Source of the DNA: Desulfobacteraceae bacterium | Lineage (GTDB): Bacteria; Desulfobacterota; Desulfobacteria; Desulfobacterales; ETH-SRB1 | Direction: 5' to 3' | DNA length: 64,000 nucleotides | Assembly: GCA_028571455.1 (NCBI GenBank) | Contig: JAPVVG010000103.1 | Location: 4,847-68,846 of the forward strand | In this document: in pieces, positions 1-64,000 of the stretch | Position numbering within the stretch: position 1 is the first letter of the stretch | Layout of the letters: each line of letters starts with the position of its first letter | Made by a program: the position numbers and the translations under genes | The notes under the pieces: model-generated | Seen by the model: the letters and a program-made list of their open reading frames with translations, nothing else | Databases searched by the model: none | What the model was told of the DNA's origin: nothing

Positions 1-699
1 TTGATCAAAAGCAACGCTCAAGCCATCAAAAAGGATGCTGTCGCTCCCGCCCACCTGGTTTGCATATATCAGAGGAACACTGTATTTTCGGGCTATAGAG
101 CCCAGCATATCTATTTTTAACCTGTTTTTTCCAACATAAAAAGGGGAGGCGGATATATTTATGATAAGATCGGCTCCATCCTTTATCAGCAAGGACACAG
201 GATCTAAGTGATATATTCTCTTTTTTATTATATCCCTGTCATTCCAGATATCCTCACAAATAGTAAGCCCGATTCTGCGGCCTTTGTATGTATATGATTC
301 GCATGATAAGCCGGGTTCAAAATACCTGCCGTCATCAAACACGTCATAATTTGGAAGAAGCCTTTTTTTAACCTGATGCAGCAAAACGCTGTTTTCAAAT
401 AAAGCTGCCGAGTTGTAAAGCGCCTTTCCTTCCTTATCAGGATTTTTATCAACAAATCCGCATATTACTCCGATCCCATATATCGAATTTATAAGTTTAT
501 CTAAACATTTAAGATTTGCTTCAACAAAATCCTTTTTTTCAAGAAGATCACGCGGCGGATATCCTGTGACAACAAGTTCAGGAAAAACAATTAGATCGCA
601 TGAAAGCTGTTTTGCCTTTTCTGCAAAATTCATAATTTTGTTAAAATTATGATTAAAGTCGCCGATTATCGGATTTATCTGAGCAATAGCTATTTTCAT
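1..699 (-). CDS. nadE: Glutamine-dependent NAD+ synthase, N-terminal carbon-nitrogen hydrolase domain (partial; gene continues beyond window start)
   Basis: Own minus-strand translation from ATG at 699: MKIAIAQINPIIGDFNHNFNKI...FPELVVTGYPPRDLL...GLTICEDIWN. The frame stays open to position 1. It is absent from the ORF track because there is no stop in the window. Confidence 0.75.
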   Translation of the reverse strand, partial: MKIAIAQINPIIGDFNHNFNKIMNFAEKAKQLSCDLIVFPELVVTGYPPRDLLEKKDFVEANLKCLDKLINSIYGIGVICGFVDKNPDKEGKALYNSAALFENSVLLHQVKKRLLPNYDVFDDGRYFEPGLSCESYTYKGRRIGLTICEDIWNDRDIIKKRIYHLDPVSLLIKDGADLIINISASPFYVGKNRLKIDMLGSIARKYSVPLIYANQVGGSDSILFDGLSVAFDQ

Positions 700-827
700 G
701 ACCGTAAAATAATTTCAAGTTGTGCGGTTAGGCTATGGAATCTATCCGCACAGGTCGAATAATTTCACACATTTAATTAAAAACTACTATACCCTGTTGC
801 ATGTTGTCAACTCGACAAAAAACTGTG

Positions 828-1769
828 TCATGTTGCGGCAAGAAATTTTTTTATCAGCCGGATAATATCTTCCAATTGCTCGGGCTTTATCCATGCAATC
901 TGTAAATCAGCCTTAAACCAGGTCATTTGACGTTTTGCATATCTTCTTGTATCCCGCTTAAGGGTCGATAAGGCCTCATCCCATAAAACACGACCCTTTA
1001 TATAATCAACCGCGTGTCGATAACCGATCGACTGCATAGACTTGAGGCTTTCCGAATAGCCCCTGTCAAGAAGCCCCTTAACCTCATCTACAAGCCCTGC
1101 GTCAATCATTGCGTCAACTCTGGAGTTAATGCGATCATACAGGATTTCTCTGTTCATATCCAAACCAATGGTAAAAACTTTAAACGGCTCATCTGTAAAC
1201 CTGTGCTCTTCATGGTATTTCGATATGCTCTTTCCTGTTATCTCATATATCTCAAGAGCCCTTATTATCCTGTATGTATCATTAGGGTGTATATTTTCGG
1301 CTGATAGCGGATCACATTTGCTTAGCCGTGTGTGGAGAAAGGCTGCGCCATGAACTGCTGCCTCCCCTTTCAGGCGCTCACGAATATTTACATCCCCGCC
1401 TTTGGCGGGGCCTATAAACAGGCCATATAATAGCGCCTTGATATAAAATCCCGTGCCTCCCACAACAAATGAAACTACATCCTTCCTATCCAATTTCATG
1501 ACAGTTTCACGCGCCATCTTTGCATACATGGCGGCATCAAAGGATTCATCAGGATAAACAATATCGATCATATGGTGTTTGACACGGGCCTGTTCATCAG
1601 GCGTCGGCTTTGCCGTGCCGATATCCATATATTTGTATATCTGCATTGAATCTGCATTTATAATCTCGCCCTTAAATTCTCCGGCGATTTCAATGGCCGC
1701 AGATGTCTTGCCGGCCCCGGTCGGGCCGCAAATTACAATCACCCTGGGTTTTGGCCTGTCAGAGTTCAC
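828..1769 (-). CDS. miaA: tRNA dimethylallyltransferase
   Basis: 313-aa ORF with P-loop ICGPTGAGKTS. Length and overall similarity fit MiaA. Confidence 0.9.
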   Translation of the reverse strand: MNSDRPKPRVIVICGPTGAGKTSAAIEIAGEFKGEIINADSMQIYKYMDIGTAKPTPDEQARVKHHMIDIVYPDESFDAAMYAKMARETVMKLDRKDVVSFVVGGTGFYIKALLYGLFIGPAKGGDVNIRERLKGEAAVHGAAFLHTRLSKCDPLSAENIHPNDTYRIIRALEIYEITGKSISKYHEEHRFTDEPFKVFTIGLDMNREILYDRINSRVDAMIDAGLVDEVKGLLDRGYSESLKSMQSIGYRHAVDYIKGRVLWDEALSTLKRDTRRYAKRQMTWFKADLQIAWIKPEQLEDIIRLIKKFLAAT

Positions 1770-1795
1770 AGCAAACCTTTTTTAGGAGACCTTTG

Positions 1796-2045
1796 AAAAA
1801 CGCCCCATTTCTGTCATTCCCGCGAAGGCGGGAATCCATAACGAGTTGAAAAGGCATCGATATAATCAAAACAAAAAAACTGATTGGTCTAAGGATGATG
1901 GCCTCGTAAAAAGTCATACACTAAGTCATTGCGAGGAGTGCAACGACAAAGCAATCTAATAAATACAGGCAGTTATCTTGCAGGAGATTGCTTCGCTTCG
2001 CTCGCAATGACAAGCTCTTCGACTTTTTACGAATTCATCAAGGAT
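1796..2045. repeat. Composite interspersed palindromic repeats (ATTCCCGCGAAGGCGGGAAT hairpin; CATTGCGAGG...CTCGCAATGAC inverted pair; GACTTTTTACGAATTCATCAA)
   Basis: 20-bp palindrome at 1816-1835. Related copies at 14769-14788 and 14812-14831. The 2020-2040 motif recurs as its reverse complement at 14737-14757. Confidence 0.8.
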
Positions 2046-2097
2046 GAATCAAAATTCGAAAATCGCAAAAGGCAAGGTTTGCAAGATGCGCCAAGGA

Positions 2098-3105
2098 TCA
2101 TGGCAGCCAGAGATACATGAACTGAACTCCAGGAGGAGTTGTCAGACCTTCACCGTTGATTGCAATTAGATTGACTGTATTCTGGTGGGATTTTGGCAGT
2201 GCGGAATAGATGCTTCCCTTATAAGTTCCAGGTCTGTAATAGGTAATTATAGAGGCTTTTTCAATTCCCAGAGATTCTTTTGTTATCTTTACGGCGTCAT
2301 CCAAGTAACCCACCCTGTCAATCAGTTTTGCCTCCAGCGCCTGATCTGCGGTGAATATCCTGCCATCTGCCAGCTTTTCAACATCCTTTCTTGTCAAAGG
2401 CTTTCGTCCTTTTGTAACGATACTTACAAATCTTTTGTGGAAATTATCGATAATTGCCTGCATGATCTTCCGCTCTTCCGGGGTACTGGGCCTAAATGGC
2501 GACCAGATATCCTTTTTATCAGCCGATTTGATAGTTTCCTGTTCAATCCCTATGCGTGACAAAAGACCTTCCAGATTAAACTTCAGCGCAATGACACCGA
2601 TGCTTCCGGTAATCGTTGTGGGATGGGCAATAATTTCATCTGCAACAGTAGCTACTAAATATCCCCCTGAGGCGCCCACATCCATTAAACATGCTGTTAT
2701 TCTTACACCGGTTTTTTTCTTGAACAGCATCAATTCATGATGAATTATGTCGCTGGCGGTGACCGTACCGCCGGGAGAATTGATCCGCAGGATGAGACCG
2801 CAGATCGCGTCATCTGACTCGGCCTTTTTCAGAACCTCTTTAATATTGGCGACTATGGATGCCTGCTCACGGAGCCCCATTATGCTGCCCTTTTTCTCAG
2901 AAATGATTCCTGAAATATCAAGGAGGAGAATCTTCCTGTTTCCCTCTCCCTCCAAAACACGTTCCTTGAGCGACTGTGTTGGAGCAAATAGAGGCACATT
3001 GATTATGGCGCAGCCGCTCAGGAAGATAGCGACAAGAACAAAAAGAATTAATGTCCGGAAATATTTATATTTCAATGCTGGCATAACTAATGATTTCAGA
3101 TACAT
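2098..3105 (-). CDS. sppA: Signal peptide peptidase SppA (36K type, S49 family)
   Basis: 335-aa ORF with an N-terminal TM helix and S49 motifs INSPGGTVTASD and GASGGY. Confidence 0.85.
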   Translation of the reverse strand: MYLKSLVMPALKYKYFRTLILFVLVAIFLSGCAIINVPLFAPTQSLKERVLEGEGNRKILLLDISGIISEKKGSIMGLREQASIVANIKEVLKKAESDDAICGLILRINSPGGTVTASDIIHHELMLFKKKTGVRITACLMDVGASGGYLVATVADEIIAHPTTITGSIGVIALKFNLEGLLSRIGIEQETIKSADKKDIWSPFRPSTPEERKIMQAIIDNFHKRFVSIVTKGRKPLTRKDVEKLADGRIFTADQALEAKLIDRVGYLDDAVKITKESLGIEKASIITYYRPGTYKGSIYSALPKSHQNTVNLIAINGEGLTTPPGVQFMYLWLP

Positions 3106-3247
3106 TATTTATATTACATTGTCAATCAGAGCTATTGGGAAAACATTTTCTCTTGACAAAATTTTATGCTATGTACTTTATAAAATTTGTCGTAAGCGCA
3201 AGACAAGGGTCTTGCTTTTTTTATGCGACCAACAGGAGTCTTTTTGT

Positions 3248-4984
3248 ATGGTCTTTAATGTTTTGCTTTATACATCCCTGTTTGTCTTCATTTCCGGGCT
3301 TATCTACAAGATCTCCACCTGGTTCTCCTGGAAAATCGGTTTTTCATCCAGAGGTATCAGCAAGTCCGAAAGGCTGATTGCAGCTTTTAAAGGCATGATT
3401 AGGGTTATTTTCAGCGCAAAAATCCTTATCCTGTTTAAGGTATTTATCCTTGATGTAATGTGTCAAAAAAGGATTCTCAAAGAGGATTTTCTCAGATGGG
3501 CCATGCATATGCTCATATACACAGGTTTTGTGTTATTACTGCTCATGCATGCGCTTGACAAGCATATAACCAGCTTCCTGTTTAGCGAATATTACTCCAC
3601 GTTAAATCCATTTCTCTTTTTGAGAAATTTTTTCGGCATGATGGTAATTGCAGGGCTGGCAATCGCCATATACCGGCGCTTTATCCTGAAAGTGCCTCGT
3701 CTGAAAACAAACAGCATGGATTATTATGCTATAATCATTCTTGCCGTCATTATGATTTCCGGTTTTTTTCTTGAAGCAACAAAAATCACCTCTTTTTCTG
3801 ATTTTGAGAGAATGGTGGAGGAATTCTCAGATGTGGATGAAAAGGAAGATGTCAGGGCGCTTGAAAGTCTGTGGGTTCATGAGTTTGGAACTGTTTCCCC
3901 AGATCTTAAAGAACCCTTTGAGCTAAAACTGCTTGAACATGGCCGTGAAATACACGAAGCAAATTGTGCAACGTGCCATTCCTCTGCTAAATATGCTTTT
4001 GCAGGATATGCGGTTGCCAAAATCATAAATCCGATTGCTTTATTACTGGACCGGGCAGGCAGTTCTAACATATTATGGTATATTCATTTTATTGCCTGTT
4101 TTTTCGGGCTGGCCTATCTTCCATTCAGCAAGATGTTTCATATAATCGCCGGGCCGATAAGTTTATTGGCTAATGCTGTTATGGAAAAGGAGAGGTCACA
4201 TCCTGCAAACATTGCAACAAGACAGGTGATGGAGCTGGATGCATGCACCCATTGCGGAACCTGCAGCCTTAGATGCTCCAGTGCCGTGGCATTTGACGCT
4301 TTGGACAATGAAAATATTCTGCCATCAGAAAAGATGGTTTCTCTAAAGAGCTTAATTGCCGGGAAAAAGCTGAGTTCTAAAGACTTAAAAGCCGTCCAGG
4401 AGGGGATTTACCTTTGCACGAATTGTGATCGATGCACCGTGGTTTGTCCTGTAGGGATCAATCTTAAGGAATTATGGCTTAACGTGCGAGAGGATTTAAT
4501 CCAAAAAGGATATCCTGAGCCGCTGCTCCTTTCCCCTTTTTCTTTTGTCAGAGGCTTAAACCGTTATGATATTCCGGCTGATGAGTACTATAAACCTGTT
4601 GAGGCCGCAAAACAGGCGGTGGCAGGAAGATTTGACTCCTTGATTAAGCAAAGCCCTCTAATTCTCAAAGGCGGGGGTATAGAGGAATTTAATCAACTAT
4701 CCGGAGACAATACATTTTCATATTGCTTTAGCTGTAATAACTGCACCAGCGTATGCCCGGTTGTAAGCAGCTTCGACAACCCAGAAGAGGCGCTGGGGCT
4801 GTTGCCGCATCAAATTATGCGCTGTCTCGGCCTTGGCCTTATTGAAATGGCATCAGGCGCAAGTATGATCTGGGATTGTTTGACCTGTTATCAATGTCAG
4901 GAACACTGTCCACAGAACGTAAATGTCACCGATCTGTTCTTTGGATTAAAAAATCTTGCAATCAAAAATGTGAAAAAAGCATGA
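3248..4984 (+). CDS. Membrane-anchored Fe-S oxidoreductase: NarI/DsrM/HdrE-like multi-TM domain fused to an HdrC-like ferredoxin region
   Basis: ATG at 3248 (MVFNVLLYTSLF...) is chosen because the upstream part of the track ORF is antisense to sppA. About 5-6 hydrophobic helices carry conserved His (WAMHMLIYTGFVLLLLMHALDKH; WYIHFIACFF...KMFH). Four Cys motifs follow: CTHCGTCSLRCS, CTNCDRCTVVCP, CFSCNNCTSVCP, CLTCYQCQEHCP. Confidence 0.7.
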   Translation: MVFNVLLYTSLFVFISGLIYKISTWFSWKIGFSSRGISKSERLIAAFKGMIRVIFSAKILILFKVFILDVMCQKRILKEDFLRWAMHMLIYTGFVLLLLMHALDKHITSFLFSEYYSTLNPFLFLRNFFGMMVIAGLAIAIYRRFILKVPRLKTNSMDYYAIIILAVIMISGFFLEATKITSFSDFERMVEEFSDVDEKEDVRALESLWVHEFGTVSPDLKEPFELKLLEHGREIHEANCATCHSSAKYAFAGYAVAKIINPIALLLDRAGSSNILWYIHFIACFFGLAYLPFSKMFHIIAGPISLLANAVMEKERSHPANIATRQVMELDACTHCGTCSLRCSSAVAFDALDNENILPSEKMVSLKSLIAGKKLSSKDLKAVQEGIYLCTNCDRCTVVCPVGINLKELWLNVREDLIQKGYPEPLLLSPFSFVRGLNRYDIPADEYYKPVEAAKQAVAGRFDSLIKQSPLILKGGGIEEFNQLSGDNTFSYCFSCNNCTSVCPVVSSFDNPEEALGLLPHQIMRCLGLGLIEMASGASMIWDCLTCYQCQEHCPQNVNVTDLFFGLKNLAIKNVKKA

Positions 4985-4997
4985 TGGGAGTCGTTGA

Positions 4998-6005
4998 GTG
5001 ATTAAATACGCATTATTTTTGGGCTGCAATATACCGGCAAGGGTAAGCCAGTATGAAGATTCTTCCAGGGCGATTCTAAAGAATTTAGGCGTGGAGTTGA
5101 TTGAAATCCGCGACTTTAGCTGCTGTGGTTATCCGCTGAGAAATATTGACCAAAAAGCATATATTCTGTCTTCAGCCAAAAACCTCGCATTAGCGGAAAA
5201 GAAAGGTCTAAGCATACTGACTCTGTGTAAATGCTGCTTTGGAAGTCTGAAAAAGGCTGAATATCTCCTTAAAGAAGATTCAGACCTGCGACAGGATATA
5301 AACCAGGCGCTCGCTGGTAACGGCTTAAAATATGAAGGCAACATCACTGTAAAACATCTACTTTCCGTCCTTTATCATGATGTGGGCATTAACGCCATAA
5401 AAGGTAGTTTGTCAGGATCATATAAAGACTTAAGGATTGCTACCCATTATGGATGCCACGCCCTGCGTCCCAGCAGAATCACCCGGTTTGACGATCCAGT
5501 TGCCCCTACAATATTTGATGAACTGGTGGAAATAACCGGAGCCGTATCTGTTGACTGGCCCAAAAAACTGGAATGCTGTGGAGCGCCTTTAACAGGAATA
5601 AATGATGATATCTCGATTGGTTTGACAAAAAAGAAAGTGTCAGATGCTAAAAAATCGGGCGCCGACTATCTATGCACAGCCTGTCCATTCTGTCATCTGC
5701 AATTTGATTTTCTTCAAAAGAGGATTATCTCCAATAACGGGAATGGCGAACATCTTGCCCCTATTCTTTATCCCCAGCTTCTTGGGCTGTGTATGGGTAT
5801 CGACAAAGAAACTCTTGGGATCGGTATGAATCTTAATGGATTGATGGTTGAAAAAATAGACCCGCCTGCCTCGCCTGAGCAAGGCAACAAAAAGACGAAG
5901 AGCATTGAGTATGGCTCGCGATGGCGGGCAGGGCGAAGCGATTCCAACAATCATAAATCAACAATCATAAATCAACAATCCAAAAAATTATTACACGGGA
6001 AGTAA
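4998..6005 (+). CDS. hdrB: Heterodisulfide reductase subunit B-like protein (two CCG domains)
   Basis: GTG start preceded by GGGAG. CCG motifs FSCCGYPL and LECCGAPL, plus CPFCH. The C-terminal ~45 aa are encoded by a low-complexity or repeat tract (5858-6005). Confidence 0.75.
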   Translation: MIKYALFLGCNIPARVSQYEDSSRAILKNLGVELIEIRDFSCCGYPLRNIDQKAYILSSAKNLALAEKKGLSILTLCKCCFGSLKKAEYLLKEDSDLRQDINQALAGNGLKYEGNITVKHLLSVLYHDVGINAIKGSLSGSYKDLRIATHYGCHALRPSRITRFDDPVAPTIFDELVEITGAVSVDWPKKLECCGAPLTGINDDISIGLTKKKVSDAKKSGADYLCTACPFCHLQFDFLQKRIISNNGNGEHLAPILYPQLLGLCMGIDKETLGIGMNLNGLMVEKIDPPASPEQGNKKTKSIEYGSRWRAGRSDSNNHKSTIINQQSKKLLHGK

Positions 6006-6007
6006 AA

Positions 6008-9000
6008 ATGCCGAAGGATAAAACAGGCTCGGTAATGGTGGTTGGCGGCGGAGTCAGCGGAATGCAGGCTGCATTGGATCTGGCTGATTCCGGGTATTAT
6101 GTCTACCTTGTAGAAAGGTCCAGCTCAATCGGCGGGATGATGTCGCAACTGGATAAGACCTTTCCCACCAATGACTGTGCCATGTGTATTATGTCCCCTA
6201 AGCTGGTAGAAGTCGGCCGGCACATTAATATAGAGTTGCTAACCCTTTCTGAGGTGAACGGCATTTCCGGCGAGGAGGGGGATTTTGAGGTCAGTGTGAC
6301 ACAACATCCACGTTATGTGGATACTGATAAGTGCATTGCGTGCGGCCTGTGTGCCGAGAAATGTCCCAAAAAAGTGCTTAATGAGTATGATGGCGGGCTG
6401 AGTAGGCGTAAGGCAATTTATGTGAAATATCCTCAGGCTGTTCCTTTAAAATATTCTATTGATGCAAAAAATTGTATCTACTTTAAAAAGGGAAAATGCA
6501 GAATATGCGAAAAATTCTGCCCCAAAGGGGCTATCAATTTTGACGATCAAAAAAAGGAATTAACCCTGAAAGTAGGGGCTGTTGTCTTAGCCTTGGGGAG
6601 CAAGGTCTTTGATCCGAGCGTCCATGATACTTACGGCTACAAGAAATATCCCGATATTGTGACCAGCCTGGAATTTGAGAGGATCCTTTCTGCTTCCGGT
6701 CCTTATGGCGGACACCTAATTCGGCCATCAGATAAAAAAGAGCCTGAAAAGATTGCCTGGCTTCAATGCATAGGGTCCAGAGATGAGCGCCCTGGCGCCA
6801 GAGGATACTGCTCTGCTGTCTGCTGCACCTACGCAATTAAGGAAGCCATGTTGGCCAAGGAACACAGCAAAGGGGAGCTTGATACAGCCATTTTTTATAT
6901 TGATATCCGTACTCACGGGAAAGACTTTGAGAGATATTTTAACCGCGCAAAGGATGAATCAGGGATCCGTTTTATCAAATCGAAAATTACCAGCATTCCC
7001 CTGGTTAATGAAACAGGAAAGCATCTTATCCGCTATATAGACGAGGCCGGCAAGAGAGTCGAAGAAGAATTTGACATAGTGGTACTGTCCGTAGGCCTGG
7101 GCATAACCAAGAAAAGTGCGGATCTGGCTCAAAAATTGGGTATCGAACTTAATCGCTATAATTTTGCAGCCACCACCAGCTTTGAACCTGTCGTCAGTTC
7201 CAGGCCGGGCATCTATGTTTGCGGCGCTTTTCAGGCTCCCAAGGATATTCCGTCGTCGGTTATAGATGCCAGCGCTGCCGCAGGCGCTGTGGGGAGCAAA
7301 TTAGCCGAATCTCGGTGGACCCTCACAAAAACAAAACATATCCCTGAGGAAATTGATATACGCGGGGAACCCACTCGGATCGGCGTTTTTGTCTGCCGTT
7401 GCGGCACAAATATTGCCAGCACTGTTGATGTTCCTCTTCTGGTTGAGTTTGCGCAAAGCCTGCCCGGTGTTGTTTATGCGGAGGAAAACATGTTCAGTTG
7501 CTCCCAGGACACCCAGGATAAAATAACCAGGGTTGTTAAAGAGCAACGATTGAATCGGATGGTTGTCGCGGCTTGCACCCCTAAGACGCATGAACCGCTT
7601 TTTCAGGAGACTTTAATCAACGCGGGTATCAATAAGTATCTTTTCGAGATGGCCAATATCCGCAACCTGTGCTCCTGGGTACATAAGGACAATCCCGAAC
7701 AAGCCACGCAAAAAGCCAAAGATCTCATTAGAATGGCCGCAGCAAAGGTGGCCCTCTTTGAACCACTGACCGAACCTGTTATGCAGATTAATCAAAAGGC
7801 CCTTGTTATTGGGGGAGGCGTCGCGGGTATGGTGGCAGCCAAGAACCTGGCAGAGCAGAGCTACGTAACATACCTGATTGAAAAGACCGATATCCTTGGT
7901 GGACAGGCACGGCATCTCCACGAAACCTGGCAAGGTGAGGACATTCAACAATATTTAGCCGGCCTGATAGAGGAGGTACGGTCCGACAAAAACATAGAAA
8001 TATTCCTGAATTCCCAGATCGAACATGTGGACGGTTTTGGAGGGGATTTCAAAACAACGATCCAGCACAATGGCGAGAGCAAAGTCCTGGAACACGGGGT
8101 GACGATTATTGCATCCGGCGCCTCGGAGCTTGTGCCCAATCAGTATCTTTACGGCAAAGACCCTCGTGTTGTAACCGGTTTGGAATTTCAGCAAAGTCTG
8201 ATTGATAATGATCCCTCGTTAGGACAGCTCAATACGGCTGTGTTTGTACAATGTGTTGGTTCGCGTATCCCGCAGCGGCCTTACTGCTCTAAGGTCTGCT
8301 GCACACAGTCGATTAAAAGCGCCGTAAAGCTCAAAGAGATCAATCCCAAAATGAACATCTTTGTGCTTTACAGGGATATGCGACCCTATGGCCTGCGAGA
8401 GGATCTTTATCGAGAAGCGCGCTCTGCCGGAATTAACTTTGTCCGCTATGATTTTGACAAGGAGTTAACAGTAGCAGCCGAACAGGGGAATTTACAGGTT
8501 GCTTTCATTGATTGCGTGCTCAGGCGGAAAATGGAGATCCGGCCCGACCTTTTGATTCTGGCCTCTGCTATTGTCCCGGAAAAAAAGAATCCATTAGCGC
8601 AGTTCTATAAAGTGCCGCAGAATGATGACGGTTTTTTTGTAGAAGCGCATGTCAAACTCCGGCCTGTTGATTTTGCCACAGACGGCGTGTTCGTGTGTGG
8701 GCTTGCCCATGCCCCGAAAACGATAGATGAATCCATAACACAGGCTCAGGCCGCAGCAGCAAGAGCCGTGACGCTTCTGTCCGCGATGAGCATCTCGGTG
8801 AGCGGCACAACAGCTTATGTCAATCCAAACTTTTGCAGCAGTTGCGGCGTTTGTGTATCAATATGCCCATATTCTGCTGCCATGTTTAATGAAAAAAGCG
8901 GTAAAGCTGAAATTGAGCCGACATTGTGTAAAGGGTGTGGTCTTTGCGCTGCATCCTGCAGATCAGGGGCTATTAATCTTAATGGATTTGATAATGATCA

Positions 9001-9043
9001 GATCTTTGCACAGATCTTTGCGATGAATGAGACGGTTTTTTAA
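6008..9043 (+). CDS. hdrA: HdrA-like flavoprotein, tandem-duplicated (two FAD/TrxR-like modules plus ferredoxin domains)
   Basis: 1011 aa. Two GxGxxG sites (VVGGGVSGMQAAL; VIGGGVAGMVAA), two HdrA-type CSxVCC motifs (YCSAVCCTY; YCSKVCCTQ) and several CX2CX2CX3CP motifs. Confidence 0.8.
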   Translation: MPKDKTGSVMVVGGGVSGMQAALDLADSGYYVYLVERSSSIGGMMSQLDKTFPTNDCAMCIMSPKLVEVGRHINIELLTLSEVNGISGEEGDFEVSVTQHPRYVDTDKCIACGLCAEKCPKKVLNEYDGGLSRRKAIYVKYPQAVPLKYSIDAKNCIYFKKGKCRICEKFCPKGAINFDDQKKELTLKVGAVVLALGSKVFDPSVHDTYGYKKYPDIVTSLEFERILSASGPYGGHLIRPSDKKEPEKIAWLQCIGSRDERPGARGYCSAVCCTYAIKEAMLAKEHSKGELDTAIFYIDIRTHGKDFERYFNRAKDESGIRFIKSKITSIPLVNETGKHLIRYIDEAGKRVEEEFDIVVLSVGLGITKKSADLAQKLGIELNRYNFAATTSFEPVVSSRPGIYVCGAFQAPKDIPSSVIDASAAAGAVGSKLAESRWTLTKTKHIPEEIDIRGEPTRIGVFVCRCGTNIASTVDVPLLVEFAQSLPGVVYAEENMFSCSQDTQDKITRVVKEQRLNRMVVAACTPKTHEPLFQETLINAGINKYLFEMANIRNLCSWVHKDNPEQATQKAKDLIRMAAAKVALFEPLTEPVMQINQKALVIGGGVAGMVAAKNLAEQSYVTYLIEKTDILGGQARHLHETWQGEDIQQYLAGLIEEVRSDKNIEIFLNSQIEHVDGFGGDFKTTIQHNGESKVLEHGVTIIASGASELVPNQYLYGKDPRVVTGLEFQQSLIDNDPSLGQLNTAVFVQCVGSRIPQRPYCSKVCCTQSIKSAVKLKEINPKMNIFVLYRDMRPYGLREDLYREARSAGINFVRYDFDKELTVAAEQGNLQVAFIDCVLRRKMEIRPDLLILASAIVPEKKNPLAQFYKVPQNDDGFFVEAHVKLRPVDFATDGVFVCGLAHAPKTIDESITQAQAAAARAVTLLSAMSISVSGTTAYVNPNFCSSCGVCVSICPYSAAMFNEKSGKAEIEPTLCKGCGLCAASCRSGAINLNGFDNDQIFAQIFAMNETVF

Positions 9044-9056
9044 GGAGATTTCAGTA

Positions 9057-9491
9057 ATGTCTGATTGGGAACCAAAAATTGTAGCTTTTTTATGTAACTG
9101 GTGCAGCTATGAAGCCGCTGACCTTGCAGGTATCAGCCGTCTGCAGTATCCGCCCAATATCAGGGTCATCAGGATTCCTTGTACCGGTCGGATGAGCCCC
9201 AAGTTTATTCTGGCTGCTTTTGGAAAGGGTGCGGACGGAGTTTGGGTATCCGGGTGCCATCCTGGAGACTGCCATTACATAGTAGGTAATTACTATGCCC
9301 GTCGAAAGTTTTCACTCTTTAAAGACCTTATAGAATACATGGGCATCGAACCTGGCCGCCTTCATTTTTCATGGATATCCGCGGCAGAAGGGACAAGGTT
9401 CGCTGAAGTTGCAATCAAGGTAATCAAGACGGTAAAGGACTTAGGACCTTCGAAATATTTCATCAAGAAAATAAATGATAGGGTAGCTTAA
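9057..9491 (+). CDS. MvhD/FlxD-like protein (methyl-viologen-reducing hydrogenase delta subunit family)
   Basis: ATG at 9057 follows AAGGAG. Sequence MSDWEPKIVAFLCNWCSY...RIPCTGR...GCHPGDCHY is typical of MvhD. Confidence 0.85.
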   Translation: MSDWEPKIVAFLCNWCSYEAADLAGISRLQYPPNIRVIRIPCTGRMSPKFILAAFGKGADGVWVSGCHPGDCHYIVGNYYARRKFSLFKDLIEYMGIEPGRLHFSWISAAEGTRFAEVAIKVIKTVKDLGPSKYFIKKINDRVA

Positions 9492-9492
9492 C

Positions 9493-10440
9493 ATGTTAGG
9501 GTATCTAACTAAAATATGGACAATATCAGAAAGGCTCTTAAAAGAAAGCAAGGTAGATATGGTAATAGGTTTTCGCAAGGGAACCGTGCCGATGATGAAT
9601 GAGCCTTGCGTTGTTAAAAGTCCCGAAAATGTAAAAGAGCTTGTGTGGGACAGCAACTGTGGCATCAACCTGGCAAACTATCTGACCGACAGAAAAGAAA
9701 AAATTGCTGTTATAGCCAAGGGGTGCGATTCAAGAAATATTGTCACCCATATAATTGAAAATAAGATTAAAAGGGACCAATTGTTTGTTATCGGAGTGCC
9801 GTGCAAGGGGATGATCGACAGGCATAAGATTTCTTCAATGTTTGAAAAGGAAATAATCGAGGTTATAGAGGAGGAAAACAAGATCATTGTAAGGGGTAAT
9901 GATTGTGAGAAAATTTTTAAAAAAGCCGAGGTGTTGCAGGAAAACTGCGCAATATGCATCCATCGGAACCCTGTTATATACGATGAACTTGTCGCCGAAC
10001 CTGTTAAGGAACAAACAGACATTGACAGATATAAAGATGTGCGTCGGATTGAAGAGATGCAAGTGGAAGAAAAAAATAATTTTTTTGATGAAACCCTTTC
10101 AGCCTGCATCCGCTGCTATGCATGCAGAAATGCATGCCCGCTTTGCTACTGCCCCACATGCTTTGTAGATGAATCCCGGCCTCAGTGGTTAGGGAAAAGC
10201 ATTGATCCCGTAGATATTAAAACCTTTCATTTGCTAAGGGCCTTTCATTGCGCCGGCAGGTGCACAGATTGCGGCGCCTGCCAGCGGGCATGTCCAATGG
10301 GTATAAATGTCAGGATATTTACAAAAAAACTGGAAAAGGATTGTTTTGAATTATATGGCTGGGAGGCAGGTATGTCCTTAGATGAGCGCCCGCCCCTTGA
10401 TACATACAGGCCTGATGATCCGGAAGATTTTATTAAATAA
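9493..10440 (+). CDS. Fe-S cluster protein, FlxC-like (2x[4Fe-4S] ferredoxin motif region)
   Basis: 315 aa with CIRCYACRNACPLCYCPTC and CTDCGACQRACPMG. It sits directly after mvhD, as in flx-hdr clusters. Confidence 0.6.
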   Translation: MLGYLTKIWTISERLLKESKVDMVIGFRKGTVPMMNEPCVVKSPENVKELVWDSNCGINLANYLTDRKEKIAVIAKGCDSRNIVTHIIENKIKRDQLFVIGVPCKGMIDRHKISSMFEKEIIEVIEEENKIIVRGNDCEKIFKKAEVLQENCAICIHRNPVIYDELVAEPVKEQTDIDRYKDVRRIEEMQVEEKNNFFDETLSACIRCYACRNACPLCYCPTCFVDESRPQWLGKSIDPVDIKTFHLLRAFHCAGRCTDCGACQRACPMGINVRIFTKKLEKDCFELYGWEAGMSLDERPPLDTYRPDDPEDFIK

Positions 10441-10566
10441 GAAACTAAAAAATTAAGGAATTGAGGGATTAGGGGATTGAGGGATTAAAATCAATAGTCC
10501 GCCGCAGGCGGATCAATTCCTAAATTCCCCAATTCCTAAATCCCGAAATTCAATATAAAGCATACT

Positions 10567-11619
10567 ATGAAGATCATACGGATTGATAAAAAAAATTGGG
10601 CTGGCGGACTTGAAAAGCTAAAGGGATCCTATCGATTGTTTGGCCCTGTCAAGGATAATGAATTCCACAACTTTAAAAGGCTCGATAAAGATGAATTGCC
10701 GGATTTTAATTATTTCAATACACGTCTTTCACCAAAATCGATTATTTATCCCCAGTCTGAGATTATGCTTGAATATGAGCTGGATGAAAATAAAGAAAAT
10801 CATCATGTAATGAAAGAATCGAAAAAGGATTATTCACAACGCGTTGTAATCGGGATCAGACCATGTGATGCATCAGCTTTTTTATTGGTCAAACGCAACT
10901 TCGACACCCCTGAATATAAAGATCCATACTGGATCAGGTCTTATGAGGCAACCACATTTGTCGGGCTTGCGTGTAACAACCCGCAAGCCACCTGTTTCTG
11001 CACAAGCGCCGGCTGCGGCCCTTTTTATGAAGATGGGCTTGATGTTCTCCTTGTAGATGCCGGGGATCATTTTCTTGCAAAAATAATTTCTTCAAAGGGA
11101 GAAAATCTTTTAGAAGCTGCCGGCTGGGATACCGAGACTGATGCCGACGAACAAATCGAAACCATGAAACAGGAGGCAGAAGCCAGAATAACCTCTTTTG
11201 TTACCACTAATAAGTTAAAGGACAAAAAAATTATTGATCTTTTTGATGCCCCATTTTGGGAAGAGGTGGCTTTTGCATGCATAAACTGCGGAACATGCAC
11301 ATATGTTTGCCCAACATGCTGGTGTTTCGACATCCAGGATGAAGCATATGGGCTCTGCGGCATACGAATGCGAAATTGGGATAGCTGCATGTTTCCGCTT
11401 TTTACTCTTCATGGATCAGGGCACAATCCAAGAAGCACTAACATGCAAAGGGTCAGGCAGCGATTTATGCACAAGCTTAAATATTATGTGGACAAATATA
11501 ATGATGGAATTCAATGTGTTGGATGCGGCAGATGCATACGTCTGTGTCCGGTAAATATCGATATACGAAAGATATGCAATATGATGAACAGCTATGAGGT
11601 TCAAGTTACAAGTGACTAA
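10567..11619 (+). CDS. Fe-S cluster protein, FlxB/AsrA/sulfhydrogenase-beta-like
   Basis: 350 aa with CINCGTCTYVCPTCWC and CVGCGRCIRLCPVNI. Confidence 0.6.
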   Translation: MKIIRIDKKNWAGGLEKLKGSYRLFGPVKDNEFHNFKRLDKDELPDFNYFNTRLSPKSIIYPQSEIMLEYELDENKENHHVMKESKKDYSQRVVIGIRPCDASAFLLVKRNFDTPEYKDPYWIRSYEATTFVGLACNNPQATCFCTSAGCGPFYEDGLDVLLVDAGDHFLAKIISSKGENLLEAAGWDTETDADEQIETMKQEAEARITSFVTTNKLKDKKIIDLFDAPFWEEVAFACINCGTCTYVCPTCWCFDIQDEAYGLCGIRMRNWDSCMFPLFTLHGSGHNPRSTNMQRVRQRFMHKLKYYVDKYNDGIQCVGCGRCIRLCPVNIDIRKICNMMNSYEVQVTSD

Positions 11620-11635
11620 AGTTAAGGAAAATAGA

Positions 11636-12481
11636 ATGCAAAATCCATATTTACCATATCCTGTTCGCATAGAGGAAATAATAACCGAAACCGAAGATAA
11701 AAATCTTAAAACATTTAAGTTGGTCTTTTTAAACCCTGATGACCAGGAAAAATTTTTATATAAGGCTGGACAGTTTGCAGAGCTTTCCGTGGCGGGAAAA
11801 GGAGAAGTGCCTATAGGAATTGCCTCATCCCCTTCGGAAAAAGGATATCTGATGTTTACCATCAACAAGGTCGGGCTGGTTACTACCACCCTCCATTGCA
11901 TGAAACCGGGAGATATTATGGGTATTCGCGGGCCTCTTGGCAACAGTTATCCCTGGGATATCCTAAAAGGAAAAAATGTTGTGATAATCGGCGGCGGATT
12001 TGCCTTTACCACGCTTCGCTCCGCCATAGTATATATGCTTGATCCTGTGAATCGCCCGAATTTCAAAAAAATCCATGTAATATATGGCGCGCGGTCTCCA
12101 GGTATGCTTTTATATAAGGATGAACTGGCTGCATGGGAAGCACGTGATGATATTAATATGCATATTACCGTTGATTCAACAGAGGATCCAACCTGGAAAT
12201 ATAATGTCGGGTTTGTGCCGACCATCACCGAACAAAAAGCGCCTCCGGGCAATGAGGACACATACGCCATTATTTGCGGCCCGCCGATCATGATCAAATT
12301 TACCCAGCCGGTATTAGACAGGCTCGGCTATTGCCATGACAAGATCATTATGTCCCTTGAAATGCGCATGAAGTGCGGCATTGGAATGTGCGGCAGGTGC
12401 AATATCGGAAAAGAATTTGTATGCAAAGACGGACCGGTTTTTACGCTGGCTCAGTTAAATGAAATGCCAAAGGAATATTGA
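11636..12481 (+). CDS. FAD/NAD(P)-binding oxidoreductase with C-terminal [2Fe-2S] motif, FlxA/PyrK/AsrB-like
   Basis: ATG at 11636 follows AAGGAAA. It has a ferredoxin-reductase-type fold (VIIGGGFAFTTLRS) and C-terminal CGIGMCGRCN...C. Confidence 0.7.
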   Translation: MQNPYLPYPVRIEEIITETEDKNLKTFKLVFLNPDDQEKFLYKAGQFAELSVAGKGEVPIGIASSPSEKGYLMFTINKVGLVTTTLHCMKPGDIMGIRGPLGNSYPWDILKGKNVVIIGGGFAFTTLRSAIVYMLDPVNRPNFKKIHVIYGARSPGMLLYKDELAAWEARDDINMHITVDSTEDPTWKYNVGFVPTITEQKAPPGNEDTYAIICGPPIMIKFTQPVLDRLGYCHDKIIMSLEMRMKCGIGMCGRCNIGKEFVCKDGPVFTLAQLNEMPKEY

Positions 12482-12753
12482 TGGTTTCGTAAAAATTCAT
12501 AAAACCACTTTTCACGAAATGTGTTAAGCGTTAGGTGTTAAGCGTTAAGCGTTTGATATGATAGATAATTACCTTATCTTAACACCTAACACTTAACACC
12601 TAACACCTGATAGATTAGCCTTTTTACGAGTTTATTATGTTTTAATATTGACATTTATTAATTAATAATATATTGAAGTTAGGTAAATTAATACGAGATT
12701 AAAGGGCGGAAAGCCATAATAATTTTATTTTTTTACAAAGGAGGGATTTTTTT

Positions 12754-13071
12754 ATGGATGATGTTGAATTCATGGGTAAAACATTTAGCGTAGATGAGGA
12801 CGGATTTATTGATGATTTTAATAACTGGTGTCCTGAATGGGAACAGTATGTTAAAACAACAGAGGGTATTGAAGAGCTGAATGAAGAGCATAGAAAAGTT
12901 GTTACTGTTCTTCGTGAATATTATACGAAGAATGGAATTGCTCCAATGGTTCGGATACTTTCCAAGGTTACAGGCTACAAACTGAAACACATATATGAAC
13001 TTTATCCGTCCGGACCTGGCAAAGGAGCATGTAAGATGGCCGGTCTTCCAAAACCTACAGGATGCGTCTAA
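12754..13071 (+). CDS. dsrC: DsrC (dissimilatory sulfite reductase gamma subunit / TusE family) with both C-terminal redox cysteines
   Basis: 105 aa ending GACKMAGLPKPTGCV. A strong AAGGAGGG RBS lies upstream. Confidence 0.9.
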   Translation: MDDVEFMGKTFSVDEDGFIDDFNNWCPEWEQYVKTTEGIEELNEEHRKVVTVLREYYTKNGIAPMVRILSKVTGYKLKHIYELYPSGPGKGACKMAGLPKPTGCV

Positions 13072-13116
13072 GTCAAGCAAACAATGGTTTATTTAACACA
13101 TTTTTAACTAAAAAAG

Positions 13117-13142
13117 CCCTGCATAATATGCGGGGTTTTTTT
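13117..13142 (+). terminator. Putative intrinsic terminator after dsrC
   Basis: Stem CCCTGCAT-AAT-ATGCGGGG (8 bp including one G-U) followed by T7. Confidence 0.55.
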
Positions 13143-13157
13143 ATTAAGCTAAAAATC

Positions 13158-13613
13158 ATGCCTTCAATGGATGACATAGACAGGAAAATTCTAAACAAGA
13201 TACAATCCAACTTTCCGATAATCTCCCGCCCCTGTCTTTCCATTGCTAATGACTTGGCCATTTCTGAAGATGAGGTTTTAAAACGTCTTGCCAGGTTAAA
13301 GGCAAAAAAAATTATACGACGAATAGGGGGCAACTTTGTCCCTGAAAAATTAGGATTTGTCAGCACTCTCTGTGCAGCAAAGGTTCCGGAAGATATGATT
13401 AAATCCTTTGTCAAAGAGGTTAACGGCTATCCAGGAGTAACTCATAATTACAGGCGTAATAATAAGTATAATATATGGTTTACCTTTATTGCGCCATCCA
13501 TGGATGGAATAGAGGCAAATCTTAAAAAAATCTCTCAGCAAACCGGAATAACCGATATTATCAACCTGCCTGCAACAAAGGTTTTTAAAATAAATGCTCA
13601 CTTTGAGCTATAA
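13158..13613 (+). CDS. AsnC/Lrp-fold siroheme decarboxylase subunit (AhbA/AhbB, NirD/L-like)
   Basis: From ATG 13158: MPSMDDIDRKILNKIQSNFPI...GVTHNYRRNNKYNIWFTFIA. This is the signature region of Ahb/Nir decarboxylase subunits. Confidence 0.6.
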   Translation: MPSMDDIDRKILNKIQSNFPIISRPCLSIANDLAISEDEVLKRLARLKAKKIIRRIGGNFVPEKLGFVSTLCAAKVPEDMIKSFVKEVNGYPGVTHNYRRNNKYNIWFTFIAPSMDGIEANLKKISQQTGITDIINLPATKVFKINAHFEL

Positions 13614-13646
13614 AGCCTAAAACATTACACATCAAGTATCCTATCT

Positions 13647-14459
13647 ATGAAAGATATACGCGTTGCCGTTGTCGTCTCCAATTCACCTGTAAATAAAACC
13701 GGACACAACCTTGACCAAACAGCAAGGTGGATAAAAATAGCAAAAAATCAGGGCGCTTCAATAATCTGTTTCCCTGAAATGAATATTACGGGTTACAGCG
13801 TAAGCACCGATATATCAGATGCGGCAGAACCTGTTCCAGGTCCGGCAACGGATAAACTCTTAAATCTTGCATCAGAGAAAAATATTGTCATTCTTGCAGG
13901 CATGGCTGAAAAGGATAAAAAGGGACGTATATTCGCAACCCACCTGATTGTTAAACCTCACGAAGATCTCGGTGTATACCAAAAGCTGTATATAGCTCCG
14001 CCTGAACGCTCAATCTATACGCCGGGCGATAAAATCCCGCTGTTTGAAACCCAGGGTGTTAAATTCGGCATACAGCTTTGCTATGATACTCACTTTCCCG
14101 AACTTTCCACCCATATGGCCATAAATGGCGCTGATATTATTTTCATGCCGCATGCATCTCCAAGAGGAACTCCTGATGAAAAATTCAAATCATGGATGCG
14201 GCATCTTCCTGCAAGGGCTTATGATAACAGCCTATTTGTTATTGCATGCAACCAGACCGGTAATAACGAAAAAGGGCTCGGTTTCCCGGGTGTTTCCTTA
14301 ATAATCGATCCGTCAGGCAATGTTATTAAAAAGAATGTAACAGGCGAGGAGAGTATAATTGTTGTGGATCTAAAGGCTGATGACTTAAGCCGTGTGCGCA
14401 ATAACAGGATGAGTTTTTTCCTTCCAAACAAAAGGGCGGATCTGTATAACAAATCTTAA
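13647..14459 (+). CDS. Carbon-nitrogen hydrolase family protein (nitrilase superfamily)
   Basis: 270 aa. Residues fitting the catalytic E-K-C triad context: FPEMNITGY, KLYIAPPE, GIQLCYD. Confidence 0.8.
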   Translation: MKDIRVAVVVSNSPVNKTGHNLDQTARWIKIAKNQGASIICFPEMNITGYSVSTDISDAAEPVPGPATDKLLNLASEKNIVILAGMAEKDKKGRIFATHLIVKPHEDLGVYQKLYIAPPERSIYTPGDKIPLFETQGVKFGIQLCYDTHFPELSTHMAINGADIIFMPHASPRGTPDEKFKSWMRHLPARAYDNSLFVIACNQTGNNEKGLGFPGVSLIIDPSGNVIKKNVTGEESIIVVDLKADDLSRVRNNRMSFFLPNKRADLYNKS

Positions 14460-14462
14460 TTA

Positions 14463-14633
14463 TTATGATTTTCTGCTTCGTATATAATCAAGAAGATATG
14501 CTATCCCGACTAAAAAAACGGCAAGACCGGCTACATGGAAAGCATCGGTTTGGGCATAAAAAAAACGTGTTAAAAAAACTGCAAAACCAACTCCGAGTAT
14601 GGCCCTTATTACAAATATATGAAATTGATTCAA
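14463..14633 (-). CDS. Possible small two-TM membrane protein (TTG start)
   Basis: Own translation: LNQFHIFVIRAILGVGFAVFLTRFFYAQTDAFHVAGLAVFLVGIAYLLDYIRSRKS. It is more protein-like than the overlapping track ORF 14488-14733. Confidence 0.3.
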   Translation of the reverse strand: MNQFHIFVIRAILGVGFAVFLTRFFYAQTDAFHVAGLAVFLVGIAYLLDYIRSRKS

Positions 14634-14734
14634 AATAGTTACCTGTAATATAATTAATTTTTTTTAAAGTAAAACAACAAAAATCAACAAGATGTCTGTC
14701 ATCAGCATTCCCGTACAAAATAAAGCAACTCAAG

Positions 14735-14840
14735 TTTGATGAATTCGTAAAAAGTCAAAAATCGAGTCACTCCCGCGAAAGCGGGAGTCCATAACAACCT
14801 GTAATTACTGGATTCCCGCTTTCGCGGGAATGACGGTTAA
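14735..14840. repeat. Interspersed palindromic repeats (two CCCGCGAAAGCGGG-type hairpins), same family as 1796-2045
   Basis: ACTCCCGCGAAAGCGGGAGT at 14769-14788. ATTCCCGCTTTCGCGGGAAT at 14812-14831. Confidence 0.8.
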
Positions 14841-15072
14841 GAGGTATGTTGGACTTTCAAATAACTAAATCATAACCTTTTGATATGATTGACAAGTTAT
14901 TTTCGGTTACAGTGCCGCAGGCGACATAAAATAACTTTTTATAAGAATATCAATATTAAAGATTTGTGTCAAATTTATCTGTTTTTTTCTTTACTTAATT
15001 ATCAGTTATTGTTATAATTTGTAAATTAAACTTTTATCAACAGTTTGAAAGCAAACAAAATCGTCTTTATAC

Positions 15073-15296
15073 GTAGCCGTTCACGGCTTGAAACTTGAAA
15101 TTAGAAAGTAGAAATTTGGGAGAAAGCAGGTATGCATTCCCACGCAGGAGCGTGGGAACGAGCCAAACGCAACAGAATACAAAGCAATAGTTGAAAAACT
15201 CGGCCCAAAATTGAATGCGTTTATCAACAGTACAAAAGCATGAAGGCCAAATTTCCAATTTCTATTTTCTAATTTCAACGTTCCGTGAACGCTTAC
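15073..15296. mobile_element. MITE-like palindromic cassette, copy D1 (about 45-bp imperfect terminal inverted repeats; internal remnant of a four-helix-bundle gene 3' end)
   Basis: Left arm is GTAGCCGTTCACGGCTTGAAACTTGAAATTAGAAAGTAGAAATT. Right arm is its imperfect reverse complement. The interior encodes ...EYKAIVEKLGPKLNAFINSTKA-stop. Confidence 0.7.
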
Positions 15297-15329
15297 CTTT
15301 ATACAAAGGGTTACTGGAGGATTATAAAA

Positions 15330-15485
15330 ATGGACATCAGCAGAAAGTTGGGCATTTTAGTTTTTTGTGCTGTACCGGCAATTATTGGCGGAGGTATTGT
15401 TTACGCTATTTTTGGAACTTATCCCTCTGTTTTCATATTTGAAATCCTTCTTTTATTCGTAGCTTTAGGCATTATCAGCAAGTAA
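15330..15485 (+). CDS. Hypothetical small membrane protein
   Basis: ATG at 15330 follows GGAGG. Sequence MDISRKLGILVFCAVPAIIGGGIVYAIFGTYPSVFIFEILLLFVALGIISK has two hydrophobic helices. Confidence 0.35.
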   Translation: MDISRKLGILVFCAVPAIIGGGIVYAIFGTYPSVFIFEILLLFVALGIISK

Positions 15486-15792
15486 AGTGGGTCGTTCAAA
15501 AAATCACGGATCTTGAGGCCAGGGGTAAGGAATAAAGATCTTAGCGCACAGAAATTTAATTCGCTCGTTTTTCCCGTGGCCTGTCTGCGTCTGCCTGTGC
15601 GTGCCTGCACGCAGACAGGTCTGCCTGCGCGTTGCATCTGCCTGCGTGCTATTTTCCACCAAACAGGTCCGAACGGGTCGTTTCCGGATCGAAATTTTAT
15701 TCCAAGCAGTAAATTATCGGTTAATCAATTAGCCAAATCGATATGTTCTGAAACTACGAGCGTTACTTATTGATTTTGTTCCTGGAGGTATT

Positions 15793-16878
15793 ATGCGAGA
15801 TAGCAATTCTCGAAATATCATTTTCTGGTTTTTTCTATCCCTTTTTATCCTTTCAATTGCAATGCTCGCATGGCTTATATGGCCATTTATATCGATAATT
15901 ATTCTTGCCTCTGTTATTACAGGCATTTTCAGCCCTGTTTTTAATTTAATAAGTGTAAAAAATAAAATAACCCCCCCTTTTGCCTCATTTTTAACCTGCA
16001 TTTTAATATTTTGTATCGTGCTTGTTCCCATAGGATTTTTTGTGGGCATACTATCAAAAGAGGCGCATGATCTTTATATAACCGCTAAGAGCGCATTATT
16101 AAATGACCAGCTAAAAAATCTTATTTCAAACAGCGGTCTTCTTGAAAAAGCAAACCTTGTGCTCACGCATTTCAATATTGAACTCACCGGAGAAGCGCTA
16201 AACAAGGCTATTTCAGAAATTGGTAAAATTGTTGGCCTTTTTCTTTACGAGCAGGCCAGATCAATTGCCGCAAATACACTCGCATTTTTTGTAAACATAT
16301 TTCTTATGCTTCTCGTCGTCTATTTTCTTCTAATCGATGGAAACAAATTGATTTCTTTTATTACCGATCTTTCCCCGCTCCCAAAAGAACAGGACGAAAA
16401 ATTAATCCGAAAATTTAAGGATATGGCGGGAGCCGTTCTGATCGGCAACGGTCTTGGTGGTTTGATCCAGGGAATATTGGGCGGAACCGTTTTCATGCTG
16501 TTTGGTTTAAAGTCCCCTTTTCTGTGGGGTGTGATAATGGCTCTGCTTGCATTTCTTCCTATAATAGGGATTGGAGTTGTATTTATACCAGCGGCTATAT
16601 ATCTTTTTTTAAAAGGACAGATCGCCTCTGCTATCTTCTTTGTTATTTTTTATATAATCCTTTCCGGTGGCATTGAATACATCTTCAAACCGAAAATAGT
16701 GGGCCAGCGCGTTAAAATGCATACACTTCTTGTATTCTTTTCCATAATCGGAGGCCTGAAGCTGTTCGGAATTCTTGGCATTATATACGGCCCGCTTATT
16801 GTAACCGCGTTTTTGACCCTGACCGATATTTATCATGCCAGTTACCAGAAACTGCTTGGGCCAAAGGAATTGACATAA
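15793..16878 (+). CDS. AI-2E family transporter (PerM-like permease)
   Basis: 361-aa polytopic membrane protein with the typical AI-2E length and topology. Confidence 0.7.
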
Positions 16879-19328
16879 TGTATACAGGAAAAATGTCGGA
16901 AATCAGCATTGAAAGCGAGATGAAAAAATCTTATCTCGATTATGCCATGAGCGTAATCATAGGAAGGGCTTTGCCGGATGTTCGTGACGGCCTGAAACCT
17001 GTACACCGACGTGTGCTGTATGCAATGCGTGAGCTTAAAAACGACTGGAACAAACCTTATAAAAAGTCTGCCCGCATTGTCGGAGATGTTATCGGCAAAT
17101 ATCATCCTCATGGTGATACTGCCGTCTATGACACAATTGTGAGGATGGCGCAGGATTTTTCTTTAAGGTATCTTCTTATAAACGGCCAGGGAAATTTTGG
17201 CTCCGTTGACGGGGATTCTCCCGCAGCAATGAGATACACAGAGATCAGAATGACGCGCCTGGCACATCAGATGCTGGAAGATTTGGACAAAGAAACAGTT
17301 GGCTGGGTCCCGAATTATGATGAATCCTTGAATGAGCCCTTAGTGCTTCCTGCCAAGCTTCCTAATCTCTTGATCAATGGTTCTTCCGGCATAGCGGTCG
17401 GCATGGCGACTAATATTCCGCCGCATAATCTTTCTGAAATAATTGCGGCAATAAATGCGATAATAGACAACAATGCAATTTCATGTCAGGACCTTATGAA
17501 ATTGGCACCTGGGCCTGACTTTCCTACAGGCGGCATTATTTACGGAACAACCGGTATAATTGACGCATATAAAACCGGACGCGGCATAATTCGTGTAAGA
17601 GCAAAAATTCAAATCGAAAAGGACAAAAGAACGCAAAGTGAAACCATAATAATTACACAGCTCCCTTATCAGGTTAATAAAGCTAAGCTTGTTGAAAAAA
17701 TTGCCGGAATGATAAGGCACAAGCAAATAGAGGGAATAAGATATGTAAGGGATGAATCCGACAGAGAGGGAATGCGGATCGCTATCAGCCTTAAGAGGGA
17801 TCAGATTGCAGGGGTGGTGATTAATCAGCTTTATAAGCACACACAGTTGGAGAATACTTTTGGCATTATACTTCTTGCTATTGTAAACAACCGGCCGCAG
17901 CTTTTATCTTTTAAAGAAATCCTTGAACATTTTATTTACCACCGCAAAAACATAATTATTCGGCGGACCAGTTATGATCTGAAAAAGGCCAGGGCGCGCG
18001 CTCATATACTCGAAGGCTTGAAAGTCGCCCTTGATAATCTTGATAATGTTGTTTCCCTTATTAGAAAATCAAGATCTCCTGCTGATGCAAAGACAGGTCT
18101 GATTCAAAAATTTGACTTAAGCGCAATCCAGGCTCAGGCAATATTGGAGATGCGCCTTCAAAGGCTTACCGGTCTTGAACGTGAAAAAATATTAGAAGAA
18201 TACAAGAACGTTTTACAAGATATCGCAAGATTCAAAGAAATACTTGCCAGCGAAAAAATAGTAGAACAAATCATCAAAGAGGAGCTTTCCGAGATACAAA
18301 ATGAATTCGGAGATCCTCGCCGCACTGAAATACTGGAATCTACAAAGGAGATTACAATAGAGGACATGATTGTTGAAGAGGATATGGTCGTTACCATATC
18401 CAACAGCGGTTATATAAAGCGAAATCCAATTACCCTTTATCAAAGTCAGCGGCGGGGCGGTAAAGGAAAGACAGGCATGGGAATAAAGGAGGAAGATTTC
18501 GTCAAACTTCTTTTTGTAGCCTCCACTCACCATACATTCCTTTTTTTTACAAATCTTGGAAGGGTTTACTGGCGCAAAGTATATGATATCCCTCAGGCAG
18601 GTCGTTTGAGCCGCGGCAAAGCGATCGTTAATTTTCTTAACTTTGAAAAGGATGAAAAGCTTACAGCGGTGCTTGATGTGCCGTCATTTGAACCGGGCTA
18701 TCATGTTATTATGGCCACAAAAAACGGGCTTGTAAAAAAGACCGAACTTATGGCTTACAGCCACCCCAGGGCAGGAGGTATCATAGCCTTGAAACTTGCC
18801 TTAGATGATAAATTGATCGGAACACGGATAACAGATGGAACAATGAATGTCTTTCTGGGCTCTGCTGCTGGCAAATCAATACGTTTCCACGAATCTGATG
18901 TTCGCCCAACAGGCCGCGTTACAGGTGGGGTACGTGGGCTGAAGCTGGCTACCGGTGACCATATAGTCGGCATGGAGGTTTTGAGCCATGGCCAGACATT
19001 ATTTACAGCCACAGAAAACGGGTATGGGAAAAGAACATCGATCGATGAATATCATGTTCAAAAACGTGGGGGTAAAGGTGTGATTACCATCAAAACAAGT
19101 AAGCGGAATGGGCTTGTAGTTGCAATGCTTCTTGTGGAAGAGGATGACGACCTTATGCTCATGACTAACAGCGGCAAGATTATACGCATGCCCATAAAAG
19201 GAATTTCGATTATCAGTCGCAACACCCAGGGCGTAAAGCTTATAAATATTAATCCAGGAGAAAAGGTGATCGGGGCTGCCGGGCTTGCTGAAAAGGAAGA
19301 GGAAAAGGTAATACAACTCAATGAATAA
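16878..19328 (+). CDS. gyrA: DNA gyrase subunit A
   Basis: 816 aa. Contains [24 protein letters not shown] and the active-site region AAMRYTE, followed by C-terminal beta-pinwheel repeats. Confidence 0.95.
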
Positions 19329-20352
19329 TATAGATGTAAATTCCACAAAGATAGGTGTCGTTGGAGGTGGAAGCTGGGGGACAACTCTGGCCAATCTTCT
19401 TGGCCGGAAAGGTTTTAATATTGACCTGTGGGTATTTGAAGCTGAAGTAATTAAGCAGATTAAGGAGTTAAGAGAAAACAGGCTGTTTCTTCCCGGTATT
19501 TCCCTCTCCTCAAACATATGCCCGTCAAACGATCTGTCTCGCGTTGTATCGGGCAAGGACCTGGTGCTTATTGTTGTGCCCTCTCACTTTATGAGGGAAA
19601 CATCACATAAAATTGCCGGATATGTTTCAAAGGATACCATAATAGTTTCTGCCTCAAAAGGGATTGAGAACAAAACCCATTTAACCATGTCCGGCGTGCT
19701 TAAAGAAACACTTCCGAAAATTCCTGAGAAGCATATTGCAGCTCTTTCCGGTCCCAGTTTTGCCCGTGAAGTTGCTTCAAATGTTCCAACCTTGGTCGCT
19801 GTGGCATCAAAAGACAAAAAGACGGCCTCCTTTGTACAGCATGTTTTTGTCACTCCTCTTTTTAGAGTGTACACAAATAATGATATTATCGGGGTGGAAT
19901 TAGGCGGCTCTGTCAAGAATGTAATTGCCATTGCCTCAGGAATGATCGATGGGCTCGGTTTTGGCCTGAATACCAGGGCGGCTCTGATTACCAGGGGTCT
20001 CACGGAAATCAGGCGTCTTGGCTTAAAACTTGGGGCAAACCCACGCACATTCACCGGCCTGACCGGTGTTGGAGATTTGATCCTGACCTGCACCGGAAAG
20101 TTAAGCCGCAACTACACTGTCGGCAAACAGTTAGGCCGGGGTAAGAGGTTGCAGGATATCCTGTCTGAAATGCGCATGGTTGCCGAAGGAATTAAAACAG
20201 CCAAATCTGTTTACAACCTGTCTCGCAAGATCGGTGTTGAAATGCCGATTTGTCACGAGATCTACCATATACTTTATGACGATGCTTCTCCAAAAGAGGC
20301 ATTGCAAAGGCTAATGACTCGCGATCTTAAACATGAGCTGGATGAATTGTAG
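19321..20352 (+). CDS. gpsA: NAD(P)H-dependent glycerol-3-phosphate dehydrogenase
   Basis: 343 aa with [12 protein letters not shown] and conserved GpsA core motifs. Confidence 0.9.
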
Positions 20353-20409
20353 GCACAACGAGATCAGAGGTCAGAAGTCAGAAGTCGGTGGATAGAGTGT
20401 TATAAAAAA

Positions 20410-20697
20410 ATGAAAGATAAAAAGAAGGAATATCCATCCTGTTTTGGAATATTAGACAGGGTTTTTCCCACAGGGGAGGAAGGTCTTAGAAGCAGCCCTG
20501 AGGCCTGTCTTGAATGCATTTACAAAACAGAATGTCTAAGATCTGCCATGGCTGGATCCGGCGGGTTAACAGTCCATGAAGAATTGGTGGACAGGGCCTA
20601 TGAGTCCGGTATGATCGGTTTTCTGAGCAGATGGTCCAAAAAGAAAGACTTAAATCGCAAGATAAAAACGCAAAGCGCAAAATATAAGGATAACTAA
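20410..20697 (+). CDS. Hypothetical protein (four Cys, basic C-terminus)
   Basis: 95-aa ORF in a gene-sized gap between gpsA and pgk. No family recognised. Confidence 0.4.
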   Translation: MKDKKKEYPSCFGILDRVFPTGEEGLRSSPEACLECIYKTECLRSAMAGSGGLTVHEELVDRAYESGMIGFLSRWSKKKDLNRKIKTQSAKYKDN

Positions 20698-20701
20698 AGG
20701 T

Positions 20702-20822
20702 GTAGCCGTTCACGGCTTGAAACTTGAAATTAGAAAGTAGAAATTGGGAAGAACGGTACAAAAGCATGAAGGTCAAATTTCCAATTTCTATTTTCTAATT
20801 TCAGCGTTCCCTGAACGCTTAC
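20702..20822. mobile_element. MITE-like palindromic cassette, copy D2 (shortest; arms plus about 20-bp core)
   Basis: Same terminal arms as D1 and D3. The interior is reduced to ...GGTACAAAAGCATGAAGG. Confidence 0.7.
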
Positions 20823-20856
20823 AAAAATTACCAGGTTCTTTCCAGGAGAGTACATA

Positions 20857-22056
20857 ATGAAATCAATCAGAGAAATAGATATTACAAACAAGACTGTTTT
20901 CATCAGGGTCGATTTTAATGTTCCTATGGATGAACAGCAGAATATTACAAATGACACCAGGATTCAGGCTGTTCTTCCCACCTTAAGATATGCTCTGGAC
21001 AATCAGGCAAAGCTGATCGTAGCTTCACACATGGGCAGACCAAAAGGAAAGAAATTGCCTGAACTAAGCCTTAAACCAATAGCCAAACGGTTGGGCAGGC
21101 TGCTTGAAAAGGATGTGAAGATGGCAAACGATTGCATAGGTCCTGATGTGAAATCGCTTGTATCAGCTATGAAAACAAGCGATATTGTTCTTCTCGAAAA
21201 CTTACGATTCCGTAGAGAAGAACAGAAAAATAACGATAAATTTGCTAAAGAGCTTGCATCGCTTTGCGATGTATATGTAAATGATGCCTTTGCCGTATCA
21301 CACCGCGTCAACGCTTCTGTTGTTGCTATTACAAAATATGCGCCTGTGTCGGTCGCCGGCTTCTTGCTTCAAAAAGAAATCGGTTATTTTTCAAAGATAA
21401 TGGCTAATCCGCAACACCCTGTTGTCGCAATTATCGGCGGCGCAAAAGTATCGGACAAGCTTATGGCATTAGCTAATATGCTGGATCACGTTGATAAGTT
21501 CATAATCGGCGGAGCCATGGCAAACACCTTCTTGAAAAGCAAAGGCTATGGTGTCGGGAAGTCAAAAATCGAAGAAAATCTTGTAGAAGCAGCCGGATCG
21601 ATAATGAAAAAAGCAGCCAAACGCAAAATCAAGTTCTATCTCCCGGTTGATGCCGTAGTCGCAAGACGCTTTGATCCAAAAGCTCAAACAAAATTAGTGC
21701 CTATACAGGAGATCCCTGAAAACTGGATGGCCATGGATATAGGCCCTGCCACCTCTTTGCTATTTTCCGAAGTTCTTTATGACGCAAAAACAGTAATTTG
21801 GAACGGCCCCATGGGTGCGCTTGAAATTGACTCTTTCAGCAGAGGCACAATTGCCATGGTCCACAGCGTAGCCAACTGCTATGCCCTCACTATTGTCGGC
21901 GGCGGCGAGACGGATATCGCTATCCATAAAGAAAAGGCAGACGACAGGATAACATATATTTCAACAGGTGGGGGGGCATTTCTCACAATGTTAGAGGGGA
22001 AGACATTGCCTGCAGTAGCTGCTCTGCAGAATTGTGAAAAGAAAATGGATAAGTAA
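20857..22056 (+). CDS. pgk: Phosphoglycerate kinase
   Basis: 399 aa with RVDFNVP and ASHMGRPKG motifs. Confidence 0.95.
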
Positions 22057-22140
22057 TAATTGGAAAGGTAGTAATAATTTAGCGCTTTGAAAATTTGGCT
22101 GTTTTCGTTGAGATGTTGCTAATTCGAAAAAGCATTATTT

Positions 22141-22265
22141 GAATATCGAATGTGGAACAAGGAATGTCGAATGATGAATTGTGGAATCGCTACGCTCTAT
22201 CTTTTATAGTAGTAAAAATGATAGAATACCTTACTTCGACATTCATAATTCTTTGTTCGATATTC
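22141..22265. repeat. Palindromic element with arms built from short words (GAATATCGAA.../...TTCGATATTC)
   Basis: Left arm 22141-22190 and right arm 22230-22265 are imperfect reverse complements. Both begin GAATATCGAA. Confidence 0.6.
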
Positions 22266-22313
22266 TGCGGTTCAAAAACCGCTGTCAAAGTTAAATTTTT
22301 TCAAAAAGCTAAA

Positions 22314-23051
22314 ATGTTACGAAAGGTAAACATTATAGCCCTAATGGTTCTAAAGTCTTTTTCCGCTAAACATATTGCTTTAATACTTATAATTTTCTTC
22401 TCCCTTGCATTGCCGGGTTATTTCTACAGAACGCAATTATGGGAAAGCGCTGCGCAGTGCTATAATCTTTTTATTGACAGAGAAAAAGTTGCAACATTTA
22501 TCACATCATTCGGCATGGCAGCGCCTGTGATTTTTATGATCATCCAGATGCTCCAGGTGCTCTTTGCTCCTGTCCCCGGCGAAGTTAGCGGCTTTATCGG
22601 AGGCTATCTGTTCGGAGCAACTAAAGGTTTCCTGTATTCCAGTTTAGCTCTGACTATAGGATCGTTGATCAATTTTGTTATCGGCCGCTTTCTGGGAAAA
22701 CATTATATCAGAAAGCTTATCCCAAGCATTTATTTAAACAGATTCGACACTATTTGTAACCGTCAGGGAATTTTTGTTTTTTTTATTTTATTTGTTTTTC
22801 CAGGCTTTCCAAAGGACTATTTTTGTTTTTTTTTAGGCTTAAGCGCCATTCCTGCCAAAGTTTTCATTATTATTGCCTGCATAGGGCGTATGCCTGGAAC
22901 ATTTATGCTAAGCCTTCAGGGGGCATCGATTTATGAACAAAATTATAAGCTATTCGCCATTGTCCTTGGCTTAAGTATTGTTATTGCCCTATTTGCATAC
23001 AGGCGCAGAGAAACTCTTTATCAGTGGATGGAAAGGTTTAATAATAAATAA
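22314..23051 (+). CDS. TVP38/TMEM64 (DedA-related) family membrane protein
   Basis: Start is moved to ATG 22314 because the upstream part of the track ORF lies in the repeat element. Sequence VLFAPVPGEVSGFIGGYLFG fits the family. Confidence 0.65.
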   Translation: MLRKVNIIALMVLKSFSAKHIALILIIFFSLALPGYFYRTQLWESAAQCYNLFIDREKVATFITSFGMAAPVIFMIIQMLQVLFAPVPGEVSGFIGGYLFGATKGFLYSSLALTIGSLINFVIGRFLGKHYIRKLIPSIYLNRFDTICNRQGIFVFFILFVFPGFPKDYFCFFLGLSAIPAKVFIIIACIGRMPGTFMLSLQGASIYEQNYKLFAIVLGLSIVIALFAYRRRETLYQWMERFNNK

Positions 23052-23110
23052 TCGGTTGTTGACGGTTATTGACGGTTGAAGTAAATGATGATAATTGAAA
23101 TAATAAGTGA

Positions 23111-23274
23111 CTACTCACGTAGTCAGGCTGAAGCTGTTTAGACTGAAGGCTGAAGGGGTCAGAAGAGCACGATTGCCGTACTTTGGCGGAAATATCTGAT
23201 TCTTGCACCAAATATGGCTTCAAAATGCGCTTTTTCCTAACAGTCTTCAGCCTTCAGCCTATCTACCTGAGTAG
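23111..23274. mobile_element. MITE-like palindromic element, copy G1 (CTACTCACGTAG...CTACCTGAGTAG termini; CTGAAGG-word arms)
   Basis: Near-identical second copy at 55828-55984. Confidence 0.7.
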
Positions 23275-23320
23275 TTACAATAATAGTTGCCAATGATAAA
23301 CATACAACGGGGCTTGAAGA

Positions 23321-24406
23321 TTGATCAGCACAGTGGAAAAAAAACTTGCATTCTGGAGCGTAAGGGAGGAACTTAGCCAGGCAAACAGATTAAGGCGCTC
23401 ATATTACGAGCTTTTGAGAGATGAGCTGGATCAATTCGTGATCCAGCATTCCCTGATAGATTCATATCATAACTTTATTGGCAAAAAACTTCCTTATCCC
23501 TTTGTTGAAAAACGGGAACTCAAACCACGCGCTCGCATCCCGGATGTTGAATACGAATGCCAGAATACCTTTCTTGTAATCTTTATTGAGGATACGCTAC
23601 CTGCAAGCCACAAGAAATATATTAGATTCTTTGATGTTAACAAAACCACAAAGGCTAATTTACTTCCCTTCAAAGCCCTTCCTCTTTCAGGTAAATTTGA
23701 CAGAAATCAAAAATACTTAGAGTCTGCCCATTTTTTTAATTTTTTAAGAGTTCTTCTTCCGGTCGATTATGCCCTTCTTATTCAAAGGGATCCGGCCAGC
23801 AAGACCAGGGCCCGATATGATCTTTCCCACTTTCATGTTAAAATAGACTGGCCGATTGCTGAGGCTGCAGAGAATCTTGCCCAAAGTCTTCGATATATAT
23901 CAAAAGACCTGTATGAAAAAGGGGATAAATACGCTGAAGATATACAGAAGAAATTTTTCGGATATTACGGGCTCCCTGTAATGTCCGGGGGAAGAAGGAC
24001 GGCAGCTATTGTGGCGGCCCAGTATTTGAAAAGGCTCCCATGTATCTCAACCGTATACGCAGGAAGCAGTGAATCAAGAGCTCTTATACGCATTTCTGAA
24101 AGGGGAACATCTAAATCGGTTCTAATGAAGCTCACAGAGGAAGAAATGAAACAGACTGCAGAGGATAATAATCTTGCGCTGCAGACTTTCAAGAAGAATT
24201 ATATGATTTCCCGCAACAGGAAGAATGGCGTATTTATTTTCCAGGCCACCTATTCATTTACAAACGCTGCCAGATCGCCTGATGATGGTAAGCTGAGGGA
24301 GCTTATCCCTGATCTTTACTGGCTGACGGTCGGCGGGCAGCATATACTCCCAAAACCCGGCGTGTGGAAGTATCCCCCGCTATCGTTAAATGTTATCTAT
24401 TCGTAG
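23321..24406 (+). CDS. Hypothetical protein, no recognisable domain
   Basis: 361-aa ORF with a TTG start. Its stop codon TAG (24404-24406) lies inside the first bases of element D3. Confidence 0.45.
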   Translation: MISTVEKKLAFWSVREELSQANRLRRSYYELLRDELDQFVIQHSLIDSYHNFIGKKLPYPFVEKRELKPRARIPDVEYECQNTFLVIFIEDTLPASHKKYIRFFDVNKTTKANLLPFKALPLSGKFDRNQKYLESAHFFNFLRVLLPVDYALLIQRDPASKTRARYDLSHFHVKIDWPIAEAAENLAQSLRYISKDLYEKGDKYAEDIQKKFFGYYGLPVMSGGRRTAAIVAAQYLKRLPCISTVYAGSSESRALIRISERGTSKSVLMKLTEEEMKQTAEDNNLALQTFKKNYMISRNRKNGVFIFQATYSFTNAARSPDDGKLRELIPDLYWLTVGGQHILPKPGVWKYPPLSLNVIYS

Positions 24407-24651
24407 CCCCGCCACGGCGGGGCTTGAAACTTGAAATTGGAAAGTAGAAATTGGGAAGACTTGTCTGCGTGCGGGCACGCACAGGCAGGGATGAAACGAG
24501 TTTACGAGTTGGATGTTTACAAGCTGGCAGAATACAAAGCAATAGTTGAAAAACTCGGCCCAAAATTAAATGCGTTCATCAACAGTACAAAAGCATGAAG
24601 GCCAAATTTCCAATTTCTATTTTCCAATTTCAACGTTCCGTGAACAGTTAC
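24403..24651. mobile_element. MITE-like palindromic cassette, copy D3 (contains an internally deleted four-helix-bundle gene remnant)
   Basis: The interior encodes ...RVYELDVYKLAEYKAIVEKLGPKLNAFINSTKA-stop, an N-terminal-like segment fused to a C-terminal-like segment. The arms match D1 and D2. Confidence 0.7.
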
Positions 24652-24659
24652 ATTCATAA

Positions 24660-25130
24660 TTAATTTATATTCTTCATCATTGCTATTGCATCGCAATCCG
24701 GGAACTTGACGCACAGCAGGCAGTCTCCCCAGATTTTAAGCGGGAGCTCAGATCTGTCTATTTCCACAAAACCGTATTTCTTAAAAAATCCAGGCCGGTA
24801 GGTAAGAGTAAATACCTTTTTCATATTATATGATTTTGCCTCGGAAAGGACTGCTTCTGTGAGCCTTGAGCCGATATTTTTATTAGTGTGCTCAGGATAA
24901 ACCGCTAATGATCGTATTTCCGCCAAGTCCTCCCAGCAAAATTGCAAAGCACAGCAACCCAGAACTTTATTTTCCTGATCATCTACATATACCGAAAAAT
25001 CTCTGAGATGATCATAAAGTTCACTTAAAGGTCGAGAAAGAAGTTCTCCTTTTTTTCCATATTCATCAAGAAGCCTGTGAATAGCTTTTATGTCACTTAT
25101 TTGTGCTTTTCGAATCATAATAATTAACAT
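24660..25130 (-). CDS. GNAT family N-acetyltransferase
   Basis: 156 aa. The likely true start is MIRKAQISD at 25118. GNAT core: LAVYPEHTNKNIGSRL. Confidence 0.8.
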   Translation of the reverse strand: MLIIMIRKAQISDIKAIHRLLDEYGKKGELLSRPLSELYDHLRDFSVYVDDQENKVLGCCALQFCWEDLAEIRSLAVYPEHTNKNIGSRLTEAVLSEAKSYNMKKVFTLTYRPGFFKKYGFVEIDRSELPLKIWGDCLLCVKFPDCDAIAMMKNIN

Positions 25131-25149
25131 ACCATCATTGCCGATTAAA

Positions 25150-25890
25150 TCAAACAGAAAAGTCTTGGTTAAAAATATATCCTACTGACCTAAGGCTCTT
25201 AAAATGCACAGGCTTCTTTGGATTGTCCTCAAAATATTTTCGAAACCGCACGATAAAATTGTCCACTGTACGGGTTGAGGTTCCCCTGGCGTATCCCCAC
25301 CCTGTTTCCAGCAGTCTGCCTCTTGAAAGAGGTTTTCCCTTATTGATTATAAAAAGCTTTAAAAGCTTTACCTCCTGCTCGGTCAGATTAACCTTGCCGC
25401 ATTTACAATATGCGGTTGATGTTTCAAAATCGATCCGGTTGCCGCCAAAAGTATAGGTCTGCGTTGAGATAGAAAAATCGGCTTTGCTTATATCCTCCCC
25501 GCCTCGATGCCATGATGCCCTGATTAAAAGACGATCTACCCGCAGCAAAAACTCCTCAAGGTTAAACGGCTTTGAAAGGTAATCGTCAACACCGTAAGAA
25601 AGCCCCTTTATCCTATCATCAGGAGCCCCTTTGGCCGACAGAATCAAAATCGAAATTTGCTCATCCTCAAGACGAATATTTTGGAGCACAGATAGCCCAT
25701 CAATACCCGGCAGCATTATATCAAGTACGATCAGGTCAGGCATCCACCTTTTCCATTGTCGCAGACCTGAAACCCCGTCCATAGCGATTTTCACATCATA
25801 TCCCTGAAGCGACAGGTTTAATTTCAAACCCTCTGCTATATGCTCATCATCTTCGATTACCAGAATTCGTTTTTTATCGTTATTTTTCAT
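25150..25890 (-). CDS. OmpR-family response regulator (receiver plus winged-helix DNA-binding domain)
   Basis: 246 aa with receiver motifs (DLIVLDIMLPGIDG) and a C-terminal wHTH (RSVGY). Confidence 0.9.
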   Translation of the reverse strand: MKNNDKKRILVIEDDEHIAEGLKLNLSLQGYDVKIAMDGVSGLRQWKRWMPDLIVLDIMLPGIDGLSVLQNIRLEDEQISILILSAKGAPDDRIKGLSYGVDDYLSKPFNLEEFLLRVDRLLIRASWHRGGEDISKADFSISTQTYTFGGNRIDFETSTAYCKCGKVNLTEQEVKLLKLFIINKGKPLSRGRLLETGWGYARGTSTRTVDNFIVRFRKYFEDNPKKPVHFKSLRSVGYIFNQDFSV

Positions 25891-25920
25891 ATATAATATC
25901 TTAAATGGAACAGGTGATTC

Positions 25921-26868
25921 TCAACAAGGCAAAATTAAGGTAAAAGCTGATCCCTTTCCTAGTCCTTTGCTTTCAGCAATTACCTTTCCCTTATGAATGC
26001 GAGCTATATTCTGCACCAGATACAGCCCCAATCCACTGCCGCTGGGTGATGTATTATCCGAACTGCCGGCCCGATAAAATTTTTTGAAAATCTTTTTGAT
26101 TTCCCTTTTTTCAATTCCAATGCCATTATCTTCAAACATGACATTCAACTTGCCATTATTGATCGCAAAGGAAATGTCAACTATCGGTTTCTTAGACCTG
26201 TTATACTTGATAGCGTTGGTCATAATGTTCATCAAGAACATTTCAAATAAAGACTGATTAATACGGCATAAAAAAGACCGGTCTAAAGAATTATGAATCT
26301 TAACCTCACAATTACTGAAAAGGTGAATGTTGTTTTTATAAAATCGATTAATTGTTTGGACAAGATCCGATATTACAAACTCCCCTCCATAGCTCTTGCT
26401 CTCAATTCTGGCAAGATTCAACATTCGGTTAATATTATCAGAAAGCTTGGTAACGTCCTGAATCATATAACCTGTATATTTAAGCCGATCCTCCCTTGAA
26501 AGCTCATGCTTTTCAAATGTCTCAAGATACAGCTTTAAGGAGGTAACAGGGGTTTTCAGTTCGTGAGTGAAATTGTTGATAAAGTTGCGCTGTATCCTAT
26601 AAAGTTGCAATGTCTTATGATGATAGACAAAAATAATAAATATCCCCATCAAGATGATCCCGACAAGTATCGAAAGTACCATAATGACCACCCAGGTCTG
26701 AGATTCCAGAATCTGTCCGGGATCGAGATTTAACTCCAGTATAACCTTCTTTAAACCAGCGCTTACCTCCATATACCAGTAAATATACAAGAATAGGGAC
26801 ATGGCCAGAGCCACGATAGAAAAAATTAAAATAAGGATGGGATGAAAAAACCATTTTGCTCGATACAT
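25921..26868 (-). CDS. Sensor histidine kinase (two TM helices, short loop, HisKA plus HATPase_c)
   Basis: 315 aa. H-box FTHELKTP, N-box MTNAIKY and G-box GSGLGL. Confidence 0.9.
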   Translation of the reverse strand: MYRAKWFFHPILILIFSIVALAMSLFLYIYWYMEVSAGLKKVILELNLDPGQILESQTWVVIMVLSILVGIILMGIFIIFVYHHKTLQLYRIQRNFINNFTHELKTPVTSLKLYLETFEKHELSREDRLKYTGYMIQDVTKLSDNINRMLNLARIESKSYGGEFVISDLVQTINRFYKNNIHLFSNCEVKIHNSLDRSFLCRINQSLFEMFLMNIMTNAIKYNRSKKPIVDISFAINNGKLNVMFEDNGIGIEKREIKKIFKKFYRAGSSDNTSPSGSGLGLYLVQNIARIHKGKVIAESKGLGKGSAFTLILPC

Positions 26869-26990
26869 AGGCTAACCTGTGTAAAACTTTTGTAAAATCA
26901 AAAAAATTACTTTAATTTATTTAACTTTTTTGTAATACTATAATATTTTTAAAATAGTTTTTAACTTTTTACGAAGCCATCATATAGCAT

Positions 26991-28847
26991 ATGCAAAACT
27001 ATTACCATACATTTCATATTCCTGTTATGGGCACTGGACACTCTGTAGACACACCTATCCGTGTTGCCCCGCTTGGTATAACATCCGTAATTTCCCTTGT
27101 TGATGATATTTTGCTTGAAAAAATTAGGAAATATTACAGCAAAAAATTCGGCCTGCCCTATTCCAAAATACAAAGAAATGCCGTAGACGGCAGAGCAAAA
27201 AGAACCACCGCCTATCTTGACTTGGTACACGAAATCGTTCGGATCAAAATGGAGAATATCAAAAAACAACCCTTTTTTAAAAAAAATGATAAAACAAAAT
27301 ACTTTGAGCTTCTGCCTGATAAATCCCGGCTGAAAATTGAATATAACAAACTTTTAGAGATGAGGGCGGGACTTAAAAGAAATGTACTGGCAAAAGATTT
27401 GACTAATAGAATGCGGCCCGGCTCTATTGACGTCAACATTATGGTCAAACTTGACCGGATTTATCATGACAATATCCTGCCTATTACTGATGAATTCAGC
27501 GATGCCAAAACAGCGCTTAGAGGATATGCCGAGAGCAGCCTTGAGTCGGCCATTGTATTTTCCGCAGGCATCAATCAACGATTATTTCATTATATGACCC
27601 GGTTTAAGGACTTTTACAGGGATAAGACAGGCAAGATAAAGAAGAAAATAATTCTCAAAGTAAGTGATTTCCGCTCAGCCCTTATCCAGGGTAAGTTTTT
27701 GGCAAAAAAGGGTTTGGAAGTATATGAATTTCGAATTGAATCAGGGCTTAATTGCGGTGGTCATGCCTTTCCTTCAAACGGATTTTTGCTTCCCAGCCTT
27801 TTAAAGGAATTCAAAGAAAAACGTGATGGCTTCACTGCAAAATTCCTGCCCCTGATACAGAAATATTACAAAAAAATGGGCTGGGAATATCCTGAAAAGG
27901 CTTTAAGCGCCAGGCCGGTTATTACCGTCCAGGGCGGAATCGGCACTCACGGAGAAGACCACAGGCTCAGAGAGCAGTTTGGAATGGATCTTACAGGCTG
28001 GGCCAGCCCTTTTTTGCTGGTTCCTGAAGCCACCTGCGTGGATGCATCCACACGTGAGCTTCTAAAACAGGCCGGCAAAGAGGATCTCTATGTGAGCGAC
28101 GTCTCACCCCTTGAAATCCCCTTTAATAATATACACAAATGCGGATCCGAAATGTGGACAAATAAAAGAGTCGCAAAGGGAAAGCCAGGCTCCCCCTGCG
28201 CTAAGGGTTTTCTTGCATCTAATACCGAGTTCACAAAACAGCCGATCTGTCTTGCCTCCCGGCAGTATCAGAAAATAAAGCTAAAGGAAATAAAGAATAT
28301 GGAGATCTCTGCCAAAGAGAAGGAAAGGCTGATCCAACAGGTTGTTGAAAAAGCATGTCTATGCGATCATCTGGGGAATGGAGCCCTTATCACTTTAGGA
28401 ATCGCGGATGAAAAGAACTCGCCTCAGTCAATATGTCCCGGGCCCAATATTGCCTGGTATAAGAGATTATACTCGCTTAAAGAGATGGTGGACCATATTT
28501 ACGGAAGAGGCCGATCACTGGCTCCATCAAAACGACCGCACATGTTTGCCGCTGAGATAGTGATGTATGTGGACTATTTTGAAAAACTGGTAACTCGTAG
28601 CGCTTACACCCAGATCGAAATAAAAAGGCTTCGTGAGTTTAAAGACAATCTTGAACAGGGAATGGATATTTGCCTTGATATTGCTAAAATGAAACCTTAT
28701 CGTGGAGAAAACTTGGCGTCCATTCCTCCATGCGTTGAAGGGCAAAGAAAACGTTTGAGAGTTATCTATGCCTCTTTTAAAAAAAATAACATAATAACAA
28801 TTCCGCAAAAGCATAAGGATAATACACCCGCAATGATGGCTTTGTAA
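26991..28847 (+). CDS. Hypothetical protein (possible distant TIM-barrel/NMO-like motifs)
   Basis: 618-aa ORF. Motifs ESGLNCGGHAF and VQGGIGTHGE weakly recall the FMN-dependent NMO family. No confident assignment. Confidence 0.5.
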   Translation: MQNYYHTFHIPVMGTGHSVDTPIRVAPLGITSVISLVDDILLEKIRKYYSKKFGLPYSKIQRNAVDGRAKRTTAYLDLVHEIVRIKMENIKKQPFFKKNDKTKYFELLPDKSRLKIEYNKLLEMRAGLKRNVLAKDLTNRMRPGSIDVNIMVKLDRIYHDNILPITDEFSDAKTALRGYAESSLESAIVFSAGINQRLFHYMTRFKDFYRDKTGKIKKKIILKVSDFRSALIQGKFLAKKGLEVYEFRIESGLNCGGHAFPSNGFLLPSLLKEFKEKRDGFTAKFLPLIQKYYKKMGWEYPEKALSARPVITVQGGIGTHGEDHRLREQFGMDLTGWASPFLLVPEATCVDASTRELLKQAGKEDLYVSDVSPLEIPFNNIHKCGSEMWTNKRVAKGKPGSPCAKGFLASNTEFTKQPICLASRQYQKIKLKEIKNMEISAKEKERLIQQVVEKACLCDHLGNGALITLGIADEKNSPQSICPGPNIAWYKRLYSLKEMVDHIYGRGRSLAPSKRPHMFAAEIVMYVDYFEKLVTRSAYTQIEIKRLREFKDNLEQGMDICLDIAKMKPYRGENLASIPPCVEGQRKRLRVIYASFKKNNIITIPQKHKDNTPAMMAL

Positions 28848-28848
28848 A

Positions 28849-30354
28849 ATGAAGATAGCCCTTGCTCATTATCATCTTAAAACCGGCGGGGTAACAACTG
28901 TCTTAAGGCAACAAATTGAAGCTATCAAAAACGATTGTGAAATCCTTGTTCTTACGGGAGAACTCCCTGATTCCCCCTTCCCTGCCGATATAAAACATAT
29001 CCCTGGACTTGCCTATTATGGCAGGTCATCCAAAAAAGTATTTACTCCAAAAGAGGTTGCAGAATCAATAATCAAGGCAATTCATTCAAAGTGGAAACAA
29101 GGATGCGACATCCTTCATGTTCATAATCCCTTACTTGCCAAAAATAAGAATTTTTTAAAAATTCTACAAGAGCTGCGCAAAAGGAAAATCAGGCTTTTTT
29201 TGCAAATCCATGATTTTGCGGAAGACGGCCGTCCATTGTCATACTTTGATGAGGATGAATATGTGCCTGACTGCCATTACGGGGTAATTAACTCTCGCGA
29301 TTACAATATACTGCTTAAAGCAGGTCTAAAAAAGGAGGGCCTGCATAAGATTTTCAATACAATAAAACCTTTCGAGTTAACACCCCCCTCTATCCCCCCT
29401 CGAGGGGGAGTAACACCCCCACCATTCCCCCCTCGAGGGGGGGCACCCCCACCATTCCCCCCTCGAGGGGGGATAAAGGGGGGTGTTACTCCAAGGTTTG
29501 CTCTATATCCGATTCGCGCTATTAGAAGGAAAAATATTGGCGAAGCAATTCTTTTATCTTTGTTTTTTAAAAACCACCCGGCTCTTTTTATAACGCAACC
29601 GCCAAACAGCCCGATTGACATCATAAGTTATAAGGGATGGAAAAGCTTTGCAAAAGAAAACAGTCTTGATGTGGTGTTTGAGGCTGGATTAAAATATGAT
29701 TTTGAACAGCTTGTACTTGCAGCAAGATTTCTTATTACAACAAGCATAACAGAAGGGTTCGGCTTTTCATTTCTTGAACCATGGACAGCTAAAAAAATCC
29801 TTTGCGGAAGAAAGCTTCCGGATATATGTTATGATTTTGAACAAAACGGGATTAAGCTCGATCATCTTTATACAAAACTGCTCGTTCCTGTAAAATGGAT
29901 CGACAAAAACGAGCTTTACGAAAGATGGTGGGCATCTGTTTTAAAGGCCTGCTCTTTGTTTAATTACAAAATTGATAATAACAATATTGAAAAGGGTTTC
30001 TCTGCAATAACAAAAAATAATAATATTGATTTTGGATTGCTGAACGAATCATTTCAAAAGCAGATAATCGCCTGTGTACTTTCGGATAAAAAGAATGCAA
30101 ACAGGCTGCGCTCCCTTAATCCGTATCTTTCACACATCGGAGAAATAGAAAATCAAGAGGACTTGATACAAAATAATATGAAGGCTGTGCTCAGTAATTA
30201 CAATAATAGAATATATAAGAAAAAGCTTTTTGAGATTTACTCAAATGTATGCAAAAATTCGGTCAGACAGAGAATAGATAAAAAGATTCTCCTGTCAGAG
30301 TTTTTGAATTTGCAAAAATTCAGCCTTCTTAAATGGGGCGATTATGTTAAATAA
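28849..30354 (+). CDS. Putative glycosyltransferase (GT-B/GT4-like) carrying an in-frame Pro/Gly-rich repeat insertion
   Basis: 501 aa. The N-terminus MKIALAHYHLKTGGVTTV is GT-like. Residues encoded by 29379-29489 are TPPSIPPRGGVTPPPFPPRGGAPPPFPPRGGIKGGVT. Confidence 0.5.
   Translation: MKIALAHYHLKTGGVTTVLRQQIEAIKNDCEILVLTGELPDSPFPADIKHIPGLAYYGRSSKKVFTPKEVAESIIKAIHSKWKQGCDILHVHNPLLAKNKNFLKILQELRKRKIRLFLQIHDFAEDGRPLSYFDEDEYVPDCHYGVINSRDYNILLKAGLKKEGLHKIFNTIKPFELTPPSIPPRGGVTPPPFPPRGGAPPPFPPRGGIKGGVTPRFALYPIRAIRRKNIGEAILLSLFFKNHPALFITQPPNSPIDIISYKGWKSFAKENSLDVVFEAGLKYDFEQLVLAARFLITTSITEGFGFSFLEPWTAKKILCGRKLPDICYDFEQNGIKLDHLYTKLLVPVKWIDKNELYERWWASVLKACSLFNYKIDNNNIEKGFSAITKNNNIDFGLLNESFQKQIIACVLSDKKNANRLRSLNPYLSHIGEIENQEDLIQNNMKAVLSNYNNRIYKKKLFEIYSNVCKNSVRQRIDKKILLSEFLNLQKFSLLKWGDYVK
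29379..29489. repeat. 111-bp palindromic element inside a CDS (three CCCCCCTCGAGGGGG palindromes; outer AACACCCCCC/GGGGGGTGTT arms)
   Basis: Read directly from the sequence. The length is a multiple of 3 and the element is stop-free on both strands. Confidence 0.85.
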
Positions 30355-31198
30355 AAAGCAAATATCACAATATATAGCCCCCCTTTCCCCTATTCCGACC
30401 ACACTTTGCCGGACCGGAAACTTAAAAAAAAAGATCAAATGCATGATCTTTGATATTTACGGCACACTATTTATCAGCGCATCCGGCGACATCGGCATTG
30501 CAAAAAAAAAGTCCCTAAAAGCATACAAAGAATCATACGAACTGGAACAATTGCTGATTAAATTCAAAATAAGAAAAACCCGTAAGGCTGTTTTGAATGA
30601 TCTTTTCTCAGGTATTGAAAAGAAACATGATGAACTAAGAAAACAGGGAATTGACTTCCCGGAAGTCGAGATAGACCGTATATGGATGGATATTCTGAAA
30701 AGTAATGACCTGGTCACGGTCAGAGAGTTTGCGGTTAGGTTTGAAATGGTCGTAAATCCTGTGTATCCGATGCCGAATCTTAAAGAGATACTTTCCGCCT
30801 GCAAAAAATCAAAAGTATTGTTAGGCATTATCTCTAATGCTCAGTTCTATACACCGTATCTATTCGAGTGGCTCTTGGATTCAAACCTGGAACAGTTAGG
30901 ATTTCATCCTGATCTAATCCTCTTTTCATATAAATCAGGCCACGCAAAACCATCGCCATTTATGTTTCAATCCGCAGTTGAAAGGCTTAAAGGCTTAAAT
31001 GTTCCTGCTGACTCAGCCCTTTACATAGGCAATGATATGCTAAACGACATTTATCCCGCGAAAAATGCCGGATTTAACACAGCCCTTTTTGCAGGAGACG
31101 CAAGATCTTTAAGGCTCAGGAAAGATGTTGCGGAGTGTAAAAACTTATCTGCCGATCTTGTAATAACCGATCTGATTCAACTTCTTGACTATATCTAA
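30344..31198 (+). CDS. HAD-superfamily hydrolase
   Basis: 284 aa. Motif I-like IFDIYGTLF, plus ISNAQ and the C-terminal GNDMLNDI motif. Confidence 0.7.
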   Translation: MLNKKQISQYIAPLSPIPTTLCRTGNLKKKIKCMIFDIYGTLFISASGDIGIAKKKSLKAYKESYELEQLLIKFKIRKTRKAVLNDLFSGIEKKHDELRKQGIDFPEVEIDRIWMDILKSNDLVTVREFAVRFEMVVNPVYPMPNLKEILSACKKSKVLLGIISNAQFYTPYLFEWLLDSNLEQLGFHPDLILFSYKSGHAKPSPFMFQSAVERLKGLNVPADSALYIGNDMLNDIYPAKNAGFNTALFAGDARSLRLRKDVAECKNLSADLVITDLIQLLDYI

Positions 31199-31399
31199 GT
31201 CATATACCTCCGGCACCCGCAGAGCCTCCAGGCCGGATAGTAGAGCCTACAGCTCGTAGAGCGTGATTTTAAATCCACACCGGCATCAGAAGAAAAACCT
31301 GTCACCCCCGTGATAACAGACAGGTGTTCTAAGAATGCACTAAACTGTTACCCGTAAACTGGAAAACTAAAGGGCGTCCCCAAGAGACACTCGAAATAT

Positions 31400-31768
31400 T
31401 CAACTCAGACGATCTGCTTTGACGTGGAGGGCCTTGGCAAACCGCTTCGCCATGTCTGGTGCGAGCCTGCGTTTTCCTCTTTCATAATCACTGATCATGT
31501 TTTGGCGGATACGCATTTTCTTGGCAAGCTGGGCTTGTGTCAAGCCCGCTTTGAGCCTGGCTGCAGCCAAGAGATTGCCTATACGATTGGACTGCATTTC
31601 CTTCCAAAAATCAGTCTCCTCAACAGGCATGCTGTCGGACTTGTCGGAAGTGAGTACGCTCACTTCAAACTTCTTGCTGATCCATGTGATGAGCTCATCA
31701 GCATGCTCACCATGTATCGACAACTCAATATGGGGCTTTTTCACGAGAACCAACATAATACACCTCAA
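31400..31768 (-). CDS. XRE-family HTH antitoxin (HigA-like)
   Basis: C-terminal HTH LKAGLTQAQLAKKMRIRQNMISDYERGKR. It overlaps the 3' end of the upstream toxin gene. Confidence 0.75.
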   Translation of the reverse strand: MRCIMLVLVKKPHIELSIHGEHADELITWISKKFEVSVLTSDKSDSMPVEETDFWKEMQSNRIGNLLAAARLKAGLTQAQLAKKMRIRQNMISDYERGKRRLAPDMAKRFAKALHVKADRLS

Positions 31769-31991
31769 TTTCTATTTCTTCTTTTCGACAAGTCCAGCAA
31801 GCCACATGGCGGTAGGTCAGGTGGCAGTGGTATCTGTCTTTTCCCAAAGGAGAGAAGTTTTTCCAACTTTTCTGAATAGGGCCGTCTGCTATCAGGTCTT
31901 CAATCAATAAGAAAAGAAGCTTTTTTACATCCTTTGGTAGCTTCTTTAATCCTCGATTAACCCTCTTATTAATTCTGACCTGATATTTCAT
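31725..31991 (-). CDS. RelE/ParE-superfamily type II toxin (toxin-first, HigB-like arrangement)
   Basis: 88 aa: MKYQVRINKRVNRGLKKLPKDV...YRHVACWTCRKEEIEIEVYYVGSRE. The size and the paired HTH gene fit a type II toxin. Confidence 0.7.
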   Translation of the reverse strand: MKYQVRINKRVNRGLKKLPKDVKKLLFLLIEDLIADGPIQKSWKNFSPLGKDRYHCHLTYRHVACWTCRKEEIEIEVYYVGSREKAPY

Positions 31992-32111
31992 AAAACAATA
32001 ATATTACTAAATACGGTAATATGCAAGTGTTTTTATTTTTGGTCTATTGGTGTTAAACTTCGAGGCTTGCGTCCATTTGTAAATCAGTTGTCGGTTTAGC
32101 ATGTTGATAAT

Positions 32112-32288
32112 ATGATATTTTTTATGCTACGATCAGTTAGATTGGATGCGGCCGGTGCGGTGCACCATGTAATTATACGGGGAATAGAACGTAGAAAGAT
32201 ATTCAAAGACAGCCAATCCGGCATGGTTTATGCGATAAACAAAGGGGAAAGGATAACCAAAGAGAGAGACTATCAATTGCTCAAATGA
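32112..32288 (+). pseudogene. Truncated Y1 (IS200/IS605 or RayT-like) transposase remnant
   Basis: Own translation: MIFFMLRSVRLDAAGAVHHVIIRGIERRKIFKD..., then unrelated sequence and a stop after 58 aa. The HHVxxRG segment is the N-terminal HUH region of Y1 transposases. Confidence 0.55.
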
Positions 32289-32534
32289 GTTACTGATTTA
32301 CTAATGGATCCATAGTTCCCCCAATCCCACGGGCTATGATGTGATGCAACGCACCAGGCGCATCTATTCTCGACTTTCTTGGCATGATAAACGCTTAGCA
32401 CATCAATTATCATTTGCAAACTGTAAAACTAAAGGGCATCCCCAAAGAATTTCTATAACATTTTATCTGACATGGGTCAATAGTAGACTTGACCCCATTT
32501 CTACAGTAGACTTGACCCCATTTCACAGCTAAAT

Positions 32535-39264
<6,730 letters not shown>

Positions 39265-39493
39265 TGTTTCTGTCTAACTTATTAAATTTAAAAAGGTTAT
39301 TTTCTGTTTTCTGCGAAACTGTTTTTTCAACGTATAATATCTTCGATTATCAAAAAACATTTTTGGCAAACTCCTTGTTTTCAACACATTACACGCAGTG
39401 CGAACCATTTTAGCAATATCTGCCTCCAAATAAAGCCCCTGCGGGAGCGATATCGGATACAGTCATTTGCGAGCTTCCGGTTCGCAGATAGTT
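39265..39493 (-). other. CRISPR leader (AT-rich, between cas2 and the first repeat)
   Basis: 229-bp AT-rich non-coding interval directly between the cas2 stop and the newest repeat. No promoter could be pinned down by eye. Confidence 0.7.
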
Positions 39494-39784
39494 CTAAACA
39501 ATCAACGGCCCCTCCTGGTCAACTGACTTTTTAGCTCCAACATGCTCTACACGACGTTTCCAATTTGATCCTAAAAAATAAAACCTGAGGCTGTCTTCCT
39601 TCGGGTCAATCTCATCAATCAACCTCTGGCGAAGAACCGTCCACTGTGCAGGGTCAACGATACATTCAAAAACAGAATATTGAACCCGCTGCCCATAATC
39701 CTGACACGTCTTTGCCACCCTGCGCAGACGGCGCTGACCTCCATCCTTACTGGTGGCAACATCATAGCTGACAAGTACAAACAT
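39494..39784 (-). CDS. cas2: CRISPR-associated endoribonuclease Cas2
   Basis: 96 aa: MFVLVSYDV...YSVFEC. It is the last gene before the leader. Confidence 0.95.
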   Translation of the reverse strand: MFVLVSYDVATSKDGGQRRLRRVAKTCQDYGQRVQYSVFECIVDPAQWTVLRQRLIDEIDPKEDSLRFYFLGSNWKRRVEHVGAKKSVDQEGPLIV

Positions 39785-39793
39785 ACCACTCTC

Positions 39794-40825
39794 CTACTTC
39801 CAGATAAAAGGTGGATAACCATCCAGGTCTCCGCGCAAGTAACGAGCCATCAACAAGGCCTGCATATGAAACAACAAGCCGATTGTAACCTTTTCTTCAA
39901 TAAACGGATGCATTATCTCATCTTGTTTTCTTCTCTGATAGGCAACCAAAACAGTCTTTCTTGTCTCGTCATCCATCAATACAGCGCCTGATTCTGACTT
40001 TTTAAATCCTTTTTTCTGCACCTGTGAAAGATTTATCAGCGAAAGTGTTAAACGATCTGCAATAAAAGGACGAAATTCTTCCATCAGGTCGAGTGCAAGT
40101 CCGGGCCTGCCCGGACGGTCTCTGTGCAAAAAACCAACCGCTGGGTCCAATCCCACAGATTCAAGGGCAGAACGAACATCGTGCATTACAAGTGTGTATA
40201 AAAACGACAGAAGGCAATTTACGTTGTCCAATGGTGGCCGTCGATTTCGATCCTGGAAAAAGAAGTCTTTTTTTTGAGAGGTAATCAGGTGATCAAATAC
40301 TTTAAAATAGACATGCGCTGCATCACCTTCAATGCCTCGCATGGAATCCAAAGGTACATCTTCCTGTAAACGCTTCAGAGAATAGCTAATCTGCTTTGAT
40401 ACTTGGCTGACTTTATCTGCATCAAGCTTATCGGAGTGGTCTCTTAATGCCCTTTGCAGTACAGTGCGGCAGTTGGCAAGTTTGCCGGTAAGCACAGATC
40501 TTGCCATTTGAGCAGAAAAAGTCATGTCATCTGCCCTGCGGTATTGTTCCCGCCGCAGCAGGACATTTCCGGAAACAGGGCCCTGCACCCTTGCAAGAAA
40601 GCGTCCATACTCAGATAAAAAGCTGATAGACACATCGCGCTCGGCGCAAAAGCCCATCAAAAACGGGCTGCAACCTACATTGCCAAAACAGACAATCCCT
40701 CCTAATGTATGGACGGGAACACGCAAGCGGGTTTGTTTTTCCACCCTTACGATAACCGATTCGCCTTCTTTTGCAAGATAGGCTCCCTGTGTAGTTACAA
40801 AAAGGGTATTAAGATGTCTTTTCAT
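39794..40825 (-). CDS. cas1: CRISPR-associated endonuclease Cas1 (type I-C)
   Basis: 343 aa with the conserved Cas1 core. ATGA overlap with cas4. Confidence 0.95.
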   Translation of the reverse strand: MKRHLNTLFVTTQGAYLAKEGESVIVRVEKQTRLRVPVHTLGGIVCFGNVGCSPFLMGFCAERDVSISFLSEYGRFLARVQGPVSGNVLLRREQYRRADDMTFSAQMARSVLTGKLANCRTVLQRALRDHSDKLDADKVSQVSKQISYSLKRLQEDVPLDSMRGIEGDAAHVYFKVFDHLITSQKKDFFFQDRNRRPPLDNVNCLLSFLYTLVMHDVRSALESVGLDPAVGFLHRDRPGRPGLALDLMEEFRPFIADRLTLSLINLSQVQKKGFKKSESGAVLMDDETRKTVLVAYQRRKQDEIMHPFIEEKVTIGLLFHMQALLMARYLRGDLDGYPPFIWK

Positions 40826-41472
40826 GATTCTCGAATCGCTCCCGACAAGTAGCGTTTTACTGAACGTTTTCTTTCAATAGTTTTCGGCAGGCATATCTTC
40901 GCCAGTGAACAACTGTCACACTTTGGCGTATAGACTGGTTTTGGAGTCAGGCCGGATGCAATCAGTTCGTGGAGACGCATTGCCGTGTCTTCAGTCTGCT
41001 GTCTCAATGCGCCATCAAAGATAACATCTGTTCTCCGGCGCTTCTTCCCATAAAAAAGCGCACCGCACGGAACCTCAACATTTAGCATTTCTTCCAGACA
41101 GAGCGCCTGAGCGCAAAGCTGTACCTTATCGCAATTATTCTTCTTTGGTTTGCCGCGTTTATATTCCACGGGAAACGGTATCCACACCAACGATCCTGCT
41201 TTCTGCAAAGCCGGCTTTCGATGAAACTCAACAACGTCCGCCTTGCCGATTAGCCCCAGCCGAAATGAACGAAGCCACATGCTGTACTCAATGCGAACTT
41301 TGCCTCTGGATTGCCGATCTGCCTCATGAACCCGCTCGTGCATAATTTTGCCTTCGGCAGTAAAAAGGTTTTCCGCCCACGCCTGCTCAATATGTATTAG
41401 AGCGCACTGCCGCTCGCAAAAAATCAGATGCTGCAAGGCAGAAAGTGGAATGAGGTCGTCTTCTGAGTACAT
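40822..41472 (-). CDS. cas4: CRISPR-associated exonuclease Cas4 (RecB-like nuclease with 4-Cys cluster)
   Basis: 216 aa with an N-terminal Cys (FCERQCAL), C-terminal CDSCSLAKIC and a nuclease core (IGKADVVEF). Confidence 0.9.
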   Translation of the reverse strand: MYSEDDLIPLSALQHLIFCERQCALIHIEQAWAENLFTAEGKIMHERVHEADRQSRGKVRIEYSMWLRSFRLGLIGKADVVEFHRKPALQKAGSLVWIPFPVEYKRGKPKKNNCDKVQLCAQALCLEEMLNVEVPCGALFYGKKRRRTDVIFDGALRQQTEDTAMRLHELIASGLTPKPVYTPKCDSCSLAKICLPKTIERKRSVKRYLSGAIRES

Positions 41473-41499
41473 ATAAAAAAATTCTGAAACTTTTCAGTA

Positions 41500-42141
41500 T
41501 CAGCCTTCCTCTGAAATAAGGTTCACAATAAGCCGAATCATCAATTCCTTCTGCCCCGGTTCACTCGCTGCCGTCAGAAGGGCAAGCGCCACGAGCGCCT
41601 TGTTGCTGAAGCTTTTTTGATCCAACAAGTCATTCTTTTTGAGAAACAACAGGAAGAGAAAAGAGCCGATCCTCTTGTTACCATCCGTGAAAGGATGATC
41701 CTTGATCACGAAATAGAGGAGATGGGCCGCCAGTCTGCGCTGATTAAGCGAATAACCACGCACGAGATGGTCTTTTAGAACGGTGGTAGCCCAAATGCGA
41801 AACTGAGTGCCGCGTTTAGCATTCACCCGATAACCTACCGCTATAATGACATCTAAATTATAATAATTCGTTTGGTAAGTTTTACCGTCACCAGCAGTAT
41901 GTGCAAATTTTGCACATACTGCCTTTTTATCTAATTCTTCACTCCGAAAAATATTGTTAATATGCTTGGTTACAACACTTCTCTCCGTTTCAAAAAGAGA
42001 GGCTATCTGTTTCTGACTGAGCCATACGGTTTCATCCTGAAGATGAACATCCAGCGCTGCCTGCCCGTCCTCAGACTGATACAATACGATTTCGCCGAGA
42101 TCGGAATTAATGCTTTCGATCTTTCCTGCCTTTCGAGTCAT
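41500..42141 (-). CDS. Chimeric RhuM-N-terminal / Fic-Doc-core protein inserted in the cas operon
   Basis: 213 aa. Residues 1 to about 125 parallel the RhuM protein at 50772-51800 (LSQKQIASLFETERSVVTKHINNIF vs LTQKKMAELFEKGRTTITEHLKNIF; AVGYRVNAKRGTQFRIWAT vs AVGFRVNSHRAIEFRKWAG). The C-terminus carries the Doc-type motif HPFTDGNKRIGSF. Confidence 0.8.
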   Translation of the reverse strand: MTRKAGKIESINSDLGEIVLYQSEDGQAALDVHLQDETVWLSQKQIASLFETERSVVTKHINNIFRSEELDKKAVCAKFAHTAGDGKTYQTNYYNLDVIIAVGYRVNAKRGTQFRIWATTVLKDHLVRGYSLNQRRLAAHLLYFVIKDHPFTDGNKRIGSFLFLLFLKKNDLLDQKSFSNKALVALALLTAASEPGQKELMIRLIVNLISEEG

Positions 42142-42317
42142 TGTTATTGCTCCACGTTGCTACTTTTTTCCTTCAACCGCTTACTGCTTTCCTGTTCAGC
42201 CTTCGGGGATGGGATGGACTGAACAATGCGAAAAATGCCCTCGGTGTTGGCCGTAATTTGTTTTACGCATCTTGCCGTCAAGGGCTTTCAGATGATGATT
42301 TTTGCATTATTGATCAA

Positions 42318-43166
42318 TCAGAAGCCATCAACGATCTCTGGCTTTAGGTCATCAAAGGAATTGAGCTTTTCGGAATCCAAAGAACCGTCCGGATTTACAG
42401 AAAGTCTCCTGTGAACTTTTGCCGATGAATATTGCCCATGTGGACAATTATGCTGCCACCAAACCATCTTAAGAACTTCCATACTTCCTTCCGGTCGAGC
42501 CGAGGATGCGTCATTTTCAAAAAGCTTTGGCAGTATATTCTTAATAGCCAAGGCGTCTTCATCGCCGAAGCCGGTTTTTGTTGCAAGTTGAGGGTTCATG
42601 CTGCCATAAAACACGTAAACCCCTTCATCTACACGATGCTTCATGCCCATCGTATCGGAACCTTTTTTCGTGCCGTCACCTTCTCCGCTGACACTCTTGG
42701 TGATCTGGGTGCTTGTAATATCCACGGGAAATAAAGAAAAGGCCGTATGAATCGAAACCGGACCTCTTACGCCGATTGACACGCCGGAACCTTTTTTTTC
42801 TCCGGCATACGCAAAAACCTGTCCGAATGCCCGGATATCAAACCATTTTTTGCAGGCTAATTCAGCATTTTCTTTAGAGGACTTTTTTGAATCTATAACC
42901 GTTTCAGCTCGTTCACGGAGATTTTTGCAATCATCAAGTTTGTTGTCATCAGATTGAACGAAAATTTGATATTTATACTCATCATTTTCTTTGACTTCCA
43001 TTAAACGATTTCTGATTTTTCGTTTGATGCAAACGTCTGAAACTTCTCCGATCCTGTTGTAACTTGTGCGGGGCCGGTTTCCGTTCAAAGGATCTCCATT
43101 AGGGTTGGCATTTTTAACTTTAAACACAACGGCGAAATCAATTTTATTCGTTAGGCTCATTATCAT
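42318..43166 (-). CDS. cas7: Type I-C Cascade backbone subunit Cas7c (Csd2)
   Basis: 282 aa: VKNANPNGDPLNGNRPR..., typical of Csd2. It lies between cas8c and cas4. Confidence 0.9.
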   Translation of the reverse strand: MIMSLTNKIDFAVVFKVKNANPNGDPLNGNRPRTSYNRIGEVSDVCIKRKIRNRLMEVKENDEYKYQIFVQSDDNKLDDCKNLRERAETVIDSKKSSKENAELACKKWFDIRAFGQVFAYAGEKKGSGVSIGVRGPVSIHTAFSLFPVDITSTQITKSVSGEGDGTKKGSDTMGMKHRVDEGVYVFYGSMNPQLATKTGFGDEDALAIKNILPKLFENDASSARPEGSMEVLKMVWWQHNCPHGQYSSAKVHRRLSVNPDGSLDSEKLNSFDDLKPEIVDGF

Positions 43167-45504
43167 TCTCCTCTTTGTTAGTAGTGTTTTCCTGAGTTGA
43201 TTTGAAAAGTTCTACTCGTTGGCAATGGAATCCTAAAAGAAATTCTCCAGACAACGGATCATCGGATGCATAACCGGAAACATCGGTGAATAAACCGTGA
43301 ATATCATCGAGTTCTTTATCGTATTTATTGGTTCTGTTAAGCTTGGCCTTATAGGGTGTTAAGGCCAGCTCAATGGTTTTCCATGTGCTGCATGGTCGTT
43401 CCGCAAACCGTTGCATCAACTTTGTTGCATTGGTCTGCCTGCTTTCATTTGAAAGTTTGAGCGCATACCCCTCAAGGCAGTCTGCTACCGCAAGCAGTCG
43501 CCCATAGAGATAGTCTCTGGTTTTTCGTTCTTGATCAAGTCCCATGGTGAAATCCTCCTTTTCTTTGAAATAATATCTATAAAGTCCGCAAGCGATTCCC
43601 AAAGTTTTCTGCCATGCCCACTCAGGCAAACTTTGTCTTTGGGTCGCTTTTTTTATACATGAATCAACAATATCCCAAGGTAGTGGCGTACCATCAATAA
43701 TGCATGGAATTAATCGCTCAACTGTTGTTTTCTGTAAGCTATCATCGACCTTAATTAGATCTCCGTCCTTTGTTCCATAAGCTGCCTGGGCAATATCTTT
43801 GGGAGCTGGCGCTCCGTAAAACATTTTGTCTTTTGAAAATCGTTGCAGCCATGCGCATCCCTGATGCCACGATTCTAAACGGTCTATAAAATCAGAACCG
43901 GTCAATTCACGGTAATAAGTAACTGCCATGCGACCTGGGGTAGCGGAGTCGATTCCCATTACAACAATTTGATCTGTTGCCTTCAGTTTAACGGAATAAC
44001 CCGAAAGATACTTTGAGAGGCGAATTCCGAATTCCTGAGCAGTGAATCCGGAAAAGTTTTTCTCTGTTTTTTTTATATCGGTTTCAATCGAAATGTCACT
44101 CAATAAGTCGTCACTGTCTGCCAGCGGATCAGGAACATTTACCGCCGAAACTGCCCACGCGACAAAAGCCAATTTAGGCTCGTTTTTTACGTAAAACACA
44201 TTTTTTCCTTGTCGAGCTATTAACCAGCGCAACGCATTATGGGCTTTTTGGGCCACTCTAACGTCAACTCCGCAAACTTGACATTCATCCGTAAAACGAC
44301 CGCGGTAGGTAAAGCCGGAAGTGTCATTTGATGAAATAAGTTTTGCACCATCGTTATCAGATCTAATCATACGCGGATATTGTTCAGTCTGATATTTCGG
44401 CTCTTCAGTAGTTGATTCTCCAGAAACATAGCAAAAAATATGTTTGCTTCGTGTGCTTTGATAATAATCAATCCAGCTTTGCCATACGGTTTTATCGTAT
44501 TGGATCTCTGAGGATGGTTCTCCTGGGATTTCAACACTCCAGCGGATAAATGTATCCGTTTGTCTTTGACCCTGCCCAAGCACTTTAAAAATATCCGGCT
44601 TATCATCCCGTTTGCCTTTCCATGAGCTGAGCAATTTTCCATTTTCATCCACATGAAGCACTTTCTCAAATACTAAATCTGAAATCAAAGTCCCTTTGGA
44701 TATGTAATGATAGACGGCTTTTACTTTTTGGTTTGCATATTCAGATTTTGCCCATCCCTCTAAAACATCGAGATATCCTATGTATCCTGTCTCAATTGAA
44801 GGATATACGCATTCCAAAATATTAGCTTTCAGATAGTTTTTTTCCTTATCAGAAAGCTGGTCAGCATCACCAATTCGCCTTCTTAATTCTACATATTGTT
44901 CTTTCTGTTCTCTCTTATTGTTTGTTAATTTATTATTATTTTTTCGAATCAGAGGGCTGTCGGAATCAATCAAATCGTAATAAATTTTATCTGTTTTACG
45001 CTCTCTAATATCTGTATCTATCTTTGATGAAAAAACCTGCTTTTTTGCCTTAAAGCTTTCAATGATATCAACAAATTGCTTATTCTCTATTAAAATTCTT
45101 CTCAGGCAACCTTTCTTGTCTTTATCACTATTGCCCAACAGTTCGCCAAACAGCTTTTTATTTCCTTTGAACTTGACGAACAATGAACCAAAGTAATGTT
45201 CTTTAGCGCCACCATATTTTTCATAATCAGCAGCAACATATTGCAATTGATCTGCTAAAGGATGAGGGGCGCAGCCTCTGGTTCTTCCAGCAGAATTTTC
45301 CGTTGCAGGTAATATTGTCTTCGCGGTATCTTCTGGTATAATTGATGCCCGTTTAAATGAGCCATCTCCATCCAGTATTATTTCAACATGTGCCCGTTTT
45401 TTTGTTGTATGGAAAAGAGGCAAAAGCGGTGTTTTATCCTTCTTATCGCCTATATTATCAGTGTTATTTTCGTAGGTTTGATAAAGTTTTTCAATCCAGC
45501 TCAT
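43144..45504 (-). CDS. cas8c: Type I-C large subunit Cas8c (Csd1), unusually long (786 aa)
   Basis: ATG at 45504 is preceded by GAGGAGG. MSWIEKLYQTYENN is a Csd1-like N-terminus. Its position between cas5c and cas7c also fits. Confidence 0.85.
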   Translation of the reverse strand: MSWIEKLYQTYENNTDNIGDKKDKTPLLPLFHTTKKRAHVEIILDGDGSFKRASIIPEDTAKTILPATENSAGRTRGCAPHPLADQLQYVAADYEKYGGAKEHYFGSLFVKFKGNKKLFGELLGNSDKDKKGCLRRILIENKQFVDIIESFKAKKQVFSSKIDTDIRERKTDKIYYDLIDSDSPLIRKNNNKLTNNKREQKEQYVELRRRIGDADQLSDKEKNYLKANILECVYPSIETGYIGYLDVLEGWAKSEYANQKVKAVYHYISKGTLISDLVFEKVLHVDENGKLLSSWKGKRDDKPDIFKVLGQGQRQTDTFIRWSVEIPGEPSSEIQYDKTVWQSWIDYYQSTRSKHIFCYVSGESTTEEPKYQTEQYPRMIRSDNDGAKLISSNDTSGFTYRGRFTDECQVCGVDVRVAQKAHNALRWLIARQGKNVFYVKNEPKLAFVAWAVSAVNVPDPLADSDDLLSDISIETDIKKTEKNFSGFTAQEFGIRLSKYLSGYSVKLKATDQIVVMGIDSATPGRMAVTYYRELTGSDFIDRLESWHQGCAWLQRFSKDKMFYGAPAPKDIAQAAYGTKDGDLIKVDDSLQKTTVERLIPCIIDGTPLPWDIVDSCIKKATQRQSLPEWAWQKTLGIACGLYRYYFKEKEDFTMGLDQERKTRDYLYGRLLAVADCLEGYALKLSNESRQTNATKLMQRFAERPCSTWKTIELALTPYKAKLNRTNKYDKELDDIHGLFTDVSGYASDDPLSGEFLLGFHCQRVELFKSTQENTTNKEENDNEPNE

Positions 45505-46228
45505 TTTGCAGTGCCTCCTCATTAAGCCCGTTGGATTGGGGCGGATTGGGAATCATTTCACGCACAAATTTTCTCATGGTGCATTTCTCAGGGCGGATAA
45601 ACTTGATTATTCCTCTCTGCATGACCGGTTTCCAAAACCGACTGTGAAGCCGGTTTTCTCCGTTTGAATCAGATTTGCCATTCTCATCCGTTTTCCCTGT
45701 TTCATCTGGATAATCAAACCCATGAAACATGATGCCGTAATCCAAACGCTCAAGGTCGTCATAAACACCGGTTTCTTCCCCAAAACGGCACGGTTCCACA
45801 TAACCTTGGCATTCTCGTGCACCGAGAAAAATGTCCTGTCTCCCGCCTTTATCAATCATTCGTTTTGCAATCTGAAAATGTTTCCCGTCAATACGATCCG
45901 CTGCCATATCTTCACGAAACAAATTCCACTCAAAATGTGCCTGTACCTGATATTCGACATCCGCAAGATACGTGTACATCGCCAATGTATTCCCACCTCC
46001 ATAATTTAGAGGCTTAATACTTTTGGCTTCCGTTTTTATCGGTTTCATTATCCGAACTTCATCAATTATCCAGATTAAAGTAGGCTTCCAGTAGACGGAT
46101 TTCAAAATCCCTTTTAATGCCTCATATGTAGGAATATGGTAGGAACACTTCTCGCCGCCCATTCTGGTCACGGGATCGGTGAACAGAGCATGCCGCCCCG
46201 TTACTTTGAATTCAACACTGTTTTTCAC
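45491..46228 (-). CDS. cas5: Type I-C pre-crRNA endoribonuclease Cas5c (Cas5d)
   Basis: 245 aa: FKVTGRHALFTDPVTRMGGEKCSYHIPTYEALKGILKSVYWKP. No cas6 is present in the locus. Confidence 0.9.
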   Translation of the reverse strand: MKNSVEFKVTGRHALFTDPVTRMGGEKCSYHIPTYEALKGILKSVYWKPTLIWIIDEVRIMKPIKTEAKSIKPLNYGGGNTLAMYTYLADVEYQVQAHFEWNLFREDMAADRIDGKHFQIAKRMIDKGGRQDIFLGARECQGYVEPCRFGEETGVYDDLERLDYGIMFHGFDYPDETGKTDENGKSDSNGENRLHSRFWKPVMQRGIIKFIRPEKCTMRKFVREMIPNPPQSNGLNEEALQNELD

Positions 46229-46238
46229 TTTAACCTCC

Positions 46239-48698
46239 TTATGCGCTTAAAAATTTCATTTCTGAGACCGGTTCCAGGCTTACACCAAAATCTTTACTGT
46301 AATATTGATCATCCAAATACCATATTCCGCTTTCTTCATACGTCTGAAACAGGGCATTTTCTTCACGCAGTTTTTTAATCATATAGGGGAAAATATTTAC
46401 AGAATACTGCTGCGCAGTTTTCAATAGCTTCGATTCTTCTTTCAGGTGTAATTTTGCCGAAAGCTTTGCAATTATTGACTTTGCCTCTTCATTGTACGGA
46501 ACAATAATTGCCTCTGTTGGTGCATCAATTATACGGAAATGTTTGCCCGCTGTTTTGAATGCCTGCCTCAAATACAGGGAGGGACTTCCGCTTTTTCTTT
46601 TGTATTCTTCAACAGATTGCCGGTTTTCTGAAAGCAGAGACAGCAAATTGTCGTCACTGCCCAATCTCTCTCTGGATACCTGATAACTCATTTCATGCGC
46701 TCGTTCGTAAAAATAGTACTTATAAAATTGTTTCATGGCTTTATGGCCGATTCTATCTTTATCGAAGTCGGCAGGATTCTTTTTATACTCATCAAGGATT
46801 CGTAATGTCACATCTTGAGCTGTCCTGATTTCCGGTAATTTATCAAGGTTTTCATTTTGCATATTGACGATTTGCACTATTCCCTTGACTTCTTGTCTTC
46901 CGTTGCGATTACAACGCCCTGCTGCCTGGGCTATAGAATCAAGACCGGCCAAACAACGAATGACAGCTCCGAAGTCTACGTCCACCCCGGCCTCAATCAA
47001 CTGGGTGCTGATGCAGATGACTGGTTTAGAATTCGATGGGCCAAGACAATCAATCACCTGGTTTAAAATAATTTTCCGGTGCTTGGGACACATGTTTGTG
47101 CTGAGGTGAAATACATTTTTCGACAGACCGTGACAGGATTCGTATAAGCGTTTTGCATTTGCCTTTGTATTTGTAACGACAAGCACGCTTCCCTTATCTT
47201 GCAAAAGCGCTTTCACACGCTCTGTCAAATCTTCTTCCGTCCATCCCCCGCTTTTTTGACAATCTTGCACCTTCACCCGATTTAGTGCATCAAAAAGCGG
47301 AGGATAATCCACGATTTCCATAGCATCAGAATACGGCACAGTGCCTTTAGACGGTTCAACTTCATGCAAAAGCGGCTGGGTCGCAGTGCAAAAAATAACA
47401 GTAGAAAAGCAAAGATCTGTTAAAAAATTAATTGCGTTGTTAAACATGTGAACGGTTTTGATTGGCAGAGTCTGAATTTCATCAAAAATGATGACAGATT
47501 TTGCAAGTTGATGCATACGACGCACACTGCGTGTTCCGCCTCCGAAAAGCGTTTCCAGTAATTGTACGGATGTAGTGAATACGATCGGCGCATCCCAGTT
47601 TTCCGACAAAATCCGGTTTCGGTATGTGTCTTTTTCAGGCACAAGATTTGAGTGGTGCTCCAAAACAATTTCTTTGGATATGCCATCAAATATTTTAGCC
47701 ACTTCTGATGCGTTCTGATCAATTATCGAGGTATACGGAATGACATAAATAATACGGTCAAGTTCATGCTCTTTTGCATGGTGGAGGGCAAAACGAAGAC
47801 TGGAGAATGTTTTTCCGCCTCCTGTCGGAACCGTCAAATAATAAAGTCCCTGCTTGTCATTTGCCCGTTGCCTGCAGGACGATGAAATCTCGCATCTTTT
47901 TTGATCGACTTTATTTTTAATTTCAAAGGATATTTGTTCAAAACAATCTATCAGTTTTTGCCAATCCGGGTAATTCCCGAGATAACGCAATTTTGCATCT
48001 TCCGGGTTTTCGAAATTGGCGGTACTCAACCTGTCCGCATCCACTAAACTACTGAAAAGGAAGCGGACCAACAGTCCTTTTGAAAATTGCCGTACAGGGT
48101 CACAGTAAAACCCATGGATCTTGCTTATGAAATTCCTTAATTGATCATTTTTCCCCTCTGTTTTAATCAGTTCAGTGATGCGGTCTGAAATTGAATAATC
48201 AATTTTTTCTTGCGCCTCGCAATAATGCGTCGTAGTGAAATCTTTATTCAGTCGCACTGAAAATTTATCTTCACCGGCAATATCGAATACATCGATCAAG
48301 CCCGAATGGTGAGAGAGTACACATAAAGAGACTATTTCCACCGCCAGTTTGTTGATTTTGACTTCATCTTTTAATGCATCCCAAATCCATTGCGCACCGG
48401 CAGTGGAATGATCGATTTTGCCTCTTAATCTCTCTGCATCTACATAGTTTTTATCCCCCGGAAAAAGCAATCCAACGGCGGATTTTATGTAGCATTGATA
48501 TTCAAAACTGTATTTTCCCAAGTCATGAAGTAGCCCTGACAGCTCACCGATCAGATCCAACCCGATTTTGCCCGCAAATTTTTTAGCAAACAGAGAAGTT
48601 TCAACTGAGTGTGTTTTCACGCTATGTCTGGCACAATCGACTTTGCGATAATGTGCCAAATAGGATGTAGTCTTCATTTTAATATCTTCTTTTTTCAA
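46239..48698 (-). CDS. cas3: Cas3 helicase-nuclease (HD domain plus SF2 helicase)
   Basis: 819 aa. HD motifs (LLHDLGK), Walker A PTGGGKT and DEIQ box. An alternative start is ATG 48677. Confidence 0.95.
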   Translation of the reverse strand: MKKEDIKMKTTSYLAHYRKVDCARHSVKTHSVETSLFAKKFAGKIGLDLIGELSGLLHDLGKYSFEYQCYIKSAVGLLFPGDKNYVDAERLRGKIDHSTAGAQWIWDALKDEVKINKLAVEIVSLCVLSHHSGLIDVFDIAGEDKFSVRLNKDFTTTHYCEAQEKIDYSISDRITELIKTEGKNDQLRNFISKIHGFYCDPVRQFSKGLLVRFLFSSLVDADRLSTANFENPEDAKLRYLGNYPDWQKLIDCFEQISFEIKNKVDQKRCEISSSCRQRANDKQGLYYLTVPTGGGKTFSSLRFALHHAKEHELDRIIYVIPYTSIIDQNASEVAKIFDGISKEIVLEHHSNLVPEKDTYRNRILSENWDAPIVFTTSVQLLETLFGGGTRSVRRMHQLAKSVIIFDEIQTLPIKTVHMFNNAINFLTDLCFSTVIFCTATQPLLHEVEPSKGTVPYSDAMEIVDYPPLFDALNRVKVQDCQKSGGWTEEDLTERVKALLQDKGSVLVVTNTKANAKRLYESCHGLSKNVFHLSTNMCPKHRKIILNQVIDCLGPSNSKPVICISTQLIEAGVDVDFGAVIRCLAGLDSIAQAAGRCNRNGRQEVKGIVQIVNMQNENLDKLPEIRTAQDVTLRILDEYKKNPADFDKDRIGHKAMKQFYKYYFYERAHEMSYQVSRERLGSDDNLLSLLSENRQSVEEYKRKSGSPSLYLRQAFKTAGKHFRIIDAPTEAIIVPYNEEAKSIIAKLSAKLHLKEESKLLKTAQQYSVNIFPYMIKKLREENALFQTYEESGIWYLDDQYYSKDFGVSLEPVSEMKFLSA

Positions 48699-48760
48699 TA
48701 TTGTTTCCTCTGATTTGCAGTTTTTCTACAAACTAAAAAATCATTTTTGCTATCAAAGTA

Positions 48761-49675
48761 TTATTTAAAAATGCGCCAAAAAGGGTCATTATGCCAATTC
48801 TTGAAAAAGCCCATTTTTTCAAGTTGTATATCGGGATTATTGTCAAGAAGATCCAACAAACGGTATTGCCAGCGTGACCCATCTGCTACGACAGACAGAA
48901 ACACATTCAAAACAGCGGCTTGAGCATAAAAACCGGTATTATTTTGAAGATGTCTTTTAAATTTATTTGCGACTTTCGGCTTAACTGTAAATTTTCTGTT
49001 CCAGATACGTGAATGGTGTGCGCAGAGGTTTCGAAGATAAGTAAATGACTGCAGCCAGGATGACATTATATTGTAATGCAGATAATATTGATCGCTAATT
49101 TGTTTGCGATCTTTTCGTGATCTTAGATTGCTGAAAATATTTGACCATGCTCCTACAGAAAGAGCTTCCGCCACTATCCAGACAGGCGGCAGATATGGTT
49201 TGTTATAATTTTTAAAATAAGTACCGCAGGATTTATTTTGTTTTTTTCTATTATTAAAGCCTGTTTCATATTCGATGGTTTTTATTAAGTCTTTATAATT
49301 AAAGCTGGATTTAAAGAGCATTGGTTTGAGATACCAATGGGGTCCGTATTTTTCACACATTGTGGAGGAAATAGTTGTTCGTATGGCAACTTCGATTCTT
49401 TCTACAGCATCCATAACCAATAATCTGAGCTTTCTATCAAAAATATAGAGCGATATTATAGAATCAAATGTAGTGCCCTTTTTAAAAATGTGCTCAGAAG
49501 TATTTTGAAGCTGGAAAGTTCGAAAATAACCGGAAAGGCGGTGGTAGCCTATAAAGCGAAGATAATGGAGAACTCGTTTTGGGTTTTTAACAAGCAGGCC
49601 TTGCTTAACAAGAAGCTCAAGCTGTTGGTCGATATTTAAAACCGGTTTTTCGTAACGCTGATAGATTTCAGACAT
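48761..49675 (-). CDS. Abi_2 (AbiD/AbiF-like) abortive-infection family protein with HEPN-type Rx4H motif
   Basis: From ATG 49675: MSEIYQRYEKPVLNIDQQLELL.... Contains LRNLCAHHSRIWN (R-x4-H). The track ORF's TTG start at 49702 lacks support. Confidence 0.75.
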   Translation of the reverse strand: MSEIYQRYEKPVLNIDQQLELLVKQGLLVKNPKRVLHYLRFIGYHRLSGYFRTFQLQNTSEHIFKKGTTFDSIISLYIFDRKLRLLVMDAVERIEVAIRTTISSTMCEKYGPHWYLKPMLFKSSFNYKDLIKTIEYETGFNNRKKQNKSCGTYFKNYNKPYLPPVWIVAEALSVGAWSNIFSNLRSRKDRKQISDQYYLHYNIMSSWLQSFTYLRNLCAHHSRIWNRKFTVKPKVANKFKRHLQNNTGFYAQAAVLNVFLSVVADGSRWQYRLLDLLDNNPDIQLEKMGFFKNWHNDPFWRIFK

Positions 49676-49734
49676 AAAAAACCCGCCGAGGTGCGCATCC
49701 AATGGAGAGGCGTGGCGGGGATTGTTATAAACAA

Positions 49735-49763
49735 TATAACATTTACCCCGCCTAATTTGTCAA
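49735..49763 (-). promoter_or_regulatory. Possible sigma70-type promoter for abi (and cas3)
   Basis: Minus strand has TTGACA at 49763-49758, then TTATAT (18-nt spacing) or TATATT (19-nt spacing). The spacing is suboptimal. Confidence 0.25.
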
Positions 49764-49796
49764 GTAATAATTTAACTAAATTTTATTGCATAATCT

Positions 49797-49829
49797 AATT
49801 TAATCCACGCCCTCATAAAAGAGGGCGAC
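49797..49829 (-). ncRNA. Solitary degenerate CRISPR-repeat-like hairpin (pseudo-repeat)
   Basis: Minus strand reads GTCGCCCTCTTTTATGAGGGCGTGGATTAAATT, against array repeat GTCGCTCCCCATGCGGGGGCGTGGATTGAAAC. They share 5' GTCGC and GCGTGGATT. The stem is kept by compensatory changes (CGCCCTC/GAGGGCG). Confidence 0.5.
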
Positions 49830-49918
49830 ATTTCCTTTTAATACTTCATTCCCGTCTTTTTGTTTTACATTACGCACCCTTCGCTGTTCTGTTTTGTGCT
49901 TTTTATCTCTTTCGCGAT

Positions 49919-50446
49919 TCATAATTCTGCCTTAATTTCCTCGATGCGATCCTTGATCTGCTTGATTTGTCGGTGCTTATGCATCTGATTTGCCGATTTT
50001 CCAAGCAAATACCGACTCACTGTTTCCAGTTTATGATTGGGCAAATGTGGATACTGCTTTCTGCTCATTTTTAGTGTGCATAAAGACCGGTTGTTCAGAC
50101 TCATGCTGAGTAAAGCAAATTCATTCCTGAGAAATCCGATATCAAAACTTGCATTGTGGGCTATCAGGATACTTCCGGCAATGAATTTGTAAAACTCCGG
50201 CAGCGCCTCATCCGGCTTTGGTTCGCCATATAGCATTTCGTTGGTTATGCCGTACACCCGCTGAACTTGCCGTGGGATTATTTTGTCAACATCGATAAGA
50301 CTGCTGAATTCATCAACAATGCTCTGATTCTCAATAGCAACAGCGCCGATCTCTATTACCCTGTCCCCGTTTTTGGGCGAAAGACCGGTTGTTTCCACAT
50401 CCAGCGCTACATACCGATTTGTTGAGTTTATACGGTTGTTCGACAT
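49919..50446 (-). CDS. DEDDh-type 3'-5' exonuclease (DnaQ/epsilon-like), C-terminus atypical
   Basis: 175 aa. Exo I is ALDVETTGL and Exo II is LIAHNASFDIGFL. The expected Exo III Hx4D is not recognisable; the sequence ends ...NQMHKHRQIKQIKDRIEEIKAEL. Confidence 0.7.
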   Translation of the reverse strand: MSNNRINSTNRYVALDVETTGLSPKNGDRVIEIGAVAIENQSIVDEFSSLIDVDKIIPRQVQRVYGITNEMLYGEPKPDEALPEFYKFIAGSILIAHNASFDIGFLRNEFALLSMSLNNRSLCTLKMSRKQYPHLPNHKLETVSRYLLGKSANQMHKHRQIKQIKDRIEEIKAEL

Positions 50447-50643
50447 GATTTCATTTCGCCCTGAAAAGAGTCTTATTCTTTTTCATTCAACTTTTTCCGT
50501 CTTTTCTGAGGAATGTCCAGATAGTTCTCGGGGGAGACAACCAGATGTTTCCATCACCCCTCCTAATCCTCATTTTTCCGTTTTGGTCGGTCTAAACTTA
50601 AAATCCGGTGGGAATATCTGTCCATTTGTGCTTCATAATGTGA

Positions 50644-50775
50644 TTATCTGAAATTACCCATGTCCACATAATCCCGTAACGCATTGGTAAATTCCTTGCC
50701 TTGTCCTTCGAAACAACGGACAACGGCCATAGTGGCATCGATCTGGTAGGGTTGCTGTTTGAATATCAGCTTCAT
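50644..50775 (-). pseudogene. 43-codon stub of a type III restriction (Res) / SF2 helicase gene, ATGA-coupled to rhuM
   Basis: Own translation: MKLIFKQQPYQIDATMAVVRCFEGQGKEFTNALRDYVDMGNFR-stop. It resembles the N-termini of type III Res enzymes. Its ATG overlaps the rhuM TGA. Confidence 0.45.
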
Positions 50776-51800
50776 TTATCACGATCCTCATTACCCAATA
50801 GTTTTTGGACTTCCCGATCAAAGTCTGAAACATAGTTCTTATCTTGAATTATCCTGTATTTATCGAATTCCGCTTCTGCTTTCAATTTTACCTCGAGCAT
50901 ATTTACTTTGCCCAAATTGGCAAGAATCGGATAATCTGAAAGCTCCAGAAACTGTGTAAGAAATTGATCCCAGTCTGCCATGTTCATCACTTTTCTGTTG
51001 TGCGCCCGATTTTCTGCCATATCAAGATATGCGGTGACAATTCGCTCCAATTGTCGGAGATGTTCTTCATTGAGATAATTTTTGGCAATAGATACATCGC
51101 TTTTAAGAATTTTACCATCCGGAGCGTTCTTCCATGTTTTCAGCCCCATGTACGCCTTTTGAGCATCTACTTCATTGTAAATAATTTCTGCTGCAGTTTT
51201 ACCGGTTATGGCCCAATGCAATTTATTCTGTACTGTTGCGTAAAAGTGTTTAGTTATATCGGCCTGGCTGTCATAATCTGCTGAAAGAGCGTAAATGTCG
51301 GTGATTTTCTGATATATTCTCCGCTCACTCAAGCGAATTTCCCGAATCCGCTCCAGCATCTCATCAAAATAGTCCTGCCCAAAGTGTTTGATTTGTTTTA
51401 ACCGTTCATCATCCATGGCAAAGCCTTTAATGATGTACTCATGCAAAATCTCGCCTGCCCATTTTCGAAATTCGATTGCCCTATGCGAATTGACCCTAAA
51501 CCCTACTGCGGTTATGGCTTTTAAGTTATAGAACTTTGAAACATAGGATTTACTATCTTCCGCAGTATGTCGGAAATCCCGACATACTGAATTTTCCAAT
51601 AATTCTCCTTCGGAAAAAATATTTTTTAAATGCTCTGTAATGGTAGTTCGCCCTTTTTCAAAGAGTTCCGCCATTTTTTTTTGAGTCAGCCAAAGGGTTT
51701 CTTCATAAAAAAAGACATCTATATTTACCTTGCCACTTTTTGTTTTAAAGACGACAAAATTAGAAAAGGGTTGTAATTCGGAAGAGTTTTTGTTTTTCAT
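50772..51800 (-). CDS. rhuM: RhuM-family protein
   Basis: 342 aa with the N-terminal signature LWLTQKKMAELFEKGRTTITEHLKNIF...AVGFRVNSHRAIEFRKWA. The length is typical of the full-length family. Confidence 0.75.
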   Translation of the reverse strand: MKNKNSSELQPFSNFVVFKTKSGKVNIDVFFYEETLWLTQKKMAELFEKGRTTITEHLKNIFSEGELLENSVCRDFRHTAEDSKSYVSKFYNLKAITAVGFRVNSHRAIEFRKWAGEILHEYIIKGFAMDDERLKQIKHFGQDYFDEMLERIREIRLSERRIYQKITDIYALSADYDSQADITKHFYATVQNKLHWAITGKTAAEIIYNEVDAQKAYMGLKTWKNAPDGKILKSDVSIAKNYLNEEHLRQLERIVTAYLDMAENRAHNRKVMNMADWDQFLTQFLELSDYPILANLGKVNMLEVKLKAEAEFDKYRIIQDKNYVSDFDREVQKLLGNEDRDK

Positions 51801-51874
51801 AATTATATCACCGTTACTTTCGTTTCTATATTTTTATCAGTCAAGTCCGGTGTCTGCATTAATAATAACTAACC

Positions 51875-52090
51875 TTAATGCAATACGGTTTTCATTTCCT
51901 GACTACCTTCCACATTTAAAAATACGCCAAAATGAATCTTTATGCCAATTTCCATATCATCTTCAATGACAGCGCAAATAATCTCTTTTAGCAGGTCTTT
52001 ATCAATTTTTCCTGCCGCGACATGATAGCTGATGTTTTCCATCTCATGGATAAATCGCTTGGATTGCTTTCTGAATTTCGGTAACGGCAA
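51875..52090 (-). CDS. Hypothetical small protein (may be the 3' part of a frameshifted gene)
   Basis: 71-aa track ORF with a TTG start. It overlaps, in another frame, a 36-aa ORF (52044-52154, MMISKELTNSTIERQNVLNNQFAVTEIQKAIQAIYP) that has a GGAG RBS. Confidence 0.3.
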   Translation of the reverse strand: MPLPKFRKQSKRFIHEMENISYHVAAGKIDKDLLKEIICAVIEDDMEIGIKIHFGVFLNVEGSQEMKTVLH

Positions 52091-52234
52091 ACTGGTTGTT
52101 CAGAACATTCTGGCGTTCTATCGTTGAGTTTGTAAGTTCTTTTGAGATCATCATAATTGCTCCATCAATTTATTTGAGCCATTCTTTGACAAGATGAGCG
52201 TTGTTATTATTAGAAAATCATAAAAATTAAATTC

Positions 52235-53107
52235 CTACAGTTTAAATTCATCCCTGATTTCAGTAACATCCTTTAAAATGCGCTCACTTTCTTTCCAATC
52301 TATTTGAAAATTGCCAACCAGATGCAAAAAATAAAGATGCAGGCTTTTTTCTTTTCGATTAAAGATAAACCGGTTGCGGCTGTTATAAGTGAAAAAATAT
52401 GTAGGCACGGGTTTTTCGTTGTTTAAAAGGGCAAACAGGTGGCCATAGAAGCCGTGGTTATATCGCTGGCCGCTGGAACCGGAACCGCCCTTTATATAGT
52501 AAAAATGTCCATCTTGGTCTTTGCAAAAATAGTATTGCTGCCAGGGATTTCTGCTGTCCCAGTGATTAAAAGGCCGCGGCATTTCGTACCGGCGATGATA
52601 GCGGTATTCTACCCGCTCTTTAAAGGAATTTTCTTTTTCCCAGTATTTTTCCCACTCGTCTTCATATATGATTTGATATTCTTCCTTTACCCGCTCAATC
52701 ATTTCTGGGAAAATTTCCTGATCCAAATCCTTAATTATTTTGTCCCTGAGGTCGCCCTCTTTCATGTTTTTATATTCCGGTTCGTTTTTTAAGAACTCCA
52801 TCCGTTCATCGATAAGCTTTATATGTTCTCTGTTTCTGTCCCACCAATATTTTCTAACTTCCTCTTCCACCCGAGAACATAAAATAACTTTCTCTTTTTC
52901 TGTATAACGATCATTATCCCACAAATCATTTTCAAGCCTTTCCATGTAAACATATACCGAAAAAAACCGCATGGTTTTGTCAATTTTCTCATACACCTCT
53001 TTTAGAGACGGACCTGTCATGAAGGCCGATAGTTCAAAGTATCTCAATCTGTCAGTCTCTGCCTCAGCGATCAGAGCTCGAATTATATCTGGATAATTTT
53101 CAAACAT
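52235..53107 (-). CDS. Hypothetical protein, no recognisable domain (Trp/Tyr/Glu/Lys-rich)
   Basis: 290-aa ORF that starts 47 bp downstream of the fic stop on the same strand. No motif recognised. Confidence 0.6.
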   Translation of the reverse strand: MFENYPDIIRALIAEAETDRLRYFELSAFMTGPSLKEVYEKIDKTMRFFSVYVYMERLENDLWDNDRYTEKEKVILCSRVEEEVRKYWWDRNREHIKLIDERMEFLKNEPEYKNMKEGDLRDKIIKDLDQEIFPEMIERVKEEYQIIYEDEWEKYWEKENSFKERVEYRYHRRYEMPRPFNHWDSRNPWQQYYFCKDQDGHFYYIKGGSGSSGQRYNHGFYGHLFALLNNEKPVPTYFFTYNSRNRFIFNRKEKSLHLYFLHLVGNFQIDWKESERILKDVTEIRDEFKL

Positions 53108-53154
53108 AATAATTTTTATACCACACCATTTCGTCGGATAAAAACAAGATTATC

Positions 53155-54282
53155 TCATTTTTCCGCGTAATCTGCCCATATTATGTCATAGCTGACACTG
53201 CGACCCCTGCCCGGGTTCTGCCTGAATATCTGCTTTGCAACCAGGTCGGATATCTCGCGATAAGCGGTTGCCCGGCTAACCTTTAGCATGCCCACATATT
53301 TACGGGTGGTCAGACCGCCTTCGAAACCGCCTGGGCCGGCATCCAGCAAACGATTGATAACCTTTTTCTGTCGTTTATTCAGTGTTGTCTGCCCATGCTG
53401 CTGCCAGAACCGTGCCTTTGCCAGAACATTTGAAATCAATGTCTCTGAATGCTCAAGCGCTCGTTCAAAACATTCCAGAAACCATAGCAGCCAATCGGTT
53501 ATATTGCCGTCTCCTTTCTGGCATCGCTCCAGCACACGGTAATATTCATCCCTTTCAGCCATGATACGTGTTGAAAGGCTGTAAAACCTGGACGGCTGGT
53601 TCTCATCCTGTGCCAACGCCATATCGGTAAGGGCTCTGGCGATCCGTCCATTACCATCTTCAAACGGATGAATAGTGACAAACCGAAAATGGGCTATAGC
53701 GGCCCGCAGCAGTCCCTCGATATTTTTCGATCCCTTTGTCCACCATTGGATGAAATCTCTGATTTCCATATCCACCTGGTCTGATGGCGGCGCCTCAAAG
53801 TGGACTTTTTCTTTCCCAACAGGGCCGGATACCACCTGCATAAGTTCCGGGCCTCGCCATTGGCCGGTACGAATTTTCCGCAAGCCTGAATACCCGGTCG
53901 GGAAGAGGGCGGCCTGCCAGCCCATCAGTCTTTCGGGCGATAGCGGCTCGCTGTAATTTGCAGTGGCATCCAGCAGCACATCCACCAGGCCATCGACAAT
54001 CCGTTCCGTAGCGGGCAAACCGGCTGTCGGCAGCCCAAGTCGCCGTGCCACTGAAGACCTGACCGAATCCCTGTGCAGGGCCTGCCCTTCAATCGCAGCG
54101 GTTTTAACGGCTTCTTCAATCAATATTTCAACTCTGGCTTCTTTACTGAATTTCAAACCCAGAGCATTCACCTTGCTCAGCAACCTGCCCTGGCGCAGTC
54201 GAGCCCGGCCAAGCGGTTGAATCAGTGCATCACTTTCCCAGCTAAACTCTGTCCAGTTTGTATTTTGCCATACATAACGCAT
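53155..54282 (-). CDS. fic: Fic family protein (Fic_N/DUF4172-type N-terminus, canonical Fic motif, C-terminal wHTH)
   Basis: 375 aa: MRYVWQNTNWTEFSWES.... Contains HPFEDGNGRIARAL. Confidence 0.9.
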   Translation of the reverse strand: MRYVWQNTNWTEFSWESDALIQPLGRARLRQGRLLSKVNALGLKFSKEARVEILIEEAVKTAAIEGQALHRDSVRSSVARRLGLPTAGLPATERIVDGLVDVLLDATANYSEPLSPERLMGWQAALFPTGYSGLRKIRTGQWRGPELMQVVSGPVGKEKVHFEAPPSDQVDMEIRDFIQWWTKGSKNIEGLLRAAIAHFRFVTIHPFEDGNGRIARALTDMALAQDENQPSRFYSLSTRIMAERDEYYRVLERCQKGDGNITDWLLWFLECFERALEHSETLISNVLAKARFWQQHGQTTLNKRQKKVINRLLDAGPGGFEGGLTTRKYVGMLKVSRATAYREISDLVAKQIFRQNPGRGRSVSYDIIWADYAEK

Positions 54283-54313
54283 TTTAGCCTTCTTTTCGCT
54301 TCATAATTTAAAG

Positions 54314-54344
54314 CGATTATAATCGTTATTCGCTTCAAAAGCAA
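54314..54344 (-). promoter_or_regulatory. Putative sigma70 promoter for fic with a 12-bp perfect palindrome over the -10
   Basis: Minus strand reads TTGCTT-17 nt-TATAAT. The palindrome CGATTATAATCG (54314-54325) is flanked by direct GAAGCGAA repeats. Confidence 0.4.
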
Positions 54345-54368
54345 ATACTTTGATGGCCGGCAGAGTTT

Positions 54369-55505
54369 TCATTTTTTCACCACTTTCCACTTTTTTAATA
54401 CTCTCTCAATTTCAAGCACTTCCTTACACCCTTCTTTTGATTCTTTCCCCGTCAATACCAGATCCCACAGACGGCCGTTGGGGGTTAAAAGCCTTCTGGA
54501 AAAGTCGGGTTCGCCAAAGCCCGTTTTGCCGTAGTGCTTGTGAATTGTGTCTTTAAGAGGTTGGACCAGAGAGGTGTCGATTAAATCGAGTTCATCTAAA
54601 CGATATAAAAAAGCCTCTGCTGAAACACCAAAACGATGTTTGATGCGAAGCAAAAGTTCATATGACCAGTACTTTTTTTGAATCCCTAATTGTTCAACAG
54701 TATCGCTCACAGCCTTTGCAGGCATAAGAAAGGTAGCGGCAAAACGCCTTGCCGCACGATGTGCTGTAAACGGTTTTTCACATGAAGGATCGGGCGCACC
54801 ATCGGTTTGAAACAATTCCACGCCCTGCTGTATCGTGTGGGTCAGGATTAAGACCTTTCCCAATTCATAGACCAGGCAAAAAAGCTGACGTTCAGGATTT
54901 TTCCTGGCATTAAGAAAAAAGAATGCGTTCTGATTAGGTGGGTCATAATACGAAAAACTATGCACATCTTTAGACATTGGAACGACCACTACACGAAAAC
55001 CAAGGGTTTCAAACAGCTCAAAATAGTCAAAGACTATGCCGTGCTCGATTCCGGCAAAACAGCGCACCTTTTCCGAAAGCATTTCCATTCCCCTAATTGT
55101 AGGATCGAACGGAATAACAAGCGGAATATTTGCCCTTTTTTGCGCCCTGCAAATATCTTCAAGGGCACAAAACGCATCAATAATATCCTGGGCCATAATC
55201 CTGGTTTTAGCGGGCAGAGCTTCATGCTCTTTGTCGATTGCAACAAGAAAAGGATTTCGTGCTTTTTCATACTGAAGAGATCTGAAGTTTTGATTTTCCT
55301 CGGCAAAAAGCATATCCACAGAAACGCCCAACTCTTTTGACAGTCTGTAAATTACAGAAGCGGAAGGAGCATTTACACCGCGCTCAATTCTTCCTAAAGG
55401 CACTTCGCTCATTCCGACTTTTGCAGCCAGTTTAGCCATCGTCCAACTACGCTGCCGTCTAAGTTTACGGATATTTTTTCCGATGAAACCAAGATTGATT
55501 TTCAT
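54369..55505 (-). CDS. XRE-family HTH regulator fused to a degenerate ImmA/IrrE (DUF955)-like domain
   Basis: 378 aa. N-terminal HTH is RRQRSWTMAKLAAKVGMSEVPLGRIERG. The position of the HExxH metallopeptidase motif reads YELGK, so both His are absent. Confidence 0.65.
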   Translation of the reverse strand: MKINLGFIGKNIRKLRRQRSWTMAKLAAKVGMSEVPLGRIERGVNAPSASVIYRLSKELGVSVDMLFAEENQNFRSLQYEKARNPFLVAIDKEHEALPAKTRIMAQDIIDAFCALEDICRAQKRANIPLVIPFDPTIRGMEMLSEKVRCFAGIEHGIVFDYFELFETLGFRVVVVPMSKDVHSFSYYDPPNQNAFFFLNARKNPERQLFCLVYELGKVLILTHTIQQGVELFQTDGAPDPSCEKPFTAHRAARRFAATFLMPAKAVSDTVEQLGIQKKYWSYELLLRIKHRFGVSAEAFLYRLDELDLIDTSLVQPLKDTIHKHYGKTGFGEPDFSRRLLTPNGRLWDLVLTGKESKEGCKEVLEIERVLKKWKVVKK

Positions 55506-55513
55506 GTTTTTAT

Positions 55514-55561
55514 ATATTACTTTTTGGTCTTGTTTTTGTCAATATAATTTTTATATTGACA
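55514..55561 (-). promoter_or_regulatory. Putative sigma70 promoter with a 25-bp palindromic operator upstream of the XRE gene
   Basis: Minus strand reads TTGACA-17 nt-TAATAT. The perfect palindrome TGTCAATATAA-AAA-TTATATTGACA (55537-55561) includes the -35. Confidence 0.5.
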
Positions 55562-55827
55562 GATATATAGCACGAAATAGTTCTGGGATGGAGGAGGGAT
55601 AAGGTCGTGGTGAAAATAGCGCGAAAAGTATTATTAAAAACTGGTTGTTAATCCGTTATTATTCTATAATAACAAATAGTTGTAAATGTGTAAAAAGATA
55701 TGCGTCAGGCCTGACTTAAATATCAGCCTTGACCAAGATTTGGCGGATTTTGTTATTGCAAGCGCAAGAAGATGGCATGGAGAGCGAATTGTTGTATTGC
55801 TAACATTTATGGTGTATGGTTTTGCAA

Positions 55828-55984
55828 CTACTCACGTAGTCAGGCTGAAGCTGTTTAGACTGAAGGCTGAAGGGGTCAGAAGAGCACGATTGCCGTACTT
55901 TGGCGGAAATATCTAATTCTTGTACCAAACATGGCTTCAAAGTGCGCTTTTTCCTAACAATCTTCAGCCTATCCACCTGAGTAG
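55828..55984. mobile_element. MITE-like palindromic element, copy G2
   Basis: Near-identical to 23111-23274, with a few substitutions and one CTTCAGC word fewer. Confidence 0.7.
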
Positions 55985-56026
55985 TTACACGGTTTTAACA
56001 ATTTCCGATATAAAGGATGGCGAAAG

Positions 56027-57814
56027 ATGAAAAATATTGACACAAAAAGGAGGTCAAGCCTGCCCCCCAAAAGCCCTGAGACAGATGCCTGGTTTACGGC
56101 ATTTTTTATAGAAAACCATCTTGACTATTATACCTACCCCGACCATGTTTCCACACCTGAACAGATAAGATTCATTGTCTTTACTACTGAAGAAGATGAG
56201 CGGTATTATCCATGTTCAGATCGCATGTTTGAAGCCATCATGAACAGAAACCAATCGGAATTTTTACAGAAAAATTATCATGAGATTTTGCAAAAAATAC
56301 TTAAACTTATTGACAGCCAAATAGAGAATAAAGACGAGAAGGCCTATCTTGAATCGCTGATTAAAATCAAGTACCAGCATGAAACAAGGGATGAAATCAT
56401 GATACCATCCCGCCTTGAAAAGCGCCTGCTGGGAATCTTCTTAAACCGCACCCAGATTGAAGACCCTTACATTTGTGAAAAAGCCCTGCGAAATAGCCGC
56501 TCAAACAAAGCATTAAGCTCAGATGCCTTAATCAATGCCATGAATCATGGAGCTATCATTGATCCCAAAAAGCCCCCTTCAACCATTTCGGGCATTAAAA
56601 AAATTTTGCATTATCTGGAATTAGAGAGATTTCTTTGTCTGTCTATGGAACACTCTCTGTGGGAGTCTGATAAAGCCGCGGGCTACACGCAAAATGATTA
56701 CCTTGGCTTTTTTAACCGCCGGTTGTCCGGCAACGGCGTCGAGCCTCTGTTTGACTTTTTGGGCGCTCAGGACAAGGAAAAATCTCTACCCAAAAAAATA
56801 CTATGGTTAGCGGATGAATCAGGAGAGATTATGGTGGATCTTGCCATAATTAATTATCTTGCAAACTTAGGGCATAAAATCATTATTGCTTTCAAAGATG
56901 GACCCTTTTTTACCAAAGTCGATTATTATGACGCTGTTGAAGATGAAATGTTGGGCGAAAAGCTTAAAGGGGCATTATTTATTTCTGAAAAAAACCTTGG
57001 GAAAAATGAACTCGCAAATATGTTGAAAAGCGATAAAAATATCACTGTCATATCTGACGGAACACGTGAAAATCTCAACCTCCTTCTTTCATCTACAACA
57101 TTTGCCAGAATTTTCAAAGAGGTTGACGGTGTAATATCCAGAGGTCATGATCAAAGGCGGCGCTTCTTTGACACTCATTTTCAATTTACTCAAAACATAT
57201 ATAATATTTCAGCAGGTGATAAAGGGTCGGTTTTAATCAGCTTCAAACCTAAGCATCCCGCAGTAATAAAATTTTCTCATGCAGACCTTGAAGATAAAGC
57301 TAAAACAATTATTGACCAGATGAAAGAGGCCGGGGAAAAAGGGATGACGGTAATATTTTACAGTGGAATTATCGGTTCCATACCGGGCAAGATAGAAATG
57401 GCAAAGAAAATAATGTCTGTTTCCATCAATCTCCTCAGGGAACAGTTTGCAATGACCTTTATAATAAATCCTTCGGAATATTATGAGCCTGGGATGGATG
57501 CGGATGACCTTATATATATGTGGGAAATCGTCCAGAGAAGCGGCTTTATAGATATATGGCGATTTCAGACATATGGGGATATTGTTCATACGTTTCAGAG
57601 TATGGATAAAAAGGTCCCGCCTGAATGGGTGGGCAAGGATGCCACATTCAGTACAGGATGCACAAAAGAAATGAAAATCGCGCTTGAAGTGCAGCAGAAA
57701 TATCCGGAAATGCAAATTATCGGGCCGCCACAAGAAAGGTTCATGAGGCGCAAAGAGTACGGCATAGGCAAGATGTATGATCAAAGGCTAAGTGAAATCT
57801 GCCGGCAGAAATAA
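56027..57814 (+). CDS. Hypothetical protein (possible degenerate DUF89/ARMT1-like region)
   Basis: 595-aa ORF. The segment ILWLADESGEIMVDLAIINYLANLGHKIIIAFKDGPFFTKV loosely recalls the DUF89 core. Weak. Confidence 0.5.
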   Translation: MKNIDTKRRSSLPPKSPETDAWFTAFFIENHLDYYTYPDHVSTPEQIRFIVFTTEEDERYYPCSDRMFEAIMNRNQSEFLQKNYHEILQKILKLIDSQIENKDEKAYLESLIKIKYQHETRDEIMIPSRLEKRLLGIFLNRTQIEDPYICEKALRNSRSNKALSSDALINAMNHGAIIDPKKPPSTISGIKKILHYLELERFLCLSMEHSLWESDKAAGYTQNDYLGFFNRRLSGNGVEPLFDFLGAQDKEKSLPKKILWLADESGEIMVDLAIINYLANLGHKIIIAFKDGPFFTKVDYYDAVEDEMLGEKLKGALFISEKNLGKNELANMLKSDKNITVISDGTRENLNLLLSSTTFARIFKEVDGVISRGHDQRRRFFDTHFQFTQNIYNISAGDKGSVLISFKPKHPAVIKFSHADLEDKAKTIIDQMKEAGEKGMTVIFYSGIIGSIPGKIEMAKKIMSVSINLLREQFAMTFIINPSEYYEPGMDADDLIYMWEIVQRSGFIDIWRFQTYGDIVHTFQSMDKKVPPEWVGKDATFSTGCTKEMKIALEVQQKYPEMQIIGPPQERFMRRKEYGIGKMYDQRLSEICRQK

Positions 57815-58044
57815 GTCAGAAGTCGGAAGTCAGAGGTCAGAGGTCAGAGGTCAGAGGCCGGATGTCGGATGTCGGATGTCAGATGTCAGAGGCCAGAAAA
57901 ACAGCAACTCAATACCCATGAACCTCTGTTTCTCATTGGGTATTTGTTTTTCATTCGATGTTGGACGTTCGATGTTCGATGTTGGACGTTCATCTTTTAA
58001 TATGTGTTGGAGGTTCCCTGGTTCCCACGCTCCTGCGTGGGAAC
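57815..58044. repeat. Simple-word repeat tracts and palindromes
   Basis: Heptamer tracts (GTCAGAG/GTCGGAT)n at 57815-57896. Hairpin CAATACCCA...TGGGTATTG at 57910-57944. (GATGTTGGACGTTC)n at 57954-57991. GTTCCCACGCTCCTGCGTGGGAAC at 58021-58044, also present inside D1. Confidence 0.8.
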
Positions 58045-58093
58045 GAGAAAAAGGCTAACGGCTAATCGCTCAATTTAGTTATAGGATGGCGAA

Positions 58094-59113
58094 TTGGAAT
58101 TTACGATAATCATCAAAATCTGCATAATATTTTTTCTGCTTATTTTTTCAGGTTTTTTCTCTGGATCGGAAACCGCTCTGTTTTCTCTTTCGCTAATGCA
58201 GCGTGAACGCATAAGAAGAAGCAAAAGTAAAAGAGCCGCCGTGATTGACAGGCTTCTTATGCATCCGAAACAGCTTATAATTACAATCCTTATGGGCAAC
58301 GATCTTGTAAATATAGCCGCATCTGTTGTAGCAACATATCTCTTTATATCCATATTAGGCGAACACGGCAAATGGGCTGCAATTATTATCATGACCCCTT
58401 TGACCCTGTTATTTGCCGAGGTTATACCAAAAACATTTTCAGTGGCCCATAATGAGCGTGTTGCCCCTTTTGTATCAGGACCTCTTTACCTGTTTTCAAA
58501 ACTAATTACTCCTTTGCGGTGGATTTTCAATGAGTCGGCGAATTTAATAATCAAATTTTCAGGCTTTGAAAAACAAAAAGCTCCAGCCACAATCATGGAG
58601 GATGATTTCCGCGACATGGTTGATCTGAGTCACAAAGAAGGCGAGCTGAAAAAGATGGAAAAGGAGCTTATCCACAATGTTTTCGAGTTTAGCGACACCC
58701 ATCTCTTTGAAGTCATGACTCCCGTGGAAAAAATGTTCTGCCTGACGGAAGATATGGATATAGACACCATTTTAAAACATATTAAGAAGACCCCTTTTTC
58801 CAGGATACCGGTTTGCAAAGAAACTGCGGATAAAATCACTGGAATTCTTTATGTAAAGGATCTGTTAAAGGTTAAAATTAAAAAGATCGGCGGGCAAACA
58901 AAACCTTTGCCAAAAATATGCAGAAAACCTTTTTTTATACCAGAGACAAAAATGGTTGATGAACTCTTTTATATCTTAAAGCAAAAACATACACATATTG
59001 CCATCTGCCTGAATGAGCAGGGAATGGTTTCAGGGCTTGTCACAATGGAAGACCTTTTAGAAGAACTCTTTGGTGAAATCTATGATGAACATGATATGGG
59101 TGGAGCCCGATGA
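58094..59113 (+). CDS. CNNM/DUF21 transporter with CBS pair (no CorC_HlyC tail)
   Basis: 339 aa. The N-terminal DUF21 TM region (FFSGSETALFS) is followed by a CBS pair and ends after LLEELFGEIYDEHD. Confidence 0.8.
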   Translation: MEFTIIIKICIIFFLLIFSGFFSGSETALFSLSLMQRERIRRSKSKRAAVIDRLLMHPKQLIITILMGNDLVNIAASVVATYLFISILGEHGKWAAIIIMTPLTLLFAEVIPKTFSVAHNERVAPFVSGPLYLFSKLITPLRWIFNESANLIIKFSGFEKQKAPATIMEDDFRDMVDLSHKEGELKKMEKELIHNVFEFSDTHLFEVMTPVEKMFCLTEDMDIDTILKHIKKTPFSRIPVCKETADKITGILYVKDLLKVKIKKIGGQTKPLPKICRKPFFIPETKMVDELFYILKQKHTHIAICLNEQGMVSGLVTMEDLLEELFGEIYDEHDMGGAR

Positions 59114-60345
59114 TTAGCCTGAATATAATTATAATAGCTCTTTGCATCCTTATTCAGGCCTTTTTTTCCGGCTCTGAGATGGCGCTGATAGCCTCAAATA
59201 AGCTAAAACTCAGGCAAGAGATTGCAAAAGGGTCAAAAGGGGCCAGGCTTGCGCTAAATATGATTAACAACCAGCAATGGTTCCTTGCGAGTACCAGCAC
59301 AGGAACAAATATGTTCGTGATAATATCCTCAGTTATCGCTGCTACATGGTTTCATCACTTTTTCGAAATCTATGGCGAGCCCTTGACAATTGTTATCATG
59401 TCTCCCGTGCTTTTGATGTTTGGAGAAATAATCCCAAGAACACTTTTCCAGCAAAATGCAACGAAAATCGCTCCAAGGATCGCTAAGACCCTATGGGTAG
59501 CATCACGTATTATATCGCCTGTTACATATCTGGTTTTTTGGGCCAGCAGGCTGTTTTACGGCCGCTTAGGACAGGAAGCCTTTAAAAAACAACATCTTAT
59601 CACCAGAGAGGATCTGGCGCTAATACTAAGGGTGTCCGGCGAAGAAAGCGATCTTCAGAAAAAAGAAAAAAAACTCATACACAGGGTTTTTCATCTTGCT
59701 GAATCGGATGTTGCTGACGTCATGGTTCCTCTAATTAATGTCACAGCCATACCAGACACAGCCATTGTAGAGGATGCCATAAAAATAATCAGCCAGACCG
59801 GCTATTCCAAACTCCCGGTGTTCAAAGATAGAATTGACAACCTTACAGGCGTTATATTTGCCCGAGATCTACTTGACGTCCCCGACACCCTGGCAAAGAT
59901 CGGTCAGTTTATGCGCAAGGCGGTTTTTGTGCCTGAACTTAAAAGGGCTGATGATCTTCTGCTTTCGTTCCAGAAAACCCATGACTCCATTGCAATCGTT
60001 GTTGATGAATATGGCGGAGCTGTGGGAATTATTACACTTGAAGATATTCTTGAAGAGGTTGTTGGGGAAATCCGAGATGAATATGATATGGAAACAGGCC
60101 AGTTTGTCAGGCTTGGCGAAAACCGGTTCCTGGTAAATGCTGCAATGGAAATCGAGCGTGCCAACGAAAAAATGAATCTTAATCTGCCCAAAGAAGATTA
60201 TGAAACCATTGGAGGATTTCTTCTGAAACAGATGGGGAAAATCCCGAAAAAGGGAGAAGCATTAATATACAAAAATGTAAAATATACCGTCATGCAATCA
60301 AGCAACAGGGCAATTAACGAAATTCTTATAGAGAAGGTTGTTTAG
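59110..60345 (+). CDS. Hemolysin/CorC-family transporter (DUF21 + CBS pair + CorC_HlyC)
   Basis: 411 aa with FFSGSEMALIA, a CBS pair, ILEEVVGEIRDEYD and a C-terminal transporter-associated domain. It overlaps the upstream paralog by 4 nt. Confidence 0.85.
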   Translation: MISLNIIIIALCILIQAFFSGSEMALIASNKLKLRQEIAKGSKGARLALNMINNQQWFLASTSTGTNMFVIISSVIAATWFHHFFEIYGEPLTIVIMSPVLLMFGEIIPRTLFQQNATKIAPRIAKTLWVASRIISPVTYLVFWASRLFYGRLGQEAFKKQHLITREDLALILRVSGEESDLQKKEKKLIHRVFHLAESDVADVMVPLINVTAIPDTAIVEDAIKIISQTGYSKLPVFKDRIDNLTGVIFARDLLDVPDTLAKIGQFMRKAVFVPELKRADDLLLSFQKTHDSIAIVVDEYGGAVGIITLEDILEEVVGEIRDEYDMETGQFVRLGENRFLVNAAMEIERANEKMNLNLPKEDYETIGGFLLKQMGKIPKKGEALIYKNVKYTVMQSSNRAINEILIEKVV

Positions 60346-60792
60346 ACTGTAGGCTGTTAGGCTGAAGGCTGTTAGTTTTTGCGCATTGATCGAAGCAAAG
60401 CGGCCAAAACCTTTTCGGTCTCCACAATTTTTGATTCGCAGCCGGAAATGTCATGTTCATCAAAATACCCCAGACGTTTTGACAAGCCAAACTGGTAATG
60501 CAACTCCCTTAAGGAACCGAACGCAATTTCAAGAAAGCGGAGATACTCGACCTGACTCTCACGTGCGCACCCTTCAACGATGTTTGATGGAACTGAAACT
60601 GCCGCTCTTCTCATTTGGGAAGTCAAGCCATATATTTCCTCCTTCGGAAATTTCCTGGTTGCTCGATAGATCAGAAGCGCCACTTCGTCAGCCAGTTCAA
60701 ACGCTCTGAGCTTAGTATGATCACGCATCCTCACCCCCCTAACAGCCTACAGCCTAACAGCCTTCAGCCTATCCAACTAACAGCCTAACAGC
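60346..60792. mobile_element. Intact palindromic cassette: four-helix-bundle gene flanked by inverted simple-word arms
   Basis: Left arm is GACTGTAGGCTGTTAGGCTGAAGGCTGTTAG (60346-60376). Right arm is CTAACAGCCTACAGCCTAACAGCCTTCAGCC... (60739-60792), its reverse complement. Confidence 0.75.
60372..60734 (-). CDS. Four-helix-bundle protein (23S rRNA intervening-sequence protein family, PF05635-like)
   Basis: 120 aa with RAAVSVPSNIVEGCARES...FLEIAFGSLRELHYQ, the family signature. Confidence 0.85.
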   Translation of the reverse strand: MRMRDHTKLRAFELADEVALLIYRATRKFPKEEIYGLTSQMRRAAVSVPSNIVEGCARESQVEYLRFLEIAFGSLRELHYQFGLSKRLGYFDEHDISGCESKIVETEKVLAALLRSMRKN

Positions 60793-61356
60793 CTATTCCT
60801 TAACCCGCTCAACATATTGACCTGTTCTGGTATCTATCCTGACAAGCTCCCCCTCCTCAACAAATGGAGGCGCCTGCACAAGAAAACCTGTCTCAAGTGT
60901 TGCCGGTTTCGTGCTCCCTGCCGCGGTATCACCTTTGACCCAGGGATCGGTTTTAATAATCCTTAGATCGACAAAGTTGGGAAGCGATATGCCGATCGGT
61001 TTGCCTTTAAAAAAAAGCACATTGCAAACAGTATTTTCTTTTAAGAATTTCATCGACTCATCAACATGCTCTTTGGCTAAAAACTCCTGATCATATGTAG
61101 ATGTGTTCATGAAACAGTAACCGTTATTATCCGAATAGAGATATTCCATTTCATGCTCTTCAAGGTTTGCCTCTTTGAATTTTTCGCCTGATCTAAATGT
61201 TCGGTCAAACTGAACCCCTGTAAGCATGTTTTTTAACTTACACTTATAAAGAGCCTTCCCTTTACCCGGTTTTACAAAGGCAAATTGAACTATTATATAT
61301 GGTTCTTCATCCAACTCAATTTTAAGACCTTTTCTCAGGTCACCGCTTTCAAGCAC
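60793..61356 (-). CDS. efp: Elongation factor P
   Basis: 187 aa with the conserved loop VKPGKGKALYKCKLKN. Confidence 0.95.
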   Translation of the reverse strand: MLESGDLRKGLKIELDEEPYIIVQFAFVKPGKGKALYKCKLKNMLTGVQFDRTFRSGEKFKEANLEEHEMEYLYSDNNGYCFMNTSTYDQEFLAKEHVDESMKFLKENTVCNVLFFKGKPIGISLPNFVDLRIIKTDPWVKGDTAAGSTKPATLETGFLVQAPPFVEEGELVRIDTRTGQYVERVKE

Positions 61357-61624
61357 TTATGCCTCCTTATTAAAAGATGAACGTCCAATCCGCCAAAGGG
61401 CTCTGGCGGAAACATTGAACGTCCAACGTCGAATAATGATGTCGCTCCGCTCCGCCAGTTTATAGATTGGCAGAATACCTTATTCAAAATTCGATGTTGG
61501 ACGTTCGACCTGCCCGCAATGCCTTTGGGTGGTCTTGGTAGAATGTCCTGGTGTCTCGGCCCGGTGACAATGATCATGCCACCATCGTTTGTGATGCATG
61601 GCAGGCGGGTGTTCGATGTTCATT
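61357..61624. repeat. Palindromic simple-word element (GAACGTCCAA / TTGGACGTTC arms)
   Basis: GATGAACGTCCAA and TGAACGTCCAACGTCGAA lie on the left. TTCGATGTTGGACGTTCGA and GTGTTCGATGTTCAT lie on the right. The same words occur at 57954-57991. Confidence 0.7.
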
Positions 61625-62419
61625 TTATTTAATATCCTCCTCAATAATAGTCCCGGGCGGTGGCACAGCGATTTTTTCTGCGGGCTTTTTGGGGGGAGGT
61701 GGCTTTGCTGGAGCCGCAACTGACGACATGCTCATTTCGATCTTCTTTATCCTTTTCCGGATAGATTTGAGCTTATTTGCCAAATCATCTGCAATCTGTT
61801 TTAGGTTTTGCTCATAAATCTTCTGCTTACTATTGAGAGCATTGTCAAGCGCCTTTCTGTCAATCTTGGCGGAAGAAAGTAGGGATATATCCGCCTGCAC
61901 TTTATTTAAATCATTTTTTACCTTATCAAATTCTTTTCCGAAATTTGTCAGGTTCTTATCAAGGGCTTTGGTTTTGGATGCAGTATTTTTCAAATCCTTG
62001 CGGACAGGGCCTAACCCCTTCTCGATACCGGCTATGGCCCCTTTTAGTATTTTATTATCGGCCTTTCTTGCTGATCTGATATACCTTATGGCAGTAGTAG
62101 CCTCTTTTAATTCCACCTCAATCTTTTTTACAAGCATGTCTTCGAGTTTTGCCTGTTTTTCCGACACTGAGGCTATCCTTGATCCCAGATCCTGAGAAAC
62201 GACCTCGCCGCTGGAGTGCATGCTGCCTACCCTCTTCTTGATATCAAAATAAGCAACAAATAGAATAACGGCAATCAGACAGGGAATCAAAATTGATACA
62301 AACGTAATCCTCTGGCTTAATTTTTCAATGCGACGATCCTTGATTTCTTCTTCAAACCCGGTATCCGGGCTCTGGTCATCAATGCGTATCCTGAATTTTG
62401 TGGGGTCTTTTTCAGCCAT
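61625..62419 (-). CDS. Hypothetical membrane-anchored coiled-coil protein with Pro-rich C-terminus
   Basis: 264 aa with one TM helix (FVSILIPCLIAVILFVAYF), a long heptad-like region and a C-terminal PAKPPPPKKPAEK. Confidence 0.6.
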   Translation of the reverse strand: MAEKDPTKFRIRIDDQSPDTGFEEEIKDRRIEKLSQRITFVSILIPCLIAVILFVAYFDIKKRVGSMHSSGEVVSQDLGSRIASVSEKQAKLEDMLVKKIEVELKEATTAIRYIRSARKADNKILKGAIAGIEKGLGPVRKDLKNTASKTKALDKNLTNFGKEFDKVKNDLNKVQADISLLSSAKIDRKALDNALNSKQKIYEQNLKQIADDLANKLKSIRKRIKKIEMSMSSVAAPAKPPPPKKPAEKIAVPPPGTIIEEDIK

Positions 62420-62426
62420 TAACTAT

Positions 62427-63956
62427 TTATTCCCATTCAATTGTACTCGGCGGCTTTGAGCTTATGTCGTAAACCACCCTGTTTATTCCTTTTACCTCAT
62501 TTATTATCCTGTTCGCAATAACGCCTAAAAGCCTGTGAGGCAGTTTAGCCCAGTCTGCGGTCATGGCATCTTTGCTTGTAACAGCCCTGACAGCAATAAT
62601 GTTTTCATAGGTTCGCATATCTCCCATTACACCAACAGTCTTAATGGGCAGCAGCACTGCAAATGACTGCCATAATTTTTTATAATATCCGCTGTTTTTT
62701 ATTTCTTCAAGCAAAATATGGTCGGCATTTCTCAGCATTAAAAGGCGCCTCTTGGTTATCTTTCCGATTATCCTGACGCCAAGACCGGGTCCTGGAAACG
62801 GTTGACGCCATATCAATTCTTCAGGAAGACCTATTTCCCTGCCTAACAAACGCACTTCATCCTTGAACAAAAATTTTAACGGCTCAACAAGCTTGAGCTT
62901 CATTTTCTTTGGAAGAGCGCCGACATTATGGTGCGATTTAATAACCGCTGTGGGCCCGCCAAAGGCGGATATAGACTCAATAACGTCAGGATACAGGGTT
63001 CCCTGGGCTAAATAATCAACCCCTTTTATCTTTTTGGCTTCGGCCTCAAAGACCTCTATAAAGATTTTGCCGATAATTTTTCTCTTTTTTTCAGGACTGG
63101 TAACCCCGGCCAGATTATTCAAAAATTTACTTGCGGCATTTACAAACCGCATATTAATTCCTAAATGCTCTTTTAAGCTTTTTTTCAGCTCGTTAGCTTC
63201 ATCCTTTCTAAGAAGACCGTTATCTACAAATATACATGTAAGATTTTCACCAACAGCCTTGTGTATAAGCATGGCTGTAACAGAGGAATCAACGCCGCCG
63301 CTTAAACCTAAAATAACCTTTTTGTCCTTTATTGTTTCTTTGATTTGAGCAATCGAATCTCTGGCAAACGATTTCATTGTCCAGGTCCGTTTGCATCCAC
63401 ATATATCAAAAAGAAAGTTGCTAAGCATTATGGCGCCCCGAGGAGTATGACTGACCTCCGGATGGAACTGGAAGCCGTAAAGATTCTTTTTGCTATGGGC
63501 AGTTGCGGCTATTTTTGTGTTTTCAGTTGAAGCGGTTATTCTAAAACCTTTCGGCAGATTCTCAATCGAATCGCCATGGCTCATCCAGCATTGCGTCCTT
63601 TTGTCCACCTTCCTGAAAAGATCGGCCTGTTGTTTGATTCGCAGCTCAGCAAGGCCGTATTCCCGTTTTTCGGCCCTTTTTACGGTTCCGCCAAGCGCAT
63701 CAATCATAAACTGCATGCCATAACATATTCCAAGCACAGGAATGCCAAGATCAAAAATTGCCTTGTCGGTTTTAGGACTATTTTTCTCATATATGCTTGA
63801 AGGCCCCCCTGATAATATTATCCCTTTTGGATTAAGTGATCTTATGTAATCAGGGTTGACATCAGGCGGCTCAATCTGACAAAAAACATGCCATTCCCGC
63901 ACTCGTCGCGCTATTAACTGGTTATACTGCGAGCCAAAATCGATAATTAGTATCAT
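62427..63956 (-). CDS. guaA: GMP synthase (glutamine-hydrolysing)
   Basis: 509 aa with a GATase domain (GICYGMQ), the ATP-PPase motif SGGVDSS and the C-terminal IEWE. Confidence 0.95.
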   Translation of the reverse strand: MILIIDFGSQYNQLIARRVREWHVFCQIEPPDVNPDYIRSLNPKGIILSGGPSSIYEKNSPKTDKAIFDLGIPVLGICYGMQFMIDALGGTVKRAEKREYGLAELRIKQQADLFRKVDKRTQCWMSHGDSIENLPKGFRITASTENTKIAATAHSKKNLYGFQFHPEVSHTPRGAIMLSNFLFDICGCKRTWTMKSFARDSIAQIKETIKDKKVILGLSGGVDSSVTAMLIHKAVGENLTCIFVDNGLLRKDEANELKKSLKEHLGINMRFVNAASKFLNNLAGVTSPEKKRKIIGKIFIEVFEAEAKKIKGVDYLAQGTLYPDVIESISAFGGPTAVIKSHHNVGALPKKMKLKLVEPLKFLFKDEVRLLGREIGLPEELIWRQPFPGPGLGVRIIGKITKRRLLMLRNADHILLEEIKNSGYYKKLWQSFAVLLPIKTVGVMGDMRTYENIIAVRAVTSKDAMTADWAKLPHRLLGVIANRIINEVKGINRVVYDISSKPPSTIEWE

Positions 63957-64000
63957 TTGAATTTAATCCTTTAATCCCTAATCTCTGACGCGCAGCACAG

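Follow-up and report, generated by a model that had tools for sequence, protein, structure and literature searches.

Three palindromic elements lie in a 64-kb window (the whole stretch of 64,000 nucleotides analysed here). They raise the question of what such elements are and whether they move. The three are probably internally deleted MITEs of a transposase-less mobile insertion cassette of about 450 bp, and the cassette ends suggest IS66-type mobilisation in trans.

Three elements in the window

Copies 1, 2, and 3 are found exactly where a sequence-only reading of the window had placed them, all on the forward strand (Table 1). Each arm pattern occurs exactly 3 times in the window, against a shuffled expectation of 0. 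The left and right arms are inverted repeats with 88–92% complementarity, and the shared terminal inverted repeats of that reading are confirmed. The arms consist of tandem 7-bp units with the heptamers TTGAAAC, TTGAAAT, TAGAAAG, and TAGAAAT, which had been overlooked.

A graded deletion series is visible when the three copies are aligned with an intact parent. The longest (copy 3) fuses an N-terminal to a C-terminal piece of a four-helix-bundle gene in frame, the second (copy 1) keeps a C-terminal piece plus a palindrome, and the shortest (copy 2) keeps only a small core, all as described from the sequence. The copy 1 palindrome recurs at 58018–58043 and in locus L113, and that of copy 3 recurs at 15591–15625 and in loci L038, L003, L116, L070, and L077.

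The copies are always intergenic, between protein-coding genes, and 0 are inside an ORF. Insertions inside operons, immediately beside start and stop codons, were observed. A search of the window against Rfam gave no family at the elements, and its single match was an abiF RNA at 49681–49719. No tRNA or rRNA was found in the window, and no sigma-70-like promoter within the elements. Only one sequence resembles a terminator, a weak stem of 5 bp at the right terminus of copy 1 (15279–15291), and terminator-like sites in the region are no commoner than in shuffles. A defence-system assignment was rejected, as PADLOC gave nothing meaningful.

Table 1. Coordinates of the elements and related features in the window.
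Feature	Position	Strand	Details
Copy 1, MITE	15073–15296	+	224 bp; left terminus GTAGCCGTTCACGG, right terminus ...CCGTGAACGCTTAC
Copy 1, heptamer arms	left 15088–15122; right 15246–15277
Copy 1, left target-site duplication	15065–15072		8 bp, CTTTATAC
Copy 1, right target-site duplication	15297–15304		8 bp, CTTTATAC
Copy 1, nested small palindrome	15137–15158		TTCCCACGC-AGGA-GCGTGGGAA
Copy 1, four-helix-bundle gene remnant	15163–15243	+	last 26 codons, PNATEYKAIVEKLGPKLNAFINSTKA-stop; by alignment to parent
Copy 2, short-form MITE	20702–20822	+	121 bp; core of about 20 bp; junction GGGAAGAAC-GTACAAAAGCATGAAGG
Copy 3, MITE	24403–24651	+	249 bp; variant left terminal hairpin GCCCCGCC-ACG-GCGGGGC
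Copy 3, nested palindrome	24460–24489		upstream of ATG, CTTGTCTGCGTGCGGGCACGCACAGGCAGG
Copy 3, in-frame fusion ORF	24491–24598	+	35 codons, MKRVYELDVYKLAE joined to YKAIVEKLGPKLNAFINSTKA-stop; four-helix-bundle gene, 14 N-terminal plus 21 C-terminal codons
Empty target site	25121–25128		TAATTAAC; filled in syntenic relative L038
Intact cassette, second four-helix-bundle subfamily	60346–60797	-	protein 27% identical
Second subfamily, gene	60372–60728
Second subfamily, inverted arms	60346–60375; 60739–60797		TAGGCTG / CAGCCTA

The full-length cassette and its gene

The element family is present at more than 116 loci in genome contigs, with sizes of 105–461 bp. The only ORF type inside the elements is PF05635, and a transposase gene is absent from them. 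The terminal inverted repeats of the full-length cassette are short (GTAGCCGTTCACGG or GTAACCG... on the left, GTAAGCGTTCACGG read inward from the right). The cassette further has subterminal inverted arms with 2–5 heptamers in tandem and one four-helix-bundle ORF of 117 codons (PF05635/TIGR02436) with a Shine-Dalgarno sequence. The encoded protein scores 70 bits for PF05635 and 85 bits for TIGR02436. Its gene has a dN/dS of about 0.05 (0.04–0.07) with dS saturated, which indicates strong purifying selection.

Full-length parents with the same arms, which the sequence-only reading had proposed to look for, do exist. L014 is near-complete with one frameshift, L117 is intact with a perfect 8-bp target-site duplication (TSD; GATAATCT), and intact ORFs occur at six further distinct metagenomic sites with TSDs of 7–8/8. 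A BLAST search with the full-length cassette had no match among plasmids and phages, and the arm pattern gave 0 matches in viral contigs. The 14-mer GTAAGCGTTCACGG has 112 single matches in viral contigs, of which 0 lie beside an IS66 transposase. 'Orphan' arms were considered as ends of insertion sequences; this was rejected, as they proved to be one-ended remnants.

Evidence for mobility

Insertion takes place in AT-rich intergenic DNA and leaves a TSD of exactly 8 bp. The termini GTAGCCGTTCACGG... and ...CCGTGAACGCTTAC are found in 58 canonical copies, and 19 of the 58 have TSDs (13 perfect at 8/8, 6 at 7/8). Shuffled controls gave 0.4% for each class, or about 0.8% together, and perfect flank matches in these copies come in the 8-bp register only. 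Among intact cassettes, 8 of 27 loci have TSDs of 7–8/8, compared to a control mean of 0.56. Transposition of full-length as well as of deleted forms is shown. In the window, copy 1 has a perfect TSD, the flanks of copy 2 have no recognisable TSD, and copy 3 has a flanking repeat of 4 bp (ATTC) only, without a clean 8-bp duplication.

Insertions differ between genomes that are about 92% identical. The syntenic relative L038, at this level of identity, carries a copy at its positions 7618–7798, in reverse orientation and flanked by TAATTGAC / TAATTTAC; the corresponding site in the window is empty. At the copy 3 site L038 has a different element, and at the copy 2 site it has different flanks. 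The positions are therefore not fixed orthologous ones in relatives.

The deleted forms spread as subfamilies. The junction of copy 2 is found in 25 places (copy 2 and 24 others in 20 loci), the fusion junction of copy 3 in 5 loci (the window, L023, L032, L046, and L082), and the deletion junction of copy 1 also in L113. These junctions are identical at unrelated sites in other genomes, which indicates that the deleted forms are amplified subfamilies and did not arise by erosion in place. Of the earlier view that the arms are conserved while the cargo erodes, the gradation of deletions stands, and erosion in place does not. The designation as MITE-like non-autonomous derivatives is supported by the parents, the TSDs, and the insertion differences.

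The same data bear on the idea of ancient intergenic palindromes that are fixed and decay in place, or of hairpin elements that move as single-stranded DNA in the manner of REP/RAYT or IS200/IS605. Such elements would agree with the small terminal hairpins (GCCG-TTCA-CGGC and AGCGTTC-CCT-GAACGCT), and some copies in other phyla do look fixed, e.g., between accB and accC across Xanthomonas. The exact 8-bp TSDs, the variable presence among close relatives, and the identical deletion junctions at unrelated sites argue against it. IS200/IS605 and REP elements are not known to make TSDs. The TSDs and the empty site already contradict the idea, which retains hardly any probability.

Resemblance to IS66 and the transposase question

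IS66-family elements have an inverted repeat that begins with GTAAGCG, and their direct repeats have a length of 8 bp (PMC11946415). This signature was verified on three members. ISEc8 has the terminus GTAAGCGTACAGC and the TSD CATTGCTG, ISEc23 has the IRR GTAAGCGTCAACGGAGC and the TSD CTGAATGG, and ISCro1 has the IRL GTAACCG, the IRR GTAAGCG, and the TSD TACGTTTC. The cassette resembles them in its GTAAGCG/GTAACCG starts and exact 8-bp TSDs. Its right end fits the GTAAGCG start and is like the ISEc23 IRR at 14/17 positions by our own count. Its left end is GTAGCCG or GTAACCG, the latter being the ISCro1 IRL, and the difference between left and right ends is the same as in ISCro1; the usual GTAGCCG agrees with the canonical GTAAGCG at only 5/7 positions. 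In contrast to IS66 members, the cassette lacks tnpA, tnpB, and tnpC, measures 0.1–0.46 kb instead of 2.4–2.7 kb, and has heptamer arms, which are absent from the three E. coli members.

No IS66-family or other transposase was found in the window, in 828 kb of genome loci, or in 1.05 Mb of further loci, so the sequence-only statement that none is associated holds for the window and about 1.9 Mb of loci. The tblastn query was ISCro1 TnpC, which scores IS66 at 478 bits and is 100% identical to annotated genes; the elements and their flanks contain no TnpC homologue. Pairs of cassette termini 0.5–5 kb apart around a transposase gene were absent as well, and only neighbouring MITEs appeared at such distances. 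Transposase absence is weak evidence here, since MAG assemblies usually break at insertion-sequence copies and under-represent them. The four-helix-bundle protein was also considered as a diverged IS66 TnpA or TnpB and rejected (hhalign probability <0.1%). Given that there is no TnpC and that the protein is unrelated to TnpA and TnpB, the cassette is at most a non-autonomous relative of IS66 and not a member. In other phyla, recognisable termini are missing from many of the full-length copies, and the link between termini and cassette is therefore not universal.

Because the element encodes no transposase, it would be moved in trans. Judged by the GTAAGCG/GTAACCG termini and the 8-bp duplication, the putative mobilising enzyme is a DDE transposase of the IS66 family (TnpC).

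The heptamer arms and the four-helix-bundle protein

The arms remain conserved even where the neighbouring gene has saturated synonymous sites, and the number of units often differs between the left and the right arm, e.g., 4 vs. 1–3. Both features suggest that the arms are putative sequence-specific protein-binding sites and not mere hairpin stems.

One candidate for the binding protein is the cargo itself. The four-helix-bundle protein may be the cassette's own mobility factor or an obligatory adaptor, with a pentamer that binds the subfamily-specific arms and brings in a reverse transcriptase, nuclease, or transposase. In that case the MITEs would be parasites of a semi-autonomous full-length cassette. 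This agrees with the transposition of full-length cassettes with intact ORFs, the strong purifying selection on the protein, the conservation of the arms despite saturated synonymous sites, the retention by each protein subfamily of its own heptamer sequence across phyla, and the failure to find a nearby transposase. In the literature on diversity-generating retroelements, the homologue Avd is an accessory protein of retroelements that handles nucleic acids. A mobility role for the ORF was proposed by Ralph and McClelland, as cited in PMC4990558. However, the protein is a 117-residue helical bundle without a known catalytic motif, and no similarity to TnpA or TnpB of IS66 was detected. A DDE transposase already accounts for the 8-bp TSDs and the GTAAGCG termini, and the same pattern is expected if gene and arms descend together as one unit. 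A mobility role of the protein is thus unlikely.

Avd is a distant sequence relative within the same four-helix-bundle fold family. The cargo protein scores below the cut-offs of the Avd families (28.9 bits vs. 80 for DivGenRetAVD, 21 vs. 40 for bAvd), and the cassettes examined differ from Avd systems in holding a single gene. A literature search on TIGR02436 found nothing.

Predicted RNA stems of transcribed arms

Where the arms are transcribed within operons, they would form a predicted stem of 25–30 bp, like the RNase III-cut stems of rRNA intervening sequences. The elements could be primarily RNA-level structures, equivalent to rRNA intervening sequences inside operons, with long stems that the host keeps for RNase III processing or stability and with spread being secondary. 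The sense (+) strand folds better than its complement (−44.8 vs. −39.5 kcal/mol, z = −6.8), its arm mismatches are G-T and never A-C, copy 3 has one compensatory change from A-T to G-C, and the gene downstream runs in the same direction in 35 cases vs. 16. The Coxiella intervening sequence has a matching layout of heptamers plus S23p, with the RNase III cut at the first heptamer. This explanation leaves the TSDs, the empty sites, and the amplified deletion subfamilies unaccounted for. The arms commonly differ in unit number and so do not keep up a full stem; the few G-T positions go back to a common ancestor, and the elements occur in both orientations. RNA structure as the primary role is very improbable, and a mobile cassette with its deleted MITEs is the preferred reading.

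Relation to known systems

MIC231-type cassettes: MIC231 of Bacillus cereus is a mobile insertion cassette (Chen et al. 1999, cited in PMC6199540). The present cassettes resemble MIC231-type cassettes and their MITEs in that terminal inverted repeats of insertion-sequence type flank a passenger gene without a transposase. TSDs, shorter gene-less derivatives, and presumed mobilisation in trans are further shared features. The present cassettes differ in having ends of the IS66 type instead of the IS231/IS4 type as well as long subterminal heptamer arms, and they span several phyla. A small four-helix-bundle gene, the same in every case, is their passenger, and the mobilising insertion sequence is putative.

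23S rRNA intervening sequences: Intervening sequences (IVS) with an S23p ORF are known from the 23S rRNA of Coxiella burnetii and Leptospira (PMC4990558). They share four features with the cassettes: the protein belongs to PF05635, the ends flanking the ORF are complementary and pair into a long stem, tandem heptamers (GACAGAT in Coxiella) are found shortly before the ATG, and the ORF tends to suffer internal deletion. Unlike the IVS, the cassettes lie between protein-coding genes and not in a 23S rRNA helix, have clear TSDs and IS-like termini, and have stems that are predicted, at 25–30 bp.

Heptameric repeats of Xanthomonas and Nostoc: The GGGAATC sites of Xanthomonas and the GGGGAYT sites of Nostoc are heptameric repeats reported to form G-quadruplexes (PMC4692102). 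That study drew no connection to four-helix-bundle genes or mobile elements. The repeats resemble the present ones as intergenic tandem heptamers, often in convergent inverted pairs, whereas the present heptamers are A+T-rich and cannot form quadruplexes.

Subfamily-specific heptamer arms flank four-helix-bundle genes in many phyla, and the window itself holds an intact cassette of a second subfamily (Table 1). Heptamer arms are also found in Xanthomonas and in the Coxiella 23S rRNA IVS. In Xanthomonas, an inverted pair of GGGAATC flanks an XCC0516-type four-helix-bundle gene between accB and accC.

A wider reading, tentative and on balance doubtful, is that all heptamer-armed four-helix-bundle cassettes form one ancient mobile superfamily, in which the pentameric S23p/Avd-like protein would be the element's own sequence-specific arm binder, needed for mobilisation. 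Its proposed members, equally tentative, would be this family, the second subfamily of the window, the Xanthomonas GGGAATC pairs, and the S23p-bearing 23S rRNA IVS, and possibly also the cyanobacterial heptamer repeats. If true, PF05635 would for the first time have a function apart from diversity-generating retroelements, and the source of the rRNA IVS and the dispersed heptamer repeats would be explained.

Implications

Transposase-less insertion cassettes and MITEs are already known, and IS66-type ends with a four-helix-bundle passenger and heptamer arms are a variant of them. The origin and movement of the 23S rRNA IVS and their conserved S23p ORF have been a question since the early 1990s. 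Their functionality and origin are still called "unclear" in PMC4990558. A module of gene and heptamer stem is seen here acting as a DNA transposon: its ends are of the IS66 type, its target duplications measure exactly 8 bp, empty sites exist, and its deletion derivatives have been amplified. This provides a concrete and testable mechanism for the spread of such cassettes, including rRNA IVS. It also ties unexplained inverted heptamer repeats, such as GGGAATC of Xanthomonas, to a four-helix-bundle gene family, and gives a starting point for work on a very large family of proteins without known function, to which Avd of diversity-generating retroelements is related. In sediment Desulfobacterales, elements in operons beside start and stop codons can mislead annotation and assembly.

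Cassette copies and their full-length parent

The three short elements (table) lie where the sequence-only reading placed them, all on the forward strand. The inverted arms that it described are confirmed, as three instances of each arm pattern are present in the window and none in shuffled sequence, with 88-92% complementarity between left and right arms. It did not mention that the arms are composed of tandem 7-bp units, found here by a periodicity scan (TTGAAAC, TTGAAAT, TAGAAAG, TAGAAAT, and TGGGAAG). The graded cargo is as it stated: copy 3, the longest, has an in-frame 35-codon ORF in which MKRVYELDVYKLAE is fused to YKAIVEKLGPKLNAFINSTKA, copy 1 retains only the C-terminal piece of the gene (its last 26 codons), and copy 2, the shortest, retains about 20 bp of core.

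Scanning one genome per species for the arm pattern gave more than 116 loci, mostly in MAGs of Desulfobacterales, SEEP-SRB2, and Eth-SRB1 type from sediments. The full-length parent with the same arms, proposed as a test, is among the loci found. L014 carries a 461-bp element with the ends of the window copies and a complete four-helix-bundle gene interrupted by one frameshift. The repaired L014 protein is a clear PF05635 member (23S rRNA intervening-sequence protein, 70 bits), and its intact near-identical homologue P0002 is a clear TIGR02436 member. Of the 909 relatives returned by a protein search, many are intact, 117 residues long, and 72-89% identical. L117, the contig of one of these, shows the intact parent cassette: target-site duplication (TSD) GATAATCT, GTAGCCGTTCACGGC, heptamer arm, GGGAGAG-ATG, 117 codons, inverted arm, CCGTGAACGGTTAC, and the TSD GATAATCT again. 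The deletion series is visible when the window copies are aligned to L117, and the cassette cargo is invariably an S23p/Avd-like four-helix-bundle gene.

The suggestion that the cargo erodes in place is not upheld. The copy-2 short junction was counted 25 times across 21 sources, the copy-3 fusion junction recurs at four other loci, and the copy-1 junction is also in the locus L113. Since the junctions recur outside the window, the gradation represents amplified non-autonomous subfamilies.

Features of the window
Feature	Coordinates	Strand	Description
Copy 1	15073-15296	+	MITE-like element
Copy 2	20702-20822	+	MITE-like element
Copy 3	24403-24651	+	MITE-like element
Intact second-subfamily cassette	60346-60797 (gene 60372-60728)	-	PF05635, 113 bits
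CRISPR array and type I-C cas operon	32526-39400 and 39794-48698	-	
Abi_2 (abortive infection) gene and abiF RNA motif	48764-49719	-	

Evidence for mobility

A perfect 8-bp direct repeat lies directly outside the ends in 13 of 58 canonical-end copies, and 6 further copies have a 7/8 match (shuffled controls, 0.4% for each class). Perfect flanking matches occur in the 8-bp register only, and the target sites are A+T-rich. Copy 1 has a perfect 8-bp TSD (CTTTATAC), copy 2 has none in its flanks, and copy 3 has the flanking repeat ATTC only. An independent metagenome sample contains TSDs around 8 of 27 full-length intact-ORF cassettes (6 distinct sites; 0.56 expected), and thus the gene-bearing form transposes too.

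L038, a locus of a Desulfobacterales MAG, is 90-94% identical to window 18658-25125. It carries a reverse-orientation copy flanked by TAATTGAC and TAATTTAC, for which the window has the empty site, a single TAATTAAC at 25121-25128. Another L038 copy, upstream of pgk, has flanks unlike those of the window and the TSD GCGTTAGG / GCCTTAGG, and the copy-3 site is occupied by a quite different palindromic element. The parent, the TSDs, and the empty site, all tests proposed with the MITE-like reading, bear it out. None of the copies examined for neighbouring genes is inside an ORF, and many are 0-10 bp from the end of a neighbouring gene.

L038 668-928 comprises a different heptamer-armed element, with GGAATTA/AAGGATT units inside CCCCGTAATTTA...TAAATTACGAGGG ends. 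It parts a pair of genes which, in the window, overlap at 19321-19328, namely the long ORF 16878-19328, presumably gyrA, and the ORF 19321-20352, and is another insertion polymorphism.

Element ends and mobilisation

The element is a series of mobile insertion cassettes and their internally deleted derivatives (MIC/MITE) with IS66-type ends. The right end, read inward, is GTAAGCGTTCACGG, and the left end is GTAGCCG or GTAACCG. The IS66 family is marked by inverted repeats beginning GTAAGCG and by 8-bp direct repeats (PMC11946415). Three annotated elements were checked. ISEc8 has GTAAGCGTACAGC at both ends and the TSD CATTGCTG; ISEc23 has the IRR GTAAGCGTCAACGGAGC, which by our count shares 14 of 17 positions with the right end of the cassette, and the TSD CTGAATGG; ISCro1 has the IRL GTAACCG..., the IRR GTAAGCG..., and the TSD TACGTTTC. 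As previously noted, no transposase is associated with the cassettes: the element encodes none, and neither the window nor the genome loci nor the later loci contained a TnpC homologue, a search limited in MAG loci by the tendency of MAG assemblies to break at IS copies. A longer element bounded by the cassette termini was sought and none was seen. Given the IS66-like ends and the 8-bp repeats, the best-supported mechanism would be mobilisation of the cassette in trans by an IS66-type TnpC.

Other repeats and neighbouring loci

Two more small repeat families, one with TGATG..TCGTAAAAAGTCA ends and one a GTCATTCCCGCGAAGGCGGGAATCCA palindrome also nested inside a cassette in the locus L067, are located at 1895-2041, 12474-12511, 14732-14769, and 26955-26983, and also at 1813-1838 and 14766-14834. 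Two G+C-rich palindromes of 25-35 bp (15591-15625 and 24454-24488; 15137-15162 and 58018-58043) occur solo and also nested within cassette copies in several genomes, which suggests very small insertions targeting the cassettes. A 144-bp direct repeat, 97% identical, is present at 23110-23253 and 55827-55970, 32.7 kb apart.

The CRISPR array has about 102 repeats (GTTTCAATCCACGCCCCCGCATGGGGAGCGAC) and adjoins the cas operon, which comprises Cas3, Cas5d, Csd1, Cas7, Cas4, and Cas1, with a RhuM/Fic fragment ORF (41503-42141) between cas7 and cas4. The abiF motif (Rfam RF03085, 39.9 bits) is directly upstream of the Abi_2 gene, and genes of the RhuM family (50775-51800) and of Fic/DOC type (53158-54282) follow. 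The group resembles a defence or mobile island adjoining the CRISPR locus.

Cargo protein and heptamer arms

Of ten pairs of copies from different phyla, the three with estimable dS have a dN/dS of 0.04-0.07; synonymous differences in the remaining seven are too saturated for correction. Purifying selection on the four-helix-bundle protein is strong, and the lineages are old. The identity of the protein as a diverged IS66 TnpA or TnpB was rejected by protein comparison. The same heptamer is kept in the non-coding arms despite the saturated synonymous sites, which points to recognition of the sequence and not of a stem alone. The arms are unequal (left usually 4-5 units, right 1-4), so the full hairpin is not maintained. 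Arm mismatches that are G-T and never A-C, one compensatory A-T to G-C change in copy 3, and a sense strand that folds 5 kcal/mol better are weak signs of a sense-strand pairing constraint, few and inherited from a common ancestor.

The four-helix-bundle genes fall into subfamilies with heptamer arms of their own, two of them represented in the window. All first-subfamily relatives (Bacteroidales, Marinimicrobia, and Verrucomicrobiota MAGs, and a marine contig) keep GAAATTR / YAATTTC arms; in L132, the marine copy, the termini are GTAAGTG... and the TSD AAAAAACT is perfect. Inverted arms flank nearly every intact first-subfamily gene of the metagenome sample, and their periodicity signal is 0.71-0.92 at period 7, compared to 0.3-0.5 at periods 6 and 8. 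In relatives with 64-73% identity the heptamer shifts to GAAACTN, other heptamers (GGCAGTC, GTCTCAT, and GGCAAAC) are seen in several very distant members, and some members have none.

The second-subfamily window protein is 27% identical to that of the first. Its gene is flanked by inverted TAGGCTG / CAGCCTA arms, and the cassette takes up the entire space separating a convergent gene pair, of which one member looks efp-like by its N-terminal sequence. These arms are kept in L138 (Verrucomicrobiota MAG) and in L139 and L140 (unclassified metagenome contigs); in L139, GTAACTGCTTAGG... / ...CCTGAGTAGTTAC termini and a TSD matching 7/8 are present as well. More tandem-heptamer runs are present at 12516-12618, 61406-61517, 57805-57999, 20357-20395, and 5945-5985. 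GTTAAGC and TTGGACG/TTCGATG are inverted pairs without a gene, and GTCAGAG and CAATCAT are solo arrays. All these runs are probably what is left of other four-helix-bundle cassette families, either emptied of their gene or reduced to one arm.

Xanthomonas and rRNA intervening sequences

In the Xanthomonas locus L141, a homologue of the crystallised XCC0516 (PDB 2gsc) lies between accB and accC. One flank of the gene is GGGAATC GGGAGTG GAGAATC GGGAATC, and the other, inverted, is CCCATTC CCCATTC CCGACTC CCTATTC. A published analysis that does not mention the four-helix-bundle gene family gives GGGAATC as a 'quadruplex-forming repeat' that is highly enriched, at 70-75 convergent pairs in each genome (PMC4692102). 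In the 23S rRNA intervening sequence of Coxiella, the S23p ATG is immediately preceded by tandem GACAGAT heptamers, the first of which is a site of RNase III cleavage (PMC4990558). The rRNA intervening sequences are structurally identical to the cassette. This identity and the invariable cargo, together with subfamily-specific heptamer arms and a spread over many phyla, distinguish the cassettes from known MICs and MITEs.

Follow-up and report, generated by a model that had tools for sequence, protein, structure and literature searches.

What is a lone hairpin that resembles a CRISPR repeat doing upstream of cas3, about 10.5 kb away from the array whose repeat it resembles? The hairpin reads GTCGCCCTCTTTTATGAGGGCGTGGATTAAATT on the minus strand (49829-49797) of a 64-kb stretch of DNA, referred to here as the window, and it shares the strand of the cas genes, the first of which, cas3, follows about 1.1 kb downstream, as a sequence-only reading of the window had noted. 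That reading proposed a candidate crRNA-like regulatory RNA, in which the hairpin would donate a 5' handle to a guide lying downstream.

The hairpin and its surroundings

Inspection of the window shows that its minus strand encodes a full type I-C locus, with NCBIfam matches for Cas5c, Cas8c/Csd1, Cas7/Csd2 and Cas1c, where cas3 is followed in order by cas5c, cas8c, cas7c, a RhuM/Fic gene, cas4, cas1, cas2 and the array (Table 1). Directly upstream of cas3 is abiF, and this abiF-cas3 linkage is found again in at least 12 related loci. The abiF gene is preceded by an abiF RNA motif, which scores above the gathering threshold, stands upstream of an Abi_2 gene, and is separate from the hairpin itself. 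The motif is followed by U6 and then by the abiF start codon, and its helix is 100% paired across 9 loci. AbiF proteins are described as HEPN-type toxins, neutralised by a cis-encoded RNA with this motif in a type III toxin-antitoxin-like arrangement (PMC12373285; PMC12737573). A putative promoter for AbiFr and abiF can be discerned by eye between the motif and the hairpin; its -35 element is unchanged in 8 of 9 loci, and a spacer of 18-19 nt accounts for the failure of a consensus scan to call it. On the far side of the hairpin are the exonuclease gene and, further upstream, a RhuM gene, a Fic/DUF4172 gene, an HTH-IrrE gene and an ORF of 290 aa (52235-53107) with no Pfam match, and the surroundings as a whole look like a defence island. 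Between the exonuclease stop codon and the hairpin, the consensus scan called no promoter, and a terminator scan of the interval from the exonuclease gene to the hairpin likewise called none.

Table 1 Positions of the hairpin, its parts and neighbouring features in the 64-kb window
Feature	Position	Strand	Basis or remark
Hairpin under study, assigned by sequence to PsiR2 (3' pseudo-repeat in a mini-CRISPR)	49797-49829	-	sequence, fold, 11-mer in common with the repeat
PsiR2, 5' GT	49829-49828	-	
PsiR2, stem 5' arm CGCCCTC	49827-49821	-	
PsiR2, loop TTTTAT	49820-49815	-	
PsiR2, stem 3' arm GAGGGCG	49814-49808	-	
PsiR2, degenerate handle-like tail TGGATTAAATT	49807-49797	-	
PsiS remnant, last 20 nt, ATGAAGTATTAAAAGGAAAT	49830-49849	-	alignment to intact PsiS
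DUF1016/YhcG-type gene, first 24 codons	49850-49922	-	full gene in L001, L027, L042
DnaQ/RNase T-like exonuclease gene, upstream of the hairpin	49919-50446		
AT-rich stretch (the "pseudo-spacer" of the sequence-only reading)	49764-49796	-	upstream region of the putative abiF promoter
Putative AbiFr/abiF promoter	49733-49763	-	TTGACA 49763-49758; TGnTATATT or TTATAT around 49741-49733; by eye
abiF RNA motif (Rfam RF03085), antitoxin-type RNA (AbiFr)	49681-49719	-	39.9 bits against gathering 37, E = 2.8e-5
abiF (Abi_2 family), directly upstream of cas3	48761-49675	-	Pfam Abi_2, E = 4.9e-51
cas3, first gene of the cas operon	46239-48698	-	NCBIfam match; ORF
cas5c	45491-46228	-	
cas8c	43144-45522	-	
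cas7c	42318-43166	-	
RhuM/Fic-like gene	41500-42141	-	
cas4	40822-41472	-	
cas1	39794-40825	-	
cas2	39494-39784	-	
CRISPR array, at least 102 copies of the repeat GTCGCTCCCCATGCGGGGGCGTGGATTGAAAC	32535-39262	-	

Comparison of the hairpin with the array repeat reveals an exact 11-mer in common, GGGCGTGGATT, which occurs in every array repeat and at 49802-49812 and has no other exact copy in the 64-kb window. The chance expectation for this 11-mer in the window is 1.08 matches with at most one mismatch, which becomes about 0.03 exact matches when divided by 34. Hairpin and repeat also share GTCGC at the correct spacing from the 11-mer, and a by-eye count with one gap gives 22 identical positions out of 33. 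The resemblance on which the sequence-only reading was built, namely GTCGC together with a segment of the repeat, is borne out by these matches, and the lone CRISPR-repeat-like hairpin is real and goes beyond chance expectation.

The perfectly paired CGCCCTC/GAGGGCG stem that had been proposed is confirmed by the predicted fold, in which 7 bp enclose a 6-nt loop with an energy of -14.3 kcal/mol and a z of -4.5. Relative to the stem of the repeat, one pair is altered on both sides (C-G to U-A) and another on a single side (U.G to C-G), such that the earlier description of the stem changes as compensatory is thin as a claim. The handle-like tail agrees with the repeat at 8 of 11 positions. An Rfam search assigns no family to the hairpin, its sole significant match being the neighbouring abiF RNA. 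A repeat-derived sequence that adjoins cas genes on the cas strand is one mark of the mini-CRISPRs of the CreR/crlRNA type, also called solitary repeat units (SRUs), and the window contains such a sequence.

Intact units in related loci

Scanned with Cas3 against species genomes, the window falls among uncultured Desulfobacterales-like bacteria. An AbiF-based metagenome scan, combined with an exact look-up of the AbiF protein, returned many abiF-cas3 loci on metagenomic contigs of such bacteria. Ten of these related loci, whose arrays have the same repeat family, carry one common unit directly upstream of the abiF leader, arranged in the order promoter, 5' pseudo-repeat (PsiR1), guide (PsiS), 3' pseudo-repeat (PsiR2), abiF promoter, AbiFr RNA, abiF and cas3. 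The promoter of the unit (TTGACT-16-TATTAT) is sigma-70-like and scores 10/12. PsiR1 consists of an extended hairpin and a perfect 11-nt I-C 5' handle, TGGATTGAAAC, which is found in 10 loci and which the predicted folds place directly 3' of the PsiR1 stem, a stem that occurs as either CACTC/GAGTG or CACCC/GGGTG. PsiS spans 27-37 nt, as in the example AATAAAAATGAAGTATTGAAAGGAAAT, and the intact form to which the window can be aligned reads AATAAAAATGAAGTATT(G/A)AAAGGAAAT. Two effector variants adjoin the unit, both of type I-C and about 30% identical to each other.

The 3' hairpin distinguishes two types of locus. For type A (L027/L036, L029, L033, L037 and L047), it is identical or nearly identical to the window hairpin, while for type B (L028, L030, L031 and L032) it is unrelated in sequence and not repeat-like. 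Because the same sequence forms the 3' hairpin of the type A loci, the window hairpin is, judged from these alignments, the PsiR2 of a degenerate mini-CRISPR, that is to say of a solitary repeat unit whose RNA would be a CreR or crlRNA. L047 has an AbiF protein identical to that of the window and does not differ from it in DNA sequence between PsiR2 and abiF, yet its element is complete. This arrangement reverses the polarity of the sequence-only reading, since the hairpin occupies the position of the 3' pseudo-repeat and not that of a 5' repeat donating a handle, and since the guide of the intact loci lies upstream of it and not downstream. The abiF-type leaders upstream of cas3 in L001 and L034 are without any PsiR2, and neither PsiR2 nor the PsiR1-PsiS junction was matched in the viral contigs scanned. 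Solitary matches to GCGTGGATT in distant I-C loci (L015, L017, L022, L023 and L024) were also considered and are not regulators; they fall by chance in coding sequence, in an array with a single spacer or in a chimeric assembly.

In 9 of the 9 related loci scanned, the site that PsiS matches best within the locus, apart from itself, is flanked by TTC and lies 70-90 nt upstream, and in all 10 loci the PsiS target sits inside the unit's own promoter. The TTC PAM overlaps the -35 element, and the protospacer covers the promoter spacer and the -10 element. Pairing between guide and target reaches 18/18 in L047, 16/17 in L029 (mismatch at position 6) and 15/16 in L032 (mismatch at position 12). Mismatches fall solely at positions 6 and 12 in L033, at positions 6, 12 and 15 in L027, at position 8 in L030 and L031, and at positions 7 and 8 in L028; for L037, 10 contiguous nucleotides are matched before a 5-nt deletion in the target breaks the match. 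Full seed pairing is found in most of the 10 loci, the exceptions being L028, L030 and L031 with their seed mismatches at positions 7-8. Mismatches are located mainly at positions 6 and 12, which are left unpaired in type I R-loops (10.1101/2024.12.27.630466), and pairing spans positions 1-17 in the best loci.

The guide itself differs between the types, with AATAAAAATGAAGTATT in type A versus AGTAAAAATAGTATATT in type B, and the targets vary in parallel. This guide-target co-variation between subtypes is the strongest comparative sign of function. Further features typical of SRUs, namely a PAM-flanked partial match to a promoter, a promoter belonging to the unit (TTGACT-16-TATTAT) and a 5' pseudo-repeat with the subtype handle before the guide, are present in the relatives and absent from the window. 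As for the conservation in related genomes that the sequence-only reading had proposed to check, PsiR2 is kept with abiF-cas3 in the type A loci, but the register of the stretch downstream of it is not.

The window copy and the readings of its hairpin

Alignment of the window to the intact loci indicates that only the 3' portion of the unit remains. The last 20 nt of PsiS precede PsiR2, and upstream of them is the 5' end of a DUF1016/YhcG-type gene whose ATG overlaps the exonuclease stop (ATGA) and which in L001, L027 and L042 opens a complete DUF1016_N + YhcG_C gene. The junction GACGGGA/ATGAAG (GACGGGA followed by ATGAAGTATT...) joins DUF1016 codon 24 to nucleotide 8 of PsiS, resulting in a fusion ORF of 40 codons (49922-49800) that runs from the DUF1016 5' end across the PsiS remnant and through PsiR2. 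The PAM-proximal PsiS seed (AATAAAA...) is deleted, and the window shows homology to the intact loci only from about 49884 on. An identical junction in the independent assembly L045 makes an assembly error at 49850/49849 unlikely. A different DUF1016-PsiS junction is found in L046, representing a second, independent deletion. The loss of the element is recent, because L047, with the same AbiF and identical DNA from PsiR2 on, is intact.

No handle resembling TGGATTGAAAC is found outside the array in the 64-kb window, where DUF1016 coding sequence occupies its place, and the 64 kb hold no intact element, handle or PsiS target elsewhere. A possible target beyond the window would be immaterial, given that the copy has neither handle nor seed. 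The comparison indicates that an illegitimate deletion took what followed codon 24 of DUF1016, the target-bearing promoter, PsiR1 together with the handle, and the seed of PsiS, and that the window copy is most likely an inactive relic, for which annotation as a functional guide RNA is not warranted. The term crRNA-like regulatory RNA is therefore apt for the origin of the hairpin, which is the repeat-derived hairpin of a CreR/crlRNA-type element tied to a I-C cas operon, but not for the window copy, which is without promoter, PsiR1, handle, seed and target. Similarly, the earlier remark that no second repeat is visible is true of the window, but only because the deletion removed PsiR1.

The stretch GCGAAGGGTGCGTAATGTAAAAC...GACGGGA was considered as a degenerate PsiR1, with GCGAAGGGTGCGTAATGTAAAAC matching the 3' half of the repeat at 12 of 18 positions, and was rejected, as it is the in-frame 5' end of DUF1016/YhcG in L001, L027 and L042. 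The same stretch does have a 10-nt identity (GCGAAGGGTG) with the arm of the true PsiR1.

We consider it probable that the hairpin is the PsiR2 left over from a mini-CRISPR regulator that is intact in sister genomes and was disabled here by deletion. The anatomy of the unit, the guide-target matches with their PAM, the co-variation of guide and target and the deletion junctions are all visible in the aligned loci and carry this reading. Counting against it, the PsiR2 stem is identical in all type A loci, leaving no co-variation within the family, and PsiS ranges over 27-37 nt as compared with 33-36 nt for the array spacers.

An improbable alternative is that the retained hairpin is still a site for Cas5c, where cleavage would separate the exonuclease message from the abiF-cas3 RNA, or where the hairpin would titrate Cas5c. 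Cas5c is reported to recognize chiefly the stem base and the UGG just past the cut, and not the loop (PMC8524198), and both determinants are intact in the window hairpin. The absence of a called terminator after the exonuclease gene is also consistent with such a role, as is the observation that PsiR2 survives in both independent deletions (window/L045; L046), whose ends lie a short way upstream of it. A pair of events is too small a number to carry this argument, however, and PsiR2 is only 34 nt from the abiF -35 element, so that deletions sparing the abiF promoter would often spare PsiR2 too; the distance could by itself explain why both did. In addition, PsiR2 appears to be dispensable, being missing from the L001 and L034 leaders, and ribosomes on the 40-codon fusion ORF would melt the hairpin. 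Were Cas5c to cut here, the exonuclease message would be left with a stable 3' hairpin cap.

It is more doubtful still that the hairpin is an intrinsic terminator or insulator for the exonuclease gene ahead of the abiF promoter. Its GC-rich 7-bp stem and folding energy of -14.3 kcal/mol would suit a terminator, it begins about 90 nt past the exonuclease stop codon, and terminator hairpins of a like kind (CGCCCC/GGGGCG) are found nearby in relatives, for example L001 and L026. The genes run on the minus strand, and there the tail reads UGGAUUAAAUUAGA (TGGATTAAATTAGA) and contains no U-tract; the scan called the hairpin as a terminator on the plus strand only, where no gene needs ending. The hairpin is also older than its exonuclease neighbourhood, in that it follows PsiS and no coding gene in the intact loci, and a terminator would leave the identity of GT...GCGTGGATT to the CRISPR repeat unexplained.

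Very unlikely, in turn, is the model of the sequence-only reading, in which the hairpin acts as a 5' pseudo-repeat whose cleavage by Cas5c gives an AT-rich guide downstream the handle UGGAUUAAAUU, and Cascade is led to a partly matching promoter. The agreement of the tail with the repeat at 8 of 11 handle positions favours this model, as do its location on the cas strand and its proximity to a promoter-like TTGACA. The downstream stretch was described as a 35-nt pseudo-spacer abutting TTGACA, and it is indeed AT-rich and adjoins that hexamer (49763-49758), but it measures 33 nt and is not a guide: a search for TTC/TTA-flanked seed matches found no target for it in the window or in L027, L029, L033, L037 and L047, and no TTC-flanked partial target was found in the window or in these five related loci. 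Indels in L027, L029 and L037 (in L037 a loss of 5 nt) shift its register, L033 has an altered handle (TGGATC), and the type B relatives have no handle-like tail. In the intact loci, the true handle and the guide are both found upstream. Seed matches of the pseudo-spacer at 56283 (+) and 47496 (+) were rejected as being at chance level, with no PAM and both within genes. A scan of 49700-49925, in which each 34-mer of either strand was compared with the window for seed matches next to a PAM, gave none that is convincing; an 11-nt A-rich match at 51746 was rejected, being within the RhuM coding region and out of register.

Decay in place of an ordinary second CRISPR array is the least credible reading, for although repeat-derived sequence does adjoin the cas genes, no orthologous locus has an array at this position and all of them have a single unit in which two degenerate repeats, unlike each other, accompany a conserved self-promoter guide, a pattern that argues for selection for regulation and not for the decay of an immune array. 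The sequence-only reading had itself named a mere exonuclease terminator and an ordinary second array at orthologous loci as findings that would tell against a regulatory origin; the gene strand offers no U-tract for the former, and a single PsiR1-PsiS-PsiR2 unit stands in place of the latter.

Proposed mechanism and known systems

For the mini-CRISPR regulator of which the window hairpin would be the relic, Cas5c processing, Cascade binding, repression and the loss of function in the window are steps that we infer by analogy with characterised systems. In the intact loci, Cas5c would cut each of the two hairpins at its 3' base, freeing a crRNA-like guide, predicted to be about 60-70 nt in length with UGGAUUGAAAC at its 5' start. 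I-C Cascade loaded with this guide would bind the promoter by pairing over about 17 nt next to the PAM, which would be too short to license Cas3 cleavage. Such binding would repress the promoter of the element, along with any read-through into abiF-cas3, and the outcome would be a negative feedback loop that senses free Cascade. Promoter repression by partially pairing guides has been demonstrated for I-C crlRNAs (10.1101/2024.12.27.630466), and autorepression of cas promoters is described for CreR (10.1101/2023.03.10.532045). PsiR2 keeps the parts that Cas5c is reported to need, namely the base of the stem and the UGG that follows the cut, and its loop, the middle of its stem and its distal handle would be free to drift. 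The window remnant (20 nt of PsiS and PsiR2), if transcribed at all, would most likely form the end of the exonuclease transcript. Between PsiR2 and abiF there is a further putative promoter, that of abiF, and the targeted promoter may also drive abiF-cas3.

CRISPR-derived regulatory mini-arrays are already known, including experimentally characterised I-C examples in a preprint. The sequence-only reading knew of no crRNA-like regulator assigned to a I-C locus of this architecture, but for type I-C itself crlRNAs had already been reported (10.1101/2024.12.27.630466) and creA-like elements noted (10.1101/2023.03.10.532045). The crlRNAs of I-C SRUs start with a 5' handle of 11 nt and end in a 3' hairpin or in a 21-nt 3' handle derived from PsiR2, and they repress promoters via TTC/TTA-flanked partial matches in which positions 6 and 12 are tolerated (10.1101/2024.12.27.630466). 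The I-C SRU 'CRISIS' systems (Shu et al.) resemble the unit described here in subtype, in the 11-nt 5' handle and in the predicted Cas5c cut at the hairpin base. They are also alike in the TTC PAM, in PAM-proximal partial pairing, in the promoter target and in an adjoining defence or abortive-infection gene. The Gabija type of Shu et al. (PsiR2, roughly 21-nt 3' handle) corresponds to type A, and their Nezha type (non-repeat 3' hairpin) to type B. The 'CRISIS' SRUs follow the genes that they supervise, between cas3 and cas5c, and their target precedes those genes. In contrast, the element described here is upstream of abiF-cas3 and targets the promoter transcribing itself, and its partner is a type III toxin-antitoxin-like AbiF/AbiFr module, the window copy of the element being truncated. 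No report of AbiF/AbiFr as a I-C-supervised system was found in the literature searched.

CreR/CreA elements (Liu et al., 10.1101/2023.03.10.532045) are likewise degenerate PsiR1-PsiS-PsiR2 units near the cas operon, with a partial match to a promoter upstream of cas genes and a proposed autorepression that senses free effector. CreR has been demonstrated for I-B, I-E and V-A, whereas I-C was only noted from manual searches (10.1101/2023.03.10.532045), and the first genes downstream are the abiF toxin module and cas3 here as opposed to Cascade genes for CreR. CreTA/CrePA systems similarly combine a toxin gene adjoining cas genes with a crRNA-like RNA, an arrangement in which loss of Cascade could unleash the toxin. 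The present family differs from CreTA/CrePA in that AbiF has an RNA antitoxin of its own (RF03085) and in that the crlRNA target is the upstream promoter of the element and not the abiF promoter proper. Racr RNA anti-CRISPRs (phage SRUs) share the feature of a solitary repeat-like hairpin outside an array, but they are decoys encoded by mobile elements (PMC10651486), whereas the element described here belongs to the chromosome, shares the strand of the cas genes and was not found in the viral contigs scanned.

What sets this family apart is the placement upstream of abiF-cas3 with an own-promoter target and the association with AbiF and the abiF RNA. Shmakov et al. (NAR, 2023) reportedly present a wide catalogue of CRISPR-derived regulatory mini-arrays. 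This self-promoter abiF-cas3 family is without a description in the literature searched. The family widens the architectures of I-C crlRNAs and ties CRISPR-guided regulation to a type III-like module of AbiF and its RNA antitoxin. Where a lonely repeat is found near cas genes, setting it beside sister loci can bring out the full mini-CRISPR, its target, and whether the copy is live or dead. The intact, truncated (two independent deletions) and absent versions of the element in near-identical backgrounds offer ready comparisons of the cost and benefit of autoregulation.

A more far-reaching and rather speculative proposal, for which we hold only limited expectation, is that the crlRNA of this family represses its own promoter as it reads into AbiF/AbiFr and cas3, such that Cascade occupancy would set the levels of toxin and Cas3, and that the window and L046 would be natural, independent knock-outs. 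If so, the GGCGGGG arm of the read-through RNA can out-compete the helix of the abiF motif/terminator, and loss of Cascade, for example to anti-CRISPRs, would turn abiF on. The knock-outs may then be selected for freeing cas3 and abiF from repression; the array of the window holds at least 102 spacers.

Recombination around the abiF cassette

The mini-CRISPR/abiF locus, where the PsiR1-PsiS-PsiR2 regulatory unit lies upstream of the Abi_2-family gene abiF and cas3, is a recombination hot spot. Inspection of the related loci reveals a second deletion joining DUF1016 to the spacer-like PsiS in L046 (1-130), independent of that in the window. In L001 (8470-9800), DUF1016 and the abiF leader are retained, but the mini-CRISPR is lost, as is abiF itself. 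L034 carries abiF-cas3 with no mini-CRISPR.

Across L027, L028, L030-L032, L034, L036 and L038, compared with the window and L029, abiF is ~90% identical, and the mini-CRISPR is present in most of these loci (L034 being an exception, and the region upstream in L038 not being sampled). Two different type I-C effector modules adjoin this abiF, with Cas3, Cas5c and Cas7 only ~30% identical between modules, and cas4/cas1/cas2 and the repeat remain similar across loci with differing modules. This pattern points to modules being shuffled while the cassette of regulatory element and Abi gene stays conserved. In L032 (2889-6062), the abiF stop codon is absent and the frame runs on into cas3. The resulting 1057-aa ORF reflects either a genuine fusion of AbiF to Cas3 or an error in the sequence.

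PsiR1, the 5' pseudo-repeat, shares sequence with DUF1016. The 10-mer GCGAAGGGTG (window 49867-49876, - strand) occurs both in the 5' coding part of DUF1016 and in the 3' arm of PsiR1 in L029, L037 and L047, and the sequence that follows it is loosely alike in the two. This sharing may be coincidental or may be left over from an earlier duplication.

Competing helices in the abiF leader

Two mutually exclusive pairings are possible in the abiF leader (window 49681-49752, - strand), where an upstream helix competes with the abiF motif/terminator helix. In a comparison of nine loci, pairing is kept at 96.8% in the outer helix, where one pair co-varies (UA in five loci, GC in three), and at 100% in the abiF helix. 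The GGCGGGG arm of the upstream helix sits between the putative -35 and the putative -10, and would thus be present only in read-through RNA from upstream. Such competition would constitute an antiterminator-like logic.

Features of the window outside the mini-CRISPR
Feature	Position	Strand	Remark
abiF RNA motif/terminator helix	CCCGCC 49719-49714 + GGCGGG 49687-49682	-	then U6
Upstream competing helix	GGCGGGG 49752-49746 + CCCCGCC 49720-49714	-	
RhuM (N-terminal)-Fic/DOC (C-terminal) gene	41500-42141	-	inside I-C cas operon
Full-length RhuM gene	50772-51800		upstream of I-C locus
Fic/DUF4172 gene	53155-54282		upstream of I-C locus
Lone GCGGATTGAAAC	30963-30974	-	10/11 positions of 5' handle
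GC hairpin + TGAAACTTGAAATTRGAAAGTAGAAATTGGGA, three copies	~15060-15130, 20690-20760, 24395-24465	+	intergenic

Other genes and repeats

The RhuM-Fic/DOC gene is bordered by cas7c on one side and cas4 on the other, and is kept in the relatives L001, L004, L027, L029, L034 and L037.

The lone GCGGATTGAAAC lies 1.5 kb past the distal array end, and a tandem AGTAGACTTGACCCCATTTC x2 adjoins the last array repeat (window 32480-32535); an old terminal repeat may have been split off from the array by an insertion. Two canonical repeats in L037 (7429 and 7515) lie ~90 nt apart in opposite orientation, which could mean either that part of the array was inverted or that the contig was misassembled. The GC hairpin/TGAAACTTGAAATTRGAAAGTAGAAATTGGGA element, of which a partial, inverted copy occurs near 20790, looks REP- or MITE-like.

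Follow-up and report, generated by a model that had tools for sequence, protein, structure and literature searches.

A PF05635 gene between inverted tandem-word arms as the probable cargo of a non-autonomous IS66-type insertion cassette

PF05635 is a large, uncharacterized family of small proteins (18,509 clusters at 50% identity in a database search) and the namesake of the protein-coding inserts of 23S rRNA genes. To our knowledge, the origin of these inserts has been an open question since the early 1990s, and the family has no known catalytic activity or sequence-specific binding motif. A PF05635 gene that is bracketed by inverted arms and located between two protein-coding genes, corC and efp, raised the question of what kind of unit such a gene belongs to and how that unit spreads. 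We examined this gene in the window (the whole 64,000-nucleotide stretch of DNA that was analyzed) and in homologous loci of other genomes. The features of the focal copy were as follows.

59110-60345, plus strand: gene for a CNNM/CBS/CorC_HlyC protein (corC), identified via Pfam
60345..60802, minus strand: inserted block, 455 bp plus one copy of TTA, which is single in the empty site
about 60342..60376, minus strand: downstream arm, CTAACAGCCTTCAGCCTAACAGCCTACAGTCTAA in gene orientation, including the corC stop codon TAG at 60343-60345
60375..60728, minus strand: intact PF05635/TIGR02436 four-helix-bundle gene, 118 aa, with a TAA stop codon at 60372-60374
60729..60739, minus strand: purine-rich ribosome-binding stretch GGGGGGTGAGG immediately 5' of the ATG, identified via sequence inspection
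60738..60771, minus strand: inner upstream arm with the words TAGGCTG, AAGGCTG, and TTAGGCTG, pairing with 60342-60375 of the downstream arm
60777..60799, minus strand: outer block of additional upstream words (TAGGCTGTTAGGCTGTTAG in gene orientation), including the efp stop codon at 60793-60795
60793-61356, minus strand: EF-P gene (efp), identified via Pfam

The focal protein belongs to the PF05635/TIGR02436 family, as both curated cut-offs were exceeded: the Pfam model 23S_rRNA_IVP matched residues 8 to 111 (E 9e-33, 113.1 bits, cut-off 33.8), and the NCBIfam model TIGR02436 scored 111.3 bits (E 2.5e-32, cut-off 24). The original prediction had proposed a PF05635-like protein of 120 aa; the family stood, but the length probably did not. 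Specifically, the ORF at 60372-60734 (minus strand) reads as 120 aa from a GTG codon, and the ATG at 60726-60728, which has GGTGAGG before it, is likely to be the true start, yielding 118 aa. In homologous loci, GGAG or GGAGG was found at the position equivalent to the focal ribosome-binding stretch. A phmmer comparison of the focal protein with all window ORFs revealed no second intact copy in the window, and PADLOC returned no match.

PDB entry 2gsc, which has five chains, matched residues 2 to 117 of the focal protein (E 1e-24). Judged from such homology, the protein is presumably a pentameric, Avd-like nucleic acid-binding toroid whose biochemical role is not established. It could also be taken for the Avd accessory protein of a diversity-generating retroelement (DGR), since the PF05635 family is homologous to Avd (PMC10053308) and weak matches to bAvd (PF22296, E 4e-4) and NF033474 (28.8 bits) were detected. 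Both scores were far under their cut-offs (40 and 80 bits), however, and no reverse transcriptase was found within 3 kb, where the genes coded for the CNNM/CorC protein, EF-P, a 264-aa protein without a Pfam match, and a GMP-synthase-like ORF. We find this reading hardly tenable, and a DGR/Avd system was rejected. A RAYT-like system was rejected as well because the flanked gene does not code for a Y1/HUH transposase; its Pfam matches were limited to PF05635 and the weak bAvd hit.

The arms had been described as mutual reverse complements built from words of 7 to 8 nt, with coordinates that proved accurate to within one base. The two 31-mers named in that description matched at 28 of 31 positions when one was reverse complemented, and ungapped complementarity reached 87% over 39 nt. 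The words were of the TAGGCTG/CAGCCTA type and were inverted around the gene; the pattern CAGCCTWMCAGCC occurred three times in the window, each time at the focal arms, when 0.01 occurrences were expected. In the minimum-energy fold of the sense RNA (-169.6 kcal/mol, z -4.25), the arms were predicted to close into a stem of about 35 to 40 bp around the ORF, and a stem of roughly 30 bp had been anticipated. The focal copy thus met the IVS-type criterion of complementary borders that form a long stem around an ORF. The upstream arm contained no sigma-70-like promoter, and neither an intrinsic terminator nor a terminator-like T-run was predicted at the focal copy.

As the list above indicates, the block occupied the entire space between the coding ends of corC and efp, both genes ended on stop codons supplied by arm words, and the TAA of the focal gene was part of the word with which the downstream arm begins. 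Relatives that would carry an empty corC-efp site had been suggested as a test, and two were identified. In L088 and L092 (corC 91% and efp 94 to 95% identical), the junction read AAGGTTGTTTAACCCGCTCAAC with zero spacer, and in the window AAGGTTGTTTA was followed by GACTGTAGG at one border and CCTATTCCTTA by ACCCGCTCAAC at the other. By comparison with these empty sites, the whole block of 455 to 458 bp is an insertion. Other relatives contained a scar (L090), a TAACACC array (L089), or a AATTGGGG hairpin (L091) at the same junction.

The gene was found in many other places. A genome scan yielded 371 relatives, and the best 80 of the 371 were 70 to 93% identical and came from more than 10 phyla, with taxon labels that derive from metagenome bins. 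The closest loci were in Desulfobacterales bins. None of the best 80 was in a corC/efp context; instead, about 80 unrelated contexts were represented. The discovery of relatives without arms would have counted against a discrete unit, but the same arms accompanied the gene in about 60 of 79 unrelated loci, and the word polarity was canonical in 39 loci, with 21 half-cases in addition, versus reversed in 2. Upstream flanks aligned to reverse-complemented downstream flanks with a mean score of 33 (16 for shuffles), and the arm duplex energy was -47.9 with the arm's own partner, -39.5 with a swapped partner, and -31.6 after shuffling (p 3e-6). Minimum-energy folds placed the ORF inside closed arms. 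Exceptions were also observed: the downstream arm was missing in three loci (L098, L012, and L054), and the word arrays were direct, not inverted, in two (L095 and L123). G:U and A:C pairs revealed no strand asymmetry in the arms (91 sense G:U versus 109 antisense), so the pairing constraint need not act on the sense RNA. Conserved 23S rRNA motifs were absent from all homologous loci examined, and no cassette had an Rfam match at the gathering threshold. Together with the empty sites and the long stem, the arms at unrelated loci supported the discrete cassette that had been proposed.

As a separate observation, inward stop codons were enriched about twofold in the arms; all three frames were closed in 49 to 52% of cases, compared to 21 to 23% in shuffles.

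Well-preserved copies were 441 to 453 bp long, had the ends GTAACTACTCAGG...CCTGAGTAGTTAC, and were flanked by 8-bp target duplications. Both terminal repeats were retained in only 11 of the 79 loci. When the 8-mers adjacent to 17 terminal-repeat pairs were compared, 8 of 8 positions matched in L013, L029, and L044, and 7 of 8 matched in L085 and in two window elements described below (m23 and m55); swapped controls matched at 7 or more positions in 1.1% of cases. Perfect 8-bp duplications were also found at c15, another window element, and at L108.

The termini identified a probable partner. Over 12 to 13 nt, they were identical to those of autonomous ISBst12-group elements, including 13 nt in the Leptolyngbya boryana pLBX IS, which has the ends GTAACTACTCAGG...CAGCCTGAGTAGTTAC and the duplication AGAGTATC; similar termini were present in Deinococcus and Bacillus thuringiensis ISs and in ISGka4. 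Comparable features have been described for ISDge4, with TIRs GTGACTACTCAGCA/GTAACTGCTCAGCA and an 8-bp direct repeat (PMC12898284), and for IS66, with inverted repeats that begin with GTAAGCG and 8-bp direct repeats (PMC11946415). The 455-bp block contained the PF05635 ORF and no transposase, and a tblastn search of 540 kb with the ISGka4 transposase detected no IS66-family transposase in the window or in homologous loci. Because the cassette has exactly the termini of autonomous ISs from the IS66 family (ISBst12 group), it is best described as a non-autonomous "mobile insertion cassette". As far as terminal sequences can tell, the IS66/ISBst12-type ends and the 8-bp duplications answer how such cassettes spread, which the original prediction had left open.

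The focal copy itself lacked these hallmarks. Terminal repeats of the GTAACT(A/G)CTCAG type and 8-bp target duplications were present elsewhere in the family (duplications in L013, L029, L044, c15, and L108) and absent here. In an alignment, the outer block at 60777-60799 occupied the place of the terminal repeat GTAACTAC of canonical copies. At the other side, the outer end of the downstream arm, CTAAACAACCT, was common to the native corC sequence, a 10-nt identity between the insert end and the native corC end, and the canonical terminus GAGTAGTTAC was absent. Relative to canonical copies, the outer 8 to 10 nt of both terminal repeats are missing, and so this copy is probably fixed in place. 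The insert was flanked by TTA...TTA only, and because termini and an 8-bp duplication are lacking, insertion of the focal copy by transposition is not proven.

The window contained additional word elements, some of them without a gene.

10452..10551, no strand assigned: arms-only hairpin with ATTGAGGG/AATTCCC words and a 27-nt loop; the word family also occurs at the corC-efp junction of L091
12521..12608, no strand assigned: arms-only hairpin with GTGTTAA/TAACACC words, which also occur at the corC-efp junction of L089
15073..15296, plus strand: c15, decayed copy of a second PF05635 cassette family, termini GTAGCCGTTCACGG...CCGTGAACGCTTAC
20702..20822, plus strand: c20, second-family copy reduced to its two arms, the final four codons, and a stop codon
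23107..23278, plus strand: m23, gene-less 172-bp derivative of the focal cassette family with AGGCTG words and intact termini GTGACTACTCACG...CCTGAGTAGTTAC
24403..24651, plus strand: c24, second-family copy with a 35-aa ORF and an internal deletion that fused MKRVYELDVYKLAE to YKAIVEKLGPKLNAFINSTKA
55824..55988, plus strand: m55, gene-less 165-bp copy, 95% identical to m23, with one word fewer

The derivatives m23 and m55 preserved not only both arms but also the terminal repeats and duplications (7 of 8 positions), with the flanking 8-mers AATAATAA/AATAATAG for m23 and ATGGTTTT/ACGGTTTT for m55, whose termini were intact. Moreover, m23 retained the final bases of the ORF (AATGCGC..CTAACAG). 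The second family, represented by the three decayed copies c15, c20, and c24, is characterized by GTAAGCG termini. In c15, the words were GAAATTG/CAATTTC, the reverse complement of one terminus was the classic IS66 start GTAAGCG..., and a perfect 8-bp duplication, CTTTATAC, was located at 15065-15072 and 15297-15304. Only C-terminal ORF codons survived, and this remnant matched short proteins that are flagged PF05635. Another organism (L108) carried the same 205-bp form as c24 with the perfect duplication ATATTTTC. When the 35-aa remnant protein (P0171) was looked up, the matches represented a single locus recurring across many samples, not multiple insertion sites. Thus, the window contained a decay series that ran from the full gene to a 35-aa remnant to arms only.

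These elements also bear on a simpler reading, according to which the arms are STRR-like word arrays, generic and prone to slippage, that this genome forms throughout its intergenic DNA, the gene is between them by chance, and there is no cassette. Other arrays of 7- to 8-nt words or arms-only hairpins were indeed present in the window (at 5945, 10452, 12521, 57815, and 57954), the number of words varied between populations (L110 versus L108), and relatives had different word hairpins at the corC-efp junction. On the other hand, the same words with the same polarity traveled with the protein subfamily across phyla in unrelated genomes, and other PF05635 subfamilies each had a distinct word type. 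The block was missing as a unit from the empty sites, and gene-less derivatives retained arms, terminal repeats, and duplications. We regard generic arrays as a very improbable explanation. Chance juxtaposition with generic repeats is largely refuted by the association between word family and protein, the empty sites, and the gene-less derivatives.

The orientation of the cassettes was strongly biased. The upstream neighbor was co-directional with the cassette gene in 71 of 75 loci, and cassettes between co-directional genes were sense in 46 cases and antisense in 1. This bias points to promoter-less, read-through expression, for which there are no transcription data. A cluster-mate of the focal gene resided in a type II secretion operon in which stop and start codons overlapped, and in two cultured cyanobacteria a PF05635 gene was within cas or cmr operons. 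Purifying selection on the protein is strong (dN/dS of about 0.1): the value was 0.065 for the focal protein and its L008 homologue, and the median was 0.10 among homologue pairs, 88% of which were saturated at synonymous sites.

Selection on the protein is also what would be expected if the element were semi-autonomous, with the PF05635 pentamer recognizing its own arm words, as DNA or RNA, for spread, maintenance, or expression, and with arms-only hairpins as non-autonomous parasites in the manner of RAYT-REPIN systems. The word sequence co-varied with the protein subfamily, each arm had 3 to 6 words compared to the five chains of crystal entries 2gsc and 2rld, and the arms outlasted the terminal repeats (the arm score was still 32.7 versus 16.2 in 51 loci without a recognizable terminal repeat). 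Tandem words are absent from autonomous ISBst12 elements, which share the termini, so the words are specific to the cassettes. A role of the IVS ORF in mobility was an earlier idea of Ralph and McClelland (cited in PMC4990558). However, common descent alone predicts the co-variation, the words differed widely within one 70%-identical subfamily, and the family has no known catalytic or sequence-specific binding motif and no binding data. We consider this idea unlikely.

A third possibility is that the focal copy has become a domesticated, no longer mobile host gene, with arms that act only post-transcriptionally, as a 3'-end stabilizer or insulator for efp and corC. The loss of the outer terminal repeats, the neighbors' stop codons in the arms, the selection on the protein, and the cluster-mate in the secretion operon all fit domestication, which is also compatible, as a present-day state, with the explanation that we favor. 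In contrast, the block is not needed for efp/corC expression because close relatives lack it at this junction, and a terminator-like T-run is absent. As a full account, domestication seems quite improbable.

The explanation that we favor, and consider probable, interprets the focal feature as a promoter-less mobile insertion cassette, a non-autonomous member of the IS66 family (ISBst12 group) with the PF05635 gene as its sole cargo. The order in well-preserved copies is an 8-bp duplication, GTAACTACTCAGG, 2 to 5 tandem words of 7 to 8 nt ([T/A]AGGCTG type), a Shine-Dalgarno sequence, the 118-aa ORF, complementary words (CAGCCT[A/T]), CCTGAGTAGTTAC, and the second target duplication. A DDE transposase of the ISBst12 type would mobilize copies in trans; what was observed are the termini and duplications, from which mobilization is inferred. 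The focal copy would have entered the zero-length junction of the convergent corC and efp genes after the split from relatives with 91 to 95% identical flanks, and it would later have lost the outer 8 to 10 nt of both terminal repeats. Lacking its own promoter, the gene would be expressed via read-through from a co-directional upstream gene, here efp, an inference that rests on the orientation bias and on the lack of promoter and terminator signals. In the transcript, the arms would pair as a stem of about 35 to 40 bp that encloses the cistron, and RNase III may cleave this stem and release the cassette's RNA from the host mRNA. Cleavage is inferred because the Coxiella 23S IVS was cut in vitro and has heptamer repeats at the cut site; such excision would explain why cassettes are tolerated within operons and rRNA genes. 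The words also present inward-facing stop codons from both sides, so that host genes with displaced ends stop immediately, as seen for corC and efp.

The question of where the inserts come from is now testable, given cassettes of about 450 bp with IS66/ISBst12 ends and 8-bp duplications in sense orientation behind host genes, and with tandem-word stems that resemble the Coxiella stem cut by RNase III. The protein-coding inserts in some rRNA genes may derive from such cassettes. A broader idea, possible but doubtful at present, is that PF05635 genes overall are the cargo of "excisable cistron" cassettes. The word arms would serve as an RNase III excision stem and a pentamer-binding array, the cassettes would be expressed or tolerated in any transcript, including rRNA, ORF-bearing 23S IVSs would be cassettes that landed in rDNA, and arms-only hairpins would be non-autonomous offspring. 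Statistical associations of PF05635, such as that with CRISPR adaptation modules, may reflect insertion hitch-hiking, and the decay of such cassettes may have produced many of the intergenic heptamer hairpins. In a literature search, we found the architecture undescribed outside a single Coxiella IVS, which is not proof that it is unpublished.

Several known systems share parts of this architecture. Cyanobacterial STRR and Beggiatoaceae TAACTGA arrays are intergenic tandem heptamers, often just 5' of start codons (PMC4679880), but they consist of other words and are described as direct repeats that neither enclose a PF05635 gene nor have terminal repeats. DGR Avd proteins have a homologous four-helix-bundle fold, and pentameric relatives have been crystallized (2gsc and 2rld); the cassette has neither a reverse transcriptase nor template/variable repeats and scores under the Avd model cut-off. 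REPIN-RAYT systems also have a small gene bracketed by inverted repeats, intergenic gene-less hairpins, and a repeat type tied to the gene subfamily. RAYTs are Y1 (HUH) transposases that are mostly single-copy and vertically inherited, whereas PF05635 genes are multi-copy and horizontally spread, and their tandem words are bounded by DDE-type termini.

Mobile insertion cassettes (MICs) and MITEs are non-autonomous IS derivatives that are moved in trans, for example MIC231. The PF05635 cassettes are like them in having IS-identical termini, 8-bp duplications, a passenger gene but no transposase, and gene-less miniature derivatives in the same genome as the focal copy. Unlike autonomous ISs, their arms continue inward as tandem 7- to 8-nt words. 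Unlike MICs and MITEs, they carry a single small gene family across phyla, their orientation to host transcription is almost invariant, and most of them, including the focal copy, have lost the termini but retain the arms and ORF.

The closest likeness, proposed from the outset, is to the 23S IVSs of Coxiella burnetii and Leptospira, whose ORFs (S23p/PF05635) belong to the same protein family. The Coxiella IVS is 428 to 444 nt long and the cassettes are 441 to 458 bp. In both, terminal inverted repeats enclose an ORF and pair into a long stem, tandem heptamers of polymorphic copy number are found just upstream of the ATG, and some copies have internal ORF deletions. Specifically, the Coxiella IVS has a 28-bp terminal stem and two to three tandem GACAGAT repeats before the ATG that are polymorphic between strains, and in one strain its ORF has an internal deletion (PMC4990558). 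The likeness extends to the stem arm, in which tandem heptamers coincide with the RNase III cut site; the 5' cut was mapped in vitro to the first heptamer (PMC4990558). IVSs and cassettes are both sporadically distributed, which suggests horizontal spread (PMC4990558). The two differ in location: IVSs are in a helix of 23S rRNA, and the focal cassette, between corC and efp, does not meet the criterion of insertion in helix 9, 25, or 45 of a 23S gene. We know of no report of IS66-type termini or target duplications for IVSs. Finally, the Coxiella ORF seems to be untranslated and decaying, whereas the cassette protein is under purifying selection and its gene has a good ribosome-binding site.

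The original prediction described a PF05635-like gene bracketed by reverse-complementary arms of 7-8-nt words and located between a corC-family gene and efp. The sequence matched this description, and the features of the locus were as follows.

59110-60345, plus strand: CNNM/CBS/CorC_HlyC gene (neighbor)
60342-60375: arm
60372-60734, minus strand: ORF of the PF05635 protein, GTG reading
60738-60771: arm
60777-60799: extra block of arm words
60793-61356, minus strand: efp (neighbor)

The real start of the PF05635 gene is likely to be the ATG at 60726-60728, behind GGTGAGG, which yields a protein of 118 aa. This protein matched Pfam PF05635 (E 9e-33, well over the gathering score) and TIGR02436, "four helix bundle protein" (E 2.5e-32). 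The arms were 87% complementary over 39 nt and were composed of the words TAGGCTG, AAGGCTG, and TTAGGCTG and their complements. The motif CAGCCTWMCAGCC occurred three times in the 64 kb, in all cases at the cassette (0.01 expected). Both neighboring genes had their stop codons inside arm words, namely, the TAG at 60343-60345 for the corC-like gene and the complement of the CTA at 60793-60795 for efp. Among cassette arms, stops in all three frames were enriched about twofold on the inward-reading strands, which fits corC and efp ending inside the arms here.

When metagenomes were scanned for the CorC-like protein, five close relatives with corC1-corC2-efp synteny were identified, and four junction states were seen. 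In L088 and L092, two relatives with 91% identical CorC and 94-95% identical EF-P, corC and efp abutted with zero spacer (AAGGTTGTTTAACCCGCTCAAC). The window junction read AAGGTTGTTTA/GACTGTAGG...CCTATTCCTTA/ACCCGCTCAAC, corresponding to an insert of 455 bp together with one additional TTA. The remaining relatives carried a 20-nt scar similar to arm remnants (L090), a TAACACC word array plus a small hairpin (L089), or an arms-only hairpin with the words AATTGGGG/CAATTCCC (L091). The word types of L089 and L091 recurred in the window as arms-only hairpins at 12521-12608 and 10452-10551, respectively. The focal block is a discrete insertion. Because the junction states differed among relatives, the positional polymorphism that the original prediction called for does exist, and the corC-efp junction is a repeated landing place.

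Close homologues of the focal protein numbered in the thousands, and 371 relatives were identified in a scan in which each species was represented by a single genome. The best 80 of these 371 were 70-93% identical, and none had a corC/efp context. Their bins were labeled Desulfobacterales, Victivallales, Brocadiaceae, Spirochaetia, Acidobacteriota, Verrucomicrobiota, KSB1, Bacteroidota, Ignavibacteria, Nitrospirota, Coprothermobacterota, Calditrichota, and others. We read the flanks of 79 distinct loci, and the same gene was found with the same arms: [T/A]AGGCTG-type words were located upstream and CAGCCT[A/T]-type words downstream in almost all of them. Word polarity was canonical in 39 loci and reversed in 2, and 21 others were half-cases. 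When the upstream flank was locally aligned with the reverse-complemented downstream flank, the mean score was 33, compared to 16 for shuffled sequence. The duplex energy of an arm was -47.9 kcal/mol when it was paired with its own partner, -39.5 when the partner came from a different locus, and -31.6 when shuffled. These loci, and plasmids from cultured cyanobacteria, also contained other PF05635 subfamilies in which this architecture was built from different words (GGTAAAG//CTTTACC; GGTTGGAA//TTCCAACC-like; GGGTGTA//TACACCC; AAGGGAA//TTCCCTT; GGAGATAA//TTATCTCC; GGCAGAAGG//CCTTCTGCC), with direct instead of inverted arrays in two cases (Pseudanabaena and Gemmatirosa).

Some homologous loci displayed individual arrangements. 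In L018, L021, L034, L052, and L059 (about 2900-3500), each side of the gene had its own local hairpin, consisting of G-type words and then C-type words, and there was no single long-range stem. L056 contained two gene copies in tandem. In L036 and L049, word polarity was reversed, which would be expected if recombination between inverted arms flips the gene. Three Syntrophobacteraceae-type bins (L054, L072, and L079; gene at 3001-3420) shared an orthologous cassette position that precedes a pseudouridine-synthase-like gene, with the upstream arm kept and the downstream arm absent, which showed vertical retention after arm loss. In L098 (2437-2848), a cluster-mate at least 90% identical to the window protein was located inside a type II secretion operon (gspM, unknown gene, PF05635, gspC, PDZ, gspD); the upstream word arm was present, the downstream arm was lost, and the PF05635 stop overlapped the start of the next gene.

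The best-preserved cassettes were 441-453 bp long, with the ends GTAACTACTCAGG...CCTGAGTAGTTAC. The 8 bases outside both ends were identical in three loci (L013, AAAATAAC; L029; and L044) and matched at 7 of 8 positions in L085, whereas matches of at least 7/8 were found in 1.1% of comparisons with swapped controls. Elements of the IS66 family have inverted repeats that begin with GTAAGCG and 8-bp direct repeats (PMC11946415); the ISBst12-group member ISDge4 carries GTGACTACTCAGCA/GTAACTGCTCAGCA and an 8-bp direct repeat (PMC12898284). We compared termini on annotated plasmid IS elements. ISGka4 had the ends GTATCTATTCAG...CTGAATAGTTAC and the duplication GACGAGTT. In Leptolyngbya boryana, plasmid pLBX carried an IS of 1575 bp that had the ends GTAACTACTCAGG...CAGCCTGAGTAGTTAC, which equaled the cassette termini over 13 nt, and the duplication AGAGTATC; Deinococcus and Bacillus thuringiensis elements had similar ends. 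The cassette ends are IS66-family hallmarks. Tandem words were absent from the autonomous ISs examined (ISGka4 and the pLBX, Deinococcus, and B. thuringiensis elements), and no transposase was present in the 540 kb examined (the window and homologous loci). The IS66/ISBst12-type ends, together with autonomous ISs that lack words, indicated that the cassettes are nonautonomous ISBst12/IS66-type elements with a passenger gene. The known category for such elements is "mobile insertion cassette"; their actual mobilization is inferred.

When aligned with canonical copies, the focal copy had extra words in place of the outer GTAACTAC, was without GAGTAGTTAC at the other end, and had a duplication of TTA only. 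Its end CTAAACAACCT coincided with native corC sequence, and the empty site read TTAAACAACCT. A secondary deletion between the CTAAACAACCT/corC repeats would yield the observed junction, although such a deletion has not been shown. On the basis of this alignment, the focal copy is considered a degenerate member of the cassettes. Terminus loss was the rule among cassette loci: 51 of the 79 had no termini, and their arms were still complementary (32.7 versus 16.2 shuffled; 71% with z>3).

Two gene-less derivatives of the focal word family, which were 95% identical and retained the last bases of the ORF, were located in the window.

23107-23278: m23, termini intact, 7/8 duplication
55824-55988: m55, termini intact, 7/8 duplication

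The window also contained three decayed copies (c15, c20, and c24) of a second cassette family with GAAATTG words and, on the reverse complement, the ends GTAAGCGTTCACGG. Their ORF remnants were a 35-aa fusion of the N terminus and C terminus (c24), the C terminus only (c15), and four codons only (c20); c15 was flanked by a perfect 8-bp duplication, CTTTATAC. The second-family remnant matched many database proteins of 35-83 aa, some with a PF05635 flag. A 205-bp miniature form of the c24 type in another organism had a perfect duplication, ATATTTTC. At the same site (about 500-545), this miniature differed by one AATTTCT word between populations (L110 versus L108 and L112), which is direct evidence of word-number change by slippage.

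Other repeats were observed in the window. The intergenic region before the first CNNM gene (57807-58045) contained, in this order, about 12 tandem GTCAGAG-type heptamers, a small hairpin, five TTCGATG/TTGGACG heptamers that were not complementary to the first array, and the palindrome TTCCCACGCnnnnGCGTGGGAA, which recurred with its loop inverted inside c15 (15137-15158). Inside a long ORF (28849-30354), the 30-nt unit TAACACCCCCACCATTCCCCCCTCGAGGGGGG was present in three tandem copies at 29378-29472.

Purifying selection on the protein was strong (median pN 0.19 versus pS 0.82, with 88% of pairs saturated; dN/dS about 0.10, or 0.065 when the window was compared with the homologous locus L008). 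Of 75 loci, 71 had a codirectional gene as the nearest one upstream (median gap, 73 nt). When the two host genes flanking a cassette were codirectional with each other, 46 cassettes were in the sense orientation and 1 was antisense; 17 were at convergent junctions, as is the focal copy, and 3 were at divergent junctions. Sampling was limited to intact genes, so this bias may lie in which copies remain intact. No promoter-like site was found in the upstream arm, and no intrinsic terminator was predicted. Given the orientation bias and the absence of these signals, we read the cassette gene as a promoter-less cistron living on read-through.

The PF05635 family comprised 18,509 clusters at 50% identity. 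The focal protein was homologous to XCC0516, for which a crystal structure with five chains exists (2gsc, E 1e-24), and had a weaker match to 2rld. It was also related to the diversity-generating retroelement protein Avd, but its score was below the Avd model cutoff, and no reverse transcriptase was found near the focal gene. No PADLOC model was matched by the protein. Our preferred guess is that the protein binds nucleic acid, perhaps the word arrays themselves; the guess rests only on the covariation of words and subfamilies and on Avd homology, and the role of the protein is unknown.

Several observations concerned defense loci. At 32535-39197 and 39494-48698, a large CRISPR array (repeat GTTTCAATCCACGCCCCCGCATGGGGAGCGAC; about 100 units) adjoined a type I-C cas operon (cas3, cas5d, csd1/cas8c, cas7, cas4, cas1, and cas2), with a RhuM/Fic-domain gene at 41500-42141 between cas7 and cas4. 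At 48761-49719, an abiF RNA motif (49681-49719, minus strand, 39.9 bits), the only Rfam match in the window, was directly followed by an Abi_2 (AbiF-like) abortive-infection gene. On a Pseudanabaena galeata plasmid (L095, 1300-2000), a PF05635 gene was located in a CRISPR-Cas operon between cas6 and cas4, with 17 direct copies of GCTAAAA on its upstream side and 9 of GCCAAAA on its downstream side, and on a Picosynechococcus PCC 7003 plasmid (L124, 353-709), one was located between cmr2 and cmr3. Insertion hitchhiking may explain why "23S rRNA IVP" has been statistically associated with CRISPR adaptation modules in published work.

In full-text searches of an incomplete literature collection, we found no report of a link among the ORFs of 23S rRNA intervening sequences (IVSs), heptamers, mobile insertion cassettes, and IS66 ends, of the generality of word arms around PF05635 genes, of the sense-orientation rule, or of the decay series to gene-less hairpins. 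Earlier work had already described IVSs that contain an ORF and inverted repeats, a single IVS with heptamers, the mobile insertion cassette category, and the termini typical of the IS66 family.

The arms had also been proposed to form a stem when transcribed, and in minimum-energy RNA folds, they closed a long stem around the ORF in both the focal copy and one canonical element. G:U asymmetry was not found in the arms, so a DNA-level or two-strand constraint on them remains possible. The Coxiella IVS encodes the same protein family and has a 28-bp terminal stem and 2 or 3 tandem GACAGAT repeats before the ATG that are polymorphic among strains; RNase III cuts at the first repeat in vitro (PMC4990558). 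It is from this in vitro precedent that RNase III processing of the cassette stem is inferred. The terminal stem, the tandem repeats before the ATG, and the RNase III cut at a repeat are the features in which the Coxiella IVS and the cassettes would match.
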